Notes under the pieces: generated by a model
What the model saw: the letters and a program-made list of their open reading frames with translations, nothing else
The model's database searches: none
Told to the model about the DNA's origin: nothing
In this document: positions 1 through 64,000 of the stretch, piece by piece
Numbering within the stretch: the stretch's first letter is position 1
How the letters are laid out: each line of letters starts with the position of its first letter
Translations under genes and position numbers: made by a program
IMG/VR virus record: IMGVR_UViG_3300036944_000550
Coordinates: 1 to 64,000 of that record
DNA: 64,000 nt
Origin: a virus
Direction: 5' to 3' (one strand)

Positions 1-11
1 ATGTGTTCTCC

Positions 12-1157
12 TTAGAATGGAACTTCTTCATTTACAGACTGGAAGTATGCGTCTTCATTCACACCATCATCTGGCACCGCATCGCTGTCGACTTTCTTAT
101 AGAGATCTAGGAAAGCGGACTTGGTGTCAGCATCGAAGCGATTGACACAGAGTTCGATTGCTTTAGAGCGCGAACCGAACATAGCAAAGGCATTGACGAT
201 ATGCTCAAGACGACGAGTCGAGATTAGTTCTTCGACGCCACCTTCATAGAAAGTCTTGCGGATAATATCTGCCCAAGTCACCAACTTGTCAGCAAATTCA
301 TCATCAACCTTATTGACCTTTTCCATCTTGTTGAGGATAATCTGCTTCTCAATCTTCAGCGAAGGATATTCCTGCTCAACAGTGATGGCGAAACGCTCAA
401 GGAACGCATCGTCAAGAATCTGGGCAGACATAAACTTACCATCGTCAGACCCACGACCCTTGGTGTTCGCCGTAGCGATAACGTTGAAACCAGTCTTGGG
501 GTAAACTGTCTCACCAGTTTTCTTGTTGAAGTATGGTTTACCTTCAAGAATTGCTTGGAGGCACATCATCTTGTTCGAACCACGGTCGATTTCGTCAAGG
601 ATGAGAATAGCACCACGCTTCATGGCAGTGAGAACTGGACCTTCACGGTAAACAACGTTACCGTCGACGAGGGTGTTACCACCAATCAGGTCGTCTTCAT
701 CAGTTTCGATGGAGATGTTAACACGCATGCATTCGCGCTTCAACTTAGCACAGACCTGCTCAATCATGGTGGTCTTACCGTTACCCGACAGACCAGAGAT
801 GAATGTTGGGTAGAAGTTGTTCGACTTCACAACCTTCCGAAGATCGTTGTAGAAACCAAAGGGAACATAGGTCACGTCAATCTGCGGTACGAGATTCTCG
901 ATCACTGTCTGCAACTTCGGTTGGATAACCATCTTAGGAGCAGCAACAGGGATTTGGGCGACAGGCGACTTAACACCTGTCATCAACGGGGACAGGTCAT
1001 ACGTACCACGCTTGATCATACGTTCGCGCTGAAAAATCCAACCAGGATACTTCATCCCAAGAGATTCGGCAGCGGCAACAATATCACGCTTACGGAAAAC
1101 ACCATTGTTGGTGTTGTTGTCGGAAAGGAACTCAACCAAAGCATCACGATTCATCAT
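12..1157 (-). CDS. cobS: CobS/MoxR-family AAA+ ATPase of T4-like phages
   Basis: Walker A GLSGNGKT, Walker B LILDEID, ATANTKG sensor and LDDAFLERF motif; lies next to a VWA partner. Confidence 0.85.
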   Translation of the reverse strand: MMNRDALVEFLSDNNTNNGVFRKRDIVAAAESLGMKYPGWIFQRERMIKRGTYDLSPLMTGVKSPVAQIPVAAPKMVIQPKLQTVIENLVPQIDVTYVPFGFYNDLRKVVKSNNFYPTFISGLSGNGKTTMIEQVCAKLKRECMRVNISIETDEDDLIGGNTLVDGNVVYREGPVLTAMKRGAILILDEIDRGSNKMMCLQAILEGKPYFNKKTGETVYPKTGFNVIATANTKGRGSDDGKFMSAQILDDAFLERFAITVEQEYPSLKIEKQIILNKMEKVNKVDDEFADKLVTWADIIRKTFYEGGVEELISTRRLEHIVNAFAMFGSRSKAIELCVNRFDADTKSAFLDLYKKVDSDAVPDDGVNEDAYFQSVNEEVPF

Positions 1158-1195
1158 AAAAATATCCTCACATCACATCATCATTTAATATAATC

Positions 1196-1224
1196 AATAT
1201 ACCTTAGAACGGTATAAAAGTCAA
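1196..1224 (-). promoter_or_regulatory. sigma70-type early promoter
   Basis: TTGACT-N17-TATATT on minus strand upstream of the AAA ATPase. Confidence 0.7.
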
Positions 1225-1229
1225 GCCTA

Positions 1230-1451
1230 TTATTTAGAAATAATCAATTCACGCGACTCAACCAATTCAGAAGAACCGTCATTACAGAAGTCATAATATT
1301 CAACGGTTTCATCACGAAGAAGAATAAACCCAGCACCGTTAGGATAAACAGCACGAAGGACACCATTTTCATCACGCGACCAATCACAGAGGACGAGAGT
1401 TTCAAGTTCAGAGGGGAAATCAACCATAATAAAATTTTCCTTATCAATCAT
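1230..1451 (-). CDS. hypothetical protein (73 aa)
   Basis: ORF filling the gap between two promoters; ATG just downstream of a -10 box. Confidence 0.6.
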   Translation of the reverse strand: MIDKENFIMVDFPSELETLVLCDWSRDENGVLRAVYPNGAGFILLRDETVEYYDFCNDGSSELVESRELIISK

Positions 1452-1459
1452 TATATTTC

Positions 1460-1488
1460 ATTCTACCCCGAAACGAGATAAAAGTCAA
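1460..1488 (-). promoter_or_regulatory. sigma70-type early promoter
   Basis: TTGACT-N17-TAGAAT. Confidence 0.75.
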
Positions 1489-1517
1489 GCCCTTATTTCG
1501 CTTCGGGGTAAATAATT

Positions 1518-3788
1518 TTATGCGACTGCTTGGATCATTTTATTCAGTAAAACTCGGTTGGTCTGCTTGGTATTTTGGAACTTCTTAAATGCCCGACGAA
1601 GATCTTTCGGGTCGCTGCTTTCAGATTCAAAAACATCTTCGCCGATAGTCAACTCGCTGCCACCTGGAATCAAAAAGCGGTCATCGAAACCAAACGATTT
1701 TGTGGTGTGGAAAAACTTTTGCTTCCATTCATTCTTCCACTTGGTATCGAAATCTTCAGCAGAATTGTGCATACGTTTTGCTGCCCACTTAGGATTGTAA
1801 GGAGCGATGAAGAAGTTGATAAGACGCGAACCTGTTGCCTTCTTGTAGAGTTCTAGAAGAGCAACTTGTAGTTGAGTGCGATAAACTTCATCATCATACT
1901 TAACTGTTACCGAAGCATTAGTGCTTGCATCTGTGATATTGATATGGTGCGAACCATAACGGCCTCCGACAGTGATATTGTTATCGCCATCACCATCGGT
2001 GAGGAACACAGTATTGAGAACTTCTACACGATTTTTAGCACGGAACTTGTCAGCAATCGAACGAGCAACCATGATTGATTCCTCGAGAGGAGTCGAAGCA
2101 AGAGACATGATATGAGAATTACGAACGAATATTTCAGCACGACGAGAAGGACGAGCAGAATAGTCATAACCCTTTGCGCACATAAGAAGATTGCGAACTA
2201 CCTCATTAAACTTAGCAGACGAACAGTTGTCAGAAACAAACTGCAACAGATTGAACGAATTGTCACCGATTTCAAGTTCCTTGTCAGATGAACCCATGCC
2301 ACTGGCACGATTTGCGCGCATGGCATCAGACTTGGAATACTTGTCATTGACGACACCATTGTTGGTGAAACCATACACTTCAAACGGAATACGAACCTTG
2401 CGACAGAACATCATCAGTGTGACCAACTGTTCAATCGTACCACGCATGTTTCCTGCCATGGAACCAGACATGTCCAGGAACAAAAGCATACCATGGTTTT
2501 TACCATTAGGCACAACTGTGTTACGAGCGAACAGGTCTTCGCTGATTTTGTGTGCCCAAACACGGTCAACATCAAGACGACCAGTTTTAGAAGTCTGCGC
2601 ACGAGCAAACTCTGAAGCGCGACGACGCATTTCAAACTCTTGAACCATGGTATTAATATACTTCTGGTTGTTGCTGCGGAACTCAGAGAAAACTTCTTGA
2701 GCGATTGGGTCGTAATCTACAGTTTTCGTATACCACCTGTCAGAATACACAGTCGGGCGCATGTTTTCCAGAACCCAGTCCATAGGGATGACATAGTTCT
2801 TGGTATCAACCTTACGGAGAATACCATACGCATACTCACGAGACTTTGAGTCGATGAATGTATCTTCCATGTCGCGGAAGTTCTGGTCAGTGATAGAGAC
2901 AGGGTCTTCGTTGAGGATTGGTGTATCATTTGAACCAGGAAGTTTTACGCCTTCGTTAGGAGCAACGCCACCATCTTCATCGGAATCACCTTCATCATCA
3001 CCATCTTCATCAGACTCAGCGCCATCGGCAGGAGTATCAGATTTATCACCATCGGTATCAGCGTCAGCATCTTCACTGCCTGCAGGTTTACCAGGAGTAG
3101 GAGCAGTCTTCTCTTCAGTTGACTCGTCATCAACTACAGAGACCCACTGATCACCAATCTCTGCGTCGTCACCTTCCTCGTCAAACGCACCAATATCACC
3201 CATGAAGTTTGACGAATCAAAGTCATGCTCGGGTTCAGATTTAGCAAGTTCATAGAGTTCTACTGCGAGCGCAGCAACATCATCCCATGTTTCTAAGGCA
3301 TCAACGCGAGCAAGATATTGATTCTCATCAGCGCTGAAAGGAGCATTGAGGAAAGAACCAACCTTATAGTGCAGATTGATACGGTCAATGAGACGCAACT
3401 TGCTGAGGTCATATCCCTTAACACCGAAGAAGTTATTGTCGAACAGTTCCTGATAACCAGCGAAGAAGTTACGACGGATACCAGGAAACTTGTCCTTAAT
3501 CTTACGCTCGATACGAGCATCTTCAAGGACGTTCAGATAGGACTTGATACCCATACCACGAGCATCAAGTTCTGAGTGCCAACCCTGAGCAGGTGTGAAC
3601 AATGCGTGACCAACCTCATGACCAATAAGCAGGTCATAAAGGTCGGACGACATGTCTTTCCAGATGGGGAGGATCAGGGTGCGGTTCTTCAGGTCGAACA
3701 TCGCGGTCGGAACCTTCTGATGTTCAATCCGAAGGTTCTCAGTGGCGAGCAATTTAGCAAGGGTAGACTTATGGGAAATAGACATCAC
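1518..3788 (-). CDS. CobT-like protein: N-terminal zincin-like domain, acidic linker, C-terminal VWA domain
   Basis: HEVGH...NVLEDARIE motif, D/E-rich linker, MIDAS LDMSGSM, TPL and FLTDGD. Confidence 0.8.
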   Translation of the reverse strand: MMSISHKSTLAKLLATENLRIEHQKVPTAMFDLKNRTLILPIWKDMSSDLYDLLIGHEVGHALFTPAQGWHSELDARGMGIKSYLNVLEDARIERKIKDKFPGIRRNFFAGYQELFDNNFFGVKGYDLSKLRLIDRINLHYKVGSFLNAPFSADENQYLARVDALETWDDVAALAVELYELAKSEPEHDFDSSNFMGDIGAFDEEGDDAEIGDQWVSVVDDESTEEKTAPTPGKPAGSEDADADTDGDKSDTPADGAESDEDGDDEGDSDEDGGVAPNEGVKLPGSNDTPILNEDPVSITDQNFRDMEDTFIDSKSREYAYGILRKVDTKNYVIPMDWVLENMRPTVYSDRWYTKTVDYDPIAQEVFSEFRSNNQKYINTMVQEFEMRRRASEFARAQTSKTGRLDVDRVWAHKISEDLFARNTVVPNGKNHGMLLFLDMSGSMAGNMRGTIEQLVTLMMFCRKVRIPFEVYGFTNNGVVNDKYSKSDAMRANRASGMGSSDKELEIGDNSFNLLQFVSDNCSSAKFNEVVRNLLMCAKGYDYSARPSRRAEIFVRNSHIMSLASTPLEESIMVARSIADKFRAKNRVEVLNTVFLTDGDGDNNITVGGRYGSHHINITDASTNASVTVKYDDEVYRTQLQVALLELYKKATGSRLINFFIAPYNPKWAAKRMHNSAEDFDTKWKNEWKQKFFHTTKSFGFDDRFLIPGGSELTIGEDVFESESSDPKDLRRAFKKFQNTKQTNRVLLNKMIQAVA

Positions 3789-3813
3789 GGAACCTCATCA
3801 ATTAATATATTTC

Positions 3814-3842
3814 ATTCTACCTCGAAACGAGGCAAAAGTCAA
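3814..3842 (-). promoter_or_regulatory. sigma70-type early promoter with inverted repeat in the spacer
   Basis: TTGACT-N17-TAGAAT; spacer contains CCTCG-AAA-CGAGG. Confidence 0.75.
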
Positions 3843-3867
3843 GCCCTAAAATTACTTTCAGGATAAA

Positions 3868-4224
3868 TTAATTACAGCGAGTGATGCGCTTTTCATAATA
3901 GTCGCCATATCTGTCTATACCGCTGGTAAAAATTTCACGGCAATTCTGACGACGATAGTGATATTCATACTCACGGTCATAGACTTCGCGTTCGACTTCA
4001 CGTTCTGCAGGTTGTTTACGACTGGCAGCAGCACCCAGAATGAACGCACCTACGCCGATAGCGATTGCTTCACCAGTGCTAATGCGTGAACGTTTATGTT
4101 CGCGTCTTTCCTGACGTTGTTCCCAACCATTTCCATCACGATGACGTGCTTCAGCAGCAACAGGAGTTGCGACCACAGCGAGAGCAATCAAACTTGAGAT
4201 AACAGTGTCAAATGGTTTTTTCAT
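3868..4224 (-). CDS. putative secreted/membrane small protein
   Basis: Signal-peptide-like N-terminus ending AEA, Arg-rich stretch, glycine-zipper-like GEAIAIGVGAFILGAAA, two C-terminal Cys; AGGAG RBS. Confidence 0.7.
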   Translation of the reverse strand: MKKPFDTVISSLIALAVVATPVAAEARHRDGNGWEQRQERREHKRSRISTGEAIAIGVGAFILGAAASRKQPAEREVEREVYDREYEYHYRRQNCREIFTSGIDRYGDYYEKRITRCN

Positions 4225-4247
4225 AAACTTTCTCCTTCTATTATTCC

Positions 4248-4276
4248 ATTCTACTATAAAACGAATGAAATGTCAA
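4248..4276 (-). promoter_or_regulatory. sigma70-type early promoter
   Basis: TTGACA-N17-TAGAAT. Confidence 0.75.
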
Positions 4277-4279
4277 GCC

Positions 4280-4885
4280 CTAATATTTCGTCATCGTTCC
4301 GTCGTGATGAGCGAGGTAGGGTTCAAACTTGATGTTTGGGTATTCTTTAGCAAGACCCTTGAACATTTCAAGATTTGATACGGCATCATCGAACAGGCGA
4401 ACACGAGCGTATTTACCTGTATCGAGATATTGTTTGATGTAGATTTTCTTGCCTTCTGCAGAGTTAGGAGCATTGAGATTACCAGCGCGATGCACGTGGA
4501 TATCATCGATGTCAATGTTTTGTTTGCGGAAGGTATCTAGGAACATGTCACGGTCATCAAAGTCAGCGCGAGCAGTGATGACAATCATCTTGCTGCCTTT
4601 TGCTTTGACGTTCTTGTGAATAGCAATCAACTTATTAATTGCCTTCGCGATAGGTTCAGATGTATCGCGGAAGTGCTTGGCATCGCGGAACTCGCGGAAG
4701 TCAAAGGACTCACCAGCACCCAGTTTATAGGTGTTAAACTCTTGGTTTGAAAGTTTCCGAACCAGTTGTGCACCCTTCATCACATAGATAAGTGCTTTAG
4801 TGTTGAAGAGGGTCTCGTCGATATCCCATATGGTCAGACCAGAACCCTCTTCTCGTTCGTAAATATAATCTTTTAAACCAATCAT
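4280..4885 (-). CDS. HAD-superfamily phosphatase-like protein
   Basis: Motif I WDIDETL, motif II ITAR, conserved Lys (EGKK), motif IV LFDD. Confidence 0.8.
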   Translation of the reverse strand: MIGLKDYIYEREEGSGLTIWDIDETLFNTKALIYVMKGAQLVRKLSNQEFNTYKLGAGESFDFREFRDAKHFRDTSEPIAKAINKLIAIHKNVKAKGSKMIVITARADFDDRDMFLDTFRKQNIDIDDIHVHRAGNLNAPNSAEGKKIYIKQYLDTGKYARVRLFDDAVSNLEMFKGLAKEYPNIKFEPYLAHHDGTMTKY

Positions 4886-4891
4886 AGAATT

Positions 4892-4920
4892 ACTATACCT
4901 GCTTTTTTCGTAAAAGTCAA
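4892..4920 (-). promoter_or_regulatory. sigma70-type early promoter (likely leaderless transcript)
   Basis: TTGACT-N17-TATAGT ending 7 nt before the ATG at 4885. Confidence 0.7.
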
Positions 4921-4926
4921 GCCTAT

Positions 4927-5571
4927 TTATTCATCTATTGTTTTTTTTCTTGTGCGTTTCGGTTTGGGGGTTTCTTCTGGATCCTGTGCATTAATGCGTT
5001 TCTCTAATCGTTTCGCGACTTCATCAGCATCCAACCAGATATCCTTGTTGTCAAGCATGGACTTAATTTCTTCAGGTGTCAAGAAGTCCTTATAGAATGA
5101 ATCAAACAGTTTTTCTGACCAAGACCTGAAGTGGGTGATTTGATCATACATCTCACCACCCTTACCGATTGTTCCACTGGAATAATTGTGGAACATGAAC
5201 ATGGTATGGTCAGATAGTTCGAACCTATCTGCTGACAAGAATATCAAAGTAGCAGCGCTCATACAAATGCCTTCAACCGAACATACGATAGTGGCATTTG
5301 ATTCCTGAATCGCACGAACCAGTTGCAGAGCAGAGAACAAGTCACCACCCTCGCTGTTTATTCGAATGTAGATAATATCAGTTTCACCTGCTGCCCTGAG
5401 AATCTGAAACCATTCAACATAATCTTCCGCTGGTTTAATTTCACCACAGAGATAAAATGTTACAGCAGTTGCTACTGGTTGTTGGAAGAACTTTGGTTTT
5501 GGAAAAAAGGGCAGATCCGTATCACTCAAAGTGTCGCGTGATCGCGGTGATTTTGTCAATTTGTGCATCAA
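4927..5571 (-). CDS. clpP: ClpP-like serine protease (true start may be nearer 5529)
   Basis: INSEGG motif, catalytic Ser in CMSAAT, His in MFMFH, DIWLDADE. Confidence 0.8.
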   Translation of the reverse strand: MMHKLTKSPRSRDTLSDTDLPFFPKPKFFQQPVATAVTFYLCGEIKPAEDYVEWFQILRAAGETDIIYIRINSEGGDLFSALQLVRAIQESNATIVCSVEGICMSAATLIFLSADRFELSDHTMFMFHNYSSGTIGKGGEMYDQITHFRSWSEKLFDSFYKDFLTPEEIKSMLDNKDIWLDADEVAKRLEKRINAQDPEETPKPKRTRKKTIDE

Positions 5572-5893
5572 TAATTGGTATCCTGTTTGGCCAATGAATA
5601 TACTCCTTCTCAGGATTCTTCATCAGGTTATAAAGTAGGGGAAGAATTAGATCTTCGACTTGTTTTAGTTTCTCTGAAACTTCCATTTCAACGAGTCTCT
5701 TATGTTCAGAGATCATTAGTGTCTGGTCTGCAGTCAGAATGCGAGACTCGATGTCATAGAGTTTTGCCATGATCTCATCTTTGAGACCGCTGGTATCTAT
5801 ATCTTCTTGGGGATTATATGGTTCTCGAACGTGAACCACGGTTTCAGTTGGATCTTCAAATGTGAATCCAAAATCATAGGTTTTGTTTGACAT
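5522..5893 (-). CDS. conserved T4-like hypothetical protein
   Basis: YDFGFT N-terminus and PLLYNL..NPEKEYIHWPNR motif; translationally coupled to neighbours. Confidence 0.7.
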   Translation of the reverse strand: MSNKTYDFGFTFEDPTETVVHVREPYNPQEDIDTSGLKDEIMAKLYDIESRILTADQTLMISEHKRLVEMEVSEKLKQVEDLILPLLYNLMKNPEKEYIHWPNRIPIIDAQIDKITAITRHFE

Positions 5894-6392
5894 ATTTCTT
5901 CAGATACTTTCTTGCTCGTTTGTTTAAAGACTTGAGTGCCATGTCGAGTTTCAACTGTGATACATGATCAGAGAAATTTAATCCTTCCATGTGATCAAAT
6001 TCATGCTGGGCGATTCTTGCAGGTAGACCCGCAAAAGTTTCGACCACATATTCTCCAGTAACAGTCTGGTATGAAAGAGTCACTTCCTTGGGGCGTTTAA
6101 CAGACAACCATAATCCAGGATATGATAGACATCCTTCCTTGGCGAGTTCCGTTTCCTTAGAGACAGAAACTACATGCGGATTAAAAACATTTTTACGATT
6201 GGTATCGTCGGATCCCATCACAAAAACTTTGGAGTCAATACCAACTTGATTAGCAGCAAGACCAAGTCCCCGTAACCTTCGAGATTCTTCCCACAATTTA
6301 TCGGCAAGTTCCTGTGCGTTCTGAGTTTCAAAGTCAAAGATTTCAGGAACCTTGCGAAGAGCAGGGTCTGTAAATTTAATTAATTCCATCAT
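5874..6392 (-). CDS. def: peptide deformylase
   Basis: All three PDF motifs: GLGLAANQ, EGCLS, QHEFDH. Confidence 0.95.
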   Translation of the reverse strand: MMELIKFTDPALRKVPEIFDFETQNAQELADKLWEESRRLRGLGLAANQVGIDSKVFVMGSDDTNRKNVFNPHVVSVSKETELAKEGCLSYPGLWLSVKRPKEVTLSYQTVTGEYVVETFAGLPARIAQHEFDHMEGLNFSDHVSQLKLDMALKSLNKRARKYLKKYVKQNL

Positions 6393-8104
6393 ACCACCAT
6401 TTCACTGTAATTATTTTTCTTTTCAAACTTAATCAAACTGCGGAACTTATCGAACAGTTGATCACCCTTGTGACTGATGACAAACACATTAGTATCTTCG
6501 CCGACAGTATCAAGCAATGCCATAACATAATCGGTACCATTATTATCCAGTGAGGAGTCAAAAACCTCATCAAGAATTAGCAGATTAGTTGCTACGCTGT
6601 TCTTCATCTTAGCAATTGTGCGCCAAGTAAACAGCAGCGCCAAGTCAATTCTTTGTTTCTCACCTTCGCTGAACGAAGCGTAACTAAAGTCGTCGCGATG
6701 TCGCGATTTAATTGTCTCATCAAACTTCTCATCAAGATTAAACTGCACGAAGAAGTCCATTGCTTGTAGATATTTATTTACCAACTTATTGATAACTGGA
6801 AGATACTGCCGAATAATCTTAGTCTTAATACCAGTGTCCTTGAGTAGTGTCGAGACAACTTCCATGTAATGCTTTTCTTCATTCAGTCTTGCCTTTTCCT
6901 CGTTCTGTGTCAGAACTTCCTTAGCATATGACTTGAGTTTTGTTTTTTCTTCATCAATATCTGCAGTCTTGGTTGCAATGTCATTTAGTTCTAGATTAAG
7001 TGCTTGAATCAGACGCTGTTGAACAATAATTTCGTTGTTGTTCGCGATAATCTCTGCGCTCAACCCAGAAATTTGTTCGGAAAGAGTCTCATTTTCCGAG
7101 ATAAGTTCTCCAAGTTTCGTAAATTCTTCTTGGAGTTTTTCCATTCCTGAAGAAAGTTCTTGCATTTTCTCTTGTCGGGATGATACGATGGTTTCTTTAT
7201 GATCGTGAGCAATGCCTTGCCGACATGTCGGACACTCATCCGTTTCCTTGTAGAATGCCACCTCCTTTTGGAGATCGCGGAGTTGGCTGGAAAATTTGGT
7301 TTTAAAAGATTCGAGTTTCTTTTGCTTTGTTGCAAGGTCTCCGAGTGCTGCCTTGGCATCTTCGTGTGTAATCTTCTCTCCTTCGAGCGCAGCAACAAGA
7401 CCTTGGAAACGGGTGATTGACAATTCACCATCTTCGATTCGTGAGATAATTTCATCAACTCTCTTTTCTTTATTTGCTTCGAGCGTATCGACATATTCTT
7501 TCTGAATGGTTGCCTTTTGTTTCAGAACTTCTAACTTACCATCAGCATCATGAAGACTATCTTTCAGTTCGTTCATCTTGTCGCGCAGAACAGTATTCAT
7601 TGTTGTAAAGATCTGAATGTCAAGAATGTCTTCAATAATCTCGCGACGAGTAAACGGTGGCAACTGCATGAATGGAGTGAACGATGCTGAACCCAGAATA
7701 ACAATCTGAGTAAACGATTTGTAATTTAGTTTTAGAACTGATTCCTCGAGATACTTTTGATAGTCCCGAGCAGCAGCATCCTGATTGATTACTTCACCAC
7801 CAGATTGAATCTCGAAGATGTTCGGTTTAATACCACGAACAATCTTATAATCTTTACCACCAATGTCAAACTCAATCTCAACCAGAAGATTTTTCTTGTT
7901 GATAGAATTAAGCAGTTGTGGTTTATTGATGCTACGGAATGGTTTACCGAATAATCCGAAGCAGAGAGCATCGAGCAGTGTGGATTTACCGCCACCATTC
8001 TCACCAACAATCAAAGTGCTGGGCGAACGGTTAAGTTCAATTTCAGTGAAAGCATTACCTGTTGAAAGTAAATTCTTCCAACGTATAGTTTTAAAAATTA
8101 TCAT
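6389..8104 (-). CDS. gp46: recombination endonuclease ATPase subunit (Rad50/SbcC-like)
   Basis: GENGGGKST, CPTC zinc hook, coiled coils, FSEGEK signature, LILDEVFD. Confidence 0.95.
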   Translation of the reverse strand: MIIFKTIRWKNLLSTGNAFTEIELNRSPSTLIVGENGGGKSTLLDALCFGLFGKPFRSINKPQLLNSINKKNLLVEIEFDIGGKDYKIVRGIKPNIFEIQSGGEVINQDAAARDYQKYLEESVLKLNYKSFTQIVILGSASFTPFMQLPPFTRREIIEDILDIQIFTTMNTVLRDKMNELKDSLHDADGKLEVLKQKATIQKEYVDTLEANKEKRVDEIISRIEDGELSITRFQGLVAALEGEKITHEDAKAALGDLATKQKKLESFKTKFSSQLRDLQKEVAFYKETDECPTCRQGIAHDHKETIVSSRQEKMQELSSGMEKLQEEFTKLGELISENETLSEQISGLSAEIIANNNEIIVQQRLIQALNLELNDIATKTADIDEEKTKLKSYAKEVLTQNEEKARLNEEKHYMEVVSTLLKDTGIKTKIIRQYLPVINKLVNKYLQAMDFFVQFNLDEKFDETIKSRHRDDFSYASFSEGEKQRIDLALLFTWRTIAKMKNSVATNLLILDEVFDSSLDNNGTDYVMALLDTVGEDTNVFVISHKGDQLFDKFRSLIKFEKKNNYSEMVV

Positions 8105-9156
8105 ACAGAAACGTGCTGTGCCTCAATATACAAAGTTCTTAACATGTTTTTAATTTTATCTTTGTCGAGGTCGGTGCTAACAGTGTCAACAAAATCGGAT
8201 AGTACGGTCATCGTATCTTCAACATCCATCTTATCTTCCTCAATTACATCTGCCTCGAACTCAGAGAAGTCTTCAATTATCTTTAGTTCGATTAGATCGC
8301 AGTCATATAGTTTATCAACGAAGCGATCAAATTTATAGAAGTCTGTCTTCTTGACTACGACTAATCTTACACAACTACCAACAATTGGTCCAAGGTCCAT
8401 ACTATTAGGATCGCTAGTAGTATCATCATAATAGATTTTATGGAAGATTTGAAATGGGTTCTCAAAGAATTCTACCTCGTTAGTTTCCGTGTCATATAAG
8501 TGATACCCTCTAGGGTCATTATAGTCAGACCAAGTAAACTCATAGGTATTACCAAGATACAGAATGTTACCAGTCCGACTGCGATGGTGAAAATGACCAG
8601 AACAAACGAGAGGAAATCTATCAAAACGTTCAGTGCCCATGCCATGGTCATTTTTATGCCCACGATACATTTCAAAACCTGAAAATTCAAAGTGTCCAAA
8701 TACTGCTTGTGCATTACTTTTATCTACAACCTCCATGGTTTCTGCATAATTACCAGAACAAATCCATGGCACGAGCAATAGATTCTTTCCGTCTAGTTTA
8801 ATTTCTTCTGCGTCAGAATATGTAATAACATTACCATATTCACGAAGTAGCAGGTCTAGTGAGTTTACCTCATTAGTATTCTTGAAAAATGTGTCATGGT
8901 TTCCTGCGATCATGTGCACATCGATACCGAGATCTCTTGCTTTATCGAAGAAATACTCACGACACTTTTTTAGTGTGTTGTAATTGATAAACTTGCGGCG
9001 ATCAAAAACATCACCAAGATGAATAATGGTTTTGATTCCTGCTTGTTCGAGATGCGGGAAAAACACCTCAGTATAAAACTTCGCGAAGAAGTTATCGAAC
9101 GGAATAGAATCTGACCTTGCACCAAAGTGTGTGTCCGTGATCAACGCAACCTTCAT
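8101..9156 (-). CDS. gp47: recombination endonuclease nuclease subunit (Mre11/SbcD-like)
   Basis: DTHFG, LGDVFD, GNHD, SGHFH metallophosphoesterase motifs; overlaps gp46. Confidence 0.95.
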   Translation of the reverse strand: MKVALITDTHFGARSDSIPFDNFFAKFYTEVFFPHLEQAGIKTIIHLGDVFDRRKFINYNTLKKCREYFFDKARDLGIDVHMIAGNHDTFFKNTNEVNSLDLLLREYGNVITYSDAEEIKLDGKNLLLVPWICSGNYAETMEVVDKSNAQAVFGHFEFSGFEMYRGHKNDHGMGTERFDRFPLVCSGHFHHRSRTGNILYLGNTYEFTWSDYNDPRGYHLYDTETNEVEFFENPFQIFHKIYYDDTTSDPNSMDLGPIVGSCVRLVVVKKTDFYKFDRFVDKLYDCDLIELKIIEDFSEFEADVIEEDKMDVEDTMTVLSDFVDTVSTDLDKDKIKNMLRTLYIEAQHVSV

Positions 9157-9171
9157 ACTCGAACTTTCTAA

Positions 9172-9486
9172 TTACTTTGTAGGTGCAGTAGGAACTACTT
9201 CTTCCAACTTTTCTTCGGTCGTTGGTTCTGCTTCACCTTCTTCTGCGAGGCGCTTAAGAACAATTTGACCATCACAGATCATGTAGTGTTGACCATCGCC
9301 GAGATCGCTCGACTCAAGATAGATGCATCCTGCGTTCTGCTTAGAAACTCCTTGAACACCATTCCTATGTTTACTAACACTAATGGATACTGATGCGATG
9401 ATCAATGCAAACGCAAGAAAGAAAAATACTGCGAACCAGTTTTCAGTGAACCATGCAACGTACTTGTTAGTTTTTACTTCAGTCAT
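9172..9486 (-). CDS. hypothetical membrane protein
   Basis: One TM helix (WFAVFFFLAFALIIASVSI) and two Cys; AGGAG RBS before ATG 9486. Confidence 0.7.
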   Translation of the reverse strand: MTEVKTNKYVAWFTENWFAVFFFLAFALIIASVSISVSKHRNGVQGVSKQNAGCIYLESSDLGDGQHYMICDGQIVLKRLAEEGEAEPTTEEKLEEVVPTAPTK

Positions 9487-9518
9487 AAACAACTCCTTTA
9501 ACAATCTTTAATAATTCC

Positions 9519-9547
9519 ATTCTACTCTATATCAAGAGAATTGTCAA
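9519..9547 (-). promoter_or_regulatory. sigma70-type promoter overlapping the gp55 3' end, upstream of the gp47/gp46 operon
   Basis: TTGACA-N17-TAGAAT. Confidence 0.65.
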
Positions 9548-10133
9548 TGATTTTTTGGTCTAAATATTTCGGTCGACGCTTTGGTATGTTACTGACCTTT
9601 GCTGATTCTGGTTTGTCGAAGTCATCAATCATGTCCATCTGCTTCTTAACATAGTCAATAAACTCATTACCATAGTCACCTGTATCATGGTCTTGAGTAA
9701 TCAAGTCATGGACATCAATGTTTCGCATGTATCGATACTTCGTTTGCTGTTGGCGTTTCTCTTTCGCGATACGACGAAGGAAAGCATAGTATGTTATCTG
9801 TGTGAAGTACGCGAAGGGATTCTTTGATTTCTCAGGATTAAAGTTATCGATGTAAGTAATACAATTTTCAATACCATCCGACACCATTTCTTCTCGATAT
9901 GTGTAGTTGATAAAGTTACTCTTGTATGCCAAGTGAGTTGCGATCTTTAGAAAGCATTCCCCGATATAGTTAGGAATACGAGGTTTTAATACTCCTGCTT
10001 CTTTTGCAGCAATAACACTATCTCGATACTTAGTAATCTCTTCAAGAAACTTAGAGTTATCTACATAATGTATGTTGTTTTTCTTATTCTTCTTGAATGG
10101 TTTCTTCACATTTTTTTCTGGTATTTCAGTCAT
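9522..10133 (-). CDS. gp55: late-transcription sigma factor
   Basis: HYVDN, YIGECFLKIA, NFINYTYREEMVSDGIENC, NPFAYFTQI..AFLRRI.KEK. Confidence 0.95.
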   Translation of the reverse strand: MTEIPEKNVKKPFKKNKKNNIHYVDNSKFLEEITKYRDSVIAAKEAGVLKPRIPNYIGECFLKIATHLAYKSNFINYTYREEMVSDGIENCITYIDNFNPEKSKNPFAYFTQITYYAFLRRIAKEKRQQQTKYRYMRNIDVHDLITQDHDTGDYGNEFIDYVKKQMDMIDDFDKPESAKVSNIPKRRPKYLDQKIIDNSLDIE

Positions 10134-10156
10134 TTATAACTCCATCTATACATACC

Positions 10157-10185
10157 GTTATACTATACTTTTTCTTATTAGTCAA
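10157..10185 (-). promoter_or_regulatory. sigma70-type promoter for gp55
   Basis: TTGACT-N17-TATAAC. Confidence 0.55.
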
Positions 10186-10218
10186 TGTTTTTTTTTCACT
10201 ATTATTTCAGTATATAGC

Positions 10219-10247
10219 TTGACAACACTCGCGATTCGAGGTATAAT
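10219..10247 (+). promoter_or_regulatory. perfect-consensus sigma70 promoter on the + strand with no clear downstream gene
   Basis: TTGACA-N17-TATAAT. Confidence 0.7.
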
Positions 10248-10286
10248 GACTATGTCGAGTATGATGAATAATAGATTTACTACTGC

Positions 10287-10655
10287 TTAATTGAGTAGGT
10301 TCCTGCTCCTGAGTAGTCGGGAGTGCAACATATCCATGTCTGTATTTTCCTCTTGAGTTTCCTCGGGGAACTTTACTTCTCCAGAGATATATCTTTCATA
10401 CTGTCCTAGGAGATTCTCTCTCAAAAGGCAGACAGTAATTATTTCGGATTTGGGTATCAGAAAAGTCTTCTCTGTAGTAATGCCAATCCATGGTTTCAAA
10501 AGAAACGTTTCCCCGACAACATCTTCTTGAATCATAGGATAGGGAATTACTGCAATGGGATTATCCATCCAGAATAATTCATTGGTATCACTGTCTCTTA
10601 TCGATGCGATTACTAGGTCGCCATTTTTAAATTTAAGTACCTTTGGAGTTTCCAT
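10287..10655 (-). CDS. conserved hypothetical protein (Sm-like fold type) downstream of uvsW
   Basis: VLKFKNGDLVI...LKPWI pattern and conserved position in T4-like phages. Confidence 0.65.
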   Translation of the reverse strand: METPKVLKFKNGDLVIASIRDSDTNELFWMDNPIAVIPYPMIQEDVVGETFLLKPWIGITTEKTFLIPKSEIITVCLLRENLLGQYERYISGEVKFPEETQEENTDMDMLHSRLLRSRNLLN

Positions 10656-12135
10656 CAGTAGATATCCTCACGAGTTTGTATTTAAAACCTTCTTCATTAT
10701 ATAACTTAATTCTCTCTATCATGTGTAGTAGAGTATAATTCTTTTTACTTTTCCAAGACAAGTCATCACCAATGTCAAAAAGACGGCAGGAAGTTTTGTC
10801 ATCCCCCTTACGCAATCCTCTACCAATCGACTGTAGATTTCTTACTCTAGATTTCGACGGAGAAGCGAATATGACATTATGTAGATTCCTTATATTTATT
10901 CCTGTTGAAAAGGTGCCATAAGATGCGATGATAACTGCATCTTTTTCTTTCTCGGTAATCTCACGAACCTTCTCACGTTGTTGAGTGTCAGTTCCACCAT
11001 GAACAAAGAAAACTTGACGAGACTTTCCAATCTTCTCATTGATCAAGTCATACAAAACAGCGCCATGCTTCTCAACAAACTGGAATAGCACCAGCGTGTT
11101 GCCTTTTTGCGTAGTCGCTAGATTCTTGATTATGTTGTTGCGCTTTTGGTGTGTTACCAACCAGTCCATTTCTTCTTGATAGGTATACTTAGTTAGTGCT
11201 TTCTTCTCTTCATCAGTATAATCCAGCACGATACAAGTTATGTCTAGATCGGCAACGGATCCCTGTTCCATCAATTCTTTGGTTGAGATAACTTTATGAA
11301 CCTTACCAAACAATCCCTCTAGGATCAACTTGTGCGTCTTAGTTCCATCAAGAGTTCCTGTTGTTCCGATCCGGAACTTAGTCTTGGTGCATTTGTTGAA
11401 GATTGATGTTAGCGATTTCGCTTTGAAAAGATGCGCTTCGTCTCCATATATAACATCAAACCCATCAAAAAACTTTTTAGGTAATTTGTAGATTGATTGC
11501 CATGTTGATATCGTAATGGGATACTCATTCGACTTTTCAAATCCTGAATAGATTCTCGCACAATTATAACTTGCTTTCCAGTCTGTTTCTGAGGCATAAT
11601 CTTGGAAGTCCTTATACATTTGTTCAACCAGAGATGTGGTTGGAACAATAATTAATTGTTTGCGCCCAAACTTTTGGTGGTATCGCATCAACAGATAAAT
11701 GATCAGCGACTTACCAGATGCAGTTGGTGACAGTAGTAGAGTTCTGCCGATGCGAATCGCATACTTAACAGCGTCTAACTGGTAGTCTCTCGCTTCGATC
11801 GGATTACCTTGTGAATGGAGATTCAGCGAGTCGGCATATTCAACCAGTTCTTCATAGGTTATGGGATCGCCGATACGTTCGATCTGAACGTCCATCTCAT
11901 ATTCATTACGCTGACAAAATTCTCTGAGGTATGGGAGAAGTCCTACGTATAGTTCTTTAGTCCACATGTTAAACAAACGTGCCTTACCGTCCCATAACTT
12001 AGCACGGTAGGTGGGCATAAATTTTGCACCTGGAACATCAAACGTAAAATACTCTGATAGTTCCTGTGAAATACTGGGGTCGCATTCCACATTTAGATAC
12101 ACTTCATCTTTTTTAGTGATGGTTAGATCGGTCAC
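10633..12135 (-). CDS. uvsW: UvsW SF2 DNA/RNA helicase (probable GTG start 12135)
   Basis: ARDYQ, SPTASGKS, GDEAH, TGT, STGINI, LQSIGRGLR. Confidence 0.95.
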   Translation of the reverse strand: MTDLTITKKDEVYLNVECDPSISQELSEYFTFDVPGAKFMPTYRAKLWDGKARLFNMWTKELYVGLLPYLREFCQRNEYEMDVQIERIGDPITYEELVEYADSLNLHSQGNPIEARDYQLDAVKYAIRIGRTLLLSPTASGKSLIIYLLMRYHQKFGRKQLIIVPTTSLVEQMYKDFQDYASETDWKASYNCARIYSGFEKSNEYPITISTWQSIYKLPKKFFDGFDVIYGDEAHLFKAKSLTSIFNKCTKTKFRIGTTGTLDGTKTHKLILEGLFGKVHKVISTKELMEQGSVADLDITCIVLDYTDEEKKALTKYTYQEEMDWLVTHQKRNNIIKNLATTQKGNTLVLFQFVEKHGAVLYDLINEKIGKSRQVFFVHGGTDTQQREKVREITEKEKDAVIIASYGTFSTGINIRNLHNVIFASPSKSRVRNLQSIGRGLRKGDDKTSCRLFDIGDDLSWKSKKNYTLLHMIERIKLYNEEGFKYKLVRISTDGNSKGT

Positions 12136-12572
12136 ATTAATCCATTTGTAAATTTGGTCCACTCAATTGCGGACTTAATATCCCATGTCCTACTATTTAG
12201 TGACCGCAGAATCTGCTCTAATTGGTAGAGGACTGCCTTGATATAATCAATCTTGTCTTGTTGTTTGATCATCTCTTCATCACACTGAAGAACATCGTCC
12301 ATCTCATTTTTTAGTGGTTTGAGACCTTGGTATTGATTCCATCCATGTTCTTCGAGTTCTTCGCGTGTTAGTTCTCCACGATAATACTTCATCTTAGTTC
12401 TGCGCAAGCGATAATAATCTGCCTCTGCCTTGCGCAACTGCAGTTTTGAATTTGATAGTATGTTAAGATATTTAGAATGCAACTCTGGTGTCTTGGTTGA
12501 TTCTGGACCAAGATTTAATTGGTCGATTTTACAGTCTTTAGTCCATGACTCTTGAATTTCAGATAGTTTCAT
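12132..12572 (-). CDS. uvsY: recombination mediator UvsY
   Basis: Helical protein with LHSKYL and IKSAIEW motifs directly upstream of uvsW. Confidence 0.85.
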   Translation of the reverse strand: MKLSEIQESWTKDCKIDQLNLGPESTKTPELHSKYLNILSNSKLQLRKAEADYYRLRRTKMKYYRGELTREELEEHGWNQYQGLKPLKNEMDDVLQCDEEMIKQQDKIDYIKAVLYQLEQILRSLNSRTWDIKSAIEWTKFTNGLM

Positions 12573-12598
12573 AATGCCCTCAATAGAAAAATAATATA

Positions 12599-12627
12599 AG
12601 TATACTACATTTTGCTTAGAATGTCAA
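12599..12627 (-). promoter_or_regulatory. sigma70-type promoter for uvsY-uvsW
   Basis: TTGACA-N17-TATACT. Confidence 0.7.
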
Positions 12628-12630
12628 GCT

Positions 12631-13215
12631 TTAAAGTGCCGCAACTGTGTATTGGCGGTATTTAAACGCAGCAATACCAACCAAGTAATCTGCTCTACCA
12701 GAACTGATGTCGAAGTCTAATGCCTCAAGACTAACTGGGAATACATCATAGTATGTAATTTTAACATTCGGATTATTGTCCGAGTCAAGAATGAAGAAGT
12801 CTGCGTCTGAGAAGTTGCCTAGTGCACCGAGACGTTTATCTGAGATGGCAGGAAATCTATAACGTTGCGATTCATTCCAGTTTTTATATTGGTCTCTAGA
12901 CTCTGGGAATCCAAGACCAACCATCCAGTTGTATAATTCAAGATAGTTGCTCATGTTCTCTTGAACAAGAAACCGAATTACTAAGTCACCATATGACAAT
13001 TTATCTCCAGGAACTGGAATATCTGACAGTGGTGTTTGAAATGTTGGTGAACCGAGTTGTATTGCAGGAATGTTTGCTGCTTGGCAGAAGTATGATACAT
13101 TGGGTAGATTGTGGACCTGAAATTTAAATCCATTTGGTTTAAGATAATCGAGATCGCTGGGTTGTTGGTTAACCCAGTTTGCTTCTGTTACACCCAGTGA
13201 TGTTTTTAATACCAT
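12631..13215 (-). CDS. gp3: tail tube terminator / tail completion protein
   Basis: YLKPNGFKF..FCQAANIP..PGDKLSY..F.V.E.M.NY pattern; follows gp23. Confidence 0.85.
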   Translation of the reverse strand: MVLKTSLGVTEANWVNQQPSDLDYLKPNGFKFQVHNLPNVSYFCQAANIPAIQLGSPTFQTPLSDIPVPGDKLSYGDLVIRFLVQENMSNYLELYNWMVGLGFPESRDQYKNWNESQRYRFPAISDKRLGALGNFSDADFFILDSDNNPNVKITYYDVFPVSLEALDFDISSGRADYLVGIAAFKYRQYTVAAL

Positions 13216-13237
13216 GTTACCCTCATTTGTTTCATAC

Positions 13238-13245
13238 TATTTATA
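13238..13245 (-). promoter_or_regulatory. T4-type late promoter
   Basis: TATAAATA upstream of gp3. Confidence 0.7.
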
Positions 13246-13247
13246 AT

Positions 13248-13278
13248 GAAAATGGGGAGAGCATTTCTGCTCCCCCCA
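13248..13278 (-). terminator. rho-independent terminator after gp23
   Basis: GC-rich hairpin GGGGAGC-AGAAAT-GCTCTCCCC followed by a T-run on the minus strand. Confidence 0.7.
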
Positions 13279-13316
13279 GTTTCTTAGCAACCCTCTCTCT
13301 AATGGAGAGGTATCGA

Positions 13317-14603
13317 TTACATAAGGTTAGTAACCTTAACACGACGATAGTATTGGTTACGGTTAGAAGTGAACGTATCACCGTCAGTTGTACCGTTCGA
13401 CTGAGTTACGAATGGGTTAGCGATCATCCCGTAACGAGTCTTGAAACCAATTTTTGGTTGGAAGGTATTAGGATCGATTGCACGAACCATTTGTAGTGGA
13501 ACGTATGGGCAATAGAAGATACCAGCGTCATAAGCATTGGCACCCTTATAACCAACAACATAGAACTGCGATGCAGCGCCAGTGTTTGCTGAGTATGGAT
13601 CTACGAATACTTTGTAACGACCGTTCAGCGTACCAACGAAGGTATTGCCTGTGTCATCAACTTGAAGAGTTGGCGAACCAGCAAGTGCAGCACCTGTATC
13701 AAGCATACCTGCCATTGCGAGAGCAGCAGCAACATCTGACGAACAGATAATGAAGTTACCCTTACCACGACGAGTGTCTTGAGCGATTACGTTAGCGTCA
13801 CGTTCGATGTTGAACAGAAGACCCTTGAAACGCTCAACTGACCAACGACCGTTTGAGTCAACGTCAAGATCGAAAGTACCAGCAGTTGCAGTCGAAGCGG
13901 CACCTGTCTTAGCAACTTTGTAGATCGTACGGATAACTTCGCGGTTGATTTCAGCAAGAATTTCTTGTGAAAGGATGTTGGAGAGTTCGCCTTCAGCATC
14001 AAGACCGTGAATTGCCTTGAGATCTTGAGCGAGTTCTACAGTGTATTCTGCTTTAAGAGCACGTGTCTTAGCAGTTACAGTTGTTTTCTCGATCGAGAAT
14101 GCCATTTGGTTGAAGTCAGTTCCACCAGATTCGCCAAGTTGCTCAGCGTCTACTGTTGCAACACCAGTACCTGTGGTGTAAGAACCATCAACTGGGTTCG
14201 AACCAGCGTGAGTTCCTGTACCAGCGAAGTCTGTATCTGCTTCGTTGAAGAGTGCTTCCGTACCCGCTTGGGTGCTGTAAGCTGACTTCATTGCGAAGAT
14301 AAGACCAGTTGGACCAGTCATAGGTTGAACGCCAGCAACGTCATATGCCATCAAGTTAGGCAGCGCACGACGAACGAGCGAGATTAGGATTGGATCGTAG
14401 CGATCGATGTCGGACGCACCAGTACCAGCGATGTTGTTTGCTGGAGTTTCGAAAAGAGCAGTGCGCTCTTCGCGAAGTGCACGCTCTTGGTTTTCAAGAA
14501 CTACTGCAGTAACCGCACGCTTGTATTTATCTGTGATCTGGCCAAGTCCGTCATGATTGAGAACTGGTTCCCACTTTTTTGTTAGTTGCTCTGAAAGAAA
14601 CAT
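13317..14603 (-). CDS. gp23: major capsid protein
   Basis: LVRRALPNLMAYDVAGVQPMTGPTGLIFAM, RALKAEYTVELAQDLKAIHGLDAE, FQPKIGFKTRYG. Confidence 0.98.
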   Translation of the reverse strand: MFLSEQLTKKWEPVLNHDGLGQITDKYKRAVTAVVLENQERALREERTALFETPANNIAGTGASDIDRYDPILISLVRRALPNLMAYDVAGVQPMTGPTGLIFAMKSAYSTQAGTEALFNEADTDFAGTGTHAGSNPVDGSYTTGTGVATVDAEQLGESGGTDFNQMAFSIEKTTVTAKTRALKAEYTVELAQDLKAIHGLDAEGELSNILSQEILAEINREVIRTIYKVAKTGAASTATAGTFDLDVDSNGRWSVERFKGLLFNIERDANVIAQDTRRGKGNFIICSSDVAAALAMAGMLDTGAALAGSPTLQVDDTGNTFVGTLNGRYKVFVDPYSANTGAASQFYVVGYKGANAYDAGIFYCPYVPLQMVRAIDPNTFQPKIGFKTRYGMIANPFVTQSNGTTDGDTFTSNRNQYYRRVKVTNLM

Positions 14604-14634
14604 TTAGTTTTCCCCTTTAGGTGTTCAATAGATT

Positions 14635-14642
14635 TATTTATA
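14635..14642 (-). promoter_or_regulatory. T4-type late promoter
   Basis: TATAAATA upstream of gp23. Confidence 0.75.
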
Positions 14643-14647
14643 TAAAT

Positions 14648-15766
14648 TTAATTTTTAGAAGCAAGTACATCAAGTGCCTTGATATACTGACTTACGGTTG
14701 ATCCTTCGCTGAAGTCATTGTCAACTCCATCGTCAAACTTCTCTTCAGAAAGAGTTCTTGTCTTGGGGAAATAATTTTCCTTGATGACATTCAACTTCTC
14801 TTCAAAGATATCTGCATTCTCGAATTCTACATCAGCGACCAACGACTTGAATTTCTCAGCGTCTGTTTTTGCAAGACCTTCAGCAACTACAGAAAGAACA
14901 CTTTCCTTGTTGAGTTGAAGATTAGCATCGTGTAGTTCTACATTAGCAGCGATTGCTTCATCCAGTTTCGAAGAAATTTCTTCAATCTGTGATTGCATTT
15001 CACCTAGAACATCGTATTTGTCTTCTGGGACATCAACATAATGCTCAGCGAAAAGTGTTTTTAGACCTTCGATGAAATCTTCAGCAATGTCAGTACGGAG
15101 ACCGTTTTCTACTGCCAATTGATTTTCTTCGATCCAATTTTCGATTACGTAACCGAGATAAGAATCAACCTTCTCTACGAGTTCCGACTTATATTCTTCC
15201 ATCAACTCAGCAGCTTCTTCAACCAGACGGTCTTCGATCAAACTTACTTCGTTGGAAACTCTCGCAACAACCATTGCTTCGAAAAGCGATGATGCCTTGT
15301 CGCGGAAATCTTCTGTTAGGTTTTCATTACCATCAAACAAAGATGCTAGATCGGCAGCGAAATCTTCTTCAAGATCTTCATCTTCACCATCTTCTAGATC
15401 TTCATCTTCTTCTGGATCATATTCTTCTTGATGAACATTGCCCTTTGAAGATGCTTGGTTTACAACCGATGTTGGATCAGCAACTGTAGTAAAGTTTGGA
15501 GCGGCACCTGCACCTGATTGTGTGATCTTGCTCTTGTTGTCAGCAATTGGCGACGCTTCTTTGGCGCCTGGATTTTCAGTTTCCTGATCACGTTCGCTTG
15601 CAATAGTTGCGTCTTCCGACGATCCTTGACGTGGATTCTTTGCATCGCCTGCAGTTTTTGCAGGGATCGAAGTATCCTTACCCTTTGCTGCGCCCATTGG
15701 ACCAGCATTTTCCTCGGATAATTGCTTTTTATTAAGCAACTCTCTGATTTTGTTTTCTACGTTCAT
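14648..15766 (-). CDS. gp22: prohead core scaffold protein
   Basis: Acidic coiled-coil, VDSYLGYVIENW, F.EHYVDVPE; lies between gp21 and gp23. Confidence 0.92.
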   Translation of the reverse strand: MNVENKIRELLNKKQLSEENAGPMGAAKGKDTSIPAKTAGDAKNPRQGSSEDATIASERDQETENPGAKEASPIADNKSKITQSGAGAAPNFTTVADPTSVVNQASSKGNVHQEEYDPEEDEDLEDGEDEDLEEDFAADLASLFDGNENLTEDFRDKASSLFEAMVVARVSNEVSLIEDRLVEEAAELMEEYKSELVEKVDSYLGYVIENWIEENQLAVENGLRTDIAEDFIEGLKTLFAEHYVDVPEDKYDVLGEMQSQIEEISSKLDEAIAANVELHDANLQLNKESVLSVVAEGLAKTDAEKFKSLVADVEFENADIFEEKLNVIKENYFPKTRTLSEEKFDDGVDNDFSEGSTVSQYIKALDVLASKN

Positions 15767-15796
15767 TTGCTTCTCCTAGAATTCGAGATTATATAA

Positions 15797-15804
15797 TATT
15801 TATA
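15797..15804 (-). promoter_or_regulatory. T4-type late promoter
   Basis: TATAAATA upstream of gp22. Confidence 0.7.
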
Positions 15805-16468
15805 AAACTTTTGTTTTACGGGAGACACGATTTAAGAAAGATTCAAATACCTTCAACTTCGCTTCTTCCAATTCTTTTCTGGATGCTTTCTTGATCAATT
15901 TCTTAGACATGTCACATGCTTGCTCTGTCCAGACACCATTAACCACGACCCATTCTTTATTTTCCATAATGCCCTGAACGAATGCGTCAGGAGCAGAAGG
16001 ATCTGCTACAATGTCAGCAGCAGTAGCAAGGTAGAAGTCGTCTTGGACTTCATTGATACCTTCTTTGTTTGCTTTCAATGTACCCATACCACGGGAAGAA
16101 ACACCAAGTTTAGCGCCACCCTCGATAAGACCTTTAGCAATATTACCCATTGGAGTATCCATGAGTTTTGCTTTACCAATATAATTGTCACCGTCTTCTT
16201 TGAGCGAGACAATCATGTGTGATACGCGATCTAGATTGATCGATGGACCATCTGGGTGACCGAGTTCTCCGAGAGCACGATTCGATCTGACATAACTTTC
16301 GTTATATCTCTCGACTTCTTTTGACATAATCTCTTTTGGATAAACCCGACCATTGCGGTTTGCCAAATTGGATTGCAGAAACACACCTTCAATGAAGTGT
16401 GTTTTCTTGCCGTTTGTTTCTTCGATTAACAGGTTTACGTCTTCAACGACTTCAGTAATAAGTTTCAT
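15800..16468 (-). CDS. gp21: prohead core protease
   Basis: NRNGRVYP, ALGELGHP, GVSSRGMG, ADPSAPDAFV. Confidence 0.96.
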   Translation of the reverse strand: MKLITEVVEDVNLLIEETNGKKTHFIEGVFLQSNLANRNGRVYPKEIMSKEVERYNESYVRSNRALGELGHPDGPSINLDRVSHMIVSLKEDGDNYIGKAKLMDTPMGNIAKGLIEGGAKLGVSSRGMGTLKANKEGINEVQDDFYLATAADIVADPSAPDAFVQGIMENKEWVVVNGVWTEQACDMSKKLIKKASRKELEEAKLKVFESFLNRVSRKTKVL

Positions 16469-16845
16469 TATCCTAGATCTCCTTGGTCCTGATGTTGTTG
16501 CGAACCATAACCAGAAATCTTAGCGAGTTCTAGAACTACAGATCCAGTACCTGATGAAAAATCTACAACCACATCTGATCCGTTTTCTTCGTTGTCTGAC
16601 CAACCCATGAATTCCATCTTACCTGAACCAGAAAGATAGTATAGAACTACACTATTCCGAGTAATAGTAGCAGTAGAACCTACTGACAGCGCCCAATGAA
16701 GAGTGCGAATGTTTGCTTTTGGTGAAGACTGAGTTTCTGAAGACTTCTTCAGATCAGTTGCAAGTGCAATGGTAGCGGATCCCGTGCCACGCACTTTCAC
16801 CACACCATGAACCTGTGTTAGTTTTAGAACCGCTTTAGTCGCCAT
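16468..16845 (-). CDS. conserved hypothetical virion protein
   Basis: ORF coupled to gp21 in the head module. Confidence 0.7.
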   Translation of the reverse strand: MATKAVLKLTQVHGVVKVRGTGSATIALATDLKKSSETQSSPKANIRTLHWALSVGSTATITRNSVVLYYLSGSGKMEFMGWSDNEENGSDVVVDFSSGTGSVVLELAKISGYGSQQHQDQGDLG

Positions 16846-16855
16846 CTGTTATTCC

Positions 16856-17356
16856 TTACTGGTATCTAGCTTTCTTTGCATTACGCAAAATTTTGAAATC
16901 GTGTCCGTCAACCTTACCATTCTTATTGGCATCAATCTTATGCTGATTGCCCTTTAGTTCTTCAGATTTCAAAGAACCTTGCATTTCTTGCTTTGATCTT
17001 TTATGTTTCTTTTTAAAATCTGCATGGGACAATGATTCCATGTCCATTGCCAGATCTTTCATACGACCTTCTTCTAGATCGGTTTCTTCAGACATCTTAA
17101 CGTCGCCGCTGCGACGTTTCATTGCCATGTTGCGACCTGCTGCACGCTTTCTAAGAGTCTTAGTATCGGATCCGTCTGAACTAAAGTCACCGCCAACCAT
17201 CTTCATCTTATCAGCAATCTTCTTGCCTTGTTCACCGGCCTTATTATAGTAACCACGAACAGTGTTAACAGAAAGTTCGTCGAGACCTTCGACTTCTTCC
17301 AGATTCAATGAGCGAGTTTCATTGATTCTTTCCATTAAATCCTTAAACTTCAGCAT
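16856..17356 (-). CDS. putative prohead core/internal protein (gp68 position)
   Basis: Charged, with LEE/LDE motifs and a C-terminal EF-hand-like DANKNGKVDGHD; probable start MLKFKD at 17356. Confidence 0.6.
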   Translation of the reverse strand: MLKFKDLMERINETRSLNLEEVEGLDELSVNTVRGYYNKAGEQGKKIADKMKMVGGDFSSDGSDTKTLRKRAAGRNMAMKRRSGDVKMSEETDLEEGRMKDLAMDMESLSHADFKKKHKRSKQEMQGSLKSEELKGNQHKIDANKNGKVDGHDFKILRNAKKARYQ

Positions 17357-17582
17357 CGTCTTCTCCCGTAAAGTCTTCTTCTGATTCATCTTCAATGTCA
17401 GTATCAGATTCTTCTTCAGGTTCTGATTCTTGTCCGTTAAAAACATTCATTGCGATTTGCTGTCTATATGCATCTAATGCAGCACCTGCTTTCATGTCCA
17501 TCAGGTCATTAAAGACTTGTTCTGCGTCGGCAAGAGTACCGCTTTCAATGTTATTTATTAGATCTGCTACATTGTTTTCCAT
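17343..17582 (-). CDS. gp67: prohead core protein (gp67-like)
   Basis: Small protein with a very acidic C-terminus, downstream of the portal gene. Confidence 0.6.
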   Translation of the reverse strand: MENNVADLINNIESGTLADAEQVFNDLMDMKAGAALDAYRQQIAMNVFNGQESEPEEESDTDIEDESEEDFTGEDDAEV

Positions 17583-17597
17583 AATAATTATCCTTGT

Positions 17598-17819
17598 TTA
17601 AAAATCTGAACGTGTGTGAGTGATACCCTGATCTTGTATCCATTCACTATACAAGTCAAACTGCTCTGCGCCCTCTTCATTTGCAGCATTACGCAATTCC
17701 CATGCATCAAACACTTCTTTACCCTTGTTTACTAATATCCATTCACCTAGTGACAAAAACTCGTTATCAGAAGTAAACTCATGAGTTACGCCATCTTTTG
17801 TGCCTGTAATTGTAACCAT
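17598..17819 (-). CDS. hypothetical protein
   Basis: 73 aa ORF between portal and core genes. Confidence 0.6.
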   Translation of the reverse strand: MVTITGTKDGVTHEFTSDNEFLSLGEWILVNKGKEVFDAWELRNAANEEGAEQFDLYSEWIQDQGITHTRSDF

Positions 17820-17824
17820 TTTTA

Positions 17825-19348
17825 TTATCCTTGTTCTTGTTGTGGTGGTTGCTCTTCTGCAGGTGGGACTTCTGGTGGATTAGCATTATTCGATGCTTCG
17901 ATTTCTGCTATCTCATCATTAGTAAGTTTCAGAATATTCTTTTGAACATATTCTTTGCTGTAGAGCGAACCAATAAAGGTTGACATTCCATTTAAAATTT
18001 CAATACGAGACTGAAGAATTTGCTGTTCTTTAGATTCCGTATAGTATGCATCAGTTGCAAAGTTATATTGAATCTTATATCTGATAGATTCCCAGTCTGC
18101 CTCAGTAATAATACCCTTGAGAATCAATTGAGTCTTCAAAAGATCATCAAAAATTAACGAGAAACGACGACGCAGTCTAGCAATAAACTTTGTAAACTTC
18201 CACTCATCACGATTAATTTCAGCAGCACGCCCAAAGTTTAAACCTGATTGCTGTTGCTGTCTCGAGATTGGAACATTCAATGATTGATATAGTTTACGCT
18301 GGAAGTAATCAACGTCTTGGATTTGTCCAAGGTTTTCTCCTCCAGGAAGTGTTTCAATCTGAGTTCCTCTACCACCTTCGCGGCGAGGCAACCAGAAGTC
18401 TTCAAGCATTGACATGAATTTCTTATCATCACGAATTTCACCAGTGTTTGAATCGTATACGATTTTGTTACGATACTGGTTCATGATACCCTTTAGGTAT
18501 TGTTCTGCTTTAATCTTAGGTAGATTACCAACGTCAACATAAAAAACTCGACGCTCAGGAGCACGAGTGATACGATAAATCACAAGCGCATTTTCCATCA
18601 TGCGGAGTTGGTTTGCTGGACGTATTGCTTTATGAAGATACGACAATCCCACGTTCTTATCCTGATCAACAAGACCAGAAGGAACATGGCAAATAGCATC
18701 CTTTGTAATTCTAAGTGCATTCGCACTGGTCGAATAATCATTCACGTTTGCTGACTTTTGGTGCACTACACCTTTTTCATTAAAGAGAAAATACTCATCA
18801 ATGCGTTTGATAAAGTCAACATTGGTCTTGGTATCTTTTTCCTTGATGATCTCACGAACCTTTTTAATCTTCCGTGGATCAATGTAACGAACATCAGTTA
18901 GACCCTGCTTTGGGTTTGCTGTGTCGATAACTTTATGGAAAAACAATCTACCATCAACATACCAACGGCGGAAGTAATCATGCGCTCTTAGTTTAAAATC
19001 TAAAATTCTTAAGATTTCTTCGAATTCTTTTTCGATATCTTTCTTGATACCTGCAGACATCTCTACGTCATCCAGATTAATTCTAACTGGATCTTCGTCA
19101 TCAAGATTTGAAATGGAGTCATTGACAATATCATCAATTGCTGTGTCGACATCTGCCATACCAGCAATGTCACGATAGCGTCTTATGAGTTCTTGCTCTG
19201 TACTGGCAGTCCCATCTAAGTCTAGATAGGTTCCATAGTAACCACCTGCTTTAATTTCATCTGTGCCACCGTCGTCTGTCGGAGCCACGAACGATTTTTC
19301 CGTCGGTGGCTCCGAAGACCGTGTAATCTTATAACCAAAAATTTCCAT
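17825..19348 (-). CDS. gp20: portal protein
   Basis: YRITRAPERRVFYVDVGNLPK.KAEQY, EDFWLPRREGGRGT.I.TLPGG. Confidence 0.97.
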   Translation of the reverse strand: MEIFGYKITRSSEPPTEKSFVAPTDDGGTDEIKAGGYYGTYLDLDGTASTEQELIRRYRDIAGMADVDTAIDDIVNDSISNLDDEDPVRINLDDVEMSAGIKKDIEKEFEEILRILDFKLRAHDYFRRWYVDGRLFFHKVIDTANPKQGLTDVRYIDPRKIKKVREIIKEKDTKTNVDFIKRIDEYFLFNEKGVVHQKSANVNDYSTSANALRITKDAICHVPSGLVDQDKNVGLSYLHKAIRPANQLRMMENALVIYRITRAPERRVFYVDVGNLPKIKAEQYLKGIMNQYRNKIVYDSNTGEIRDDKKFMSMLEDFWLPRREGGRGTQIETLPGGENLGQIQDVDYFQRKLYQSLNVPISRQQQQSGLNFGRAAEINRDEWKFTKFIARLRRRFSLIFDDLLKTQLILKGIITEADWESIRYKIQYNFATDAYYTESKEQQILQSRIEILNGMSTFIGSLYSKEYVQKNILKLTNDEIAEIEASNNANPPEVPPAEEQPPQQEQG

Positions 19349-19363
19349 AATATTAGATTACTC

Positions 19364-19882
19364 TTAAAGTGTGTCAGTTAGGTAGTGTGAGTAGTTGAAG
19401 GTTACGGTAAACTCTTCGATTACATCGTTCTGACCATATTGCAAACCAATTTCCGACATGTTAATCGGGAATGAGTTAAACAGAGTATATTCCATCAGCA
19501 CATCATCATTACGATCAAGATGCTGAACGATAATATCTGCTTGATAGTCAGTTGGCGTAAGAACACCTGTGTTCAATTCCAGATCATTCATTCCGTTCAT
19601 CCACTCTTCGAATGGTTTGCGGAGCGACATTTCAGTGTCATTGATGATTGTTACTGTCCACGGATCGAAGATACGCTCGCCAGCGAGTTTCACTTCGCGA
19701 CCACGATACTGAACGAGAGTTGGGTTTACTGTTGATGCAGGAAGGGCAGCACCAGTAACCAACAGCGCATATTCTCTGTCAGGAACGGATGTTACATATC
19801 CAGGCCAGTTGAGTAATACACGGAATTGGTTAGGTCTTGCACCACCAGCACCTAGTAACCCTTTAAACTTTGAAATATCCAT
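19364..19882 (-). CDS. gp19: tail tube protein
   Basis: GGARPNQF, YRGREVKLAGER.F.PWTVT, IEEFTVTF. Confidence 0.95.
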   Translation of the reverse strand: MDISKFKGLLGAGGARPNQFRVLLNWPGYVTSVPDREYALLVTGAALPASTVNPTLVQYRGREVKLAGERIFDPWTVTIINDTEMSLRKPFEEWMNGMNDLELNTGVLTPTDYQADIIVQHLDRNDDVLMEYTLFNSFPINMSEIGLQYGQNDVIEEFTVTFNYSHYLTDTL

Positions 19883-19918
19883 AATAGATTTCTCCTATAA
19901 TTCTATTTATTCGGGTTA

Positions 19919-21592
19919 TTAGGCACCAACTTCTTCGAACGATACCGAGGTACGAGTTGCGATGAAGTTAAGGTAGATGAAGTTGATCGACTTAGCAGGT
20001 TTGATGTAGATATCTGCAACAAACTCATTACGGTCAATTACTTCGCCAGTGTTATTTGTTTCGTCACATACGACACGGAAGTCATAGATACCACGGCGAC
20101 CACGAACATCGCGGAGGAATGGTTCAACTAGTGACTTGAACTGCGCACGAGTGAAGACATCGTTGAATTCGAACAACTGGAACTTAGCAGCAGTTGAAAT
20201 CGCCTTCTCAAGAACGATGAATAGACGACGAACATTGATACGATCGAATGCCGATGGTTTGGCAAGAAGTGTCTTGTCACCATAAAGAACAACACCCTGT
20301 CCTGGGAACGAAACAACTGGGTTGATGCCATTCTTGTAAAGAGTATCACGATCTGTTTGGTTTGGTGAGAACAGAAGTTTCACGCAATTCTTGATAGCAC
20401 CACGGTTGAAACCAGCAGGTGACCACCATGGATCATTGGTTTGATCAGTACGAGCACAAAGACCTGCAGTATCAGCATTCAAAGGAATATTGATATATGT
20501 GTCATTATACTTATCGTATTGAACCTTCCAACCTGAATCCATAACAGCGTATGAAGTCGAACGATTTAAGGTTGAACTTCTATATGTTACGATGTCGTCT
20601 GCTTCGTCACCAGCATTGTTCTGTACTGCTGCCAGAGGAGGTGAGAGGAACACAACGCAGTCAAGACGATCAAGAGCAATGTTATCAATAACGTGCTGAG
20701 CAACAGCAACAGCATGACCACCAGTCAGAAGAAGCGAAACATCAACTAGTTCCTTATTGCCAAACAGATCGTAACCTGCTTGAAGATCACCAGCTGCAGG
20801 AGCAGCATCAACGCCGACTGTAAGAGAAACGTTTTCTGGCGAATTAAGACCGACAAATGCGCCTGCAACTGCTGCAGTTGAACCCCAATCAGACATTGAT
20901 GCTGGATGATCCATCCACCAAATGTATTTTGATTGTGTATTAATTACGTTTTTATAGTAGTTTGATGACCCATCAGAATTCTTGGCATCCGATGCCTTAG
21001 AAACGAATGGAAATTTTTCTAGAACAGTGCCAGCAGTACCAGTAAATACGCCATCTTCGTCAACAACGATTACGTGAAGTTCGTCACCAGTTGAATTGAA
21101 ATTCGCCGCATATTCTGAGGTTCCTGGAGCAGAATCAAACTGTGCAACATATGACCATTCACCGAATGTTAATGCGTCTGCAATACCAACTCGCAGAGAG
21201 TTACCAGCAGCACCTGGATACTTAGCAGCCCAAGTTCCTACTGCTGCTTCTCCTGAAGAATACGATGCTTCATAAACATCTTGATTGTTGATCGAAATTG
21301 CAGTTCCTGTTGAAACAGCGTTTCTTGCTGCTGTGCCGACTGCACGAACGAGTTGTAGATTATTTCCGTAACCAAGGAAGTTTGCTGCAGTGTGGAAGTG
21401 TACTGTAGTTGTGCTTGTTGGTTTACCAAACTCGCGAACGAGTTGGTTTTCTGACGAAACTGTTTGAATTTCGTTTACAGGTCCCCAGAGGAAGTAACCA
21501 ACGTATCCACCAGCAGAACTTGAGACTGCTGGTACGACGTTAGTTAGATCCTTTTCAGTAACTAGGACTCCTGGCGATAATTGAAATGCCAT
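19919..21592 (-). CDS. gp18: contractile tail sheath protein
   Basis: LSPGVLVTEKD, WWSPAGFNRG, AFDRINVRRLF, IYIKPAKSINFI. Confidence 0.97.
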   Translation of the reverse strand: MAFQLSPGVLVTEKDLTNVVPAVSSSAGGYVGYFLWGPVNEIQTVSSENQLVREFGKPTSTTTVHFHTAANFLGYGNNLQLVRAVGTAARNAVSTGTAISINNQDVYEASYSSGEAAVGTWAAKYPGAAGNSLRVGIADALTFGEWSYVAQFDSAPGTSEYAANFNSTGDELHVIVVDEDGVFTGTAGTVLEKFPFVSKASDAKNSDGSSNYYKNVINTQSKYIWWMDHPASMSDWGSTAAVAGAFVGLNSPENVSLTVGVDAAPAAGDLQAGYDLFGNKELVDVSLLLTGGHAVAVAQHVIDNIALDRLDCVVFLSPPLAAVQNNAGDEADDIVTYRSSTLNRSTSYAVMDSGWKVQYDKYNDTYINIPLNADTAGLCARTDQTNDPWWSPAGFNRGAIKNCVKLLFSPNQTDRDTLYKNGINPVVSFPGQGVVLYGDKTLLAKPSAFDRINVRRLFIVLEKAISTAAKFQLFEFNDVFTRAQFKSLVEPFLRDVRGRRGIYDFRVVCDETNNTGEVIDRNEFVADIYIKPAKSINFIYLNFIATRTSVSFEEVGA

Positions 21593-21649
21593 TTTCTTCT
21601 CCTTGTATATAAAAACTGACAAAAACCACTGTCTTTTTTGTTATAAACT

Positions 21650-21657
21650 TATTTATA
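21650..21657 (-). promoter_or_regulatory. T4-type late promoter
   Basis: TATAAATA upstream of gp18. Confidence 0.7.
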
Positions 21658-21668
21658 AGATACTTACT

Positions 21669-23303
21669 TTACATCCAACCACGTTTAGTTGGTGTAGTAT
21701 CGACAGACCATAGGTCTCCACTATCAACAAAAACTTCTTCTTCAGTACCATTTAATATTAGACCAAATGGTGTCAGTTCTTCTTCTATTTGTTTCATCTG
21801 ACCATCATATAACTTTTTTCTAATGTCAATATCTGTCAGATCGGTGAAATATGTATTGCTGGTTACCCATGCAAACATTACTAAACTCATTACCAAGTCA
21901 TCAAAATAACCTTCATCCGCCATCCAAGTTCCCATCTTTTCAATAAAGGTAGAGAACTCTGAGATGGTATCTGCATCAAAAATAAGTAACTTCTTTTCTT
22001 CCATCAGAGACTTTAGTGTAAAACAACCTTGCCTTTTAACTTGCTTGGTCATTCGAACACCCATTTGGGTTGCTCTACCAAATCCTGGAGAAAGATATTG
22101 TTTATTTGTATCTTTAGATGTCGTTAAAATATTATCATATTCTAATTCTGCATGTAAAATATCGGCGACTTGTTGACCGATATCGTTAATTTCAATCATT
22201 ACATATGCATTATTAAAATCTCTTGCCACTTTGTTTACGATATTAGGATATAACATCGGTGGTATTTTATTGTTGCGGTATTTGGCGACTAGTTTATATG
22301 GAACCGAGGTCGCATCAACCACAGTAAATGCAGAATAGTCGCCGCCAATACCTCTTGCAGTATCAACACCCATAACATAAGTATGCTCTGGGATCGGATC
22401 CTCGAAAATATCTAGACCATCCTTCATGTATATAGGGTCAATAGAACTCATCGCTCCAAGTGTATGTGCATTCACAAGAGTGTTGCTCGAACCAAGAAAA
22501 TTACAGAGAACTTCTTGGTTGAATTTCAACTCGCCGAGCATCTTGAGTTGTTCTTCTGCCCATTCTTCATCGCGTCCAGGAATTTCAGTATATGGGATGA
22601 ACATGGGTTTGAATCCATTGACACCCTTTTCTGCTTCGTTCCAGAATTTCCAGAAGTGGTTATACCCCAGAGGTGTTGAGGTTAGAAGGATCTTAGTTGT
22701 TTGACCAGCAGAAATTGTAGGATAAACTGAAGCGAAGAACTGTTCAGCAACCGTGTTTGGAATAATCGCTGCTTCATCGATATACAACCAGTTAACAGAC
22801 TTACCACGAATACCAGAGGCAGTCGTAGCAGCAGTAAATACCTTGGATCCGTTTTCTAATTCAACGTCACCCTTGTTCCAAGTCTTAACACCTTGCTGCA
22901 TCCAGAGAGGCAAGTTCTCAAACATACCTTGATAACGATTCATGACTTCGCGAGCAGCAGAAGTCTTGTTCGCAAGGATAGCAACAGTTTTTGCATCTTG
23001 AAACAGTGTATACCACAGGATACAAGCAGCAGATGTGATAGTCTTACCCTGCTGACGACCTTCCATAAGAATCGCTTTACGATTGTCTAGGATATGATGG
23101 ACTTTGCGCTTCTGACATTCATACAGTTTGAATGGAATGAGACCTTCGTCAAGCGACACGATCATGCAATAGTTCTCGATGAAGTAAATTGGATCCTCCT
23201 CGCACAAAGCGAGTTCTGTCAATTGCTCCGGAGTAAAATTGTGTTTGTATCCAATCGGTTTTAAATTAATATTACCGTGATACGAGGATTCCTCAATTAT
23301 CAT
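21669..23303 (-). CDS. gp17: terminase large subunit
   Basis: RQQGKT Walker A, IDEAA Walker B, STPLG, nuclease DTARG..DYS and DDLVM. Confidence 0.97.
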   Translation of the reverse strand: MIIEESSYHGNINLKPIGYKHNFTPEQLTELALCEEDPIYFIENYCMIVSLDEGLIPFKLYECQKRKVHHILDNRKAILMEGRQQGKTITSAACILWYTLFQDAKTVAILANKTSAAREVMNRYQGMFENLPLWMQQGVKTWNKGDVELENGSKVFTAATTASGIRGKSVNWLYIDEAAIIPNTVAEQFFASVYPTISAGQTTKILLTSTPLGYNHFWKFWNEAEKGVNGFKPMFIPYTEIPGRDEEWAEEQLKMLGELKFNQEVLCNFLGSSNTLVNAHTLGAMSSIDPIYMKDGLDIFEDPIPEHTYVMGVDTARGIGGDYSAFTVVDATSVPYKLVAKYRNNKIPPMLYPNIVNKVARDFNNAYVMIEINDIGQQVADILHAELEYDNILTTSKDTNKQYLSPGFGRATQMGVRMTKQVKRQGCFTLKSLMEEKKLLIFDADTISEFSTFIEKMGTWMADEGYFDDLVMSLVMFAWVTSNTYFTDLTDIDIRKKLYDGQMKQIEEELTPFGLILNGTEEEVFVDSGDLWSVDTTPTKRGWM

Positions 23304-23781
23304 GTTCTATAACTTTTGCTTTCTCTGCTTTCAATGCCTTGAGTAAATCTTGGGTGCTTCCGGAAAAGATAATATTATTCTGTGTGTCTATTTGCTGAGA
23401 CTTTTTGCTATCATCTTGAAGAACCTTTTTCTTTCTCGCCTGAAGATCCATAAGATCTTTAGCAGTATCACCAGTTGTTTTGATCAATTGACCAACGACT
23501 TCATACGCACGAGGACTGTCGCTTGCAAGTGCAACATTTAACATACCCTCTAATGCTCGTTGACTTGTGTCAATCAATTCATTGAGTTTGTTTCTAGCAA
23601 CATTATAATCATCTTCAATGTCATTGCCAGTAGATTCGATGACTGCTGGAACTGCAGATGTAGTGGTAGTTGCTGGGAGAATCTCCACTTCAATTACTTC
23701 AACTGGTTCTGGGATCTTTGTTGTTTCGGTTCCAAAAAGATCGTCAAGATCTTGATAGTTACCCTTGTTCGTAGAATTCAT
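23293..23781 (-). CDS. gp16: terminase small subunit
   Basis: DDY..AR, SPRAYEV, GSTQDL; overlaps the gp17 start. Confidence 0.9.
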   Translation of the reverse strand: MNSTNKGNYQDLDDLFGTETTKIPEPVEVIEVEILPATTTTSAVPAVIESTGNDIEDDYNVARNKLNELIDTSQRALEGMLNVALASDSPRAYEVVGQLIKTTGDTAKDLMDLQARKKKVLQDDSKKSQQIDTQNNIIFSGSTQDLLKALKAEKAKVIEHDN

Positions 23782-24532
23782 CGAATTGCTCCACATAATC
23801 CCATTCATCCGTTACTGCAGCAGTATTTGGATTTGTTGTTACTTGATATTTTTGTTGATAAGTAGGTTGTTCAATATCCGTATATGTATTTGCGATTGCG
23901 CTTCGGATAATTCCTTGCTGCTCGACTGGACCATACATGTTCAACCCTAGTGTAAAGTTTAATGTCCATACAATCGAACGTCTTTGCATGTAATCACCAG
24001 CATAGTCATCTTCATAATTGATTGAATCAAGAACTATCTGAAGATCTCTCTTGATTCCCATTGCAGGAATGTCAGTTATAGTGACGCAGAAGTCAGGATT
24101 GAAGAACGGAATTATTTGCTCAACAATCTGCAACGCATCATCTTGATTCTTTGCCATTGCATACAACGAAATATTCATGTCATATGGTGTGCTTGTGAAT
24201 TGAGTTCGGAGCATGTTGGGGTCATCACCCTGACCGATTGCTACGTTCTTAGTTAACAGGTTAATCTTTCTCGCAGGATTATATTGTAATCCTGTTATCT
24301 CAAACCCCATTCGCGGAAGAATAATTGCCGTTGCCTGCGTAGTCGTTGTTGGAACTTCTGCGATACGAGCAAGAAATTTATTTTTCGGTGAATATGCCAA
24401 GGGAACACGAACAGATTGCACGACTTCTTGATCAGAATTGTATCTCTTAACAGAAATCTGATTAAAGATTGTACCGAAAGCAATGATTGCTTTTCTGATG
24501 TGTTGATGATAAAAGTGTTGACGTAAAAACAT
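23759..24532 (-). CDS. gp15: tail sheath stabiliser/terminator
   Basis: FYH..IRKAIIAFGTIFN, VPLAYSPK.KF, QIVEQIIPFF.P. Confidence 0.93.
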   Translation of the reverse strand: MFLRQHFYHQHIRKAIIAFGTIFNQISVKRYNSDQEVVQSVRVPLAYSPKNKFLARIAEVPTTTTQATAIILPRMGFEITGLQYNPARKINLLTKNVAIGQGDDPNMLRTQFTSTPYDMNISLYAMAKNQDDALQIVEQIIPFFNPDFCVTITDIPAMGIKRDLQIVLDSINYEDDYAGDYMQRRSIVWTLNFTLGLNMYGPVEQQGIIRSAIANTYTDIEQPTYQQKYQVTTNPNTAAVTDEWDYVEQFDEFYEQG

Positions 24533-25278
24533 TATGCTCTTTTCTGTACCTCACCGAATGGATTGAATGCGGTGAAGTCTAGAATGCCTTCTGCTTCTAC
24601 CTCGAATTCTTCATTGTCTGATTGTGGATCTGTGTCTGCAGTTGCATATATCTCGAGGATAATTGAATCATCACTAGAGTTTAGAACAAAGTCCCCTGAC
24701 TCTTGAAGCAGCTGGAATCTGTAAACATCTTGATTTGATGCGTCAGTGATTGAATCAATTTCATCGATCCCTGTATCAATTCTTTCAGAACTGAATTCAA
24801 AGACATCACATTGCAGTTTATATGTGTAGATCTTGCCGAGTTGATAGAATGGATTTAAGAAGTCAACATACTTGATTACGAAAAATGTTTTGGTTTTCGA
24901 GAAGTAAAGTAGATCGCCTTCTGCTGGTCTTCCTGGTAATTCTAGTATCGCATTCTGAGCAACACCTTCTTCCCAGCGTCTTTTGGCAACTACGAAGGTT
25001 GCTGAAGATCTAAACTCAAATCCGAACTTAGTAAATAGTTCGCCTTCACCCTCGAAACCTTGAACATTCTCAAGATACATTTCGAGAGGATATGCTTGAT
25101 CGAAATACTGAAGTGCATCTTCGCCTAGGATACCGTCAAGGTTACCAGTTTGTTTTGGAAGATAAAAAACATCATGACCGTAGATCTTCAAACTTTCAAT
25201 GACAAGATCCTCCACCAAACGTTGTTCGTTTGTGGTTCCAGATGTATTACCAGATTGAAAATAGAAGTTCGTTGGCAT
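24532..25278 (-). CDS. gp14: neck protein (head closure)
   Basis: EQRLVEDL..ESLKIYG.D, RPAEGDLLYF, PFYQLGK, NPFGE. Confidence 0.93.
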   Translation of the reverse strand: MPTNFYFQSGNTSGTTNEQRLVEDLVIESLKIYGHDVFYLPKQTGNLDGILGEDALQYFDQAYPLEMYLENVQGFEGEGELFTKFGFEFRSSATFVVAKRRWEEGVAQNAILELPGRPAEGDLLYFSKTKTFFVIKYVDFLNPFYQLGKIYTYKLQCDVFEFSSERIDTGIDEIDSITDASNQDVYRFQLLQESGDFVLNSSDDSIILEIYATADTDPQSDNEEFEVEAEGILDFTAFNPFGEVQKRA

Positions 25279-25281
25279 GTC

Positions 25282-26250
25282 TTATCCAACCATGAAGTCT
25301 ATTGGCAACTCTGACTTCAATTGCATTTCGTTTTCGATTGTCGTGATTTCTTCGACTGCTTCTTCGTAAATCTCTCTGCCATTTAGAATTACACCCCCAG
25401 GAAGTTGGATCCCACCAAACTTCTTCATGTTCTCGCCCCATTGACGTTTGATCAATGCAGTCGAATAACGTTTCAGGAACATGTCATCATAGACTTGTGT
25501 GTATGTTGTTGGGTCTAGGATACGATAGCATTCAACGACAATAAAATCATCAGGATTTAATACTTCTTCCCAATTCATGTCAATATACATCTTGTCCATT
25601 TTACGATTGTATTTGAATGAACGATCGCCAACTAGAAGCATGTCAAGCATCGATAGATGCTGTTGAACTTGCGTGTAATAAACCATGTCAGCAGACAGCA
25701 AGTTATACATGTCATTAAGACGGAACTGATAGATAAGATCGAACATGTTGTTACGATTGTTCATACCAGAACTTGGACCATTGACTGGCAGAACACGGAT
25801 AACACCGATTACCGAATCTGGGAGCGGGAGATAACCATTTTGAATATCTCCTGGAGTATAGAAACCAGTTGCGGCGAGTGCTCTGCTGAAACCTGATGTG
25901 GAACCAGTAACAGTTTCACCTGTTGTGAACACACCCTTTACGTTGGATATTCTAGCAGTAGTTCCGGATAATGTATATAAGATACATGTTGCGCCTGAAG
26001 TATTACCAACTAACATCTCGTTGTTCTGGAAAGAGGGCGCAGACAACCCTGAGAATTTTAATTCTGCAGTGGTAACTTTGTGTGTGAGATAGAGTCTCTC
26101 GACACCGTCAAAGTGATACTCTTGGAAATACTGTAATGCGTCATCGATACGATCTTCTACTTGATCATCGTCCACATTAATTTCGATTACTGGAAACCCA
26201 AGTCTGCGCAAACAGTAATCTATTAAACCTTGTCTTGAAGAAATTGCCAT
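25282..26250 (-). CDS. gp13: neck protein (head-tail adaptor)
   Basis: YCLRRLG.PVIEINV, KRQWGENMKKF..IQLPGGV.LNG. Confidence 0.93.
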   Translation of the reverse strand: MAISSRQGLIDYCLRRLGFPVIEINVDDDQVEDRIDDALQYFQEYHFDGVERLYLTHKVTTAELKFSGLSAPSFQNNEMLVGNTSGATCILYTLSGTTARISNVKGVFTTGETVTGSTSGFSRALAATGFYTPGDIQNGYLPLPDSVIGVIRVLPVNGPSSGMNNRNNMFDLIYQFRLNDMYNLLSADMVYYTQVQQHLSMLDMLLVGDRSFKYNRKMDKMYIDMNWEEVLNPDDFIVVECYRILDPTTYTQVYDDMFLKRYSTALIKRQWGENMKKFGGIQLPGGVILNGREIYEEAVEEITTIENEMQLKSELPIDFMVG

Positions 26251-26269
26251 ATCTTGTCCTCTTTGGGAC

Positions 26270-26277
26270 TATTTATA
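26270..26277 (-). promoter_or_regulatory. T4-type late promoter
   Basis: TATAAATA upstream of gp13. Confidence 0.65.
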
Positions 26278-26515
26278 ATGCACCCATGTCATATACTGTA
26301 GGATCCACCCCTGCGAGATCACCCAGATCGATTGTTCCTGGGATAGTAAAGAAATCTGGATTATATCCACCCACTTCAATAATACTTCCATCAGTTTTTT
26401 TAGAATACAGCGCACCATCTGCCAAGTTTACTGCAAGTTCCCCAACAGCAATATCATTTACTGTCGGGATTGAACCTGCGGATTCACTTCTTTTTAATTG
26501 TATTACAGTTGTCAT
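26273..26515 (-). CDS. small fibre-adaptor-like protein
   Basis: IQLKRS...GELAVNLADG.LY.K resembles the N-terminal module of T4 gp36/gp37. Confidence 0.65.
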   Translation of the reverse strand: MTTVIQLKRSESAGSIPTVNDIAVGELAVNLADGALYSKKTDGSIIEVGGYNPDFFTIPGTIDLGDLAGVDPTVYDMGAL

Positions 26516-26517
26516 AA

Positions 26518-28611
26518 TTAATTCAATAGAGTCCCTGCGGCATTGTAAACATTAATACGGAAATATGCGCTTGAGTTACCGTCTAGAAGATCAGCATCAA
26601 GTCCCGAACCAGAACCATCAACTGTCTTAATCGCATCAAGCATATTGGTGGCAGTGAATGCGCCACCCAGAGAAACTGCAGTTCCTGCCAAAGTGATTGC
26701 GCTGTTTGCAAGTTTAGCATTAGCAATAGAACCTGCCAACATAGTATTGGTAACTGATCCAGTATCACCAGTTGTAACGACAGTGCCAGAAACATCTGGG
26801 AAAGTGAATGTTCTATCTGCAGATAAGGTAGTTGGCGTTAGAATTGCTTCCCAGTTTCCAGTACCACCTGCACGACCGCGAAGTTCTATACCATCTTGTG
26901 TGGATGCTGCACGAGTTAAAACACCACCGCCAGTAGTTGTTAGAGAAGTACCTGTCGCTGCACCAATATTTGGTGTTACTAGGGTTGGAGTATTAGCAAA
27001 TACCAGTGCACCAGAACCAGTTTCGTCAGTAACTACTGAGGCGAGGTTTGCTGCGGTTGGAGTAGCAAGGAATGTTGCAACTCCAGTACCAAGACCAGAA
27101 ACACCAGTGGCAATTGGAAGACCAGTTGCATTGGTTAGAACACCAGATGCGGGAGTACCAAGTGCAGGAGTTACGAGTGTTGGACTGTTAGCAAATACGG
27201 CAGCACCAGTACCAGTTTCATCAGTTAAGGCTGCTAGGAGTTGGGCAGAAGTGAATGATCCAAGTACCGCTGCGTTGCCTACCGATGTGATATGCCCAGT
27301 TAAGTTTGCGTTAGTTGTTACATTACCCGCAGTTAATCCAGATGCTGTACCAGTTACATTGGTCATTACACCAGAAGCAGGAGTACCCAATGCTGGCGTC
27401 GTTAGTGTTGGACTAGTAAGTGTCTTGTTTGTGAGAGTTTGCGTTGCAGTAGTACCAACAACTGGAATATAGTTAGTTCCGTCTACTGTATATTCCCAAA
27501 CATCGGTAGTTTCATTCCATTGAAATGCAACATTAGTAGAAGTACCACGTTCAACTTCGATACCAGCATTTTGTGATGGAGTTCCTGCTTCATTACTATT
27601 TAATGTAATAATATTATCAGCAAGATTGATTGTTTCGGTATTTACTGTAGTAGTAGTTCCAGAAACAGTAAGATTGCCACTAACAGTTAAATCATTGAAT
27701 GTAACGTTAGAACCAGTTCCAACTGCCTGACCAATAGCAACTGCACCATCAGTGATAGTAACACCTGTTCCTGCGCTGAAGTGAGCGCGGACATCTGTTG
27801 CACTTGGACCAGTATATGTAATTACACCAGTTGTATTGTTGTATGCTAGTGATCCATCGCCGCCACTATCTGTTACAGATACCGCACCACGCGCAAGAGC
27901 ATCTGTATATTGAGTAATGGTGGATGAAATTGCACCAGTTGTATTATTATATGAAATCCCTGTACCCGCACTTAGACTTGACAGAGTAATAAAGTTTGCG
28001 CCATTAGTTAGATGACTGGTATTAGTTGGGATGGTAATAGCACCAGTTGTGCTGTTATATGCTCCTGAACCAGCAGTAAAACTTAGGGATGCTCTTGCTA
28101 GTGAGTCGGTATATTGGGTAATAGTGGATGAAATTGCGCCACTAGTAATACTAATGCCTGTGCTTGCGCTGAAGTGAGCACGAACATCAGACGCAGAAGG
28201 TCCAGTGTAAGTAATTACACCAGTAGTATTGTTGTAAGCAAGCGATCCATCGCCACCAGAGTCAGTTACAGATACTGCTGCTCTTGCAGATGCATCATTA
28301 TACTGAGTGATAGAAGTAGAGATAGCACCATCAGTAATGGAAATACCAGTGCTTGCGGTAAATGCGCCTCTTGCTCTTGCGTTTGTGAAATAGAGGTTCG
28401 TTGAACCTTCTGTTATTTCGTCACTGTTATCTTTAGTCTGAATTGCTGAAGTAACATATGCTTCAGTTGCCAGAGGTTTACCACCAGCAGTGGTACCATC
28501 ATGAACAACTACAGTATCTTTTGTTGTGTCGACAGTGACTTCACCGACAGCACCCGTAAAGGTTGAGTGCTGAACAGTAGTCCCTCTTCTAAGTTGTAAA
28601 ATCGTTGCCAT
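26518..28611 (-). CDS. tail/virion fibre protein with Mtd_N-like N-terminus
   Basis: [24 protein letters not shown]...VHDG.TAGG; internal T/G/S-rich repeats; C-terminal [14 protein letters not shown]. Confidence 0.75.
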
Positions 28612-28634
28612 TTGTATCTCCTAGTCCACCCTAT

Positions 28635-28838
28635 TTAGGTATATGTTCCACCATCAAGAATGGCACCGTCTTTAATATTTGCTAGAGTGGTTTTCAACAA
28701 CTCATGTCCACCAGCAGTGGAACCGTCATGCACTCTTATCGAATTGTTTGTAGTGTCTACAGTGATTTCTGCCACAGCACCAGTAAAGGTATTGTGCTGG
28801 GTGGAAGTACCTCTTCTAAGTTTGACTCTTGCTGCCAT
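28635..28838 (-). CDS. stand-alone Mtd_N-like small protein
   Basis: LRRGTSTQHNTFTGAVAEITVDT..VHDGSTAGG paralogous to the N-terminus of 26518..28611. Confidence 0.7.
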   Translation of the reverse strand: MAARVKLRRGTSTQHNTFTGAVAEITVDTTNNSIRVHDGSTAGGHELLKTTLANIKDGAILDGGTYT

Positions 28839-29197
28839 CAGATACTCCCGTAATCAATTGAGTTATACTCGAGTACGTTGTCGGTAATTAGTCCGTAATC
28901 TAAATCAGCATTTTGATTTAGGCGAACGACCGCGACACCTGGAGTTGTTGTGGTATCAACAGTGAAATCCCCGAAGATGGTGTCAGCGAATGAAATGGTT
29001 GCTACTGATGTTGCAGCGCCTCCATCATTTACTTCGACTCCACCAAGACCAACGACTGTTCCATCAGCCTTTTTAGAATAAATTTTCTTATCTGTTAGAT
29101 TAACAGCGAGTTCGCCTACTGCTAGATTTGCACCAGTTGGTGCTGCTCCAGGAGTCTCACTTCGCTTTATCTGTACTGTCGTTGTCGGCGCTGTCAT
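28838..29197 (-). CDS. small fibre-adaptor-like protein
   Basis: VQIKRS...GELAVNLTDKKIYSK paralogous to 26273..26515. Confidence 0.65.
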   Translation of the reverse strand: MTAPTTTVQIKRSETPGAAPTGANLAVGELAVNLTDKKIYSKKADGTVVGLGGVEVNDGGAATSVATISFADTIFGDFTVDTTTTPGVAVVRLNQNADLDYGLITDNVLEYNSIDYGSI

Positions 29198-29483
29198 TCA
29201 GAACTTCCTTCTCGGTTTGCTCCGCATCGTCAACGAGGTATGGTTCTTGTGTGTCGGTATAACTGTAATCAGATTTTAATTTACCGTCAAGACCCATGTA
29301 ATCGGACTTAGGAACTGGAATTGCTTGAATATCTTCTAAAACTTGAATCTTTTTCTGCAACTCATTAATGGTTTCATTCGCCATTGTAAGTTGTGTATTC
29401 AACATGATATTATCAAGTGTTAATGCCTTCAGTCGTTCTGCAAGATTTGCAATATACGAGTTAATAAATTTTGTTTGATCCAT
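29157..29483 (-). CDS. hypothetical coiled-coil protein
   Basis: Heptad pattern YIANLAERLKALTLDNIML; GGAG RBS. Confidence 0.65.
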   Translation of the reverse strand: MDQTKFINSYIANLAERLKALTLDNIMLNTQLTMANETINELQKKIQVLEDIQAIPVPKSDYMGLDGKLKSDYSYTDTQEPYLVDDAEQTEKEVLNDSADNDSTDKAK

Positions 29484-29494
29484 TATCTATCTCC

Positions 29495-29526
29495 AAAAAA
29501 GTGGGAGGGGAGAAATTCCCCTCCCC
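29495..29526 (-). terminator. rho-independent terminator
   Basis: GGGGAGGGGA-ATTTC-TCCCCTCCC hairpin followed by TTTTTT on the minus strand. Confidence 0.75.
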
Positions 29527-29533
29527 TTATATA

Positions 29534-31225
29534 TTAGTATGTTCCACCGTCGATATTACCGAACGAAGGAGCAGCGCCTGAACCACCAGATAGAAGAACT
29601 TGACCAGCAGTTCCCGCAGCAGTAACACCGAGCGCATCAGTACCATTACCGAACATAACACCGTTAGCAGTAAACGTTGCCGCACCAGTACCACCGTTTG
29701 GAACAGTGATTGCTGAAGCAAGCGACGAAATAGTTCCGCCTTCAAGGTTAGCAACAAGAGTAGCAATGGTATAACCAGTTGCCGCTGTGTTAACAGTTGT
29801 GGTTGGAGCAGCTTGTGAGTCCTTGAAGAGTCTCCACTTACCGTCCGAAGCATCGCGGAAGATACCTGAGTAAAGGTCTAGTGAACCGCTGGTATCATAC
29901 ATACCGAACAGACCGATGTCAACTGCGTCAGTTGTGCTATTGTCGTTACCAACGAATACGAGTGGATCGGTAACAGTTAGAGTTGTCGAGTTAACAGTAG
30001 TTGTCGTTCCCGAAACTGTAAGGTTACCAGCAACTGTTACGTTAGCACCCGAAAGTGTAAGAGCAGTTGTTCCACCAGATGACTTAATGTCGTTTCCTGT
30101 TACAGTCAGATCACCAGCAACAGCAACGTTTGCACCGTCAAGTGTTAGAGCAGTAGCAGAAGATGACTTGATGTCATTACCAGTTACGGTAAGATCGCCA
30201 GCAACAGCAACATCAGCACCAGCAAGTGTCAAAGCAGTAGCAGTAGAAGACTTAATGTCGTTTCCTGTTACTGTTAGGTCACCAGCAACCGAAACATCCG
30301 CACCCGAAAGAGTGATAGAAGTTGTTCCACCAGATGCCTTAATGTCGTTACCGCCAACTGTTAGGTCACCAACAAGGGTAACGTTATCAGTAAGAGCAAC
30401 AGTTACACCAGCATCTTCAGAACCTGAACCTGTGATAGTAACTTGGTTTGCAGTTCCAGCAACAGTAGCAACATAGTTACCAGTTGTGTCAGTTCCAAGA
30501 GCAACCGAGTTGGCAGCAATCGAGGCAACACCTGTTTCGCTGATTGTAATGTCACCAGAAACGGCAGCATAGATGTAATCGCCAATATCTTCAGCAGTAA
30601 TCTTCTTGTTTGTAGTTGCCGAAGCATCATAAACAAGGAATTCGTCCGCATCAGCAAGTGATGTCAGAGCAGTTGCGCCAGTGATATCAGCAACGATAGC
30701 AACTTGGTTGTCTGAAACTGTTGTCTTGACGCCAAGTGAACCAGCAAAAGTCAGAGTTCCACCAGTCGAGAAGGAATCCGTATTTGGCGTACCTTGGTTA
30801 TCGCTGATTGTGAACGAAGACGAAGCAGGTGACGAGAATGCGAGTTGACCTGAACCGTTTGTGGTAAGGATCTGACCGTTTGTACCGTCTGCGGTTGGAA
30901 GGATCAGAGTAAGGTCAGCGGCCAGTGTATCGGCTGCCTTTAGAGTTACTTTGTTGGAACCATTATTTGTTCCTTCAGCAAAGGTTGCTTTGCCACCAAC
31001 TGTTGTGGTTGCATCGATAAGACGAGCATCAACCTTGTCTGTGAAATACTTACCACCAACAGCATGAATTGCGGCAGAACCACCTTCTACTGATTCGATA
31101 TAAAGTTTTGCACTTGCGCCGCTATTGCTTGCGTCTTGTGCGTATGCCATTTCACCTTCTAGGAGGGCGGACGTTGCTGGAGCAGTTGCGCCTGAACTTC
31201 TTTTAATTTGAATAATTGTTGACAT
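29534..31225 (-). CDS. fibre protein with tandem ~28 aa repeats
   Basis: N-terminal IQIKRS..GEMAY module; four to five VAGDLTVTGNDIKSS..TALTL.GA repeats; ends IDGGTY. Confidence 0.75.
   Translation of the reverse strand: MSTIIQIKRSSGATAPATSALLEGEMAYAQDASNSGASAKLYIESVEGGSAAIHAVGGKYFTDKVDARLIDATTTVGGKATFAEGTNNGSNKVTLKAADTLAADLTLILPTADGTNGQILTTNGSGQLAFSSPASSSFTISDNQGTPNTDSFSTGGTLTFAGSLGVKTTVSDNQVAIVADITGATALTSLADADEFLVYDASATTNKKITAEDIGDYIYAAVSGDITISETGVASIAANSVALGTDTTGNYVATVAGTANQVTITGSGSEDAGVTVALTDNVTLVGDLTVGGNDIKASGGTTSITLSGADVSVAGDLTVTGNDIKSSTATALTLAGADVAVAGDLTVTGNDIKSSSATALTLDGANVAVAGDLTVTGNDIKSSGGTTALTLSGANVTVAGNLTVSGTTTTVNSTTLTVTDPLVFVGNDNSTTDAVDIGLFGMYDTSGSLDLYSGIFRDASDGKWRLFKDSQAAPTTTVNTAATGYTIATLVANLEGGTISSLASAITVPNGGTGAATFTANGVMFGNGTDALGVTAAGTAGQVLLSGGSGAAPSFGNIDGGTY
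30020..30375 (-). repeat. tandem 84-87 bp coding repeats (4-5 copies)
   Basis: Repeated GDLTV(T/G)GNDIK units in the protein, with recognisable DNA repeats. Confidence 0.75.
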
Positions 31226-31259
31226 TTAGACTATTCCTTTTTGGTTATTGTCTTTGTTT

Positions 31260-31475
31260 TTAATACGTCCCACCGTCTATATTATCTAAAACCACTTCAG
31301 ATGCAGGGTTAGCTGCCTCCCATTTGTTCGTAGCAGTATTGTAGATCAAAGTATATCCATCTTGAACACCTTCTAGATCTACATCCGCTAACGTCTCTAT
31401 TTTAGTTGATGTTCTTTTACTTACTATATTTGTATTTATAGTATTTGAAGTTCCTACTGTAACTTTTAGTGTCAT
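31260..31475 (-). CDS. small virion protein
   Basis: LADVD...LIYN...KWE motif; ends DNIDGGTY. Confidence 0.65.
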   Translation of the reverse strand: MTLKVTVGTSNTINTNIVSKRTSTKIETLADVDLEGVQDGYTLIYNTATNKWEAANPASEVVLDNIDGGTY

Positions 31476-31804
31476 TATTTTGTTACCTCTGGATTAATTA
31501 CAACGATTCCTTCTAGAACTCGTAGCGTTTCGCCATCGCCTGTAATTTCAATATCGTAAACATATCTTCCTGCCTTTATTGCTGAGGTTTGCACAGCAGT
31601 CATTGAAATAGTGACTTCACCATCTTCGGGTAAAGAAACTGCTGCAGTAAAATTAATAGCAGTATTAGTGTAATACGATCTGCGCATTTGTGCCGCTACA
31701 GTATAACCAGTAAGATCTTTTAGATCTCCGTTCTGATCATTTACTGCGAGGGACAAAGAAAAAGTTGTTCCTTGGTCAATAAAGATATTTTGAATTTGTG
31801 CCAT
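31475..31804 (-). CDS. virion structural protein (Ig-like/BppU-like adaptor)
   Basis: IDQGTTF..DLTGY..AQMR..GRYVYDIE..RVLEG pattern. Confidence 0.7.
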   Translation of the reverse strand: MAQIQNIFIDQGTTFSLSLAVNDQNGDLKDLTGYTVAAQMRRSYYTNTAINFTAAVSLPEDGEVTISMTAVQTSAIKAGRYVYDIEITGDGETLRVLEGIVVINPEVTK

Positions 31805-31831
31805 CGGAAACCCTTATAAATTATACGGGAA

Positions 31832-31839
31832 TATTTATA
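31832..31839 (-). promoter_or_regulatory. T4-type late promoter for the fibre cluster
   Basis: TATAAATA in the divergent intergenic region; a TATAAATT variant at 31815-31822 on + may drive the GT operon. Confidence 0.6.
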
Positions 31840-31854
31840 ACAACTGAGAATACT

Positions 31855-32532
31855 ATGCAAACGATTTTGATGATAAAATATGGTGAAAAATATTCTGCTG
31901 CAGACGTAAACAGAATAGTAAATGATACTGGTAGAAAATATAACTATGCGTGTATCACCGATGATCCAACAGACCTAGATCCATTAATAAAAGCAATTCC
32001 TATGCCTGAAGATATAGAGGGACATTGGATTAAAATATGGATGTATACTTTGGAGGAATTGGGTGATGTTCTTTACTTAGATCTTGATATCAGAATACAA
32101 AAAAACATTGATCATCTGTGGAATTCTATTGACAATTTTCCTACAATAGTATATACTTATTGGAAGGATAAAGAGTTTCCCGATTATGTTGGTGACACAC
32201 ATGGTATGCGTTTCTTAAGTAATTATAACTCAAGTGTTGTTATGTGGAGAGAAGGAACTGTTCAACATATTTGGGAACACTTCCAATCAGATCCTGATTA
32301 CTACATGGTTAAATACTTTGGTGATGATAGATTTTTGTGGCATGAAGATTTTAGATTTAATTACTTTCCAAAGGGTGAAATTTATTCTTTTGTTTATGGT
32401 GCAGATTATTATGGAATTGACGACCACAATGAATCTTTCTTCTATCGCCCAACTTATACGATAGCATTGTTAAATGGTTTAGATCAATTCCCTGGAGCAG
32501 AAAAAAAGTATGATGAACTTCGTATGCATTAA
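31855..32532 (+). CDS. glycosyltransferase-like protein (GT-A fold, GT8-like), copy 1
   Basis: KYGEKY..DVN, CITDD, YLDLD DxD motif, YNSSV, GDDRF. Confidence 0.75.
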   Translation: MQTILMIKYGEKYSAADVNRIVNDTGRKYNYACITDDPTDLDPLIKAIPMPEDIEGHWIKIWMYTLEELGDVLYLDLDIRIQKNIDHLWNSIDNFPTIVYTYWKDKEFPDYVGDTHGMRFLSNYNSSVVMWREGTVQHIWEHFQSDPDYYMVKYFGDDRFLWHEDFRFNYFPKGEIYSFVYGADYYGIDDHNESFFYRPTYTIALLNGLDQFPGAEKKYDELRMH

Positions 32533-33262
32533 GTGGGGTGATAAGTATCCTGCCAAGTATGTAAACAATTTGTATAACATGGTGAAGAAGAACTACGCCA
32601 ACCTGTTTACATTCACGTGTTATACGGATGACACCGATGGTTTAATTTGCGATACTGCACCAATACCTGACGATGGTATCCTGCATCCAAAATATTGGTT
32701 TGGTAAAGAAACATTCTGTTTCGATCGAGCAAAGTTCTCAGTATTTAATTCACACAACTGGTTAGGTTACGAAGGCAACTGGTGCTACTTTGATCTCGAT
32801 ATAGTAATCCAAGAAGATATAACCGATGTAATAGAACTTGCACAGAAACCTCGTATCATTCAATGCCGCTGGCAACCACAGTCTCAAAAACACGACAGAC
32901 TATTCATTGATATTCGCGGAACCTTTTACAACTCTAGTATGATGTTATGGCCTGGAAAATCTTGCGAACACATTTACAGTGATGCATTAGAGAATTCAGA
33001 ATCGATATTTAAGACTTTCTTCAAGGGAACTGATAACTATCATTACTGGCGACAGAGAGATTTCTGGAAAGATATTCCAAGCGGATGGGTATATTCTTGG
33101 AATAGGGGAAAGTACCATCCAGAAGATGTTGAGCGATTTAAGTTTCGTAAAGATGCAAAGATCTGCCTATTCAATACTGACAACGTCCCACACCCTTCAG
33201 CAAAAGAACAGATAGAATTATCTGAATGCGTAGATGAAAATATTATTAGGTTGTGGCAATGA
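32510..33262 (+). CDS. glycosyltransferase-like protein, copy 2
   Basis: CIKWGDKY..YVNNL, CYTDD, YFDLD, YNSSMMLW, GTDNY. Confidence 0.78.
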   Translation: MMNFVCIKWGDKYPAKYVNNLYNMVKKNYANLFTFTCYTDDTDGLICDTAPIPDDGILHPKYWFGKETFCFDRAKFSVFNSHNWLGYEGNWCYFDLDIVIQEDITDVIELAQKPRIIQCRWQPQSQKHDRLFIDIRGTFYNSSMMLWPGKSCEHIYSDALENSESIFKTFFKGTDNYHYWRQRDFWKDIPSGWVYSWNRGKYHPEDVERFKFRKDAKICLFNTDNVPHPSAKEQIELSECVDENIIRLWQ

Positions 33263-34077
33263 GAGTTAATTACGTCTGCTGTAAATGGGGAACAAAGTAT
33301 TCTGCTGAGTTTGTCAACCGTCTTTATCGAATGGCAAAGAAACACACCACCGAAGAATTCGAGTTTCACTTCTATTGCTATACAGATAATAGCGAAGGAT
33401 TCGAAGACGAGATTAAAGTCATCGACTTCCCAGACATCGCTGATATTCATCCCAAATATTGGTTCGGAAGCGAAGACTACAAATATGGTATGGCAAGGTG
33501 TTGGGACAGACCAAAAACCTTCATCTTCAATACGCATAATTTTGCAGAAGACAAACCGACTGGTAGATTTGTATTCTTCGATCTTGACGTTATCATTCAA
33601 AACGATTTAACGCCAATCATTACCTACGATCTAGACAACCCCACCAAGTTTCGATCTTGGTGGCAAGATCCTCGCCCAATGAAGTCACGCAACTTTAAAC
33701 TATCGCATGGTGCATATACGAATGGTAGTTGCATGGTTTGGTCAGATGATCAGACAGAATGTATATGGCAAGATGTTCTAGAGCACCAAGAACGAATCTG
33801 GTTTACATTTACAGATGGAACTGACAACTACCACAGTTGGCGGTGGGGCGACTTTAGTAATACCCCTCTGTGGAAACATTTCCCAAACACCTTTGCTTAC
33901 TCATACAATCGCGGTCGCGACTGGGATTCAGGGGATCTTGAAGTTGGTATATATAGAAAAGACTGTATTGTTTGTGTTTTTAATGTGGATCTACTTCCAT
34001 TCACAGACAATAGCAGAGGAAAAGTGAAACAGGAATCCTTGGTCGATCCTGATCTTTTAGAGCATTGGAATGTTTGA
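33259..34077 (+). CDS. glycosyltransferase-like protein, copy 3
   Basis: CCKWGTKY..FVNRL, CYTD, FFDLD, NGSCMVW, GTDNY. Confidence 0.78.
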   Translation: MRVNYVCCKWGTKYSAEFVNRLYRMAKKHTTEEFEFHFYCYTDNSEGFEDEIKVIDFPDIADIHPKYWFGSEDYKYGMARCWDRPKTFIFNTHNFAEDKPTGRFVFFDLDVIIQNDLTPIITYDLDNPTKFRSWWQDPRPMKSRNFKLSHGAYTNGSCMVWSDDQTECIWQDVLEHQERIWFTFTDGTDNYHSWRWGDFSNTPLWKHFPNTFAYSYNRGRDWDSGDLEVGIYRKDCIVCVFNVDLLPFTDNSRGKVKQESLVDPDLLEHWNV

Positions 34078-34760
34078 TGATTAGTATTTACACAGTGAAG
34101 TGGGGAACAAAATATAGTGTTGACCATGTTAATAAAATACTTGAGCAATGCAGAGAACACATAACAACTGATTTTGATTTTTACTGTTTGACTGAACATA
34201 CCATCGGTTTACATTCTGACGTTATCGTAATTCCTTTTCCAGAAGATAATTACTATGAAAAATGGTGGAATAAATTATACTTATTCGATAAGCAAGTTGT
34301 ATCTCAACGTGGAGAAAAACTATTTCTGGATCTTGATATAGTTATTCAAAACAATATCGATTGCATAGTAGACCATGACCCAGAAGATGGTTTGACATTT
34401 GTTCACACTCACTGGCACAACATGAAGAAAATGAAACGCGATACACAAGACATTCCTCGTGCATACACCGACCTAAATTCTAGTGTGTTAAGATGGAATG
34501 ATAGATTAGATACTGATAAGATTACCAAGTTTGTTACAGACTATCCCGACCAAATGTTTTTTCATTATCGAGGTCTTGATAATCTTTTCGGTCACCAGCG
34601 CGACCGCTTATTGAAAATTGATTTTTTTCCTGATGGTTGGGTGTATAGTTACAACTACGGATACATGTGGCCGATTGATACTAGAGAACAAGTTATCCGA
34701 ACCGAACCACTAATTTGCTTATATGACTCAATGGAAAGACCACAAGATGTTAAATTATAA
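34077..34760 (+). CDS. glycosyltransferase-like protein, copy 4
   Basis: VKWGTKY..HVNKI, WWNKL.LF, FLDLD, NSSVLRW, GLDN. Confidence 0.78.
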   Translation: MISIYTVKWGTKYSVDHVNKILEQCREHITTDFDFYCLTEHTIGLHSDVIVIPFPEDNYYEKWWNKLYLFDKQVVSQRGEKLFLDLDIVIQNNIDCIVDHDPEDGLTFVHTHWHNMKKMKRDTQDIPRAYTDLNSSVLRWNDRLDTDKITKFVTDYPDQMFFHYRGLDNLFGHQRDRLLKIDFFPDGWVYSYNYGYMWPIDTREQVIRTEPLICLYDSMERPQDVKL

Positions 34761-35403
34761 TTATTTGAATAACTATCGTTATTGGGGCGAAGGATTGGAT
34801 AAAATCAATCACGAACTGCCATGGAAACATGAAGACTTTCGTAAGTCTCTGAATCCGAATACTATGGATGCTGCTATTTGGTTAGTAGAAGAACTACTGA
34901 AAGTAGAAGATATCCCAGAAGAATTGAATATTACAATTTTGAATTCATGGTTAGGATTTCCTCTGCTACCGTTACTCTGCGAAAATTTAAATGTCAAGAA
35001 GATTAATTTGATTGATATTGATAAAGATGCGTTGGAACTATCAAAAGTATTCAATCGGTTTTATAGCGATAGTGGAATAGAACTAGACCATATCAACTGG
35101 GATGTTCCCTTTGCATATCATGACATCAATGCACTAGAAACTGATGTAGTAATTTCTATTGGGTGCGAGTCAATGTATCCGTTGAAGAAAATGACGACCG
35201 CAAACAAGGATTGTATCTTTGCTTGTCAGTCTTCAAATGTTTTTAGAGAGATGTATGGTATCAATTGTGTTCCATCGATCGAAGAGCATGTTGAGAATGT
35301 TGGAGTTACTGATGTTTTCTACGAGGGATCTATTAAGCAGTCATACTATAGTTGGGATGGCAAGGTCGAGTTTGACCGCTTCATGGTAATTGGAAAAAAG
35401 TAA
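34747..35403 (+). CDS. class I SAM-methyltransferase-like protein (degenerate Gly motif)
   Basis: ITILNSWLG, acidic LIDID strand, DVVISIGCESM, ACQS..FDRFMVIG. Confidence 0.55.
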   Translation: MLNYNYLNNYRYWGEGLDKINHELPWKHEDFRKSLNPNTMDAAIWLVEELLKVEDIPEELNITILNSWLGFPLLPLLCENLNVKKINLIDIDKDALELSKVFNRFYSDSGIELDHINWDVPFAYHDINALETDVVISIGCESMYPLKKMTTANKDCIFACQSSNVFREMYGINCVPSIEEHVENVGVTDVFYEGSIKQSYYSWDGKVEFDRFMVIGKK

Positions 35404-36003
35404 ATGATGCTTGGGACAAACACGGATATTAAAAAAATAACTGAGAATTGGATTCCAGAAAATTCTGTAGGTGCAGAAATCGGTATCTGGAGAGGTGATG
35501 CGTCAAAACAACTTTTGACAAAATGTAGTTATCTACATATGATAGATCCATATAATATCAGCGTATATGAAAATACTACTGATTGGTTGAATATGGGGTA
35601 CGAAAAAATATTAGAGAGATATTCTTCATTAGTAGGTTCGACAGACCCAGCAGATTTTCAAAAATTTTATGACGATCTCTATCTTGACGTTTGTGAACAA
35701 TTTAAAGATTTACCTGCAACTATCCATCGAATGACTTCTCGGGATTGGTTTTCTTCTTATACTGGAGAAAAATTGGACTGGATTTATATCGATGGTGATC
35801 ATAGTTATGAGGGTGTGATGGAAGATTTGGTATCTAGTCTTGATGTGGTAAAACAAAATGGATTAATTTTTGTTGATGATTATTCAATACATAATAGTTT
35901 ACATCCTGGAGTTAGAGCAGCAGTCAGAGATTTCTGCTATGAGAGAAAATTAAAATTCAAGAGATTATATCTCAATACGTGCATGATAGAATTGGGGACA
36001 TAA
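35404..36003 (+). CDS. class I SAM-dependent methyltransferase (Methyltransf_24-like)
   Basis: GAEIGIWRG, IDPY, DWIYIDGDHSYE, GLIFVDDY, GVRAAV. Confidence 0.85.
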   Translation: MMLGTNTDIKKITENWIPENSVGAEIGIWRGDASKQLLTKCSYLHMIDPYNISVYENTTDWLNMGYEKILERYSSLVGSTDPADFQKFYDDLYLDVCEQFKDLPATIHRMTSRDWFSSYTGEKLDWIYIDGDHSYEGVMEDLVSSLDVVKQNGLIFVDDYSIHNSLHPGVRAAVRDFCYERKLKFKRLYLNTCMIELGT

Positions 36004-36004
36004 T

Positions 36005-36742
36005 ATGGCAAGAGCAAGAGTCGTCGCACCACCACCACAAGATTATATTCCAGAACCTTTAGTATCAGCACCACCTCCTCCCGAGGAAGTGGTCGCGGAA
36101 GAATGGATCGATGGAAACTTCCAAGAAGAAATTATCGAAGTTGAGATTAATGAACCTTCCCAAGAAGAACTTGATAGGGAAAGAATCGCGCAAGAAAAAC
36201 ATGAAGAAATACAGAGACAAAAACTTGCAATAGAAGAAGAATCAAAAGTAGCAGCAGAAACAATTGCTAAAGCAAAAGAGATTCTAGAAAATCCGCCTGT
36301 CGTAATTGAGAAGGTAATCGAAACAGTAATCGAAACTGTTCATGTTACAGATCCGAAACTAGTTGAAGAATTACAAATCCTCAAAGAGGAAAATGAAAAA
36401 CTTGCCAGAGAAAATGCTGCAGCAGTAAGAGCAAAAGAAGAACAAATTTTAAAGGCGCGACAACAGGCAACTGAACAGCGCAGCAATCAACACATGGTTC
36501 AATTAAACATGACACCAAAAATTCCATCGTTAATTAGTAAAATTAAAACAGTATTTCGAAACCGTCGAATTAAGTCTGCTACTAATGTTGGAATTAAAAA
36601 CTATGAAACTGCAATCCTCGAGCGAGCAAGAATTGCAGTTCCTAAGTTGTTAGATGATATTGAAAAAATGCATGAGCAGTTGACTATTCTAGAAGATCTG
36701 CTCACAAAATATAGTGAGGTTAAGAGCACTCAGGAAAAGTGA
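36005..36742 (+). CDS. hypothetical protein, Pro-rich N-terminus plus coiled coil
   Basis: APPPQ/PPPPEE start and long E/K/Q heptads. Confidence 0.7.
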   Translation: MARARVVAPPPQDYIPEPLVSAPPPPEEVVAEEWIDGNFQEEIIEVEINEPSQEELDRERIAQEKHEEIQRQKLAIEEESKVAAETIAKAKEILENPPVVIEKVIETVIETVHVTDPKLVEELQILKEENEKLARENAAAVRAKEEQILKARQQATEQRSNQHMVQLNMTPKIPSLISKIKTVFRNRRIKSATNVGIKNYETAILERARIAVPKLLDDIEKMHEQLTILEDLLTKYSEVKSTQEK

Positions 36743-37407
36743 GAAGCGTCTTCACCTGAGATATCTTCAATCATTGACCGCCAGATTTCTAGATGCGGTA
36801 CAACATATCCTAGTGTCAATCTTTTAGCAGAGTTACCGCAGCAGTGGTATACAATTTTATTCGGATCGCTACGATCACCGAAATGACCAACCTTACATGA
36901 CCAACCGATAGGATCAACCATAGTTACGATTTCCTTTGTAACTGGATCCAAGTAGCGAAAGTATCCACCATTTTCTTCTGTATTGTAAGTAATCAGAATA
37001 TTATATCCTGATGCATTCCAATTGGTATGCCAACCCATGAAACCATTTTCGGGATAATAGGTAAACACCGCATTGTTTCTTGCACCAAGATAACTCATTA
37101 TCTCAGAATTCGTTGCTTGCTGTCTTCTACCATATTCGGTTGGAAACCATGTTTGTCCATGTGCCTGAGACATGTCAGTACACCATGCAACATCAGGGAA
37201 ACCAACATGTCGCTCACCTTTACTAACGATATGATTAAGATACTGTTCATCAGTAGCAGTTTCCATATTCAATCCACCTCGACGTATTTCTTGATGCCTT
37301 TCTGGACCCAGCACGAGATGTTGATCATTTTGAGCAAAGAACCATTCTGTGAATGGATCTAAAATATCACTTAGTTCTTTAGAAACTGAATTTGTAAATT
37401 GTAGCAT
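36730..37407 (-). CDS. 2OG-Fe(II) oxygenase-like (DSBH/cupin) protein
   Basis: YYPENGFMGWHTN, GGYFRY, distal YHC and KRLT arginine. Confidence 0.65.
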   Translation of the reverse strand: MLQFTNSVSKELSDILDPFTEWFFAQNDQHLVLGPERHQEIRRGGLNMETATDEQYLNHIVSKGERHVGFPDVAWCTDMSQAHGQTWFPTEYGRRQQATNSEIMSYLGARNNAVFTYYPENGFMGWHTNWNASGYNILITYNTEENGGYFRYLDPVTKEIVTMVDPIGWSCKVGHFGDRSDPNKIVYHCCGNSAKRLTLGYVVPHLEIWRSMIEDISGEDASHFS

Positions 37408-37417
37408 GTGTGTCCTG

Positions 37418-38116
37418 TTAATCTAATAAAGAATGTGGAATTGTATAATGATAAATCACTACTGGTCGACCCTGCAATTCTTCTTGTTTATATCCGGAAA
37501 CAAAGTTCCATCTGGCATCTGGATCAGGGAATCTGGCAGTTTTAACGCCAAAGTCGAAATGATTTAGGAGTCTCCACATTGTGAATGTGTCCCACTGCAA
37601 TGCTGATTTGGGATAATGTTTACGATCCCATCCTGGTTTATTCTGTTCCCAGTACTCGTCATACCATGCACGCATGAGTTTCAATGTTTGTTCATTGTTT
37701 CGGTAGATAAACAATCCACAGTGCTCAGTCATTTCTTCTGTGTCAGATAACTTAGTCAGTGCTGCGTTATACGGGCGATTAGCAGTAAAGAGGATATCTA
37801 CATCTTTGGGGATTTGATCAAAGATCTTTTGGATGTCTTCATGCTCAACTTCCATGTCACAATCCATGTAGGTTGTTAAGTCATACGGAGTTTGATCAAG
37901 CGCCCAAAGTTTCGCTCGTTTATCTCTTGGGACATTCTCAGTTACAACTGTGTCAAAGATTTCATAATCATCTGGTTGAACCCATTCCTCATGCGTGAAG
38001 AATGTTATTTTTGCATCAGGATAGAAATCGCGTAGAGATATAGCGGAATTTCTCGCCGCTCTATAATAACCTTTTCTTACCGTTGCAACATAAAGGAAAC
38101 CATTATTCTGCATCAA
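37418..38116 (-). CDS. glycosyltransferase-like protein (GT-A fold), copy 5
   Basis: GFLYVAT, KLWAL..TPYD.T.YMDCD (DxD), HCGLFIY, ARWN, VIYHY. Confidence 0.7.
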   Translation of the reverse strand: MMQNNGFLYVATVRKGYYRAARNSAISLRDFYPDAKITFFTHEEWVQPDDYEIFDTVVTENVPRDKRAKLWALDQTPYDLTTYMDCDMEVEHEDIQKIFDQIPKDVDILFTANRPYNAALTKLSDTEEMTEHCGLFIYRNNEQTLKLMRAWYDEYWEQNKPGWDRKHYPKSALQWDTFTMWRLLNHFDFGVKTARFPDPDARWNFVSGYKQEELQGRPVVIYHYTIPHSLLD

Positions 38117-38558
38117 CTGCTTCTCGCACGATAGCAGTATTTGCTTCTTCCTGTTGTAGAAGAATTACCGTGTACGCAGTAACTTCCATAATGTTTTTTG
38201 CTTTGCGGATCTTAGATTTTAACTCGCGATTTTTCGAGGACTTGATTAGATCGATCTCAAATGCATCTAATTTAGCAGCGAACAGTTGCTCTTGCTGCAT
38301 ACGAGTCTTGTCAACCTTCTGGCGTTCAATGTTGTGCTTGATATGTTGATTGCGGTCATCAAATCGTTTCTTGGTATTCGCATCAATCTGCTCGACGCTA
38401 TACTTCTTCATCAATTCATCATAATCTCGATTAGTACCATCGTTCATAATTGATGCAGTTGCTCGTTTACCCGTATCGGAATAAACGAACTCCGCAATCA
38501 CATGTTGTTTTTCTTTGTTCGCCCAGTAAGGATTTTCAATAGTGCGTGTACTAGTCAT
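38103..38558 (-). CDS. hypothetical protein (possible fibre chaperone)
   Basis: 151 aa ORF with GGAG RBS right after the repeat proteins; N-terminal IENPYWAN. Confidence 0.7.
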   Translation of the reverse strand: MTSTRTIENPYWANKEKQHVIAEFVYSDTGKRATASIMNDGTNRDYDELMKKYSVEQIDANTKKRFDDRNQHIKHNIERQKVDKTRMQQEQLFAAKLDAFEIDLIKSSKNRELKSKIRKAKNIMEVTAYTVILLQQEEANTAIVREAVDAE

Positions 38559-38593
38559 TCAAATCTCCATTAAAAAATAAATTCTCAATATTA

Positions 38594-38622
38594 TATATAC
38601 GCGATTTTCATATAAAAGTCAA
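38594..38622 (-). promoter_or_regulatory. sigma70-type promoter
   Basis: CCTTGACTTTT -35 context as in the early promoters, N17, TATATA. Confidence 0.5.
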
Positions 38623-38627
38623 GGGTT

Positions 38628-40406
38628 TTATACGGTGCGAACCCAAAGTTTTATGGTCGATACAGTTTCTTTAGTTGCGATCACTGTCGCACCCGAGAAG
38701 TTGCTTGAATATGTTCCACTAAAGTTACTGGCATAATTTCCTGTATAGTTTCTAGAACCTGAATAATATCCAGTGTAGTTTCCTGTAAAGAATCCAGTGT
38801 AGTTACCAGTATATGTTGCAGTTCCTGCAAAGAACCCAGTATAAAACCCTGTAAAGAACCCAGTGTAAGTACCCGTATATGTTGCAGTTCCTGCGTAAGC
38901 ACCTGTAAAGAATCCAGTATAATTACCAGAATATGTTCCAGTGTAAGTTGCTGGTCCAACATAGTTACCAGTAAAGAATCCTAAGTATGTACCGAGATAT
39001 GTTCCATTATAGTTACCTGCATAGTTTCTAGAACCAGAATAGGTGCCGAGATAGTTGCCGGAGAAGTTACCTAGATAGTTACCTGAGAAGTTGCCCGTAT
39101 AAGTTCCAAGATAGTTACCCTGGAAATTTCCATTAAGGAATCCGCCAAAGAATCGTGCATATGTTCCGAGATAGTTACCAGAGAAACCTTGCGAGTAAGT
39201 TCCTGTGAAGTTTCGCGAATATGTTCCGAGATAGTTTCCAGCATAGTTACCTGCATAGTTTCTAGAACCAGCATAATTTCCTGAGTAGTTTTTACTGAAG
39301 TTACTGGTGTAGTTACCAGAATAACCAGCAGTCCCTACAAAGTTACCAACATAGTTTCCACTGAAACCTCTCGAGTAAGTACCTGAATAGTTTGCTGGAC
39401 CAACATAACCGCCACTAAAGTTGTTTGCGAATGCTCCAGAATATGCTGCGGAATAGTTTGCTGGACCCACGAAACCGCCACTAAAATTGTTTGCGAATGC
39501 CCCAGTATATGTCCCAGCATATGCTGCAGAATAGTTTCTTGAACCTGAGAAGGTGCCGAGATAGTTACCCGAGAAGTTACCCAGATAGTTCTGTGGTGTT
39601 ACTTGCTCTCTGGTATCAGCAAACTCATCACCCATCGCAACCCAAGTACCACTCACTGGTGCTGTAGATTGAACCTTATATGTGCCGATTCCCGTGTCAA
39701 TAATTCTGTTTCTAAAACTCGGAAGCATCTGTAGGATTTCAGAAGATGACATTTCTTTGACATCTTTGGTATCAATCAGTTTTAGTGGTTTGAGATTAGA
39801 GTCTGACAATGTAGTTGCAGCAGTTTTCTGCCATAGATATGTTACTGTGTTGCCGCCATTAGCAACATCAGTTAATGTGTATCGAGCAACCCATGTACCA
39901 CCTGATGGAGCAGTTGGTTGTAGTTTATATTGCCCAGCAGTATATGTGGTCTCGGTGATCATCGCATTGATTGCATAATCTAAGATTTCACTATCAATTT
40001 GACCATCGGACATTTCTTTAATACCATCGTCATATTTCAACGGACGATTGGTAATGCTTTCTGCCGCAGCAGCAGTAACCTGTTTTGCAGTGTATGTGAC
40101 AACATTCGCATTTGCCATGTATGTACCAGAAGCGTCCGTATAAGCCGTACCAACTGCATCTGCTGGATGAGTTCCTGTCGCCGCTTGAAGATCTGTGTCA
40201 ACAAACGTGCCGATCGAAGTACCAGAACCACTGTTGTTTGTTGTGATGTTGATTTCAGCAGTGCCAGTACCATCTGAGTTTGCGCCGAAAGAAACTGTCA
40301 GAGTTTGTGCAATGTAATTCTTTACTTCATCGACAGACATCTGTTGTAGACCCTGCCAGTTTACAGCAGAAACTGGTGTTGCCGAAGATTTATTTCTCAA
40401 AACCAT
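38628..40406 (-). CDS. virion protein with a 300 aa x-[YF]-x-G repeat insert (paralogue A)
   Basis: N-terminal domain paralogous to 40409..42442; repeat region 38691-39590; shared C-terminus ATKETVS..KLW.RT. Confidence 0.8.
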   Translation of the reverse strand: MVLRNKSSATPVSAVNWQGLQQMSVDEVKNYIAQTLTVSFGANSDGTGTAEINITTNNSGSGTSIGTFVDTDLQAATGTHPADAVGTAYTDASGTYMANANVVTYTAKQVTAAAAESITNRPLKYDDGIKEMSDGQIDSEILDYAINAMITETTYTAGQYKLQPTAPSGGTWVARYTLTDVANGGNTVTYLWQKTAATTLSDSNLKPLKLIDTKDVKEMSSSEILQMLPSFRNRIIDTGIGTYKVQSTAPVSGTWVAMGDEFADTREQVTPQNYLGNFSGNYLGTFSGSRNYSAAYAGTYTGAFANNFSGGFVGPANYSAAYSGAFANNFSGGYVGPANYSGTYSRGFSGNYVGNFVGTAGYSGNYTSNFSKNYSGNYAGSRNYAGNYAGNYLGTYSRNFTGTYSQGFSGNYLGTYARFFGGFLNGNFQGNYLGTYTGNFSGNYLGNFSGNYLGTYSGSRNYAGNYNGTYLGTYLGFFTGNYVGPATYTGTYSGNYTGFFTGAYAGTATYTGTYTGFFTGFYTGFFAGTATYTGNYTGFFTGNYTGYYSGSRNYTGNYASNFSGTYSSNFSGATVIATKETVSTIKLWVRTV

Positions 40407-40408
40407 GT

Positions 40409-42442
40409 TTATGCTGTCCTTATCCACAATTTAACAGATGACACTGTTTCTTTAGTTGCTTGTATTGTTGCGCCGGAATATGTTCCTATAAAGTTATTTA
40501 TATAACTCCCCAAGTAATTTCCAGTGTAATTTGTTGTTCCAGTGTAAAAACCAGTATATGCTATTCCTACGCCAGTGAAATACCCTGTATAGGTTCCAGT
40601 GTACGCTGTTCCAGTAAAGGTTGCAGAATATGGAGTTCCTGGAGTTCCGCTGAAAAACCCTGAGTACGCTGGTCCTGGACCAGTATAGAATCCAGTATAT
40701 GAAGTTCCTGGACCACTGAAAAACCCTGAGTACGCTGGTCCTGGACCAGTATAGAATCCAGTATATGAAGTTCCTGGACCTGTAGGTCCAGTATAAGTTC
40801 CTGCATACGGCTGACCATATGATGGACCTGCTGGATTCGAGTATGATGGACCTGCTGGATTCGAATATGATGGACCAGCTGGGTTTGATCCTGCAGGTGT
40901 AGAATATGATGGCGGTCCCGCATAGAATCCAGTGTAATATGCCTTGTCATAACCAGTGACAAAATACAGGGAAGGGCCTTGGAAATTTCCTGCATAACCT
41001 AAATTTGATGCATAGAATCCAGCATAATTTTGTGGTGCCGAAAACTCTCCTATGTAAACTTCTCCAGGTTCATTTGGAGCGATAGGTATCTCAAAGTATC
41101 CAGTATAGTTGAGACCTGGACCTGTATAAAACCCAGTATAGTTTGCAGCAAAGATACCACTAGTATAATATACTACCTGTTCTCTTTGGGGCGGAGGACC
41201 ATCGTAATTCCCTCCATAACTGCCAGTATATGGTGTTGAATATGATGGACCTGCTGGATTATTACCTGCTGGATTCGAGTATGATGGACCTGCTGGATTC
41301 GAATATGATGGACCAGCAGGTGTAGAATAAAATGGACCACCTATGTAATTACCAGTATAATTTGCTCCTGGATTTGCTGGACCCGTATAAGTTAATCCAG
41401 TATAATTAGTAGTACTAGAAAAATTACCAGTATAATTGCTGGACCCTGTATAGGTTGTTCCAGTATATGCTAAAGGAGAGGAAAAAGATCCAGTATAATT
41501 GCTGGAAGTACTATAGGTTGTTCCAGTATATGGGGAACTATAAGCAGGTCCAGTAAAATTACTGCTGTAATTTCCTGATGCAGAATAAGGCGCAGAATAT
41601 GGAAAAGGACCAGTATAATTACCAGTATAATTACCAGTATAATTACTACTGTAATTACCAGCGTAGTTCTGTGGCGTTACTTCTTCGCGAGTATCCGTGA
41701 ATGTGTTACCTGTTTGAACCCAAGTGCCGCCACTAGGCGCATCTGATTGGATTTTATAAGTTCCGATACCTGTTTCAATAATTCTATTTCTAAAGACTGG
41801 AAGCATCTGTTCGATTTCTGCTTCAGTCATCTGCTTGCAGTTACCACCATTAAACGTTCTTAGTGGTGTGAGATCCGCTGTTGGTAGTGAAGATGAAACT
41901 GTTTTCTGCCACAGATATGTTACAGTGTTTCCACCTTGTGCTGTATCTGTTAATGTATACCGCGAAACCCAAGTTCCGCCTGATGGTGCAGTTGCTTGCA
42001 GTTTATATTGTCCAGCAGTATATGTTGATTCAGATACCATTGCATTAATACACAGATCCATTGTGCTATCAATGTCACCATCTACCATTTCTTCTAGACG
42101 AGAATCCCATGCTAATGGTCTGTTGGTAATACTTTCCACTGCTGCAGCAGTAACCTGTTTAGCAGTGTATGTTGTTGTAGAAACTGCACCAGTAGCAGGA
42201 TGCGTTCCGATAGATTCGGTTCTTGTCGTATCGACAAACGTACCGATCAAAGTTCCTGCACCTGAGTTATTTGTAGTAATATTAATTTCAGCAGTTCCAG
42301 TACCATCTGTTACTGCAGCAAACTTTTCTGTGATAACATTAGCAATATAATTTTTTACCTCTGCATCGGTCATGGTCTGCAAACCGCTGATGTTTGCAGA
42401 AGTGATTGGGGAACCTGTTGCCTTGACCTTTAGAGGGTTCAT
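40409..42442 (-). CDS. virion protein with a ~400 aa Tyr/Gly/Pro repeat insert (paralogue B)
   Basis: Same N- and C-terminal scaffold as paralogue A; repeat region 40472-41668. Confidence 0.8.
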   Translation of the reverse strand: MNPLKVKATGSPITSANISGLQTMTDAEVKNYIANVITEKFAAVTDGTGTAEINITTNNSGAGTLIGTFVDTTRTESIGTHPATGAVSTTTYTAKQVTAAAVESITNRPLAWDSRLEEMVDGDIDSTMDLCINAMVSESTYTAGQYKLQATAPSGGTWVSRYTLTDTAQGGNTVTYLWQKTVSSSLPTADLTPLRTFNGGNCKQMTEAEIEQMLPVFRNRIIETGIGTYKIQSDAPSGGTWVQTGNTFTDTREEVTPQNYAGNYSSNYTGNYTGNYTGPFPYSAPYSASGNYSSNFTGPAYSSPYTGTTYSTSSNYTGSFSSPLAYTGTTYTGSSNYTGNFSSTTNYTGLTYTGPANPGANYTGNYIGGPFYSTPAGPSYSNPAGPSYSNPAGNNPAGPSYSTPYTGSYGGNYDGPPPQREQVVYYTSGIFAANYTGFYTGPGLNYTGYFEIPIAPNEPGEVYIGEFSAPQNYAGFYASNLGYAGNFQGPSLYFVTGYDKAYYTGFYAGPPSYSTPAGSNPAGPSYSNPAGPSYSNPAGPSYGQPYAGTYTGPTGPGTSYTGFYTGPGPAYSGFFSGPGTSYTGFYTGPGPAYSGFFSGTPGTPYSATFTGTAYTGTYTGYFTGVGIAYTGFYTGTTNYTGNYLGSYINNFIGTYSGATIQATKETVSSVKLWIRTA
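40650..40780. repeat. near-exact 66 bp tandem duplication
   Basis: ctgaaaaaccctgagtacgctggtcctggaccagtatagaatccagtatatgaagttcctggacc occurs twice, starting at 40650 and 40716. Confidence 0.9.
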
Positions 42443-42443
42443 T

Positions 42444-42926
42444 TTAGTTTAACCTGTTACCACTCGAGTCATATACAATTAAATTAGTTACACGATACCA
42501 ATCTACGGCATCTTGTGCAATCAATTCAACAGATGAATATGGTGATAGATTAACACCAACGTTGACAGTTCCACCGTCAATGACATCTGAAGTATTTGGA
42601 TACACCTTAATGGTAACTGCTGTGGTATTGATAACCTTGATGGTCAAACCAGCGGCAGCAGTCGGGAGTTTTACACCTTGATTTGCTGTTGCTGTTGTGA
42701 TCATGTTGACAGTTTTTGTCAGCGCAGTAGCATCACCTTGAGTGGTTCCTGCTGCTGTAACTGTGCCTGCGACCGATTTGGTCAGGGTTCCGGTAAGTGT
42801 TAAATCTGCAAAAGAAGGACTAGCGCCAGATTCATACTTATCTGTATTCAAATTGCTGAAGTTATTATCAACTTCAGTATTCGTCAGCGGAGTCCCCTTT
42901 ACAGATCTAAGGGTAAGAGTGCTCAT
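42444..42926 (-). CDS. virion structural protein
   Basis: LTLRSVKGTPLTNTEVDNNF fibre-type N-terminus; ends VYDSSGNRLN. Confidence 0.7.
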   Translation of the reverse strand: MSTLTLRSVKGTPLTNTEVDNNFSNLNTDKYESGASPSFADLTLTGTLTKSVAGTVTAAGTTQGDATALTKTVNMITTATANQGVKLPTAAAGLTIKVINTTAVTIKVYPNTSDVIDGGTVNVGVNLSPYSSVELIAQDAVDWYRVTNLIVYDSSGNRLN

Positions 42927-42932
42927 GCGTTT

Positions 42933-43148
42933 TTATCCTTGTTTCTGTAGTATTTTTGTTAGTAAGTTTTTAATCTCAATCATTTCATCCTTAAGATTAT
43001 TTATATCGTCTCCATATGATTCTATTTGCTTCATATGTTGTTTACGAGACTTATATGCATGCAGAGCAGGCAGGTCATTCGAAAGTATTGCCTTCGAATG
43101 ACCATCACGTTCATACTTTGTTGTATCAGTTAGTTTAATTCTTGTCAT
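42933..43148 (-). CDS. small coiled-coil protein typically downstream of the giant baseplate protein
   Basis: RD..SKAIL..D...Y, INNLKDEM.EIK.LL. Confidence 0.7.
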   Translation of the reverse strand: MTRIKLTDTTKYERDGHSKAILSNDLPALHAYKSRKQHMKQIESYGDDINNLKDEMIEIKNLLTKILQKQG

Positions 43149-43149
43149 A

Positions 43150-46100
43150 TTACACCTGCAACGCAATCGCTCTTAGTTCTCTCACGCGAGGAACGACAGA
43201 ACTATTTGTTGATAGAGGAATAACCTTTACTGCGAAACTTTTATATCCGCTGTAAGTAGCACTTCCTACTGTGTATTCAAGAACTCCAGCATTTTTATTT
43301 GCTGTCGGTATGGTATACTGATATTCAACATAACCAGATTTTGCTGTGGTGCTAAGAGGTGGATTTACTGCCTCTAATTCGATCCAAGCAAGATCATCAA
43401 AGTTCGAGGGATCTGTTGCTTCTTGGAATTTACCATATACCTTAACATCACAACCAACAGGAATCTGATTGCTCAAATATACCTTTAGATCTTCTGCATC
43501 TTGACCATCATCAAGAACAACCCTACGAGAGATATACTTAGAAGCAGCGGAACCGTTGTTTCCAGTTTCAGTAGTAGTAAGATTATTTACATCATTGGCA
43601 ATTGCGATTATAGAACATTTTCTAGTATCGATTACAGGCGAAACAGTTGATGTTTGTGTCATCATACCTGCTCTAACTGTCAGAGATTTATCACCATCCA
43701 AATCTGTTTGTTCATTTGAGTACGAATAGATTTGTGCTTCATATGATAACTCATACTCCTGCCCGAAATTGATTCCCTCAAACGTAGTTCCGCCAGCACC
43801 TGCACCAGTTGCAGTTGGTGCAACTGACCAAGAAATTGTTGCAGGAGTATGATCAATAGAACCGATATTGGTTTCAAGGACATTAAGTTGCTTATTTTCG
43901 ATTTCTGTGATTTCAGCATAAGATGTACCGTTACCAATAATATCAGCAGCAGTGAATGAACCCAGATTTACTAGAATCTTACCTACATTGTATAGGGAAT
44001 CATATTGTTTAACAAATCCTCTATTCAAAGTTACTGCTACTGCTGCAGCAGAACCACTACCACTCGAGATAGTTAGTCTTGGATTGGATGTGGTCACATA
44101 TGTCAGACCTGTCAACGTACCAGCAGTAGTTACGATTGCTGCACCGCCAGAAGTTTGAAGAGTGAATCCAGTAACATTTGGTGACGTTCCAGTTACTGCA
44201 GAAACTTTGTAGACAGTTCCTGATGTGTATCCAGTAATGGTGCCTGTACCTGCACGAGTACCAGTAATTGTTACAGTATCACCAACAGATAGCGACGATG
44301 CGCCACAAGTAAACTGCCCAGCAGTACCAGAAGTAGCAACAGTCGCTGCCAGAGTTCCAGTCGTTGTATTATATCCCGCTCCTGGATTTATAACTGCAAC
44401 ATTTGTTACTGATCCGCCTGCGATTGTTACCGCAACAGTTGCATTTGTAGTAGCACCACCACCTGAAAGAGTATGTGTAATAGTTCCGTTCGTATAACCA
44501 GTACCTGCATTCGTAATATTGAAGGAGAATCCGTGAATTACATCACCTGCTTCAAAGTTTCCGTTCGTAAACGAATCGAATTTCAGGAAGTCGACATCCA
44601 TGTTTCTCATCACAAGCGAACCAACTGTATTGATTTCAAAGTTTGCACGACGTAACGTAAACTTAATATCTTCTGCTTGGTGTGCTGTCCAAGATCTATC
44701 ATTTGCAGATGTAAATAGAAGACCTACGTGTGGTTGCTCAGAAATTCTATTCTCTGTGCCGAGTTCGTTCTCGCCCAATTCAGAAACCCAAATATTATAA
44801 TCTGGATTATTACCTGCAGGAAGAAGAACAAAACAGTATTCCGTATTGTTCTGAAGATATACAGGTGATGGGAAAGTGAATGTTGTTGCAGTTGCAGCGG
44901 TTTCACTCACAGAAACGTCAGCAGGATTTAGTGTTACTTCACCAAACGGAATAACTCTATTACCAGGATATCCATTTACCACTTCTCTTAGTTGGAGAGT
45001 AATTGGTGCACTAGATGACTTGGTTCTGAAATATACATCAAGATTGGTAGCATAACAACCGAATGGCATACCTTCGACATAGAAGGTCTGTGCAATAGGA
45101 TCTCGTCCTCGAACTGGTGGCGCGCAAGGATTTACTGTGTTACAAATTTCAGGAAGTGATATTGTTTCAAAACTTCCAAAAACGAGACCACCGAAACCAC
45201 CGAAACCACCTATTTGAATTTCTTGTGCAGGCGTGCAAGTTGTTACTGGTTCGCAAGGATTTGGAGTTGGAGTTTCGGCAACGGGCACGACAGGTGCGGT
45301 TGGTGTTGGTGGTGGAGTTGGTGTAATAACAGGAGGATCTGCAACAACAACTGGCGGTAACGTAGGAGGAGGAGGTGTTCCTGGTGGTGGTGGAGGAGGT
45401 GGCGGAGGAGGTGGTGTAATCACGGTATTTTCAATATTTGTTATGTTATTAACCGTCGTAAATGTATTATTTACTGTTGTTTGGACAACACCAACATTTC
45501 TATCTGCTAATCTATTTTCAGTAGTAGATGTTTCAAATACTGATCTTGAATCAGAAACATTGTTGATCGCCACGTTAGCAACACGAGTCGATACGACTGT
45601 GTCTTGGACAGATTGTGACAATCCATTTGCTGACCATGTTTGCGTGGACGCAGTTGTTATGAACGTATCGCGGTTAAATTCATCATCACAGAGACGGAAA
45701 TTCTTATCACCAGTACGGAATGTTGCTGCTGGAATTCTAAATTGTCCTACGCAAATACCCTGAGCATTTGTAATTAGCGAGGCACCATAAGCACCCGAAT
45801 TGCCAGCAATCGCATATGAAGAATACGCTGCAGGATCCGTTGGTGGAATATCCGTAGTTGGATCAAAACTCAGTGGTCTACAATGTGTCGCAACACCAAT
45901 ACCATCAAAGAATGGGAATACTCGTGTATTTGGTTTCATTCTTTTTGCGATGAAGGTTATGACAACTGACCGCATGAACGGAATGATGGAAGTATCTGTT
46001 ACGCGAGCACCAATTCTCTGACTTTGCGTTTCCGGAGTTACTGAAATAGAAACACCTTGACGAGTTTGGCGCTGTTCGGTGGTAGTAGTTATAACTTGTG

Positions 46101-49100
46101 TTTGTTCTTGGAATAGTGTATCACCACGTATTTGTGTATTACCAGCGACAGTTTGTGAGGTTTGTCCTGTGGCAGTTCTTCCAGTTACTACATCTTGCCA
46201 ATCACCATACTGAGTTCCCCATGCATCTGCCATGGTTTCCCAAGCATCATAATTTCCATCGAAGTTTACACTTACATCTGGTTGCATTGAGGTATCCGTC
46301 CAGTTATCAACTGGTGGATCTAGTTCCATATTTCCGATGTAGTTAAAGAGTAACTCCCCGACACAATTTCTCGGTTTAGAGGCCGATGTATTTTCTGTCA
46401 TCATGATATTAGTATACGGGAGGGTTATCAAGTCGCCCGTCTTATATACGTTTGTTGAGTTGGTATAATCAAAAGCGAGATCGATATTTTCTAGATAGAA
46501 GAAAGGACGCAGTTCTTTTTTTACTGGATCAATTGAGATATGATATGCACTATCAAAAACATTACCGATATTATGTCCAGTAAACGCATCAACTAGGATA
46601 CCGTTTTTAAAACGATCAAGTCCAGAACCATCAGGTATAGACAAATCACTGGCCGCTTTTTCTAATAGCGTCAACGATGTATAATACTCAAGACGGTTGA
46701 TTCGTTGTTCTAGAACACCGATGTCGCGCATAGTATATCGACGATTATCAATGCTTCGGAATGTCACACCATAATCTGGACGATTTACGCTCTTCGCAAC
46801 ATTAGGAGCGAGTGATGGATATGGTGGAATTGTTATGATTGCCAGTGACATGCAATTATCTGGTTCAGCAGGAATTCCAGGAATCAGTGATGGTGTACCA
46901 TATATCGTACTGAATACACCTTCGGAGTCAATGATCAGTCGATCTGTTCTTCCGAGATAATACTCTAGATCAGTAATAAACTGTTCGGTTGGAACTGGAT
47001 TTGTGATACCAACGGAAGGAGCAGATAAGGTTGTGCTCTCAGTAGGATTAGTTGTTGCAGATCCTACAGTGGTAGAATTCGCTGCAGAATCTGCATAACG
47101 AACACGGAAATCTAAAGTATCACGCAAGTCAAATGATTCACCTGTCAGCGGCGATCTATAAATTGGAATATCCTGCGTCTTAATTGTTCCTGCGGCCGCA
47201 CCAGTATCATCAATCGGATATGAGTCAACAACAAAGAAAGTACCGTCTGCAGAAGCACCATCGTGGGTGAAGAAATCTAATTTGATAACCAATTTCTTAT
47301 TCGTAAGTGACGGTGCACTAGGTTTCTTGATAATTTTGGCATTGCGATATTCATTATCACGTTGACCATTATCGAGAGTAAACGAAGAAGCAATGTCTAC
47401 ACCAGCAGCAACTACTGCAGCATCAGTATCAGTATTAGCACCAATAAAAATATTTTTAATTTGATACACATCTGACAGACCAAGTGAATACGTACCAGTA
47501 TTTGTTGATGGGTGGGTATTCGTATTGATAATTGCGTAACGATCTTCACGAAGAACCTTTAAAATAGGTTGCGCATTAGCAGTCTGAACATTTACATAAA
47601 GTTTAACCTGCTTTGGTGCAGCGGCAAGACTTCCTGTAAGATCAATAGTGATTGATTGTGCCGAGTTCTTTGTGAATGTTGCCTCAACCGTAGTAAGATT
47701 AATTATCGATCCAATTGGACGACTATCACCATCAATGGTAGCCGCTTCTTTCATCACCATAGTGAAATTATTGTTTCTGATTGTATTAGTAAACGAATCA
47801 TATGGGAAAGTTTCGTCACCACTTAGAGTTATGGTAACTCCACCAGTAATGCTTAATTCACCGTCGAATTCTTTGGTGTAGATAAATGAGTTATCATAAA
47901 CTGCACTGGGAGCAATAGTTTTCGTTGCTCGAGCAGGAATTCTATATAGAGATTTGTTGAAACTTGTTTCTTGTAGAACAGCATTACCACCTACGAGAAC
48001 AATATCGGCATGACCATCAGCAGTATCATTATAGAAGATACCGCGAACATCCTTAAAATCTCCACTTGACATTGCAATGTCATAGAGATATAAACGATAT
48101 TCTGCCGCAGCAGTTCCAACTGTTCCAGATTCATATACAATCTGTTTTACGCGAGCAGTACCAACCTGAGATCCCGCTGCAGCAGTTGCAGAAAATGTAG
48201 TTGCAGTGATTGCTCCTGCTGCTATACTGCGAAGACTGACTTTATCGCCAGTGTTTAAATCCCACATCCCGCAGAATTCGTCTACGAGAATATAGTTACC
48301 ATACGCAGTACTAATTGGAATTTCTTGTTGATTTACTGTTGTCAATCCCTTTGGAACAACAACGTATTCTGTTTGGAATGTTTCATGCTCATATCCGCGA
48401 ACATATGCTTTACCTGCTTCAAGACCGATAGCAAGAAGATCTTTGCTACCACCACGTTCTGGATCGACAGTGTTTAGTGTTCGTAAACCATTGTTATCGT
48501 CAACATTAAGATGCTCTTTAATCAAAACAGGGAATTGTCTTACTGCATAATTACCTGACTCGTCATATGTGCGTCTCGCCATGTTCTTACCGAGTTCGCC
48601 ATAGATATTTGCAGTGTAAATTCTTTGGACTTCTCCACTTATGATTTCAACCAATTGGTTAAACGTGGGAGGAATTGTGTCAGTTGATTCATATGCAACA
48701 AGCGTAGTTGTTACTTGGTATCTATCTGCCCCTGGAGCAGCATAGTTGAAAGATCCTTGTGCAGGATCTAGTAAAGTTTGATCATCTTCAGCAGAAACTG
48801 TATCTTCTACGATCTGGAATCCAACCTTTACAGATGGTAGATTGGAATACTTAGAAAGTATGATTGTTTGTGTTTCGTGATTGACGAATTTACCATCAAT
48901 ATACACAATACCGTCATCAACAGTCAACGCAGAAGCAAGACCCCAATAACTGTTAGTTGGTTCTGCTTCATCATATGTGGTATCAACAACAAATGTATCA
49001 CCGTTTCTGCCCGCAGTCGTGGAAGTTACAGTAAGAGTTTCACCCCCTGTGAAGTGAACCGCAGTCGTAGATCCATCACCGCTTGTATAGCGAAGATATA

Positions 49101-49467
49101 GTGTTTTCAAGTCAGGAGATTCTGCTTGAGTACCAGTTGCTGCATCAAGAATTACTGCGGTGATTCCTGATGTTGCACCAGTTACCGTATCGCCAATATA
49201 ATCTACTAGTGTGTCATTATCTACTCCAGCATCAAGGATCTTAACGAATGCTCTCTGAGAATCCAGTTTGAATTCACAACCTTGGACGACTGAACCATTC
49301 TTGAAAATATGGTTTCCGAATTTACCAATTTGAGATTGCAACAGAGTTTGTAGTTGCGTAAGTTCGCGTGCCTGTACTGCATATCCAGGACGGAACAAAA
49401 CTCGATTGAAATTTTTTGCATCGTCAAAGTCATCATAGTATGGAGATACATTTAAATTCAGTGCCAT
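43150..49467 (-). CDS. giant baseplate/virion structural protein (DUF4815 / VrlC-like)
   Basis: PYYDDFD..KNF.RVLFRPGYAVQARELTQLQ, APGADR, ARRTYDESGNY, RYTMRDIG.LE.RI, DPIAQTF, P.VRELRAIAL. Confidence 0.88.
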   Translation of the reverse strand: MALNLNVSPYYDDFDDAKNFNRVLFRPGYAVQARELTQLQTLLQSQIGKFGNHIFKNGSVVQGCEFKLDSQRAFVKILDAGVDNDTLVDYIGDTVTGATSGITAVILDAATGTQAESPDLKTLYLRYTSGDGSTTAVHFTGGETLTVTSTTAGRNGDTFVVDTTYDEAEPTNSYWGLASALTVDDGIVYIDGKFVNHETQTIILSKYSNLPSVKVGFQIVEDTVSAEDDQTLLDPAQGSFNYAAPGADRYQVTTTLVAYESTDTIPPTFNQLVEIISGEVQRIYTANIYGELGKNMARRTYDESGNYAVRQFPVLIKEHLNVDDNNGLRTLNTVDPERGGSKDLLAIGLEAGKAYVRGYEHETFQTEYVVVPKGLTTVNQQEIPISTAYGNYILVDEFCGMWDLNTGDKVSLRSIAAGAITATTFSATAAAGSQVGTARVKQIVYESGTVGTAAAEYRLYLYDIAMSSGDFKDVRGIFYNDTADGHADIVLVGGNAVLQETSFNKSLYRIPARATKTIAPSAVYDNSFIYTKEFDGELSITGGVTITLSGDETFPYDSFTNTIRNNNFTMVMKEAATIDGDSRPIGSIINLTTVEATFTKNSAQSITIDLTGSLAAAPKQVKLYVNVQTANAQPILKVLREDRYAIINTNTHPSTNTGTYSLGLSDVYQIKNIFIGANTDTDAAVVAAGVDIASSFTLDNGQRDNEYRNAKIIKKPSAPSLTNKKLVIKLDFFTHDGASADGTFFVVDSYPIDDTGAAAGTIKTQDIPIYRSPLTGESFDLRDTLDFRVRYADSAANSTTVGSATTNPTESTTLSAPSVGITNPVPTEQFITDLEYYLGRTDRLIIDSEGVFSTIYGTPSLIPGIPAEPDNCMSLAIITIPPYPSLAPNVAKSVNRPDYGVTFRSIDNRRYTMRDIGVLEQRINRLEYYTSLTLLEKAASDLSIPDGSGLDRFKNGILVDAFTGHNIGNVFDSAYHISIDPVKKELRPFFYLENIDLAFDYTNSTNVYKTGDLITLPYTNIMMTENTSASKPRNCVGELLFNYIGNMELDPPVDNWTDTSMQPDVSVNFDGNYDAWETMADAWGTQYGDWQDVVTGRTATGQTSQTVAGNTQIRGDTLFQEQTQVITTTTEQRQTRQGVSISVTPETQSQRIGARVTDTSIIPFMRSVVITFIAKRMKPNTRVFPFFDGIGVATHCRPLSFDPTTDIPPTDPAAYSSYAIAGNSGAYGASLITNAQGICVGQFRIPAATFRTGDKNFRLCDDEFNRDTFITTASTQTWSANGLSQSVQDTVVSTRVANVAINNVSDSRSVFETSTTENRLADRNVGVVQTTVNNTFTTVNNITNIENTVITPPPPPPPPPPPGTPPPPTLPPVVVADPPVITPTPPPTPTAPVVPVAETPTPNPCEPVTTCTPAQEIQIGGFGGFGGLVFGSFETISLPEICNTVNPCAPPVRGRDPIAQTFYVEGMPFGCYATNLDVYFRTKSSSAPITLQLREVVNGYPGNRVIPFGEVTLNPADVSVSETAATATTFTFPSPVYLQNNTEYCFVLLPAGNNPDYNIWVSELGENELGTENRISEQPHVGLLFTSANDRSWTAHQAEDIKFTLRRANFEINTVGSLVMRNMDVDFLKFDSFTNGNFEAGDVIHGFSFNITNAGTGYTNGTITHTLSGGGATTNATVAVTIAGGSVTNVAVINPGAGYNTTTGTLAATVATSGTAGQFTCGASSLSVGDTVTITGTRAGTGTITGYTSGTVYKVSAVTGTSPNVTGFTLQTSGGAAIVTTAGTLTGLTYVTTSNPRLTISSGSGSAAAVAVTLNRGFVKQYDSLYNVGKILVNLGSFTAADIIGNGTSYAEITEIENKQLNVLETNIGSIDHTPATISWSVAPTATGAGAGGTTFEGINFGQEYELSYEAQIYSYSNEQTDLDGDKSLTVRAGMMTQTSTVSPVIDTRKCSIIAIANDVNNLTTTETGNNGSAASKYISRRVVLDDGQDAEDLKVYLSNQIPVGCDVKVYGKFQEATDPSNFDDLAWIELEAVNPPLSTTAKSGYVEYQYTIPTANKNAGVLEYTVGSATYSGYKSFAVKVIPLSTNSSVVPRVRELRAIALQV

Positions 49468-49482
49468 ATTTTATGTTCTCTC

Positions 49483-51099
49483 TTAAAATTTTAGAATTGC
49501 TCTAATTTTCTCTACCTGATCTTCTTGACGAACGATGAATTCTCTGTTATCCAGATATATAATTTCGCCTGTTTTGTTGTCAAGTTCAGGTTCTACCACA
49601 CTATTTATAGTCAATCCAGTCAAAGATTGCGTAGTATTACTGAGTATACTAGAAGATGTTATTATTGGTATTATAGGAAGAAGGTATATACTTTCCAATG
49701 AACCATCGTTGTTGGCATCAACCTTTTGAACGACAATAAATTTACCGCCGCTGTCAGTTGTAATCACATCATCCAAGGCATAACTAGCAGGAGATGAAGT
49801 GTTAATAATGTAACAGCAGGTTCCCGTGGAATCTTGAAAATTATTATTAGTATCAAAAATTAATGGATTTTTAACCAATCCGATTTGTCGGAAATCATTA
49901 TTCAGAAACAGATCAGCAGTGTCATTTGTTAAATTGACAGAGAATCCAACATTAGTTGCAAACAGTTCTTTTTGTGCATTCGCACCATGACCTGCTCTTG
50001 GTGAAATAACTGCAATTATACTAGCACCAGATCCTTCTACGCCATCAATAGTAATGTCAGCAAAAGAATAACCAGTACCACGATTTGTTATAGTAATTGA
50101 AAGAATTGCTCCATCATCTGGATCAATTTCTAGTGTTGCTTCTGCCCCAGAACCATCACCAATGATTCCAACCGATGCATCGTTTTCTTGGTAATCGATG
50201 CCGCCAGAAAGAATTTCTATGCGATCAATTGTTCCTGGAATAGCAGCATTCTCAACGTTTTGTTGCGCAGTACCAGACTCAGTAGCGCCCAAGGTGACAG
50301 AAGCCGCAGCACCAGATCCACCACCACCCGAGAATGTGATGTACGCAAAACTATAACCTTCGCCTGGATTTGTCAGAGAAATATTTGTAAGAACTCCCGC
50401 ACCAGAAACCGTAGCAGTTGCAACTGCACCAGTACCATCACCATTTATGATAACTGTTGGTGCAGTTTCATATGAAGAACCAGTATTGGTAATAGTAATA
50501 GTGTCGATACGTCCATTAACATCAAATGCAGGATCACCAGAACCTGCAATTTTTCTCACAGGGATAAATTCTGGTGTGAGAAACTTTGTCTTATCTGATG
50601 CCTCGACCTTAAACATAAACTTCCAGATATATCCATCTGCTGTTTCAATCGCAGAAGTAGAAGTTCCTGTTGGTTTAGTGGTGCTTTGAGAATTACCATC
50701 ATTGAAGATGCACTTATAAACATGGTCGTCATCAGTTAGCACATAAAATTCTGCATCTTTGAGCGATAGAGCACCACTGTTTGCAGCATATGCGTCACCA
50801 TTCGCATCTAGTTCGCCATATTTGTCATCATACTGATCATAAACTGTTCCTGACGCCCAGTTGATTCTAGGAATCATAAGAACTGTGTCGCTCGACTGAA
50901 TACGTTTAACGAACAGCATGTTTCTATTTGACGTGTTCGCATAACGCACAGAATCTACTGGATCTTCGGGTGATTCTTCGTCATCCCATTCAGTTGTTCT
51001 GCCTACAAAGAAATAGTAGAAGTCGTTCTCGTTGTAAATATCACGATAAAGACTTCTTGCTATTTCTGTGCGACCTGCTGATCGTAAAAGAAGTGTCAT
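49483..51099 (-). CDS. gp8: baseplate wedge subunit
   Basis: PRINW.SGTVYD.Y, FYVLTD..VYKCI.N, DGYIWKFM, GEIIYLDNR..I.R..DQ.E.I. Confidence 0.88.
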   Translation of the reverse strand: MTLLLRSAGRTEIARSLYRDIYNENDFYYFFVGRTTEWDDEESPEDPVDSVRYANTSNRNMLFVKRIQSSDTVLMIPRINWASGTVYDQYDDKYGELDANGDAYAANSGALSLKDAEFYVLTDDDHVYKCIFNDGNSQSTTKPTGTSTSAIETADGYIWKFMFKVEASDKTKFLTPEFIPVRKIAGSGDPAFDVNGRIDTITITNTGSSYETAPTVIINGDGTGAVATATVSGAGVLTNISLTNPGEGYSFAYITFSGGGGSGAAASVTLGATESGTAQQNVENAAIPGTIDRIEILSGGIDYQENDASVGIIGDGSGAEATLEIDPDDGAILSITITNRGTGYSFADITIDGVEGSGASIIAVISPRAGHGANAQKELFATNVGFSVNLTNDTADLFLNNDFRQIGLVKNPLIFDTNNNFQDSTGTCCYIINTSSPASYALDDVITTDSGGKFIVVQKVDANNDGSLESIYLLPIIPIITSSSILSNTTQSLTGLTINSVVEPELDNKTGEIIYLDNREFIVRQEDQVEKIRAILKF

Positions 51100-51105
51100 T
51101 TTATA

Positions 51106-51555
51106 TTACGAGATCGTAACCGTCCAAGTGATAGTCATGCTGTCTGATGCACCCTTGTTGATGACAGCAAATTCAGTGCGGCAAAGCATTGTTCCGCTGG
51201 TCAGAGCATTGAAGATACCTGCTTCAGTTACCGCACCAGTACCTGCACCAGCACCAAACGTTGCAACATATTCAATTGCGTTTGCTGTTACCGTTGTTGA
51301 AGTCAAAGCAACACGTGCACCGAGTGCAGTTTCAAGAGCAGTATCACCTGCTGCTGGATTTGTTGTACCCGAACCAACACCCATGTGCGTCATAGCAGTA
51401 AGAGTGGTGTCTTTCATGCGCGAAGCAATATAAGCAAGACCAGTGTTAACAACAAGGTTAGGGACAGTTACTTCTTGAGTAACATTACCTGCTTCGTCGC
51501 GAAGAACGATGTTTAGTTCGCCCTTAGTACCTTTTACGTTTTCGATTAGTTTCAT
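51106..51555 (-). CDS. conserved tail/baseplate structural protein
   Basis: NLVVNTG, HMGVGSG, TEAGIFN..GTMLCRT.F.VINK, ITWTVT. Confidence 0.7.
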   Translation of the reverse strand: MKLIENVKGTKGELNIVLRDEAGNVTQEVTVPNLVVNTGLAYIASRMKDTTLTAMTHMGVGSGTTNPAAGDTALETALGARVALTSTTVTANAIEYVATFGAGAGTGAVTEAGIFNALTSGTMLCRTEFAVINKGASDSMTITWTVTIS

Positions 51556-51613
51556 TTGTTTTACCTTCTTCTTAGTTGAAAAACAGGTTAATTTATCACC
51601 TGAGTATAATGTA

Positions 51614-51621
51614 TATTTATA
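51614..51621 (-). promoter_or_regulatory. T4-type late promoter
   Basis: TATAAATA upstream of the 51555 ORF. Confidence 0.65.
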
Positions 51622-51659
51622 TAGACTGCTTTTATTTATTCGGGTTTTATATTGTTATT

Positions 51660-54600
51660 TTAGATATCAAACCGCCCACGAAGAGCAGTAAAGTTTTGTG
51701 TAATTTCTGCGTCCGATAAGGCACGATCGTAGATCATTGCCACACCAATATTACCTTTGAAAAATCTACTACTATTGAGATCATCCCAACCAATTTTTAT
51801 ATCATCCAGAGTAGTGCTAGTATGAGATACAGTATTGGTGGCAGAGGTAATTCCACTAGATTGGCACAAATATGCCTTTGCTGATGTGCTGGTAACGGAA
51901 ACTGCAACCATGCACCATGTTGAATCTGGAATAAGTAGTCCACTATCCCATTGATAGGTATTAATGGCATTGTTCCAAGTATATGAAAGTTTATTGGTTG
52001 TACCGTAAACCGTTAATCCAGTAGCAGTTGCGCTTCTAGAATACATGATACCATCATAATCATCCTGAGGGCCGTTTCGTTTTATCCAGACTATAAAAGT
52101 TGCTGCCGATGTTGTAAGTGATCCTGAACATTGGACATAGTCATTGGTACCATCAAACACGATGGACCCACCATCTGCACTGCTATATGTTGGTCCATTG
52201 GTTAATGTTCCACTGTGGTCACCACCACTCATATCAGTCCATGTAGTGCCAGTTCCTGAGTAACTTAGAGAGTTACCTGCATCAAGATTCAATATAGAAT
52301 TGGGAACAGGGAATGATGAATTGGTGCCAGCAAAGGTCATGGACTGACCAACATAATCTGAACCGAAATCGCCTTCGATATAATTTTGAACGTTAATGAT
52401 TCCATCTTCAGTAACTGCTACTGTTTCAAATATGCCTTTGAGTACATCTAAAAGCGATTGTTCAGTTGCTGCAATAGATTCTATTGTTTCAGAATCATTT
52501 GCGACGATTAATAATTCAGTGGCACCTGCATCATCAGTTTTAACCAGATAAGGAATTATGCCGATTGTATCAGTTGATGTAACGGAATCTGTCAAAGATT
52601 TATACAGATGGTTGAATGAAGTTTCAGTAGCATTTGCCTCATCTACATCAATTGCTTCATCATTACCAGGACGCTCTATACCTGCGCTGGTATATTCATG
52701 TGTGATCACAGATTCTGCAAACGTTCTATAATACTCTACAGTTCTGGTAAACGATTCGGTCGCAATAACAGCATCTTCACCTGCTATATGTTCGAATGTA
52801 GTTCCTCCGATAGAAAGATAATAACCAAATGGCATTCCAAACCCAGAAACAATAGTAATAACACCTTCACTGTTGATACTAATAGTCATAGTATAAAGAC
52901 CACCATCTTTAGTTATATCAAAGGTGGTACCGTAAAGTGCACTGGCGTTATCAAACGGAGTAACATAAGAAGGTGTTATTACTTTCGAAACTGCAAATAC
53001 ATTTGCTTCAGAAGTCGTTGCTGCTTCAGCAAGAACCTTTGCGAAATCAAATTCAGTAGTATCTGCTGCGACATAATTCTCATCGAAGAAACCGCCTTCA
53101 GCGTATGGATCTTGGAGGAAAATAGATTCTTGTAGAACCTTATCAAAATCAGTAATTGCATTTTCAGCAGTAATTGTTGTTTCGTTTACTTCTCTGACAT
53201 ATTGAACAACACGATCAAACACATCCAGTGTTTCTGTAGTATCATCTTCCGTTCCATAGATACCAACAGTAAAATCAAGAGTTGTTATATCTGCCACTGT
53301 AGCAGCATCAGCCAATACCTTAAAGACATGACTGCTATTTGCCTCTGCTACTGTTGCAGAGTCAGTAAGAACTTTTCTAAAGTTTACTGCATAATAGAAC
53401 GTATCAGCAGACAATTCTTCAAGCACAAACTCATAGATATGCAGAGGTTGTATTGGTGTTGTAATGAATTGATTGAAGTCAACCGTCTGCTCAATGGTAA
53501 GTTCACCGAAGATAGCAGTACCTGCTGGGTGAGTAGTATTCTTGACAATATCCAACCATTTATTGGATGGAACATTTGAACGAACAACATATGAGTAGTT
53601 TTGATAGTAGAAGTTATCTTGTAGTTTGTTGACATTCGACAACATACCACGCGAGTCTCTAAATCTGCCTGTCTTAACGTTTACTGCACCCGTGGTAAAC
53701 GACAGAGTAGCAGTACATCCAAGTGCTGATTCTATATCTACTGTGAATGATTCGCGCTCGAAGTCAAATCCAGTATCGAAAATACTAACTGCGGTAGGAC
53801 AACCATCAACATCAATCGCATCAATTCGAATTGATGCCTTGTTATCTCTACCAACAAGAGTATACGGATTCAGCGTAGTGTCAGTTTCATTATATTTGTT
53901 TAAAAAGTATCCAGAACTGCTTGACGTTGTAGTAACATATGTCAGACCTGTCAACGTACCAGGAGTCGTTGTTATAATACTGCCCGCAGATGTTGTTAAG
54001 GTAAACCCAGTAACATTCGGTGATACACCAGTTACTGCAGAAACTTTATAGACAGTTCCTGTCGTGTATCCAGTAATAGTTCCTGTGCCTCCACGAGTAC
54101 CAGTAATTGTTACAGTACTATTAACTGCAAGTGTTGATGGTCCACAAGTAAATTGACCCTCGGTCCCAGAAACAGCAACAGTTGCTGCAAGAGTTCCAGT
54201 TGTCCCTGAATTAAATTCTACAGTATATGAACCTACTGATCCAGATTCATCGATCGAGTAAATATCGCCGACTGAGAATCCGCATGGTGGTGTCCCAGAA
54301 CAATCAATAACATCAACAGTTGAAAGTTGACGAACAACATACCCATACAGGGTTGTCGTAGTTCCAGAAACTATCTCAACCTTAGTTCGTATTGCTTCTG
54401 TGGAAAACGTAACAGCAGGCGCTGTTGAATATCCAGATCCACCGTTTGTAACTATTACGTGTGATATTTCACCAGTATCTGTCAGGATTGTTCTAGCAGT
54501 TGCAGATGTTCCTGTCGCTGAGGTAAATTGTACTGCAGGTGCTGCAAAATATCCATTACCACCATCAGTAACAGGTTCATAAAGTCTATTATTTCCTGGA

Positions 54601-55790
54601 TCTGCAGGTGCAATATTAATCCCAGTACCCAGTGTTGCATTATTTGCAGATAATGCTAATTTTATTTGGTTGGAATTTACAACAATTACGTAATATATTG
54701 CATACTCTGTTAATCCGCCGACAACATGTCCTGTGCCTCTAGTATATATTACAATATCACCAGTAGAATAACCGTGACTGTTTATTGTAATTATATTCGT
54801 GGCATCATTTACGCCTGTTGATGAGTTGAATTCCTTATACGCATCACCAACAATTGCCTTTACTTGACCACCAGAAACTAAAGCATTCGCAGAAGCGCCA
54901 GCGCCTGGAACTAAAATTCGTGCAGTTTTAGGTAAACTTGTCACCAACTCATACACGGCAGGGAAAACATATGCGAATTTAGTTACATTGCTTATGTTAG
55001 TTTCAACAGTTCGTTCATATGTTACTGATGAGACATTCTCATAATATGTAATTTTGACTGTTTTGCTGTTTAGGTCGAATGGATTTGCTGTGATAGATGA
55101 ATCAACTGCAAGTTTTAATGTTATGTCTTCAATCCAGATACCATCAGATGCACGAAGCACCTGTTCAGATGGATAAAAGATTTCTGTACGTTCATTGTAT
55201 AAGATTCTAAAGAGAAGTTCAATTGCCTTCTCAGAACCCTTTGCTTCATAGAACTGCTTGATGAATTTGATTAATCTTCTGTCATCAATCTGCGCAGTAA
55301 GCGGAAAGTTCTGTGCATACTGGTTCTTAAACTTGGGGAGGAATGTATCAAGTGTTCTGTTAATATCGAAATTCTTCTCGTAGTTGAGAAGGAAATTGTT
55401 TACCTGATTTTCTTCATCTAAAAACTCATAATATTTTTCTAGGAACGTAATGAATACAGGATACTCGACACGAACGAAATCTGGAAGTTGGTTTGCAATA
55501 AGATGACTTAATGATTGCTTGAAACCATTGTAGGCATCATCAATATACACCATGTTCGCAGTTGCTGCCGCACCAGATCCACTACCACCTGAAAATGTAA
55601 TTGTTGGCGGTGAAAGATAATTATAACCAGCAGATGTCAAAGTAATTGCAGTAACTTTACCAGAAGAAACTGTAGCAGTTGCTGTAGCATTTCCGCTGAT
55701 TGTAACTGTTGGCGCAGAGGTATAACCTGATCCACCATCAGTGACAGTTACACTAGCAACCTTCTTATAATATGAGGTGGTTTCGGTCAT
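51660..55790 (-). CDS. gp7: baseplate wedge initiator (gp7-like) with C-terminal LamG/ConA-like domain
   Basis: [45 protein letters not shown]; C-terminal [35 protein letters not shown]. Confidence 0.8.
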
Positions 55791-55793
55791 TTA

Positions 55794-57674
55794 TTATTCT
55801 TGCGAATTAGCAACTGCAGTAATCGACAGACCTGCAGGAATATTTGTAACTGAATTTGCTGCACTAGTATCCAATGTTAACACAGTATTTCTAGCAGCAT
55901 AAGGAAAAACCGCTGCCGTCGAAGAAGTGGTAGTAGATGTTAAGTCTGTTGTTAAAATATTTGGAGCATCACCAAAAGGTTCAACATAGATTCTCAATTC
56001 TGTTTCCAAATCAATTAAAAGATCTGTGATAGTTACAACACCCGTAGTGTAATCAACGCTTCCAGTGTTAGATAGAACAATTGTGTCATCAGAAACCCTC
56101 TTCATTACAAGAGTTCCAATGTCACCAACTGTTATATCATGCTGATCCGTTATATAAACATCATAGTTTTGTGTGCCAATAGTTGTATTAAAAGTCGTCG
56201 TTTTCAGAGTTTCAATTTCAAGCGGACCATTAAATCTTATTACATAATCTTCAGCAACTCCTGCAAATATTGGTATTCTTTTGTGCATCAAAACTTGGAT
56301 ACTGGAAGAGAAAATAGACTGGGTTGTTCCAACAACTGCAGAAAGCAATTTAGAATAATAAAAGTTTTTCTGTAGTTTGTTAACATTATTTGTGAAGAAA
56401 CTTTCAATTACTGTTCTAACCTCAGATTCAATTCTCGAGGAAGTTAATGACGTAATTGTTTTGTTGTAGTTGACTGAAATGTTCAACCCGATGTATGTTA
56501 CGATTGGGTCGACGAACTCGGGTTGAATCGAAACAACACTTCTTGGTCGAATAATATCTCTAGCGATAATGTCCTTATCTGCTTGGGAGACAATCGATCC
56601 AGGTAGTGGTTGAATAGATATAAATACCTTACCGTAAATAGGAGGATTGTTTTCTTCACCACCCCAAACAGCAATAGAATTGATGTTACCAAATCTGGAT
56701 CTGATCAATGTCTCGTAGTCATCAGAAGTGACAACACGATTTTTAGTAGAATTAAATTTGGGAGCATTATAACGAATACTGTCAACACTTTCCTTTTCGC
56801 GACCACCCGTCGCAGCAGATCCAAGATAGACTACTTTAGACTCCCCAGATGCAGTAAAAGTTTTTGATGGTGAAAAGTTAGGAATAGAGTTCGCTGCTGA
56901 TCCACTGCTAACAATATAATCGATGCTAACAATATTACCAACTTGCAGTTGCTGTCCGATAATATCATCACCAAATCTTACTTCATATAATCCTGATGGA
57001 CCTTCTTCAATAAAGAATGCCTTTGTAGTTTCATCGACTTCCATGATGTCATCATAGAAATTCCACGTTACAGTTGTTGTGACTGTGGATGATGTCTGCA
57101 CTCTTACTCTAACAGTAGTAGTATCAATATTTACATTCGGTAGAACAAATGGACCAGACTTATTAGATTGATCAACAATGAACGTATTAGTTACTCGCTT
57201 ACCTTCAATCAGTTCCATCGGGAAAGTAAATCCTGTTTGTCCAGTTTCAAGAGTTACTAGTCCAGAAACATAGTCCTCTTTCGGAAAGAAAGTATATGTG
57301 TTCTTTGCTGTCTTTGCAGTGAACGGTGTATCACGTAATATAGTTAAACTTGTATTGGTAAACGTAACAGGCGGATCAATCTGCAATGTTATATTGGCGC
57401 GAGCAGATTTTCTAGAAGTCGGCGTATAACCTAATGTTTTCGCAATAGATGTGACTGAATTTCTCTTGACTGCACTATCAATAAACATTTCATTTGCTTG
57501 AAGGTGTGCAAGAGTTGCATTATAATGTGTATTATATGCAAGAATATCAAGAAGTATCGTGAGACCTGCGCCATCAAAGTTGTAATCTTGGAACTCCTCT
57601 TGCGATTGCATGAAGGTTTTTAGATTTTCCTTGATAGTTGCGAAATCTAATTCAGTTACATTAAGTTGTGACAT
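55794..57674 (-). CDS. gp6: baseplate wedge subunit
   Basis: ELDF..IK.NL, LLDILAYNTHY, LGYTP.S, FGD..IG, NRVVT..DY, WGGEEN.PP.YGKVFI. Confidence 0.93.
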   Translation of the reverse strand: MSQLNVTELDFATIKENLKTFMQSQEEFQDYNFDGAGLTILLDILAYNTHYNATLAHLQANEMFIDSAVKRNSVTSIAKTLGYTPTSRKSARANITLQIDPPVTFTNTSLTILRDTPFTAKTAKNTYTFFPKEDYVSGLVTLETGQTGFTFPMELIEGKRVTNTFIVDQSNKSGPFVLPNVNIDTTTVRVRVQTSSTVTTTVTWNFYDDIMEVDETTKAFFIEEGPSGLYEVRFGDDIIGQQLQVGNIVSIDYIVSSGSAANSIPNFSPSKTFTASGESKVVYLGSAATGGREKESVDSIRYNAPKFNSTKNRVVTSDDYETLIRSRFGNINSIAVWGGEENNPPIYGKVFISIQPLPGSIVSQADKDIIARDIIRPRSVVSIQPEFVDPIVTYIGLNISVNYNKTITSLTSSRIESEVRTVIESFFTNNVNKLQKNFYYSKLLSAVVGTTQSIFSSSIQVLMHKRIPIFAGVAEDYVIRFNGPLEIETLKTTTFNTTIGTQNYDVYITDQHDITVGDIGTLVMKRVSDDTIVLSNTGSVDYTTGVVTITDLLIDLETELRIYVEPFGDAPNILTTDLTSTTTSSTAAVFPYAARNTVLTLDTSAANSVTNIPAGLSITAVANSQE

Positions 57675-57675
57675 C

Positions 57676-58074
57676 TTATCTACTTCTTCTTAGAACAGTT
57701 GAAAATGAAACGGGATCCGGAATCCCGACAACATAAAAATAAATGGAGACATTAAATGCATTCTGATCAAAGAGCGGCACAACATCTATTTGTTGTGCTC
57801 TAACTCGCGGTTCATACTTATTAATTAATAACTCTAATCTTAATTTTAAAGAGTTAGCAGTAACAATATCAACATTCTCAAACATCATACCGTAGATCGG
57901 AGAACCAATCTTGGGTTGGAATGGTCTTTCGTAAAAGTTCGTAAGAACGAGAACTTTTAGTGCCTGTTTTACAGCATTGACATCAAACTTTCTCGCAACG
58001 TCACCCGTAATTGGATGCATTGCGAAGGATAAGTCTAGATCCGAATAGATTCTGTTTACTGTTTTTGTTGTCAT
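57676..58074 (-). CDS. gp25: baseplate wedge / sheath initiator
   Basis: YSDLDLSF..HP, AVKQAL..LVLT..YERPF.P.IG, YEPRV. Confidence 0.93.
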   Translation of the reverse strand: MTTKTVNRIYSDLDLSFAMHPITGDVARKFDVNAVKQALKVLVLTNFYERPFQPKIGSPIYGMMFENVDIVTANSLKLRLELLINKYEPRVRAQQIDVVPLFDQNAFNVSIYFYVVGIPDPVSFSTVLRRSR

Positions 58075-58079
58075 ATAGT

Positions 58080-58087
58080 TATTTATA
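58080..58087 (-). promoter_or_regulatory. T4-type late promoter directly before the gp25 ATG
   Basis: TATAAATA ending 6 nt before the start codon. Confidence 0.65.
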
Positions 58088-58089
58088 TG

Positions 58090-61000
58090 TTACCAAGGAG
58101 TGAATTTACCAGGACTTATAATTTTAGTACTACCATTAGACTGTAATTTAGCGGTTCCGTTCGCAGTTCCGCTTCGTTTCTGTCCATTGTAAAGAACCCA
58201 ACCAATATGAATCCATGCTGTTTTTCCACTCGCAGTTTCTAAGAGAATTTGATCACATTTCGGTAAAGAAGTTGCAATGTAATTTGCGATTTCAATCATC
58301 TTTTTACGATTATCTGCAAATCCCCACTGAATATCTACTGCGGCATATCTATGTGCACTTTTCGTATCATGTCGGAAACCAGAGTTGATTCTAAAACCTG
58401 GATATCTTTCTCTCAATGGTTCTAGGATGTTCAAGCACAAACATCTATAATTTTGAATAATATCCCATTGACTGATTACACCCGACCCACCCTTCAAAGA
58501 TCTTGGATATGAAATAAATTGACTCAACTTACGAGGGTAGAATGCCTTTGAAAAGAAATCATCCAAAACATAATTATCAGACAATTGAATGTTGCCTGAA
58601 ATTTTACCACCACCAAGTGCAGGCATTGGTTTCTTAGTTTTGTAGAAGATATTACATCCAGGAATAGCATCAGGAACCTTGCCGAAATCACCAGTTACCG
58701 CAGAACTACCATCATCTGCCGCTGTTCCTGGACCTCCTGGTTGCGATGGATCTGACTTATCGACACAATCTTCAGTACCACTATCTGGTTCATCTGGTAC
58801 GTCATTCTCAGTATTATCCGGAACACCTTGTGATCCACCACTTACGTTTGCTGCTGCAGCACCGCCGACATATTGTGATTTACCAGTTACAGATTTACTG
58901 ACAGGTTTTTCAACAGTCTTGATAGTTGACAATGGAGCAGCGACTGCACATACAGCTTCTGCAGCAGAAGCTGGTTCGGTCACAGATGCCGTTGTAGTTC
59001 CAGCAACTGGTAGATTATGTGTACTTCCACCATTGGTGCCAGTGTCTGTTCCAGTTGCCCGAAGATTGGTACTACCAGCATTCAGAGTTGTTACATTTAC
59101 TGTGGTTACGTCAAGAGTTGGAGTGTCAATCGGCGAAGAAGTTACAAGAGGTGCCTTTAGACTGATATTACCTGCACCTTCAACATTAACAGCAGCACCA
59201 GATTTTATTTCAGTTGCTGCACCTGATTTAGTTTTTATTGCTGCATCAGTGCATAAGTTTGTATCGCCTGTTGAATGATTGAAGAATGACCCTGCCGATT
59301 TAATATGAGTATCCGCTTTAGAGGTGACATTAACACCTGCATCAGAGGTCAAATTAAACTTGCCTGTGACATCGGTTGTGAAATTGCCTTTCGAATCAAT
59401 GTCGATATCACCAACATTTTCTAGAGACATTAATCCACCATTTCTTGCATAAATTCCATCGGCAACAGATAATGATAATCTACCCGCGATGTTAACGTCG
59501 ACATCATTATGAATGTCCATAGAGACTTTACCATGCATTGTCAAATTTGTGTCGCTCATGATGATCACATTACAGTTTCCAGCAACGTGCACATTCGCCA
59601 TACCTTCTATTAAAATGTATCCATTCTTGTCTAGAATTGTGTATCCATCACCAACAATCTTAGTTACTTTGGTTCCGTTCGGTCCAATCTCGTCAAATGT
59701 TCCGGATCTATGTGCCCAGTTAAGTCTTTCAGAACCAGGAGTGTCATCAATTTCCATAGCATGACCTGATTCAGAACCAAACACTTTATTGAATGGATAT
59801 TGTGCATTATATGGTGATTCTGGTTGCGCCCAAGTAACACCATTTCTGCCTGCTGTTTGGACTTCACGTTTTCGAGATGCATTTCTTGCAGCAGGGGATG
59901 CTCCTGCGCTTAATGTTTCCCTATTCCCCGAAGAACTCTTAGGACTCTTACCAATTTGGGGAGAGTTTACACCTGTTGCTAACGGATTTGTATCAGGTTT
60001 ATTTACTGATGATCTTAATGGATATACGCTGGTAGGATCTTTAAACCCCTTCGTGTCATCTTGTTGAGATGCAGGCAATACATCTGTGTTTTTGGGTTGA
60101 TTGTTTGATCTGAAAGTATCAATTGAATTGTCAGTATTAACTTGGTCGCTTACTGCAGCATTTTGTACCTGAGTTGATGGTGTGAATGATACATCGGGTT
60201 CTTCTGGTTTGACTTCAAGTGCTATCTTCTCAGATGTTGTTTCTTTAGTTCGCAGAGTTCCATCTGCATTCACAGTTTCAACAACAGTAGTCTTAGTTCC
60301 ATCAGGATTAGTTATTGCTGTTGTTGTTATGGTGTTACCAGCAGCGTCGAAAATTGATGTTATTGTTGGATCAATAATATTGAGTTGTTTTTTAATTGGA
60401 GCAATATCTGTTTCAAAAGAATCAACAATCTGCGTCTTTGCAGATTGTAGAAGTTGGTATTTTTCTTCAAGTCCAGTAATTTTTGCTGCTTGAATTACTT
60501 TATCTAATTGTGCAGTAAGACTTGTGATAGACACTGGTCTTGATACTGCAATTTCTTTACCATCATATAAAAATCTGCCTGCAATATCAGTTCCTGCTGC
60601 TACATATTCTATTACGAGACTTCCAATAGTATTTTCTACTGCCGCCAACCCACCTTCGATTGGAGGCAGAACAGGAACATCTGGTTTCGCCACACTAATT
60701 TCTAATGGGGTAGCAGTAACAGAGTTATACCCAATGTCATACCAATACTTTGATGTAATACCTGAAGTATCTTTTTTGATAATACCATTAGCATAATTTG
60801 CTGCAGTATCATAGTTGATACATAATGCTACTGATAGTAATCCAGCAACAATATCCTTATCAGTTGAATCGTTTATTATTCTTGCATTATACAGCAGACT
60901 GTAAATGAAATTTAAATAAGCATATGCGATTTCGTCTTGGTATGATTTATTTGAAAGGATGTCAAATGCTGTTTCTATGCGTACATTGACAGGAATTCCA

Positions 61001-61410
61001 GTAAGCGCATAAGTCAAGAAATAATATTGGGCGCTATTTTTTGCTTCGATTTTAGATTCAGCAAAATCTAACTGGGTACCATATTTTTCTTTTGCTGCTT
61101 CATAGTATGATTTTCGTGTTTCTAACTTTTCTGGACCCTCTGGGCGATCAATTAATGTATTGTCAATATAATCTCTAGCAAGGATACCAAGCCAACTCGC
61201 ATCAATTAGTTGATTGATTGTTAATCTGTATGCACCATACTCGCCACCATCGTGAACCTTCGACCATATATCCTTGCTTCCTGCTACAGGATATTGCTCT
61301 TTGATTGCATTCTGGCACGCAATAAGAAGTTTTGAGATATCTTCTGGAGTCAAACTCCCAATATCTGTGCTAAAACTTTCTAATGTAGTTTCATATGTCA
61401 TAGTAATCAT
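58090..61410 (-). CDS. gp5 C-terminal part: central spike beta-helix plus C-terminal peptidase M15-like domain
   Basis: YPFNKV..SESGH.MEIDDTPGSERL..AHRSGTF.EI, beta-helix repeats, then LSDNY.L..INSGFR..H..AVDI..WIHIG. Confidence 0.82.
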   Translation of the reverse strand: MITMTYETTLESFSTDIGSLTPEDISKLLIACQNAIKEQYPVAGSKDIWSKVHDGGEYGAYRLTINQLIDASWLGILARDYIDNTLIDRPEGPEKLETRKSYYEAAKEKYGTQLDFAESKIEAKNSAQYYFLTYALTGIPVNVRIETAFDILSNKSYQDEIAYAYLNFIYSLLYNARIINDSTDKDIVAGLLSVALCINYDTAANYANGIIKKDTSGITSKYWYDIGYNSVTATPLEISVAKPDVPVLPPIEGGLAAVENTIGSLVIEYVAAGTDIAGRFLYDGKEIAVSRPVSITSLTAQLDKVIQAAKITGLEEKYQLLQSAKTQIVDSFETDIAPIKKQLNIIDPTITSIFDAAGNTITTTAITNPDGTKTTVVETVNADGTLRTKETTSEKIALEVKPEEPDVSFTPSTQVQNAAVSDQVNTDNSIDTFRSNNQPKNTDVLPASQQDDTKGFKDPTSVYPLRSSVNKPDTNPLATGVNSPQIGKSPKSSSGNRETLSAGASPAARNASRKREVQTAGRNGVTWAQPESPYNAQYPFNKVFGSESGHAMEIDDTPGSERLNWAHRSGTFDEIGPNGTKVTKIVGDGYTILDKNGYILIEGMANVHVAGNCNVIIMSDTNLTMHGKVSMDIHNDVDVNIAGRLSLSVADGIYARNGGLMSLENVGDIDIDSKGNFTTDVTGKFNLTSDAGVNVTSKADTHIKSAGSFFNHSTGDTNLCTDAAIKTKSGAATEIKSGAAVNVEGAGNISLKAPLVTSSPIDTPTLDVTTVNVTTLNAGSTNLRATGTDTGTNGGSTHNLPVAGTTTASVTEPASAAEAVCAVAAPLSTIKTVEKPVSKSVTGKSQYVGGAAAANVSGGSQGVPDNTENDVPDEPDSGTEDCVDKSDPSQPGGPGTAADDGSSAVTGDFGKVPDAIPGCNIFYKTKKPMPALGGGKISGNIQLSDNYVLDDFFSKAFYPRKLSQFISYPRSLKGGSGVISQWDIIQNYRCLCLNILEPLRERYPGFRINSGFRHDTKSAHRYAAVDIQWGFADNRKKMIEIANYIATSLPKCDQILLETASGKTAWIHIGWVLYNGQKRSGTANGTAKLQSNGSTKIISPGKFTPW

Positions 61411-61413
61411 TGG

Positions 61414-62370
61414 TTAAACCTTATACTTGTTTTTATAGAAGGCAAATTTATTTTTTCTGTCGGGGAGTCCAGTATCACCACCATTGATCTGTTGTGTTAC
61501 ATAATTGATATCATTCCATTTATTATTTTTACCAATTTTTGCTCTTTCCTTATTGAAATACCAAATAATAAGTTCTGCAGCAATTTCTTTTTGCGCAACT
61601 AACTCTGGGTTATTTACTAAATCTTTTCCAATGTATTTTCCTGCGTTTCTGTAAGCAGATTTCCATGTGTGCTGTAGAAATCCTCTTCCTCTATATTTTG
61701 AACCATCGCCTGCAGTAGTATTACCATACTGTCTGGCTCTGGTAGGATTATCTCCAGTGATATCATATTTTAGAAAATAACTTTCTTTTCCTACTTCTTT
61801 TAATTTTCTAAAACCGCCTGTTTCATGATTACATTGTGCCATAATCATCGCCTTGGCGATTGGAGTATACCCATTTATTTTTTTGCCATTAAGATCTAAC
61901 CAAGCTTCTAACCAAGACTCTACATTTTTTGCGTCGCCAGAAGGTTGAACCACATCACCAATATCACCACCAGAATCAGAGTTCCCGCTACCTGTTGCAG
62001 CATCACCAGAAGATCCAGATCCTTCGCTCGGAGAACAATCATTTGAATTTAATCCTCCTGGAATAGCACCAACTGTTCCAAAAAACATAGGGTGCTGTCC
62101 ATTCTCACCGTCAGCAAAAAATCCAACTACCCATGAACCTTCGACTGCACCTGTAGGAGACCATCCAACACCCGAAGTTCCTGCTGAGTTGGCAGGCATT
62201 ATTGGCATCGCCCAAGGAAGTTCTTCCGTTGGTAAACCAATATTATCTTCTGTGTGGTAACCAATAATTCTTACACGACATCTACCCAAACGTAATGGAT
62301 CGTTGCGATCTTCGACAACCCCAAACCACCAATAGAAGTTTGCATTATTATTAGATGTAATATTATCCAT
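61414..62370 (-). CDS. gp5: gp5 N-terminal OB-fold fused to a glycoside hydrolase family 19 domain
   Basis: WWFGVVEDRNDPLRLGRCRVRI.GYH..LPWA..GSWVVGFF.D; then AQCNHETGGF, DG.KYRGRGFLQ.T, INGG..GL.DR. Confidence 0.88.
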   Translation of the reverse strand: MDNITSNNNANFYWWFGVVEDRNDPLRLGRCRVRIIGYHTEDNIGLPTEELPWAMPIMPANSAGTSGVGWSPTGAVEGSWVVGFFADGENGQHPMFFGTVGAIPGGLNSNDCSPSEGSGSSGDAATGSGNSDSGGDIGDVVQPSGDAKNVESWLEAWLDLNGKKINGYTPIAKAMIMAQCNHETGGFRKLKEVGKESYFLKYDITGDNPTRARQYGNTTAGDGSKYRGRGFLQHTWKSAYRNAGKYIGKDLVNNPELVAQKEIAAELIIWYFNKERAKIGKNNKWNDINYVTQQINGGDTGLPDRKNKFAFYKNKYKV

Positions 62371-63946
62371 TGTTCACTTCTTCCACTTCATAAATTTCTT
62401 GCGCATACGAATCTTTGGAAATCTCTAAAAACATTGTATGTCTTAACGGAGATATTTGATGATGTATTGCAGTTATCATATAAATTCCTGATACAAATTT
62501 ATCCCATATTAATGCTTCGGAATCATCTTTAGTCTTTTCGCCGACTGATGGATAGTACAAGTTAATTAATCTACCAACTTCGGCATCTGTTCTCCCAGGA
62601 ACTGTTATTTGCATTCGCAACGTAGTTAAATCCATTAGAGAACTATTTCTTTGTGAAATAAAATTCTCTGGGTGTAAATCAACCGAATCCTCAGTTGAAT
62701 CTAACACTCCAGGATTTACCGTAGATACGAATGGTTTATTATCTGAAGAGCGCAAAACATTAATTGGAAAAATCATTTTGTATTTTTTAGATGAATTTTC
62801 AGTTTCGGTATCCAAAGAATATTTACCTGTTGTCACATCATACGTTCCATCTTCCATGTGAGCATATTCTCTATAGTTAAACCCATGATCATAATAGTAT
62901 GACTTGTAATCTTTCTTAACCATATCAAAAGAATGCACAGTACTAGCAAAATGCCCTAAGTCTTGACTTTGAATTATATCTAAATTTGTAATAAATTCTA
63001 GTGCCTCGATTGTTTGAAATCCTTTGGTCAACGAGGAAACTCTATCAAGATTCTGCAGATTAGTATTATATACGAACGCTGAATATATGTCACCGTTTTC
63101 TAACTGATTTGCTACAAGACTTTCTATTGATGCAAAATAAAACGCTTTCGTTGTTTCAAAGAATAAAAATGTTGGAGATTTATGTTTTAGACCAATTGAT
63201 CGTTTCGCTAACCAATTTAAGCACTGGATTGGTGTCCACATAGGAGATACAAATGTTATATGCGAATCGTGTGGTGTATCTGCGATAAAGAATTCTGTTA
63301 ATGCTGTTTCAGTAGAAATTTGTACTCCATCAACTGTTTGATTGTTGGCAATTCCAGATTCCTCAGAACCTGCACTATCTGCGATATTTTTATTTGTAAA
63401 AAATCGTGGCGATTTCATGTTCTCCGTGAAAATCTCAGCAGCAATTTCGTCAGTTGTTCCTTCAAATTTTTTACATACTTTAGTTACATTATCTGAAGAT
63501 GCTTCAAGCGAGCAAAAAAACAATTCATAATATTGCTCTCTGTCATTATTCAGTTTACGATTCTTTACTGAATACACCGAGAAAGATTTCTGAATCTTAT
63601 TGATTGGATCGAAGGTTCCGAGATTACTTGTCGTGTTTCCGCCCAACCCTCCCCATGGAGTTTGAATATCAACAGTAAGAATTTCATCACCAACAATAGG
63701 CAATCTTCCAATAAGGTTAAGAGAGTCGCGTATAACTACGGAACCATTTAGTGTCGGGGAAAAAATATCTTCATATAAATTTATTTCCATCATAAATGGT
63801 TTTAAATCTAATGGTTGCTCTGCAGAGATCACAGTCAAGTCAAGTGATGTAATAATTACATCTCCTGGTTTTGCCAATGTATCACTGACTGCTGTTGTCT
63901 TTTTAGATGATACAGATTTACTTGGATCTGCTGTTGGTTCTACCAT
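62363..63946 (-). CDS. baseplate hub / tail protein (gp27-like position)
   Basis: INLYEDIFSP.L.G...D..NL..LPIVG.E, FLFFET..F.F.S, VPG..VG, SG.Y.ITAIHH. Confidence 0.7.
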   Translation of the reverse strand: MVEPTADPSKSVSSKKTTAVSDTLAKPGDVIITSLDLTVISAEQPLDLKPFMMEINLYEDIFSPTLNGSVVIRDSLNLIGRLPIVGDEILTVDIQTPWGGLGGNTTSNLGTFDPINKIQKSFSVYSVKNRKLNNDREQYYELFFCSLEASSDNVTKVCKKFEGTTDEIAAEIFTENMKSPRFFTNKNIADSAGSEESGIANNQTVDGVQISTETALTEFFIADTPHDSHITFVSPMWTPIQCLNWLAKRSIGLKHKSPTFLFFETTKAFYFASIESLVANQLENGDIYSAFVYNTNLQNLDRVSSLTKGFQTIEALEFITNLDIIQSQDLGHFASTVHSFDMVKKDYKSYYYDHGFNYREYAHMEDGTYDVTTGKYSLDTETENSSKKYKMIFPINVLRSSDNKPFVSTVNPGVLDSTEDSVDLHPENFISQRNSSLMDLTTLRMQITVPGRTDAEVGRLINLYYPSVGEKTKDDSEALIWDKFVSGIYMITAIHHQISPLRHTMFLEISKDSYAQEIYEVEEVNNG

Positions 63947-63952
63947 TATTAA

Positions 63953-64000
63953 TTACCTACTAATCAAACTCGAGTATAGAGATACGAATTCTGCCAAATA
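63953..64000 (-). CDS. 3' end of the upstream baseplate gene (possibly gp53), truncated by the window
   Basis: Open frame YLAEFVSLYSSLISR-stop; position upstream of the hub and gp5. Confidence 0.4.
   Translation of the reverse strand, partial: YLAEFVSLYSSLISR

What the first reader, a model, noticed from the sequence alone, without database searches (positions are those of the whole stretch)
38628..42442. Two paralogous virion proteins whose 300-400 aa repeat inserts are mirror-symmetric around an exactly central turn (candidate fold-back hairpin fibres)
Seen in sequence: both proteins share an N-terminal scaffold and the C-terminal ATKETVS..KLW.RT, with a long x-[YF]-x-G repeat inserted at the same site (after TPQ). 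In paralogue A (38691-39590, 300 aa) the tetrapeptides form blocks separated by 2-residue kinks: SR, PA, PA, TA, SR, then a centre, then SR, PA, TA, TA, SR. That is five kinks per side, and the only register break (ARFFGGFLNG) sits at about 39140, the arithmetic midpoint. In paralogue B (40472-41668, 399 aa) the midpoint (about 41070) falls on the non-repetitive IPIAPNEPGEV loop. The GPSYSNPA arrays on either side are mirror-ordered: the short GNNPA unit is 4th of 5 going out and GSNPA is 2nd of 5 coming back. Inference: each chain runs out and returns antiparallel, forming a long thin needle with a variable tip, stabilised by stacked Tyr/Phe and Gly. I do not recognise this as a described fibre family.
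Basis: partly seen in the sequence, partly recalled or inferred. Interest (0 to 1): 0.9.

Follow-up and report, generated by a model that had tools for sequence, protein, structure and literature searches.

The report
Fold-back tyrosine-glycine hairpin phage fibres
Two neighbouring genes of an uncultured T4-like aquatic phage encode proteins in which a 300-400-residue four-residue repeat most likely runs out from a small base domain, turns exactly in the middle and runs back along itself, a way of building a long thin virus fibre that I found described in no paper or database.

Summary
Genes A (38628-40427, -) and B (40409-42442, -) are 45% identical paralogues with no Pfam, PHROG, NCBIfam or PDB sequence match. 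Each has a confident about 260-aa base domain, a 300- or 399-aa x-[YF]-x-G insert, and a conserved C-terminal strand.

The fold-back reading is supported by four sequence tests.
- The insert replaces the turn of a beta-hairpin in the third of three internal repeats, so its two ends must lie side by side.
- In homologues the two arms change length together (r=0.97; turn at 0.505±0.007 of the insert).
- The 2-residue kinks on the two arms face each other and follow a pairing rule: SR faces SR, and a P-type kink faces a T-type kink (85 of 92 rungs). A close relative of A shows a compensatory T:P to P:T flip.
- Mirror order beats direct order in 38 of 48 informative non-redundant inserts.

AlphaFold2 models only the base of the hairpin with confidence. 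Oligomer state, shape, virion location and function remain inferred. The genes sit just downstream of the VrlC-like baseplate gene, in a seven-gene block conserved in 70 viral contigs. The "variable tip" is not supported. The scan has noted larger relatives of this family on other DNA.

The parts
40409..42442 (-). Gene B, 677 aa: the long paralogue (base domain, 399-aa insert, C-strand)
   Evidence: The long paralogue comes first in all 51 loci that hold both paralogues.
41669..42442 (-). B base domain, residues 1-258 (three helix+hairpin repeats)
   Evidence: many invariant columns
41081..41668 (-). B outward arm (N-arm), residues 259-454, including the GPSYSNPA/GNNPA array
41060..41080 (-). 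B central turn motif APNEPGE, residues 455-461, inside a less repetitive tip region of about 100 aa
   Evidence: this motif lies at 0.505±0.007 of the insert in 15 distinct length variants. AF2 strands 446-453 and 462-469 flank it, at low confidence.
40472..41059 (-). B return arm (C-arm), residues 462-657
   Evidence: 34 aromatic-aromatic coincidences when folded
40412..40471 (-). B C-terminal strand, ending KLWIRTA, which completes the third repeat of the base domain
38628..40427 (-). Gene A, 599 aa from the GTG (probably 592 aa from the ATG at 40406): the short paralogue
   Evidence: start inferred
39591..40427 (-). A base domain, residues 1-279; AF2 pLDDT above 90
39156..39590 (-). A outward arm, residues 280-424, with kinks SR PA PA TA SR
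39138..39155 (-). A central turn RFFGGF, residues 425-430
   Evidence: in relatives with arms from 19/23 to 145/149, C-arm = N-arm + 4.
38691..39137 (-). A return arm, residues 431-579, with kinks SR PA TA TA SR
38631..38690 (-). A C-terminal strand, ending KLWVRTV
   Evidence: (strand 560-597, pLDDT up to 98)
39330..39332 (-). Codon of T366 (kink TA on the N-arm). In the fold register it faces P492. The relative L002 has P here.
38952..38954 (-). Codon of P492 (kink PA on the C-arm). The relative L002 has T here, a compensatory flip.
39385..39511 (.). 66-bp (22-aa) tandem duplication within A's N-arm, 90% match
40624..40780 (.). 66-bp tandem duplication (2.3 copies, 93%) within B's C-arm
40826..40882 (.). 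57-nt tract in B's C-arm array that is 98% identical to 41264-41320 in the N-arm (cross-arm homogenisation)
   Evidence: family D3
41264..41320 (.). Partner of the tract above, in B's N-arm array
42444..42926 (-). orf160, conserved just upstream of B; its stop abuts or overlaps B's start in the related loci
43150..49467 (-). 2105-aa VrlC-like baseplate protein (DUF4815, phrog_358); marks the start of the host-recognition cluster
   Evidence: PMC7029224
36730..38558 (-). orf151, the glycosyltransferase-like orf232 and orf225; always follow the short paralogue

Best explanation
A and B belong to a large, unnamed family of phage structural proteins.

Base domain. The base is about 260 aa and is made of three tandem helix-plus-hairpin repeats. 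It folds on its own. It probably anchors the protein on the virion, at or near the baseplate.

Hairpin. The hairpin of the third repeat is drawn out into one very long two-stranded antiparallel ribbon. The chain leaves the base, runs 145 residues (A) or about 196 residues (B) outward, and turns at RFFGGF (A) or at APNEPGE (B), which lies inside a less repetitive tip region of about 100 aa. It then returns in register, so that residue i faces residue 858-i in A. Its last 20 residues form the closing strand of the base domain.

The two faces. The repeat x-[YF]-x-G puts aromatic pairs and glycine pairs alternately on one face of the ribbon. Asn/Thr/Ser pairs lie on the other face.

Kinks. Two-residue insertions occur at the same height on both arms. 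They come in matched types: SR faces SR, and a Pro-type kink faces a Thr-type kink.

Length changes. Length changes by matched gain or loss of 4-aa and about 22-aa modules on both arms, helped by the 12- and 66-bp periodic DNA.

What is shown: the topology, the central turn, the register and the co-variation of the arms.

What is inferred:
- beta conformation along the whole length;
- an extended shape, about 45-65 nm if straight;
- presence in the virion;
- a role as host-contact or spacing fibres of the host-recognition cluster.

Oligomer state is open. I lean towards one ribbon per chain, because the base domain is itself pseudo-threefold.
For: - Topology. Repeat 2 of the base domain (GGTWV..YTLTD-turn-TVTYLWQKT) aligns with repeat 3 split by the insert (GTWV...DTRE / KETVS..KLWVRT). 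Scores are 77 (A) and 92 (B), against 25±5 for shuffles. Family members exist with almost no insert, at 287-296 aa total.
- Structure prediction. AF2 of A gives the base domain pLDDT above 90. It gives long strands 269-298 and 560-597, whose inner ends sum to 858, the register found from sequence.
- Arm lengths. For the AP.EPG[DE] turn there are 15 distinct arm pairs: N-arm 149-248, C-arm 149-244, r=0.971, centre 0.505±0.007. For the RFFGGF turn, C-arm = N-arm + 4 from 19/23 up to 145/149.
- Tip-proximal block. It varies from 12.5 to 44.5 residues, and both arms change together.
- Folding A at i+j=298 (insert index) gives 32 aromatic-aromatic coincidences over 146 pairs, with Gly facing Gly between them.
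- Kink rule. In 17 distinct patterns with 92 rungs there are 32 SR:SR, 53 P-type:T-type and 1 same-type pair. Direct order gives the same type at only 40 of 92. Patterns with 8 and 11 rungs are fully complementary.
- Compensatory flip. Window A has T366:P492. Its 88%-identical relative L002 has P:T at the same rung.
- Mirror against direct order of spacings: mirror better in 38, direct better in 10, p=6e-5. Mean z is 1.9 against 0.17.
- B-like arrays. In P0004 the short units lie 64, 85.5, 98.5 and 111 from the turn on one arm and 62, 83, 96 and 109 on the other. This is mirror order, not direct.
- Context. The order VrlC-like baseplate gene, orf160, long paralogue, short paralogue, orf151, GT-like gene, orf225 is kept in 70 IMG/VR loci. 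PMC7029224 places tail fibres directly downstream of VrlC.
Against: - No confident 3D model of the arms exists. pLDDT is below 50 for residues 302-556 of A, and B's model is poor throughout (mean 49.6).
- A's own kink spacing fits an exact direct 170-aa repeat as well as the mirror.
- Some relatives have unequal arms: 125/107, 125/141, 89/112.
- The sequences compared are related, so the counts are not independent events.
- There is no proteomic or microscopy evidence that the proteins are in virions. No cultured phage with a studied virion carries the family.
- A free two-stranded ribbon 50 nm long has no solved precedent that I know of.
Confidence: 0.72

Rival explanations
1. Trimeric six-stranded needle. 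Three chains, each folded back as above, pack by their aromatic/glycine faces around a threefold axis, as in the needle of the T4 gp37 tip. The fold-back is the same. The rival concerns only the quaternary structure.
For: - Phage fibres are trimers as a rule, and the gp37 needle is a six-stranded antiparallel structure of three chains (PMC9659904 and PMC6957217).
- One face of the ribbon is aromatic-rich and would be buried in such a bundle.
Against: - The base domain is a single chain with three internal repeats, of which only one is extended. That suggests a pseudo-trimer within one chain rather than a true trimer.
- The inserts have no His and no HxH iron sites.
- There is no sequence or fold match to gp37.
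Confidence: 0.3
2. No hairpin. The two halves are direct repeats kept equal in length by gene conversion or repeated duplication. The tract is a parallel beta-solenoid with about 22 residues per coil, or a disordered low-complexity linker.
For: - A shows an exact direct period of 170 aa, and 70-72% DNA identity between the arms at a 510-nt spacing.
- Cross-arm DNA tracts in B are 98% identical.
- The class-level direct alignment of A scores slightly higher than the mirror one, 115.8 against 105.7.
- AF2 is unconfident in the middle.
Against: - The ends of the insert are the two strands of one hairpin.
- The turn motif stays central while the un-kinked central block changes length symmetrically.
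- Kink types are complementary in mirror order but match in direct order at only 40 of 92.
- The irregular B-like arrays are in mirror order, not direct.
- Mirror beats direct in 38 of 48.
- B-like arms lack a 22-residue period.
Confidence: 0.06
3. The hairpin is real but not extended. The paired kinks are bends, so the ribbon zigzags or coils into a compact multilayer beta block instead of a 50-nm fibre.
For: - The kinks recur about every 22 residues on both arms, with equal 2-residue insertions. That is what a face-to-face bend of a ribbon would need.
- The two faces are chemically distinct and could stack.
Against: - A's central 78 residues have no kink, and relatives vary this block freely.
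- B-like arms have other, irregular units.
- Family inserts range from about 10 to over 1200 aa. That is easier to accommodate in an open-ended fibre than in a closed block.
- No model supports either shape.
Confidence: 0.12

Closest known systems
Needle domain of the T4 long-tail-fibre tip protein gp37 (structure by Bartual et al. 2010, as cited in PMC9659904 and PMC6957217)
   Same: The chain runs out to a distal tip and back, giving antiparallel strands along a thin rod at the host-contacting end of a T4-like phage fibre.
   Different: - gp37 is a homotrimer with seven His-coordinated iron ions. Here the inserts have no His and trimerisation is unknown.
- There is no sequence, profile or fold match.
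- The arms here are 145-200 residues of a 4-residue repeat with paired 2-residue kinks.
- They grow out of a hairpin of an N-terminal pseudo-threefold domain rather than from the C-terminus of a long trimeric shaft.
Beta-prism-like domains: the C-terminal domain of Plu-MACPF (2qp2), Mp2Ba1 (8b6v), the MABP domain of MVB12B (3tow) and the perforin-2 P2 domain (6sb1)
   Same: These are the best structural matches of the base domain plus hairpin base: Z 7.4, 7.3, 6.0 and 5.5, with 110-122 aligned residues. Like the base domain, they are built of repeated beta units.
   Different: The Z scores are in the range the tool calls middling, which may reflect only a common arrangement. Sequence identity is 5-16%. 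The matches give no functional link and were not searched with the domain folded alone.
Polyglycine-II sandwich of the S16-type gp38 adhesin, and collagen-like phage fibres (from my own knowledge)
   Same: Glycine-rich short-period repeats in phage host-recognition proteins, with up-and-down chain segments.
   Different: Those repeats have a period of 3 and much more Gly. Here the period is 4, with Gly at 18-21% and an aromatic at every second position of the unit. Alternating faces point to beta strands.
Giant relatives noted earlier by this scan on other DNA (2142, 3508 and 1249 residues), and the 3347-aa CDS0201 of Phage C48C1
   Same: Same base domain and C-terminal strand, the same repeat type, and the same out-and-back reading.
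   Different: - The window's proteins are mid-sized members.
- They come as a conserved long+short pair.
- B carries Pro-rich 8+5-residue arrays and a tip region of about 100 aa.

Membership tests
T4 gp37 tip/needle family | Sequence or profile similarity to the gp37 C-terminal region | tested here: not met
   No Pfam, PHROG or NCBIfam family. No PDB sequence match by profile or by single sequence.
T4 gp37 tip/needle family | HxH motifs coordinating iron along the needle | tested here: not met
   The inserts of A and B contain no histidine (composition). The feature itself is as described in PMC6957217.
T4 gp37 tip/needle family | The chain runs to the tip and returns antiparallel | tested here: met
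   Shown by co-variation and topology, not by a structure.
T4 gp37 tip/needle family | Homotrimer forming six strands | not testable with these tools
   No usable result from the tools at hand. It needs SEC-MALS, native mass spectrometry or EM.
T4 gp37 tip/needle family | Structural similarity to 2XGF-like chains | tested here: inconclusive
   Not among the Foldseek or VIA matches. However, the arms of the model are of low confidence.
MABP / beta-prism-like domains | Fold match of the base domain well above background | tested here: inconclusive
   Z 5.5-7.4 over 110-122 residues, which is within the tool's 'common arrangement' range.
Collagen-like or polyglycine-II fibre domains | Gly at every third residue | tested here: not met
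   The aromatic spacing is 4, and Gly occupies position 4 of the unit in 45 of 57 units of A.
Tail-fibre genes of the pelagimyophage-type host recognition cluster (PMC7029224) | Position directly downstream of the VrlC-like baseplate gene and upstream of the neck genes gp13/gp14 | tested here: met
   VrlC-like protein at 43150-49467. gp13-like and gp14-like genes at 25282-26250 and 24532-25278. The gene order is kept in 70 loci.
Tail-fibre genes of the pelagimyophage-type host recognition cluster (PMC7029224) | Demonstrated presence in the virion or binding to a host receptor | not testable with these tools
   No cultured carrier with proteomics. Only Phage C48C1 matches in the phage collection.
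The unnamed base-domain + x-Ar-x-G hairpin + LW.RTA family itself | Base domain, insert after DTR..., and closing strand G.T[IV]...S..LW.R[TI]A | tested here: met
   More than 448 close homologues. 269 clusters at 50% identity, nearly all ending in the same strand.

The most novel reading that the evidence does not exclude
Each chain forms a free-standing two-stranded beta ribbon tens of nanometres long: a 'tyrosine-glycine ladder'. Its register is set by a simple code of complementary kinks (SR faces SR; Pro-type faces Thr-type). Its length is tuned in evolution by matched module gains and losses on both arms. The always-shorter paralogue A may pack against the basal part of the always-longer B (27 of 27 pairs), so that only B's tip region projects. 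This would be a new class of fibrous protein architecture, and a protein analogue of compensatory base-pairing.
Probability: 0.35. Interest if true: 0.9.

Novelty: new variant of a known kind. Interest (0 to 1): 0.75.

Why it matters
- Phage fibres decide which hosts are infected. This family sits in the host-recognition cluster of abundant uncultured aquatic T4-like phages, relatives of SAR11 and OM43 phages, whose fibres could not be annotated.
- If the ribbon is real, it is a very simple way to make a fibre of any length from one chain. Length is set by matched numbers of repeats.
- The sequence rules are readable: aromatic faces aromatic, Gly faces Gly, and P-kink faces T-kink. They could be tested and used in protein design.
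- The family gives a rare case where protein strand pairing can be read from compensatory changes, as in RNA helices.
- It offers a sequence signature for finding such fibres in metagenomes: the base domain together with the LW.RTA strand.

Tried and rejected
- Homotrimer prediction of the short relative P0141 (3 x 313 aa, alignment A3): score 0.00, no answer. This is not evidence either way.
- AF2 of B with alignment A2: mean pLDDT 49.6, not usable beyond the base strands.
- Foldseek of model A against PDB and BFVD: nothing with E<=0.001.
- Unique 7-mer midpoints and the cross-arm 6-mer rank correlation: too noisy in homogeneous repeats, 56 negative against 48 positive.
- Windowed composition, mirror against direct: signal only for inserts of 300 aa or more (28 of 37). 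None for short ones, and none for A itself.
- Normalised mirror autocorrelation favoured short overlaps, so I replaced it with an excess count plus a unit-shuffle control.
- DNA inverted repeats as a source of the symmetry: none found. An assembly artefact is rejected, because both ORFs are intact in 70 independent contigs.
- An A+B bundle in register along the whole length: unlikely. The length ratio is 1.2-5.0 and r=0.46.
I used the search for related loci instead.
- The phage collection gave only Phage C48C1.
- The ESM Atlas gave only unnamed viral clusters.
- Literature searches found no description of such a repeat fibre.


Full report
**Setting.** The window is part of a 96.5-kb IMG/VR viral contig, estimated 59% complete. 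It comes from a T4-like myovirus.
- Major capsid, scaffold, portal, sheath, terminase, neck and baseplate genes all lie on the minus strand.
- The capsid protein is closest to Methylophilales phage Melnitz (67%) and Pelagibacter phage HTVC008M (66%).
- The 2105-aa protein at 43150-49467 carries DUF4815. It matches proteins annotated VrlC/VriC-like in cyanophages and other myoviruses.
- In pelagimyophages, the stretch between VrlC and the neck gene gp14 has been called the host recognition cluster. The genes just downstream of VrlC are read there as tail fibres (PMC7029224).
- The two genes of the finding lie exactly there.

**The observation.** Gene B (40409-42442) and gene A (38628-40427) are real ORFs and clear paralogues, 45% identical with E 2e-153.
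- A probably starts at the ATG at 40406 (M8). Relatives begin there. I keep the 599-aa numbering.
- Neither protein matches any Pfam, PHROG or NCBIfam family or any PDB sequence.
- The inserts have the stated coordinates and lengths, 300 and 399 aa.
- In A, 76% of the insert is made of 4-residue units. Position 2 is Y or F in all of them, position 4 is G in 45 of 57, position 1 is mostly N or T, and position 3 is S, T, L or A.
- A has ten 6-residue steps, the kinks. They read SR PA PA TA SR, then the RFFGGF irregularity at index 148.5 of 300, then SR PA TA TA SR.
- In B, the APNEPGE motif is at index 200.5 of 399. The GPSYSNPA/GNNPA units lie at matching distances on either side of it, with a constant offset of 3 residues.

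**A large family.**
- A word-indexed search returned more than 448 homologues of 376-825 aa.
- An exhaustive search with A's base domain found 269 clusters at 50% identity, 250 to 1489 aa long.
- Nearly all end in the same strand, G.T[IV]...S..LW.R[TI]A. They differ mainly in the length of the repeat between the base domain and that strand, from about 10 aa to over 1200 aa.
- All are unnamed metagenomic proteins. The only hit in 50,697 phage records is the N-terminus of a 3347-aa hypothetical protein of Phage C48C1.

**Topology.** The base domain consists of three helix-plus-hairpin repeats.
- Repeat 2 has a short hairpin: GGTWV.RYTLTD, turn, TVTYLWQKT.
- Repeat 3 aligns with it only if the part before the insert is joined to the C-terminal strand. 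The scores are 77 (A) and 92 (B), against 25±5 for shuffles with a maximum of 48.
- The insert is therefore an elongated hairpin turn, and its two ends must lie side by side.
- AlphaFold2 on A, with 150 aligned relatives, agrees. The base domain has pLDDT above 90. Two long strands, 269-298 and 560-597, emerge from it. The rest of the insert is below 50.
- B's model is poor throughout.
- Fold searches gave only middling matches (Z 5.5-7.4) to beta-prism-like domains.

- For relatives with the AP.EPG[DE] turn there are 15 distinct arm pairs. The N-arm is 149-248 and the C-arm 149-244, with r=0.971. The motif lies at 0.505±0.007 of the insert.
- For the RFFGGF-type turn, C-arm = N-arm + 4 from 19/23 up to 145/149. 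A few exceptions exist: 125/107, 125/141 and 89/112.
- The un-kinked block next to the turn varies from 12.5 to 44.5 residues among relatives, always on both arms together.
- A motif-free test placed the best fold centre within 3% of the exact middle in 45 of 101 non-redundant inserts. After shuffling the units the figure was 12% (p about 6e-16).
- The order of aromatic spacings fits mirror order better than direct order in 38 inserts and worse in 10 (p=6e-5). Mean z is 1.9 against 0.17.

**Mirror or direct repeat?** A by itself is ambiguous.
- Its kink spacing has an exact direct period of 170 aa. The arms share 70-72% DNA identity at a 510-nt spacing. The class-level direct alignment scores slightly higher than the mirror one.
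- The arms therefore probably arose by direct duplication.
- The kink types decide the question. When A is folded at i+j=298 (insert index), aromatic residues face aromatic residues at 32 positions and Gly faces Gly between them. The kinks then pair SR:SR, PA:TA, PA:TA, TA:PA, SR:SR.
- Across 17 distinct kink patterns with 92 rungs, 32 rungs are SR:SR, 53 are P-type facing T-type, and only 1 is same-type. Direct order matches type at only 40 of 92.
- Patterns with 8 and 11 rungs in irregular order are fully complementary.
- The window's A and its 88%-identical relative in L002 differ at one rung by a double change. A has T366:P492 and L002 has P:T. The two residues face each other exactly in the i+j=298 register.
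- In B-like proteins the irregular long/short unit arrays are in mirror order, not direct. P0004 has short units at 64, 85.5, 98.5 and 111 against 62, 83, 96 and 109.
- B folds with 34 aromatic-aromatic coincidences out of 40 and 46 aromatics on the two arms.

**DNA level.**
- There are no inverted DNA repeats, so the symmetry is one of protein architecture.
- There are recent 66-bp (22-aa) tandem duplications within single arms, at 39385-39511 in A and 40624-40780 in B.
- A 57-nt tract is 98% identical between B's two arms (40826-40882 and 41264-41320).
- Slippage and cross-arm conversion, followed by selection for matched arms, would explain how length changes.

**Context and function.**
- In 70 IMG/VR loci the gene order is VrlC-like, orf160, long paralogue, short paralogue, orf151, a glycosyltransferase-like gene, then orf225. 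Both paralogues are present in 51 loci; most of the others are cut by contig ends.
- The first paralogue is longer than the second in 27 of 27 distinct pairs. The length ratio is 1.2-5.0 and r=0.46, so a full-length A+B bundle in register is unlikely.
- The tips are not hypervariable. The turn motifs are conserved, and differences from the closest relative are spread evenly.
- B-like proteins do carry several alternative tip modules.
- Virion location and host contact are inferred from gene position only.

**Comparison and novelty.**
- The nearest described design is the gp37 needle of T4. It is a six-stranded antiparallel needle of three chains with seven iron sites (PMC9659904, PMC6957217).
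- The out-and-back principle is shared. Sequence, His/iron sites and the domain context are not shared. Trimerisation is untested.
- A recent tail-fibre structure atlas does not use the word hairpin, and my literature searches found no such repeat fibre.
- The scan has already noted giant relatives on other DNA with the same reading. Those notes are not independent evidence. The tests above were run here on this window's family.

**Verdict.** Shape, oligomer state and function remain open.

Noticed in passing
38691-39590 and 40472-41668; neighbours 37418-38116 and 31798-36003: The commonest repeat unit, N-[YF]-[ST]-G, is also an N-x-S/T sequon: 19 in A's insert and 14 in B's. A glycosyltransferase-like gene always follows the pair, with sub-threshold Pfam hits only. 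A plus-strand cluster of glycosyltransferase- and methyltransferase-like genes lies nearby. Whether the fibres are glycosylated is untested.
   Followed up: partly
40404-40427: A's ORF is called from a GTG at 40427, overlapping B by 19 nt. Relatives start at the residue matching M8 (ATG at 40406), 2 nt after B's stop. The shorter form of 592 aa is more likely.
   Followed up: partly
42444-42926 (-): orf160 is conserved directly upstream of the long paralogue in all loci, with abutting or overlapping stop and start. It has no family match, only unnamed viral clusters. It may be a partner or adaptor of the fibres.
   Followed up: partly
26518-28611 (-) and 29534-31225 (-): Two further candidate fibre proteins lie in the same cluster. 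One is 697 aa with an Mtd_N domain (E 6e-14). The other is 563 aa and matches structural PHROGs.
   Followed up: no
58090-62370 (-): The gp5-like hub/lysozyme function is split over two ORFs. A 318-aa ORF has a hub N-terminus plus a lysozyme/endolysin-like part. A 1106-aa ORF has hub and endolysin-like matches.
   Followed up: no
43150-49467 (-): The VrlC-like protein contains a run of about 11 prolines followed by more Pro-rich sequence, and a GFGGFGG motif, in its C-terminal third.
   Followed up: no
L001 (OQ984149.1, 141011-151054): Phage C48C1 (Kyanoviridae) encodes a 3347-aa hypothetical protein whose N-terminus belongs to this base-domain family (26-28% identity). It follows genes annotated as tail fibre protein and tail assembly chaperone.
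   Followed up: partly
36730-37407 (-): orf225, always last in the conserved block, has no family match in Pfam, PHROGs or NCBIfam.
   Followed up: no
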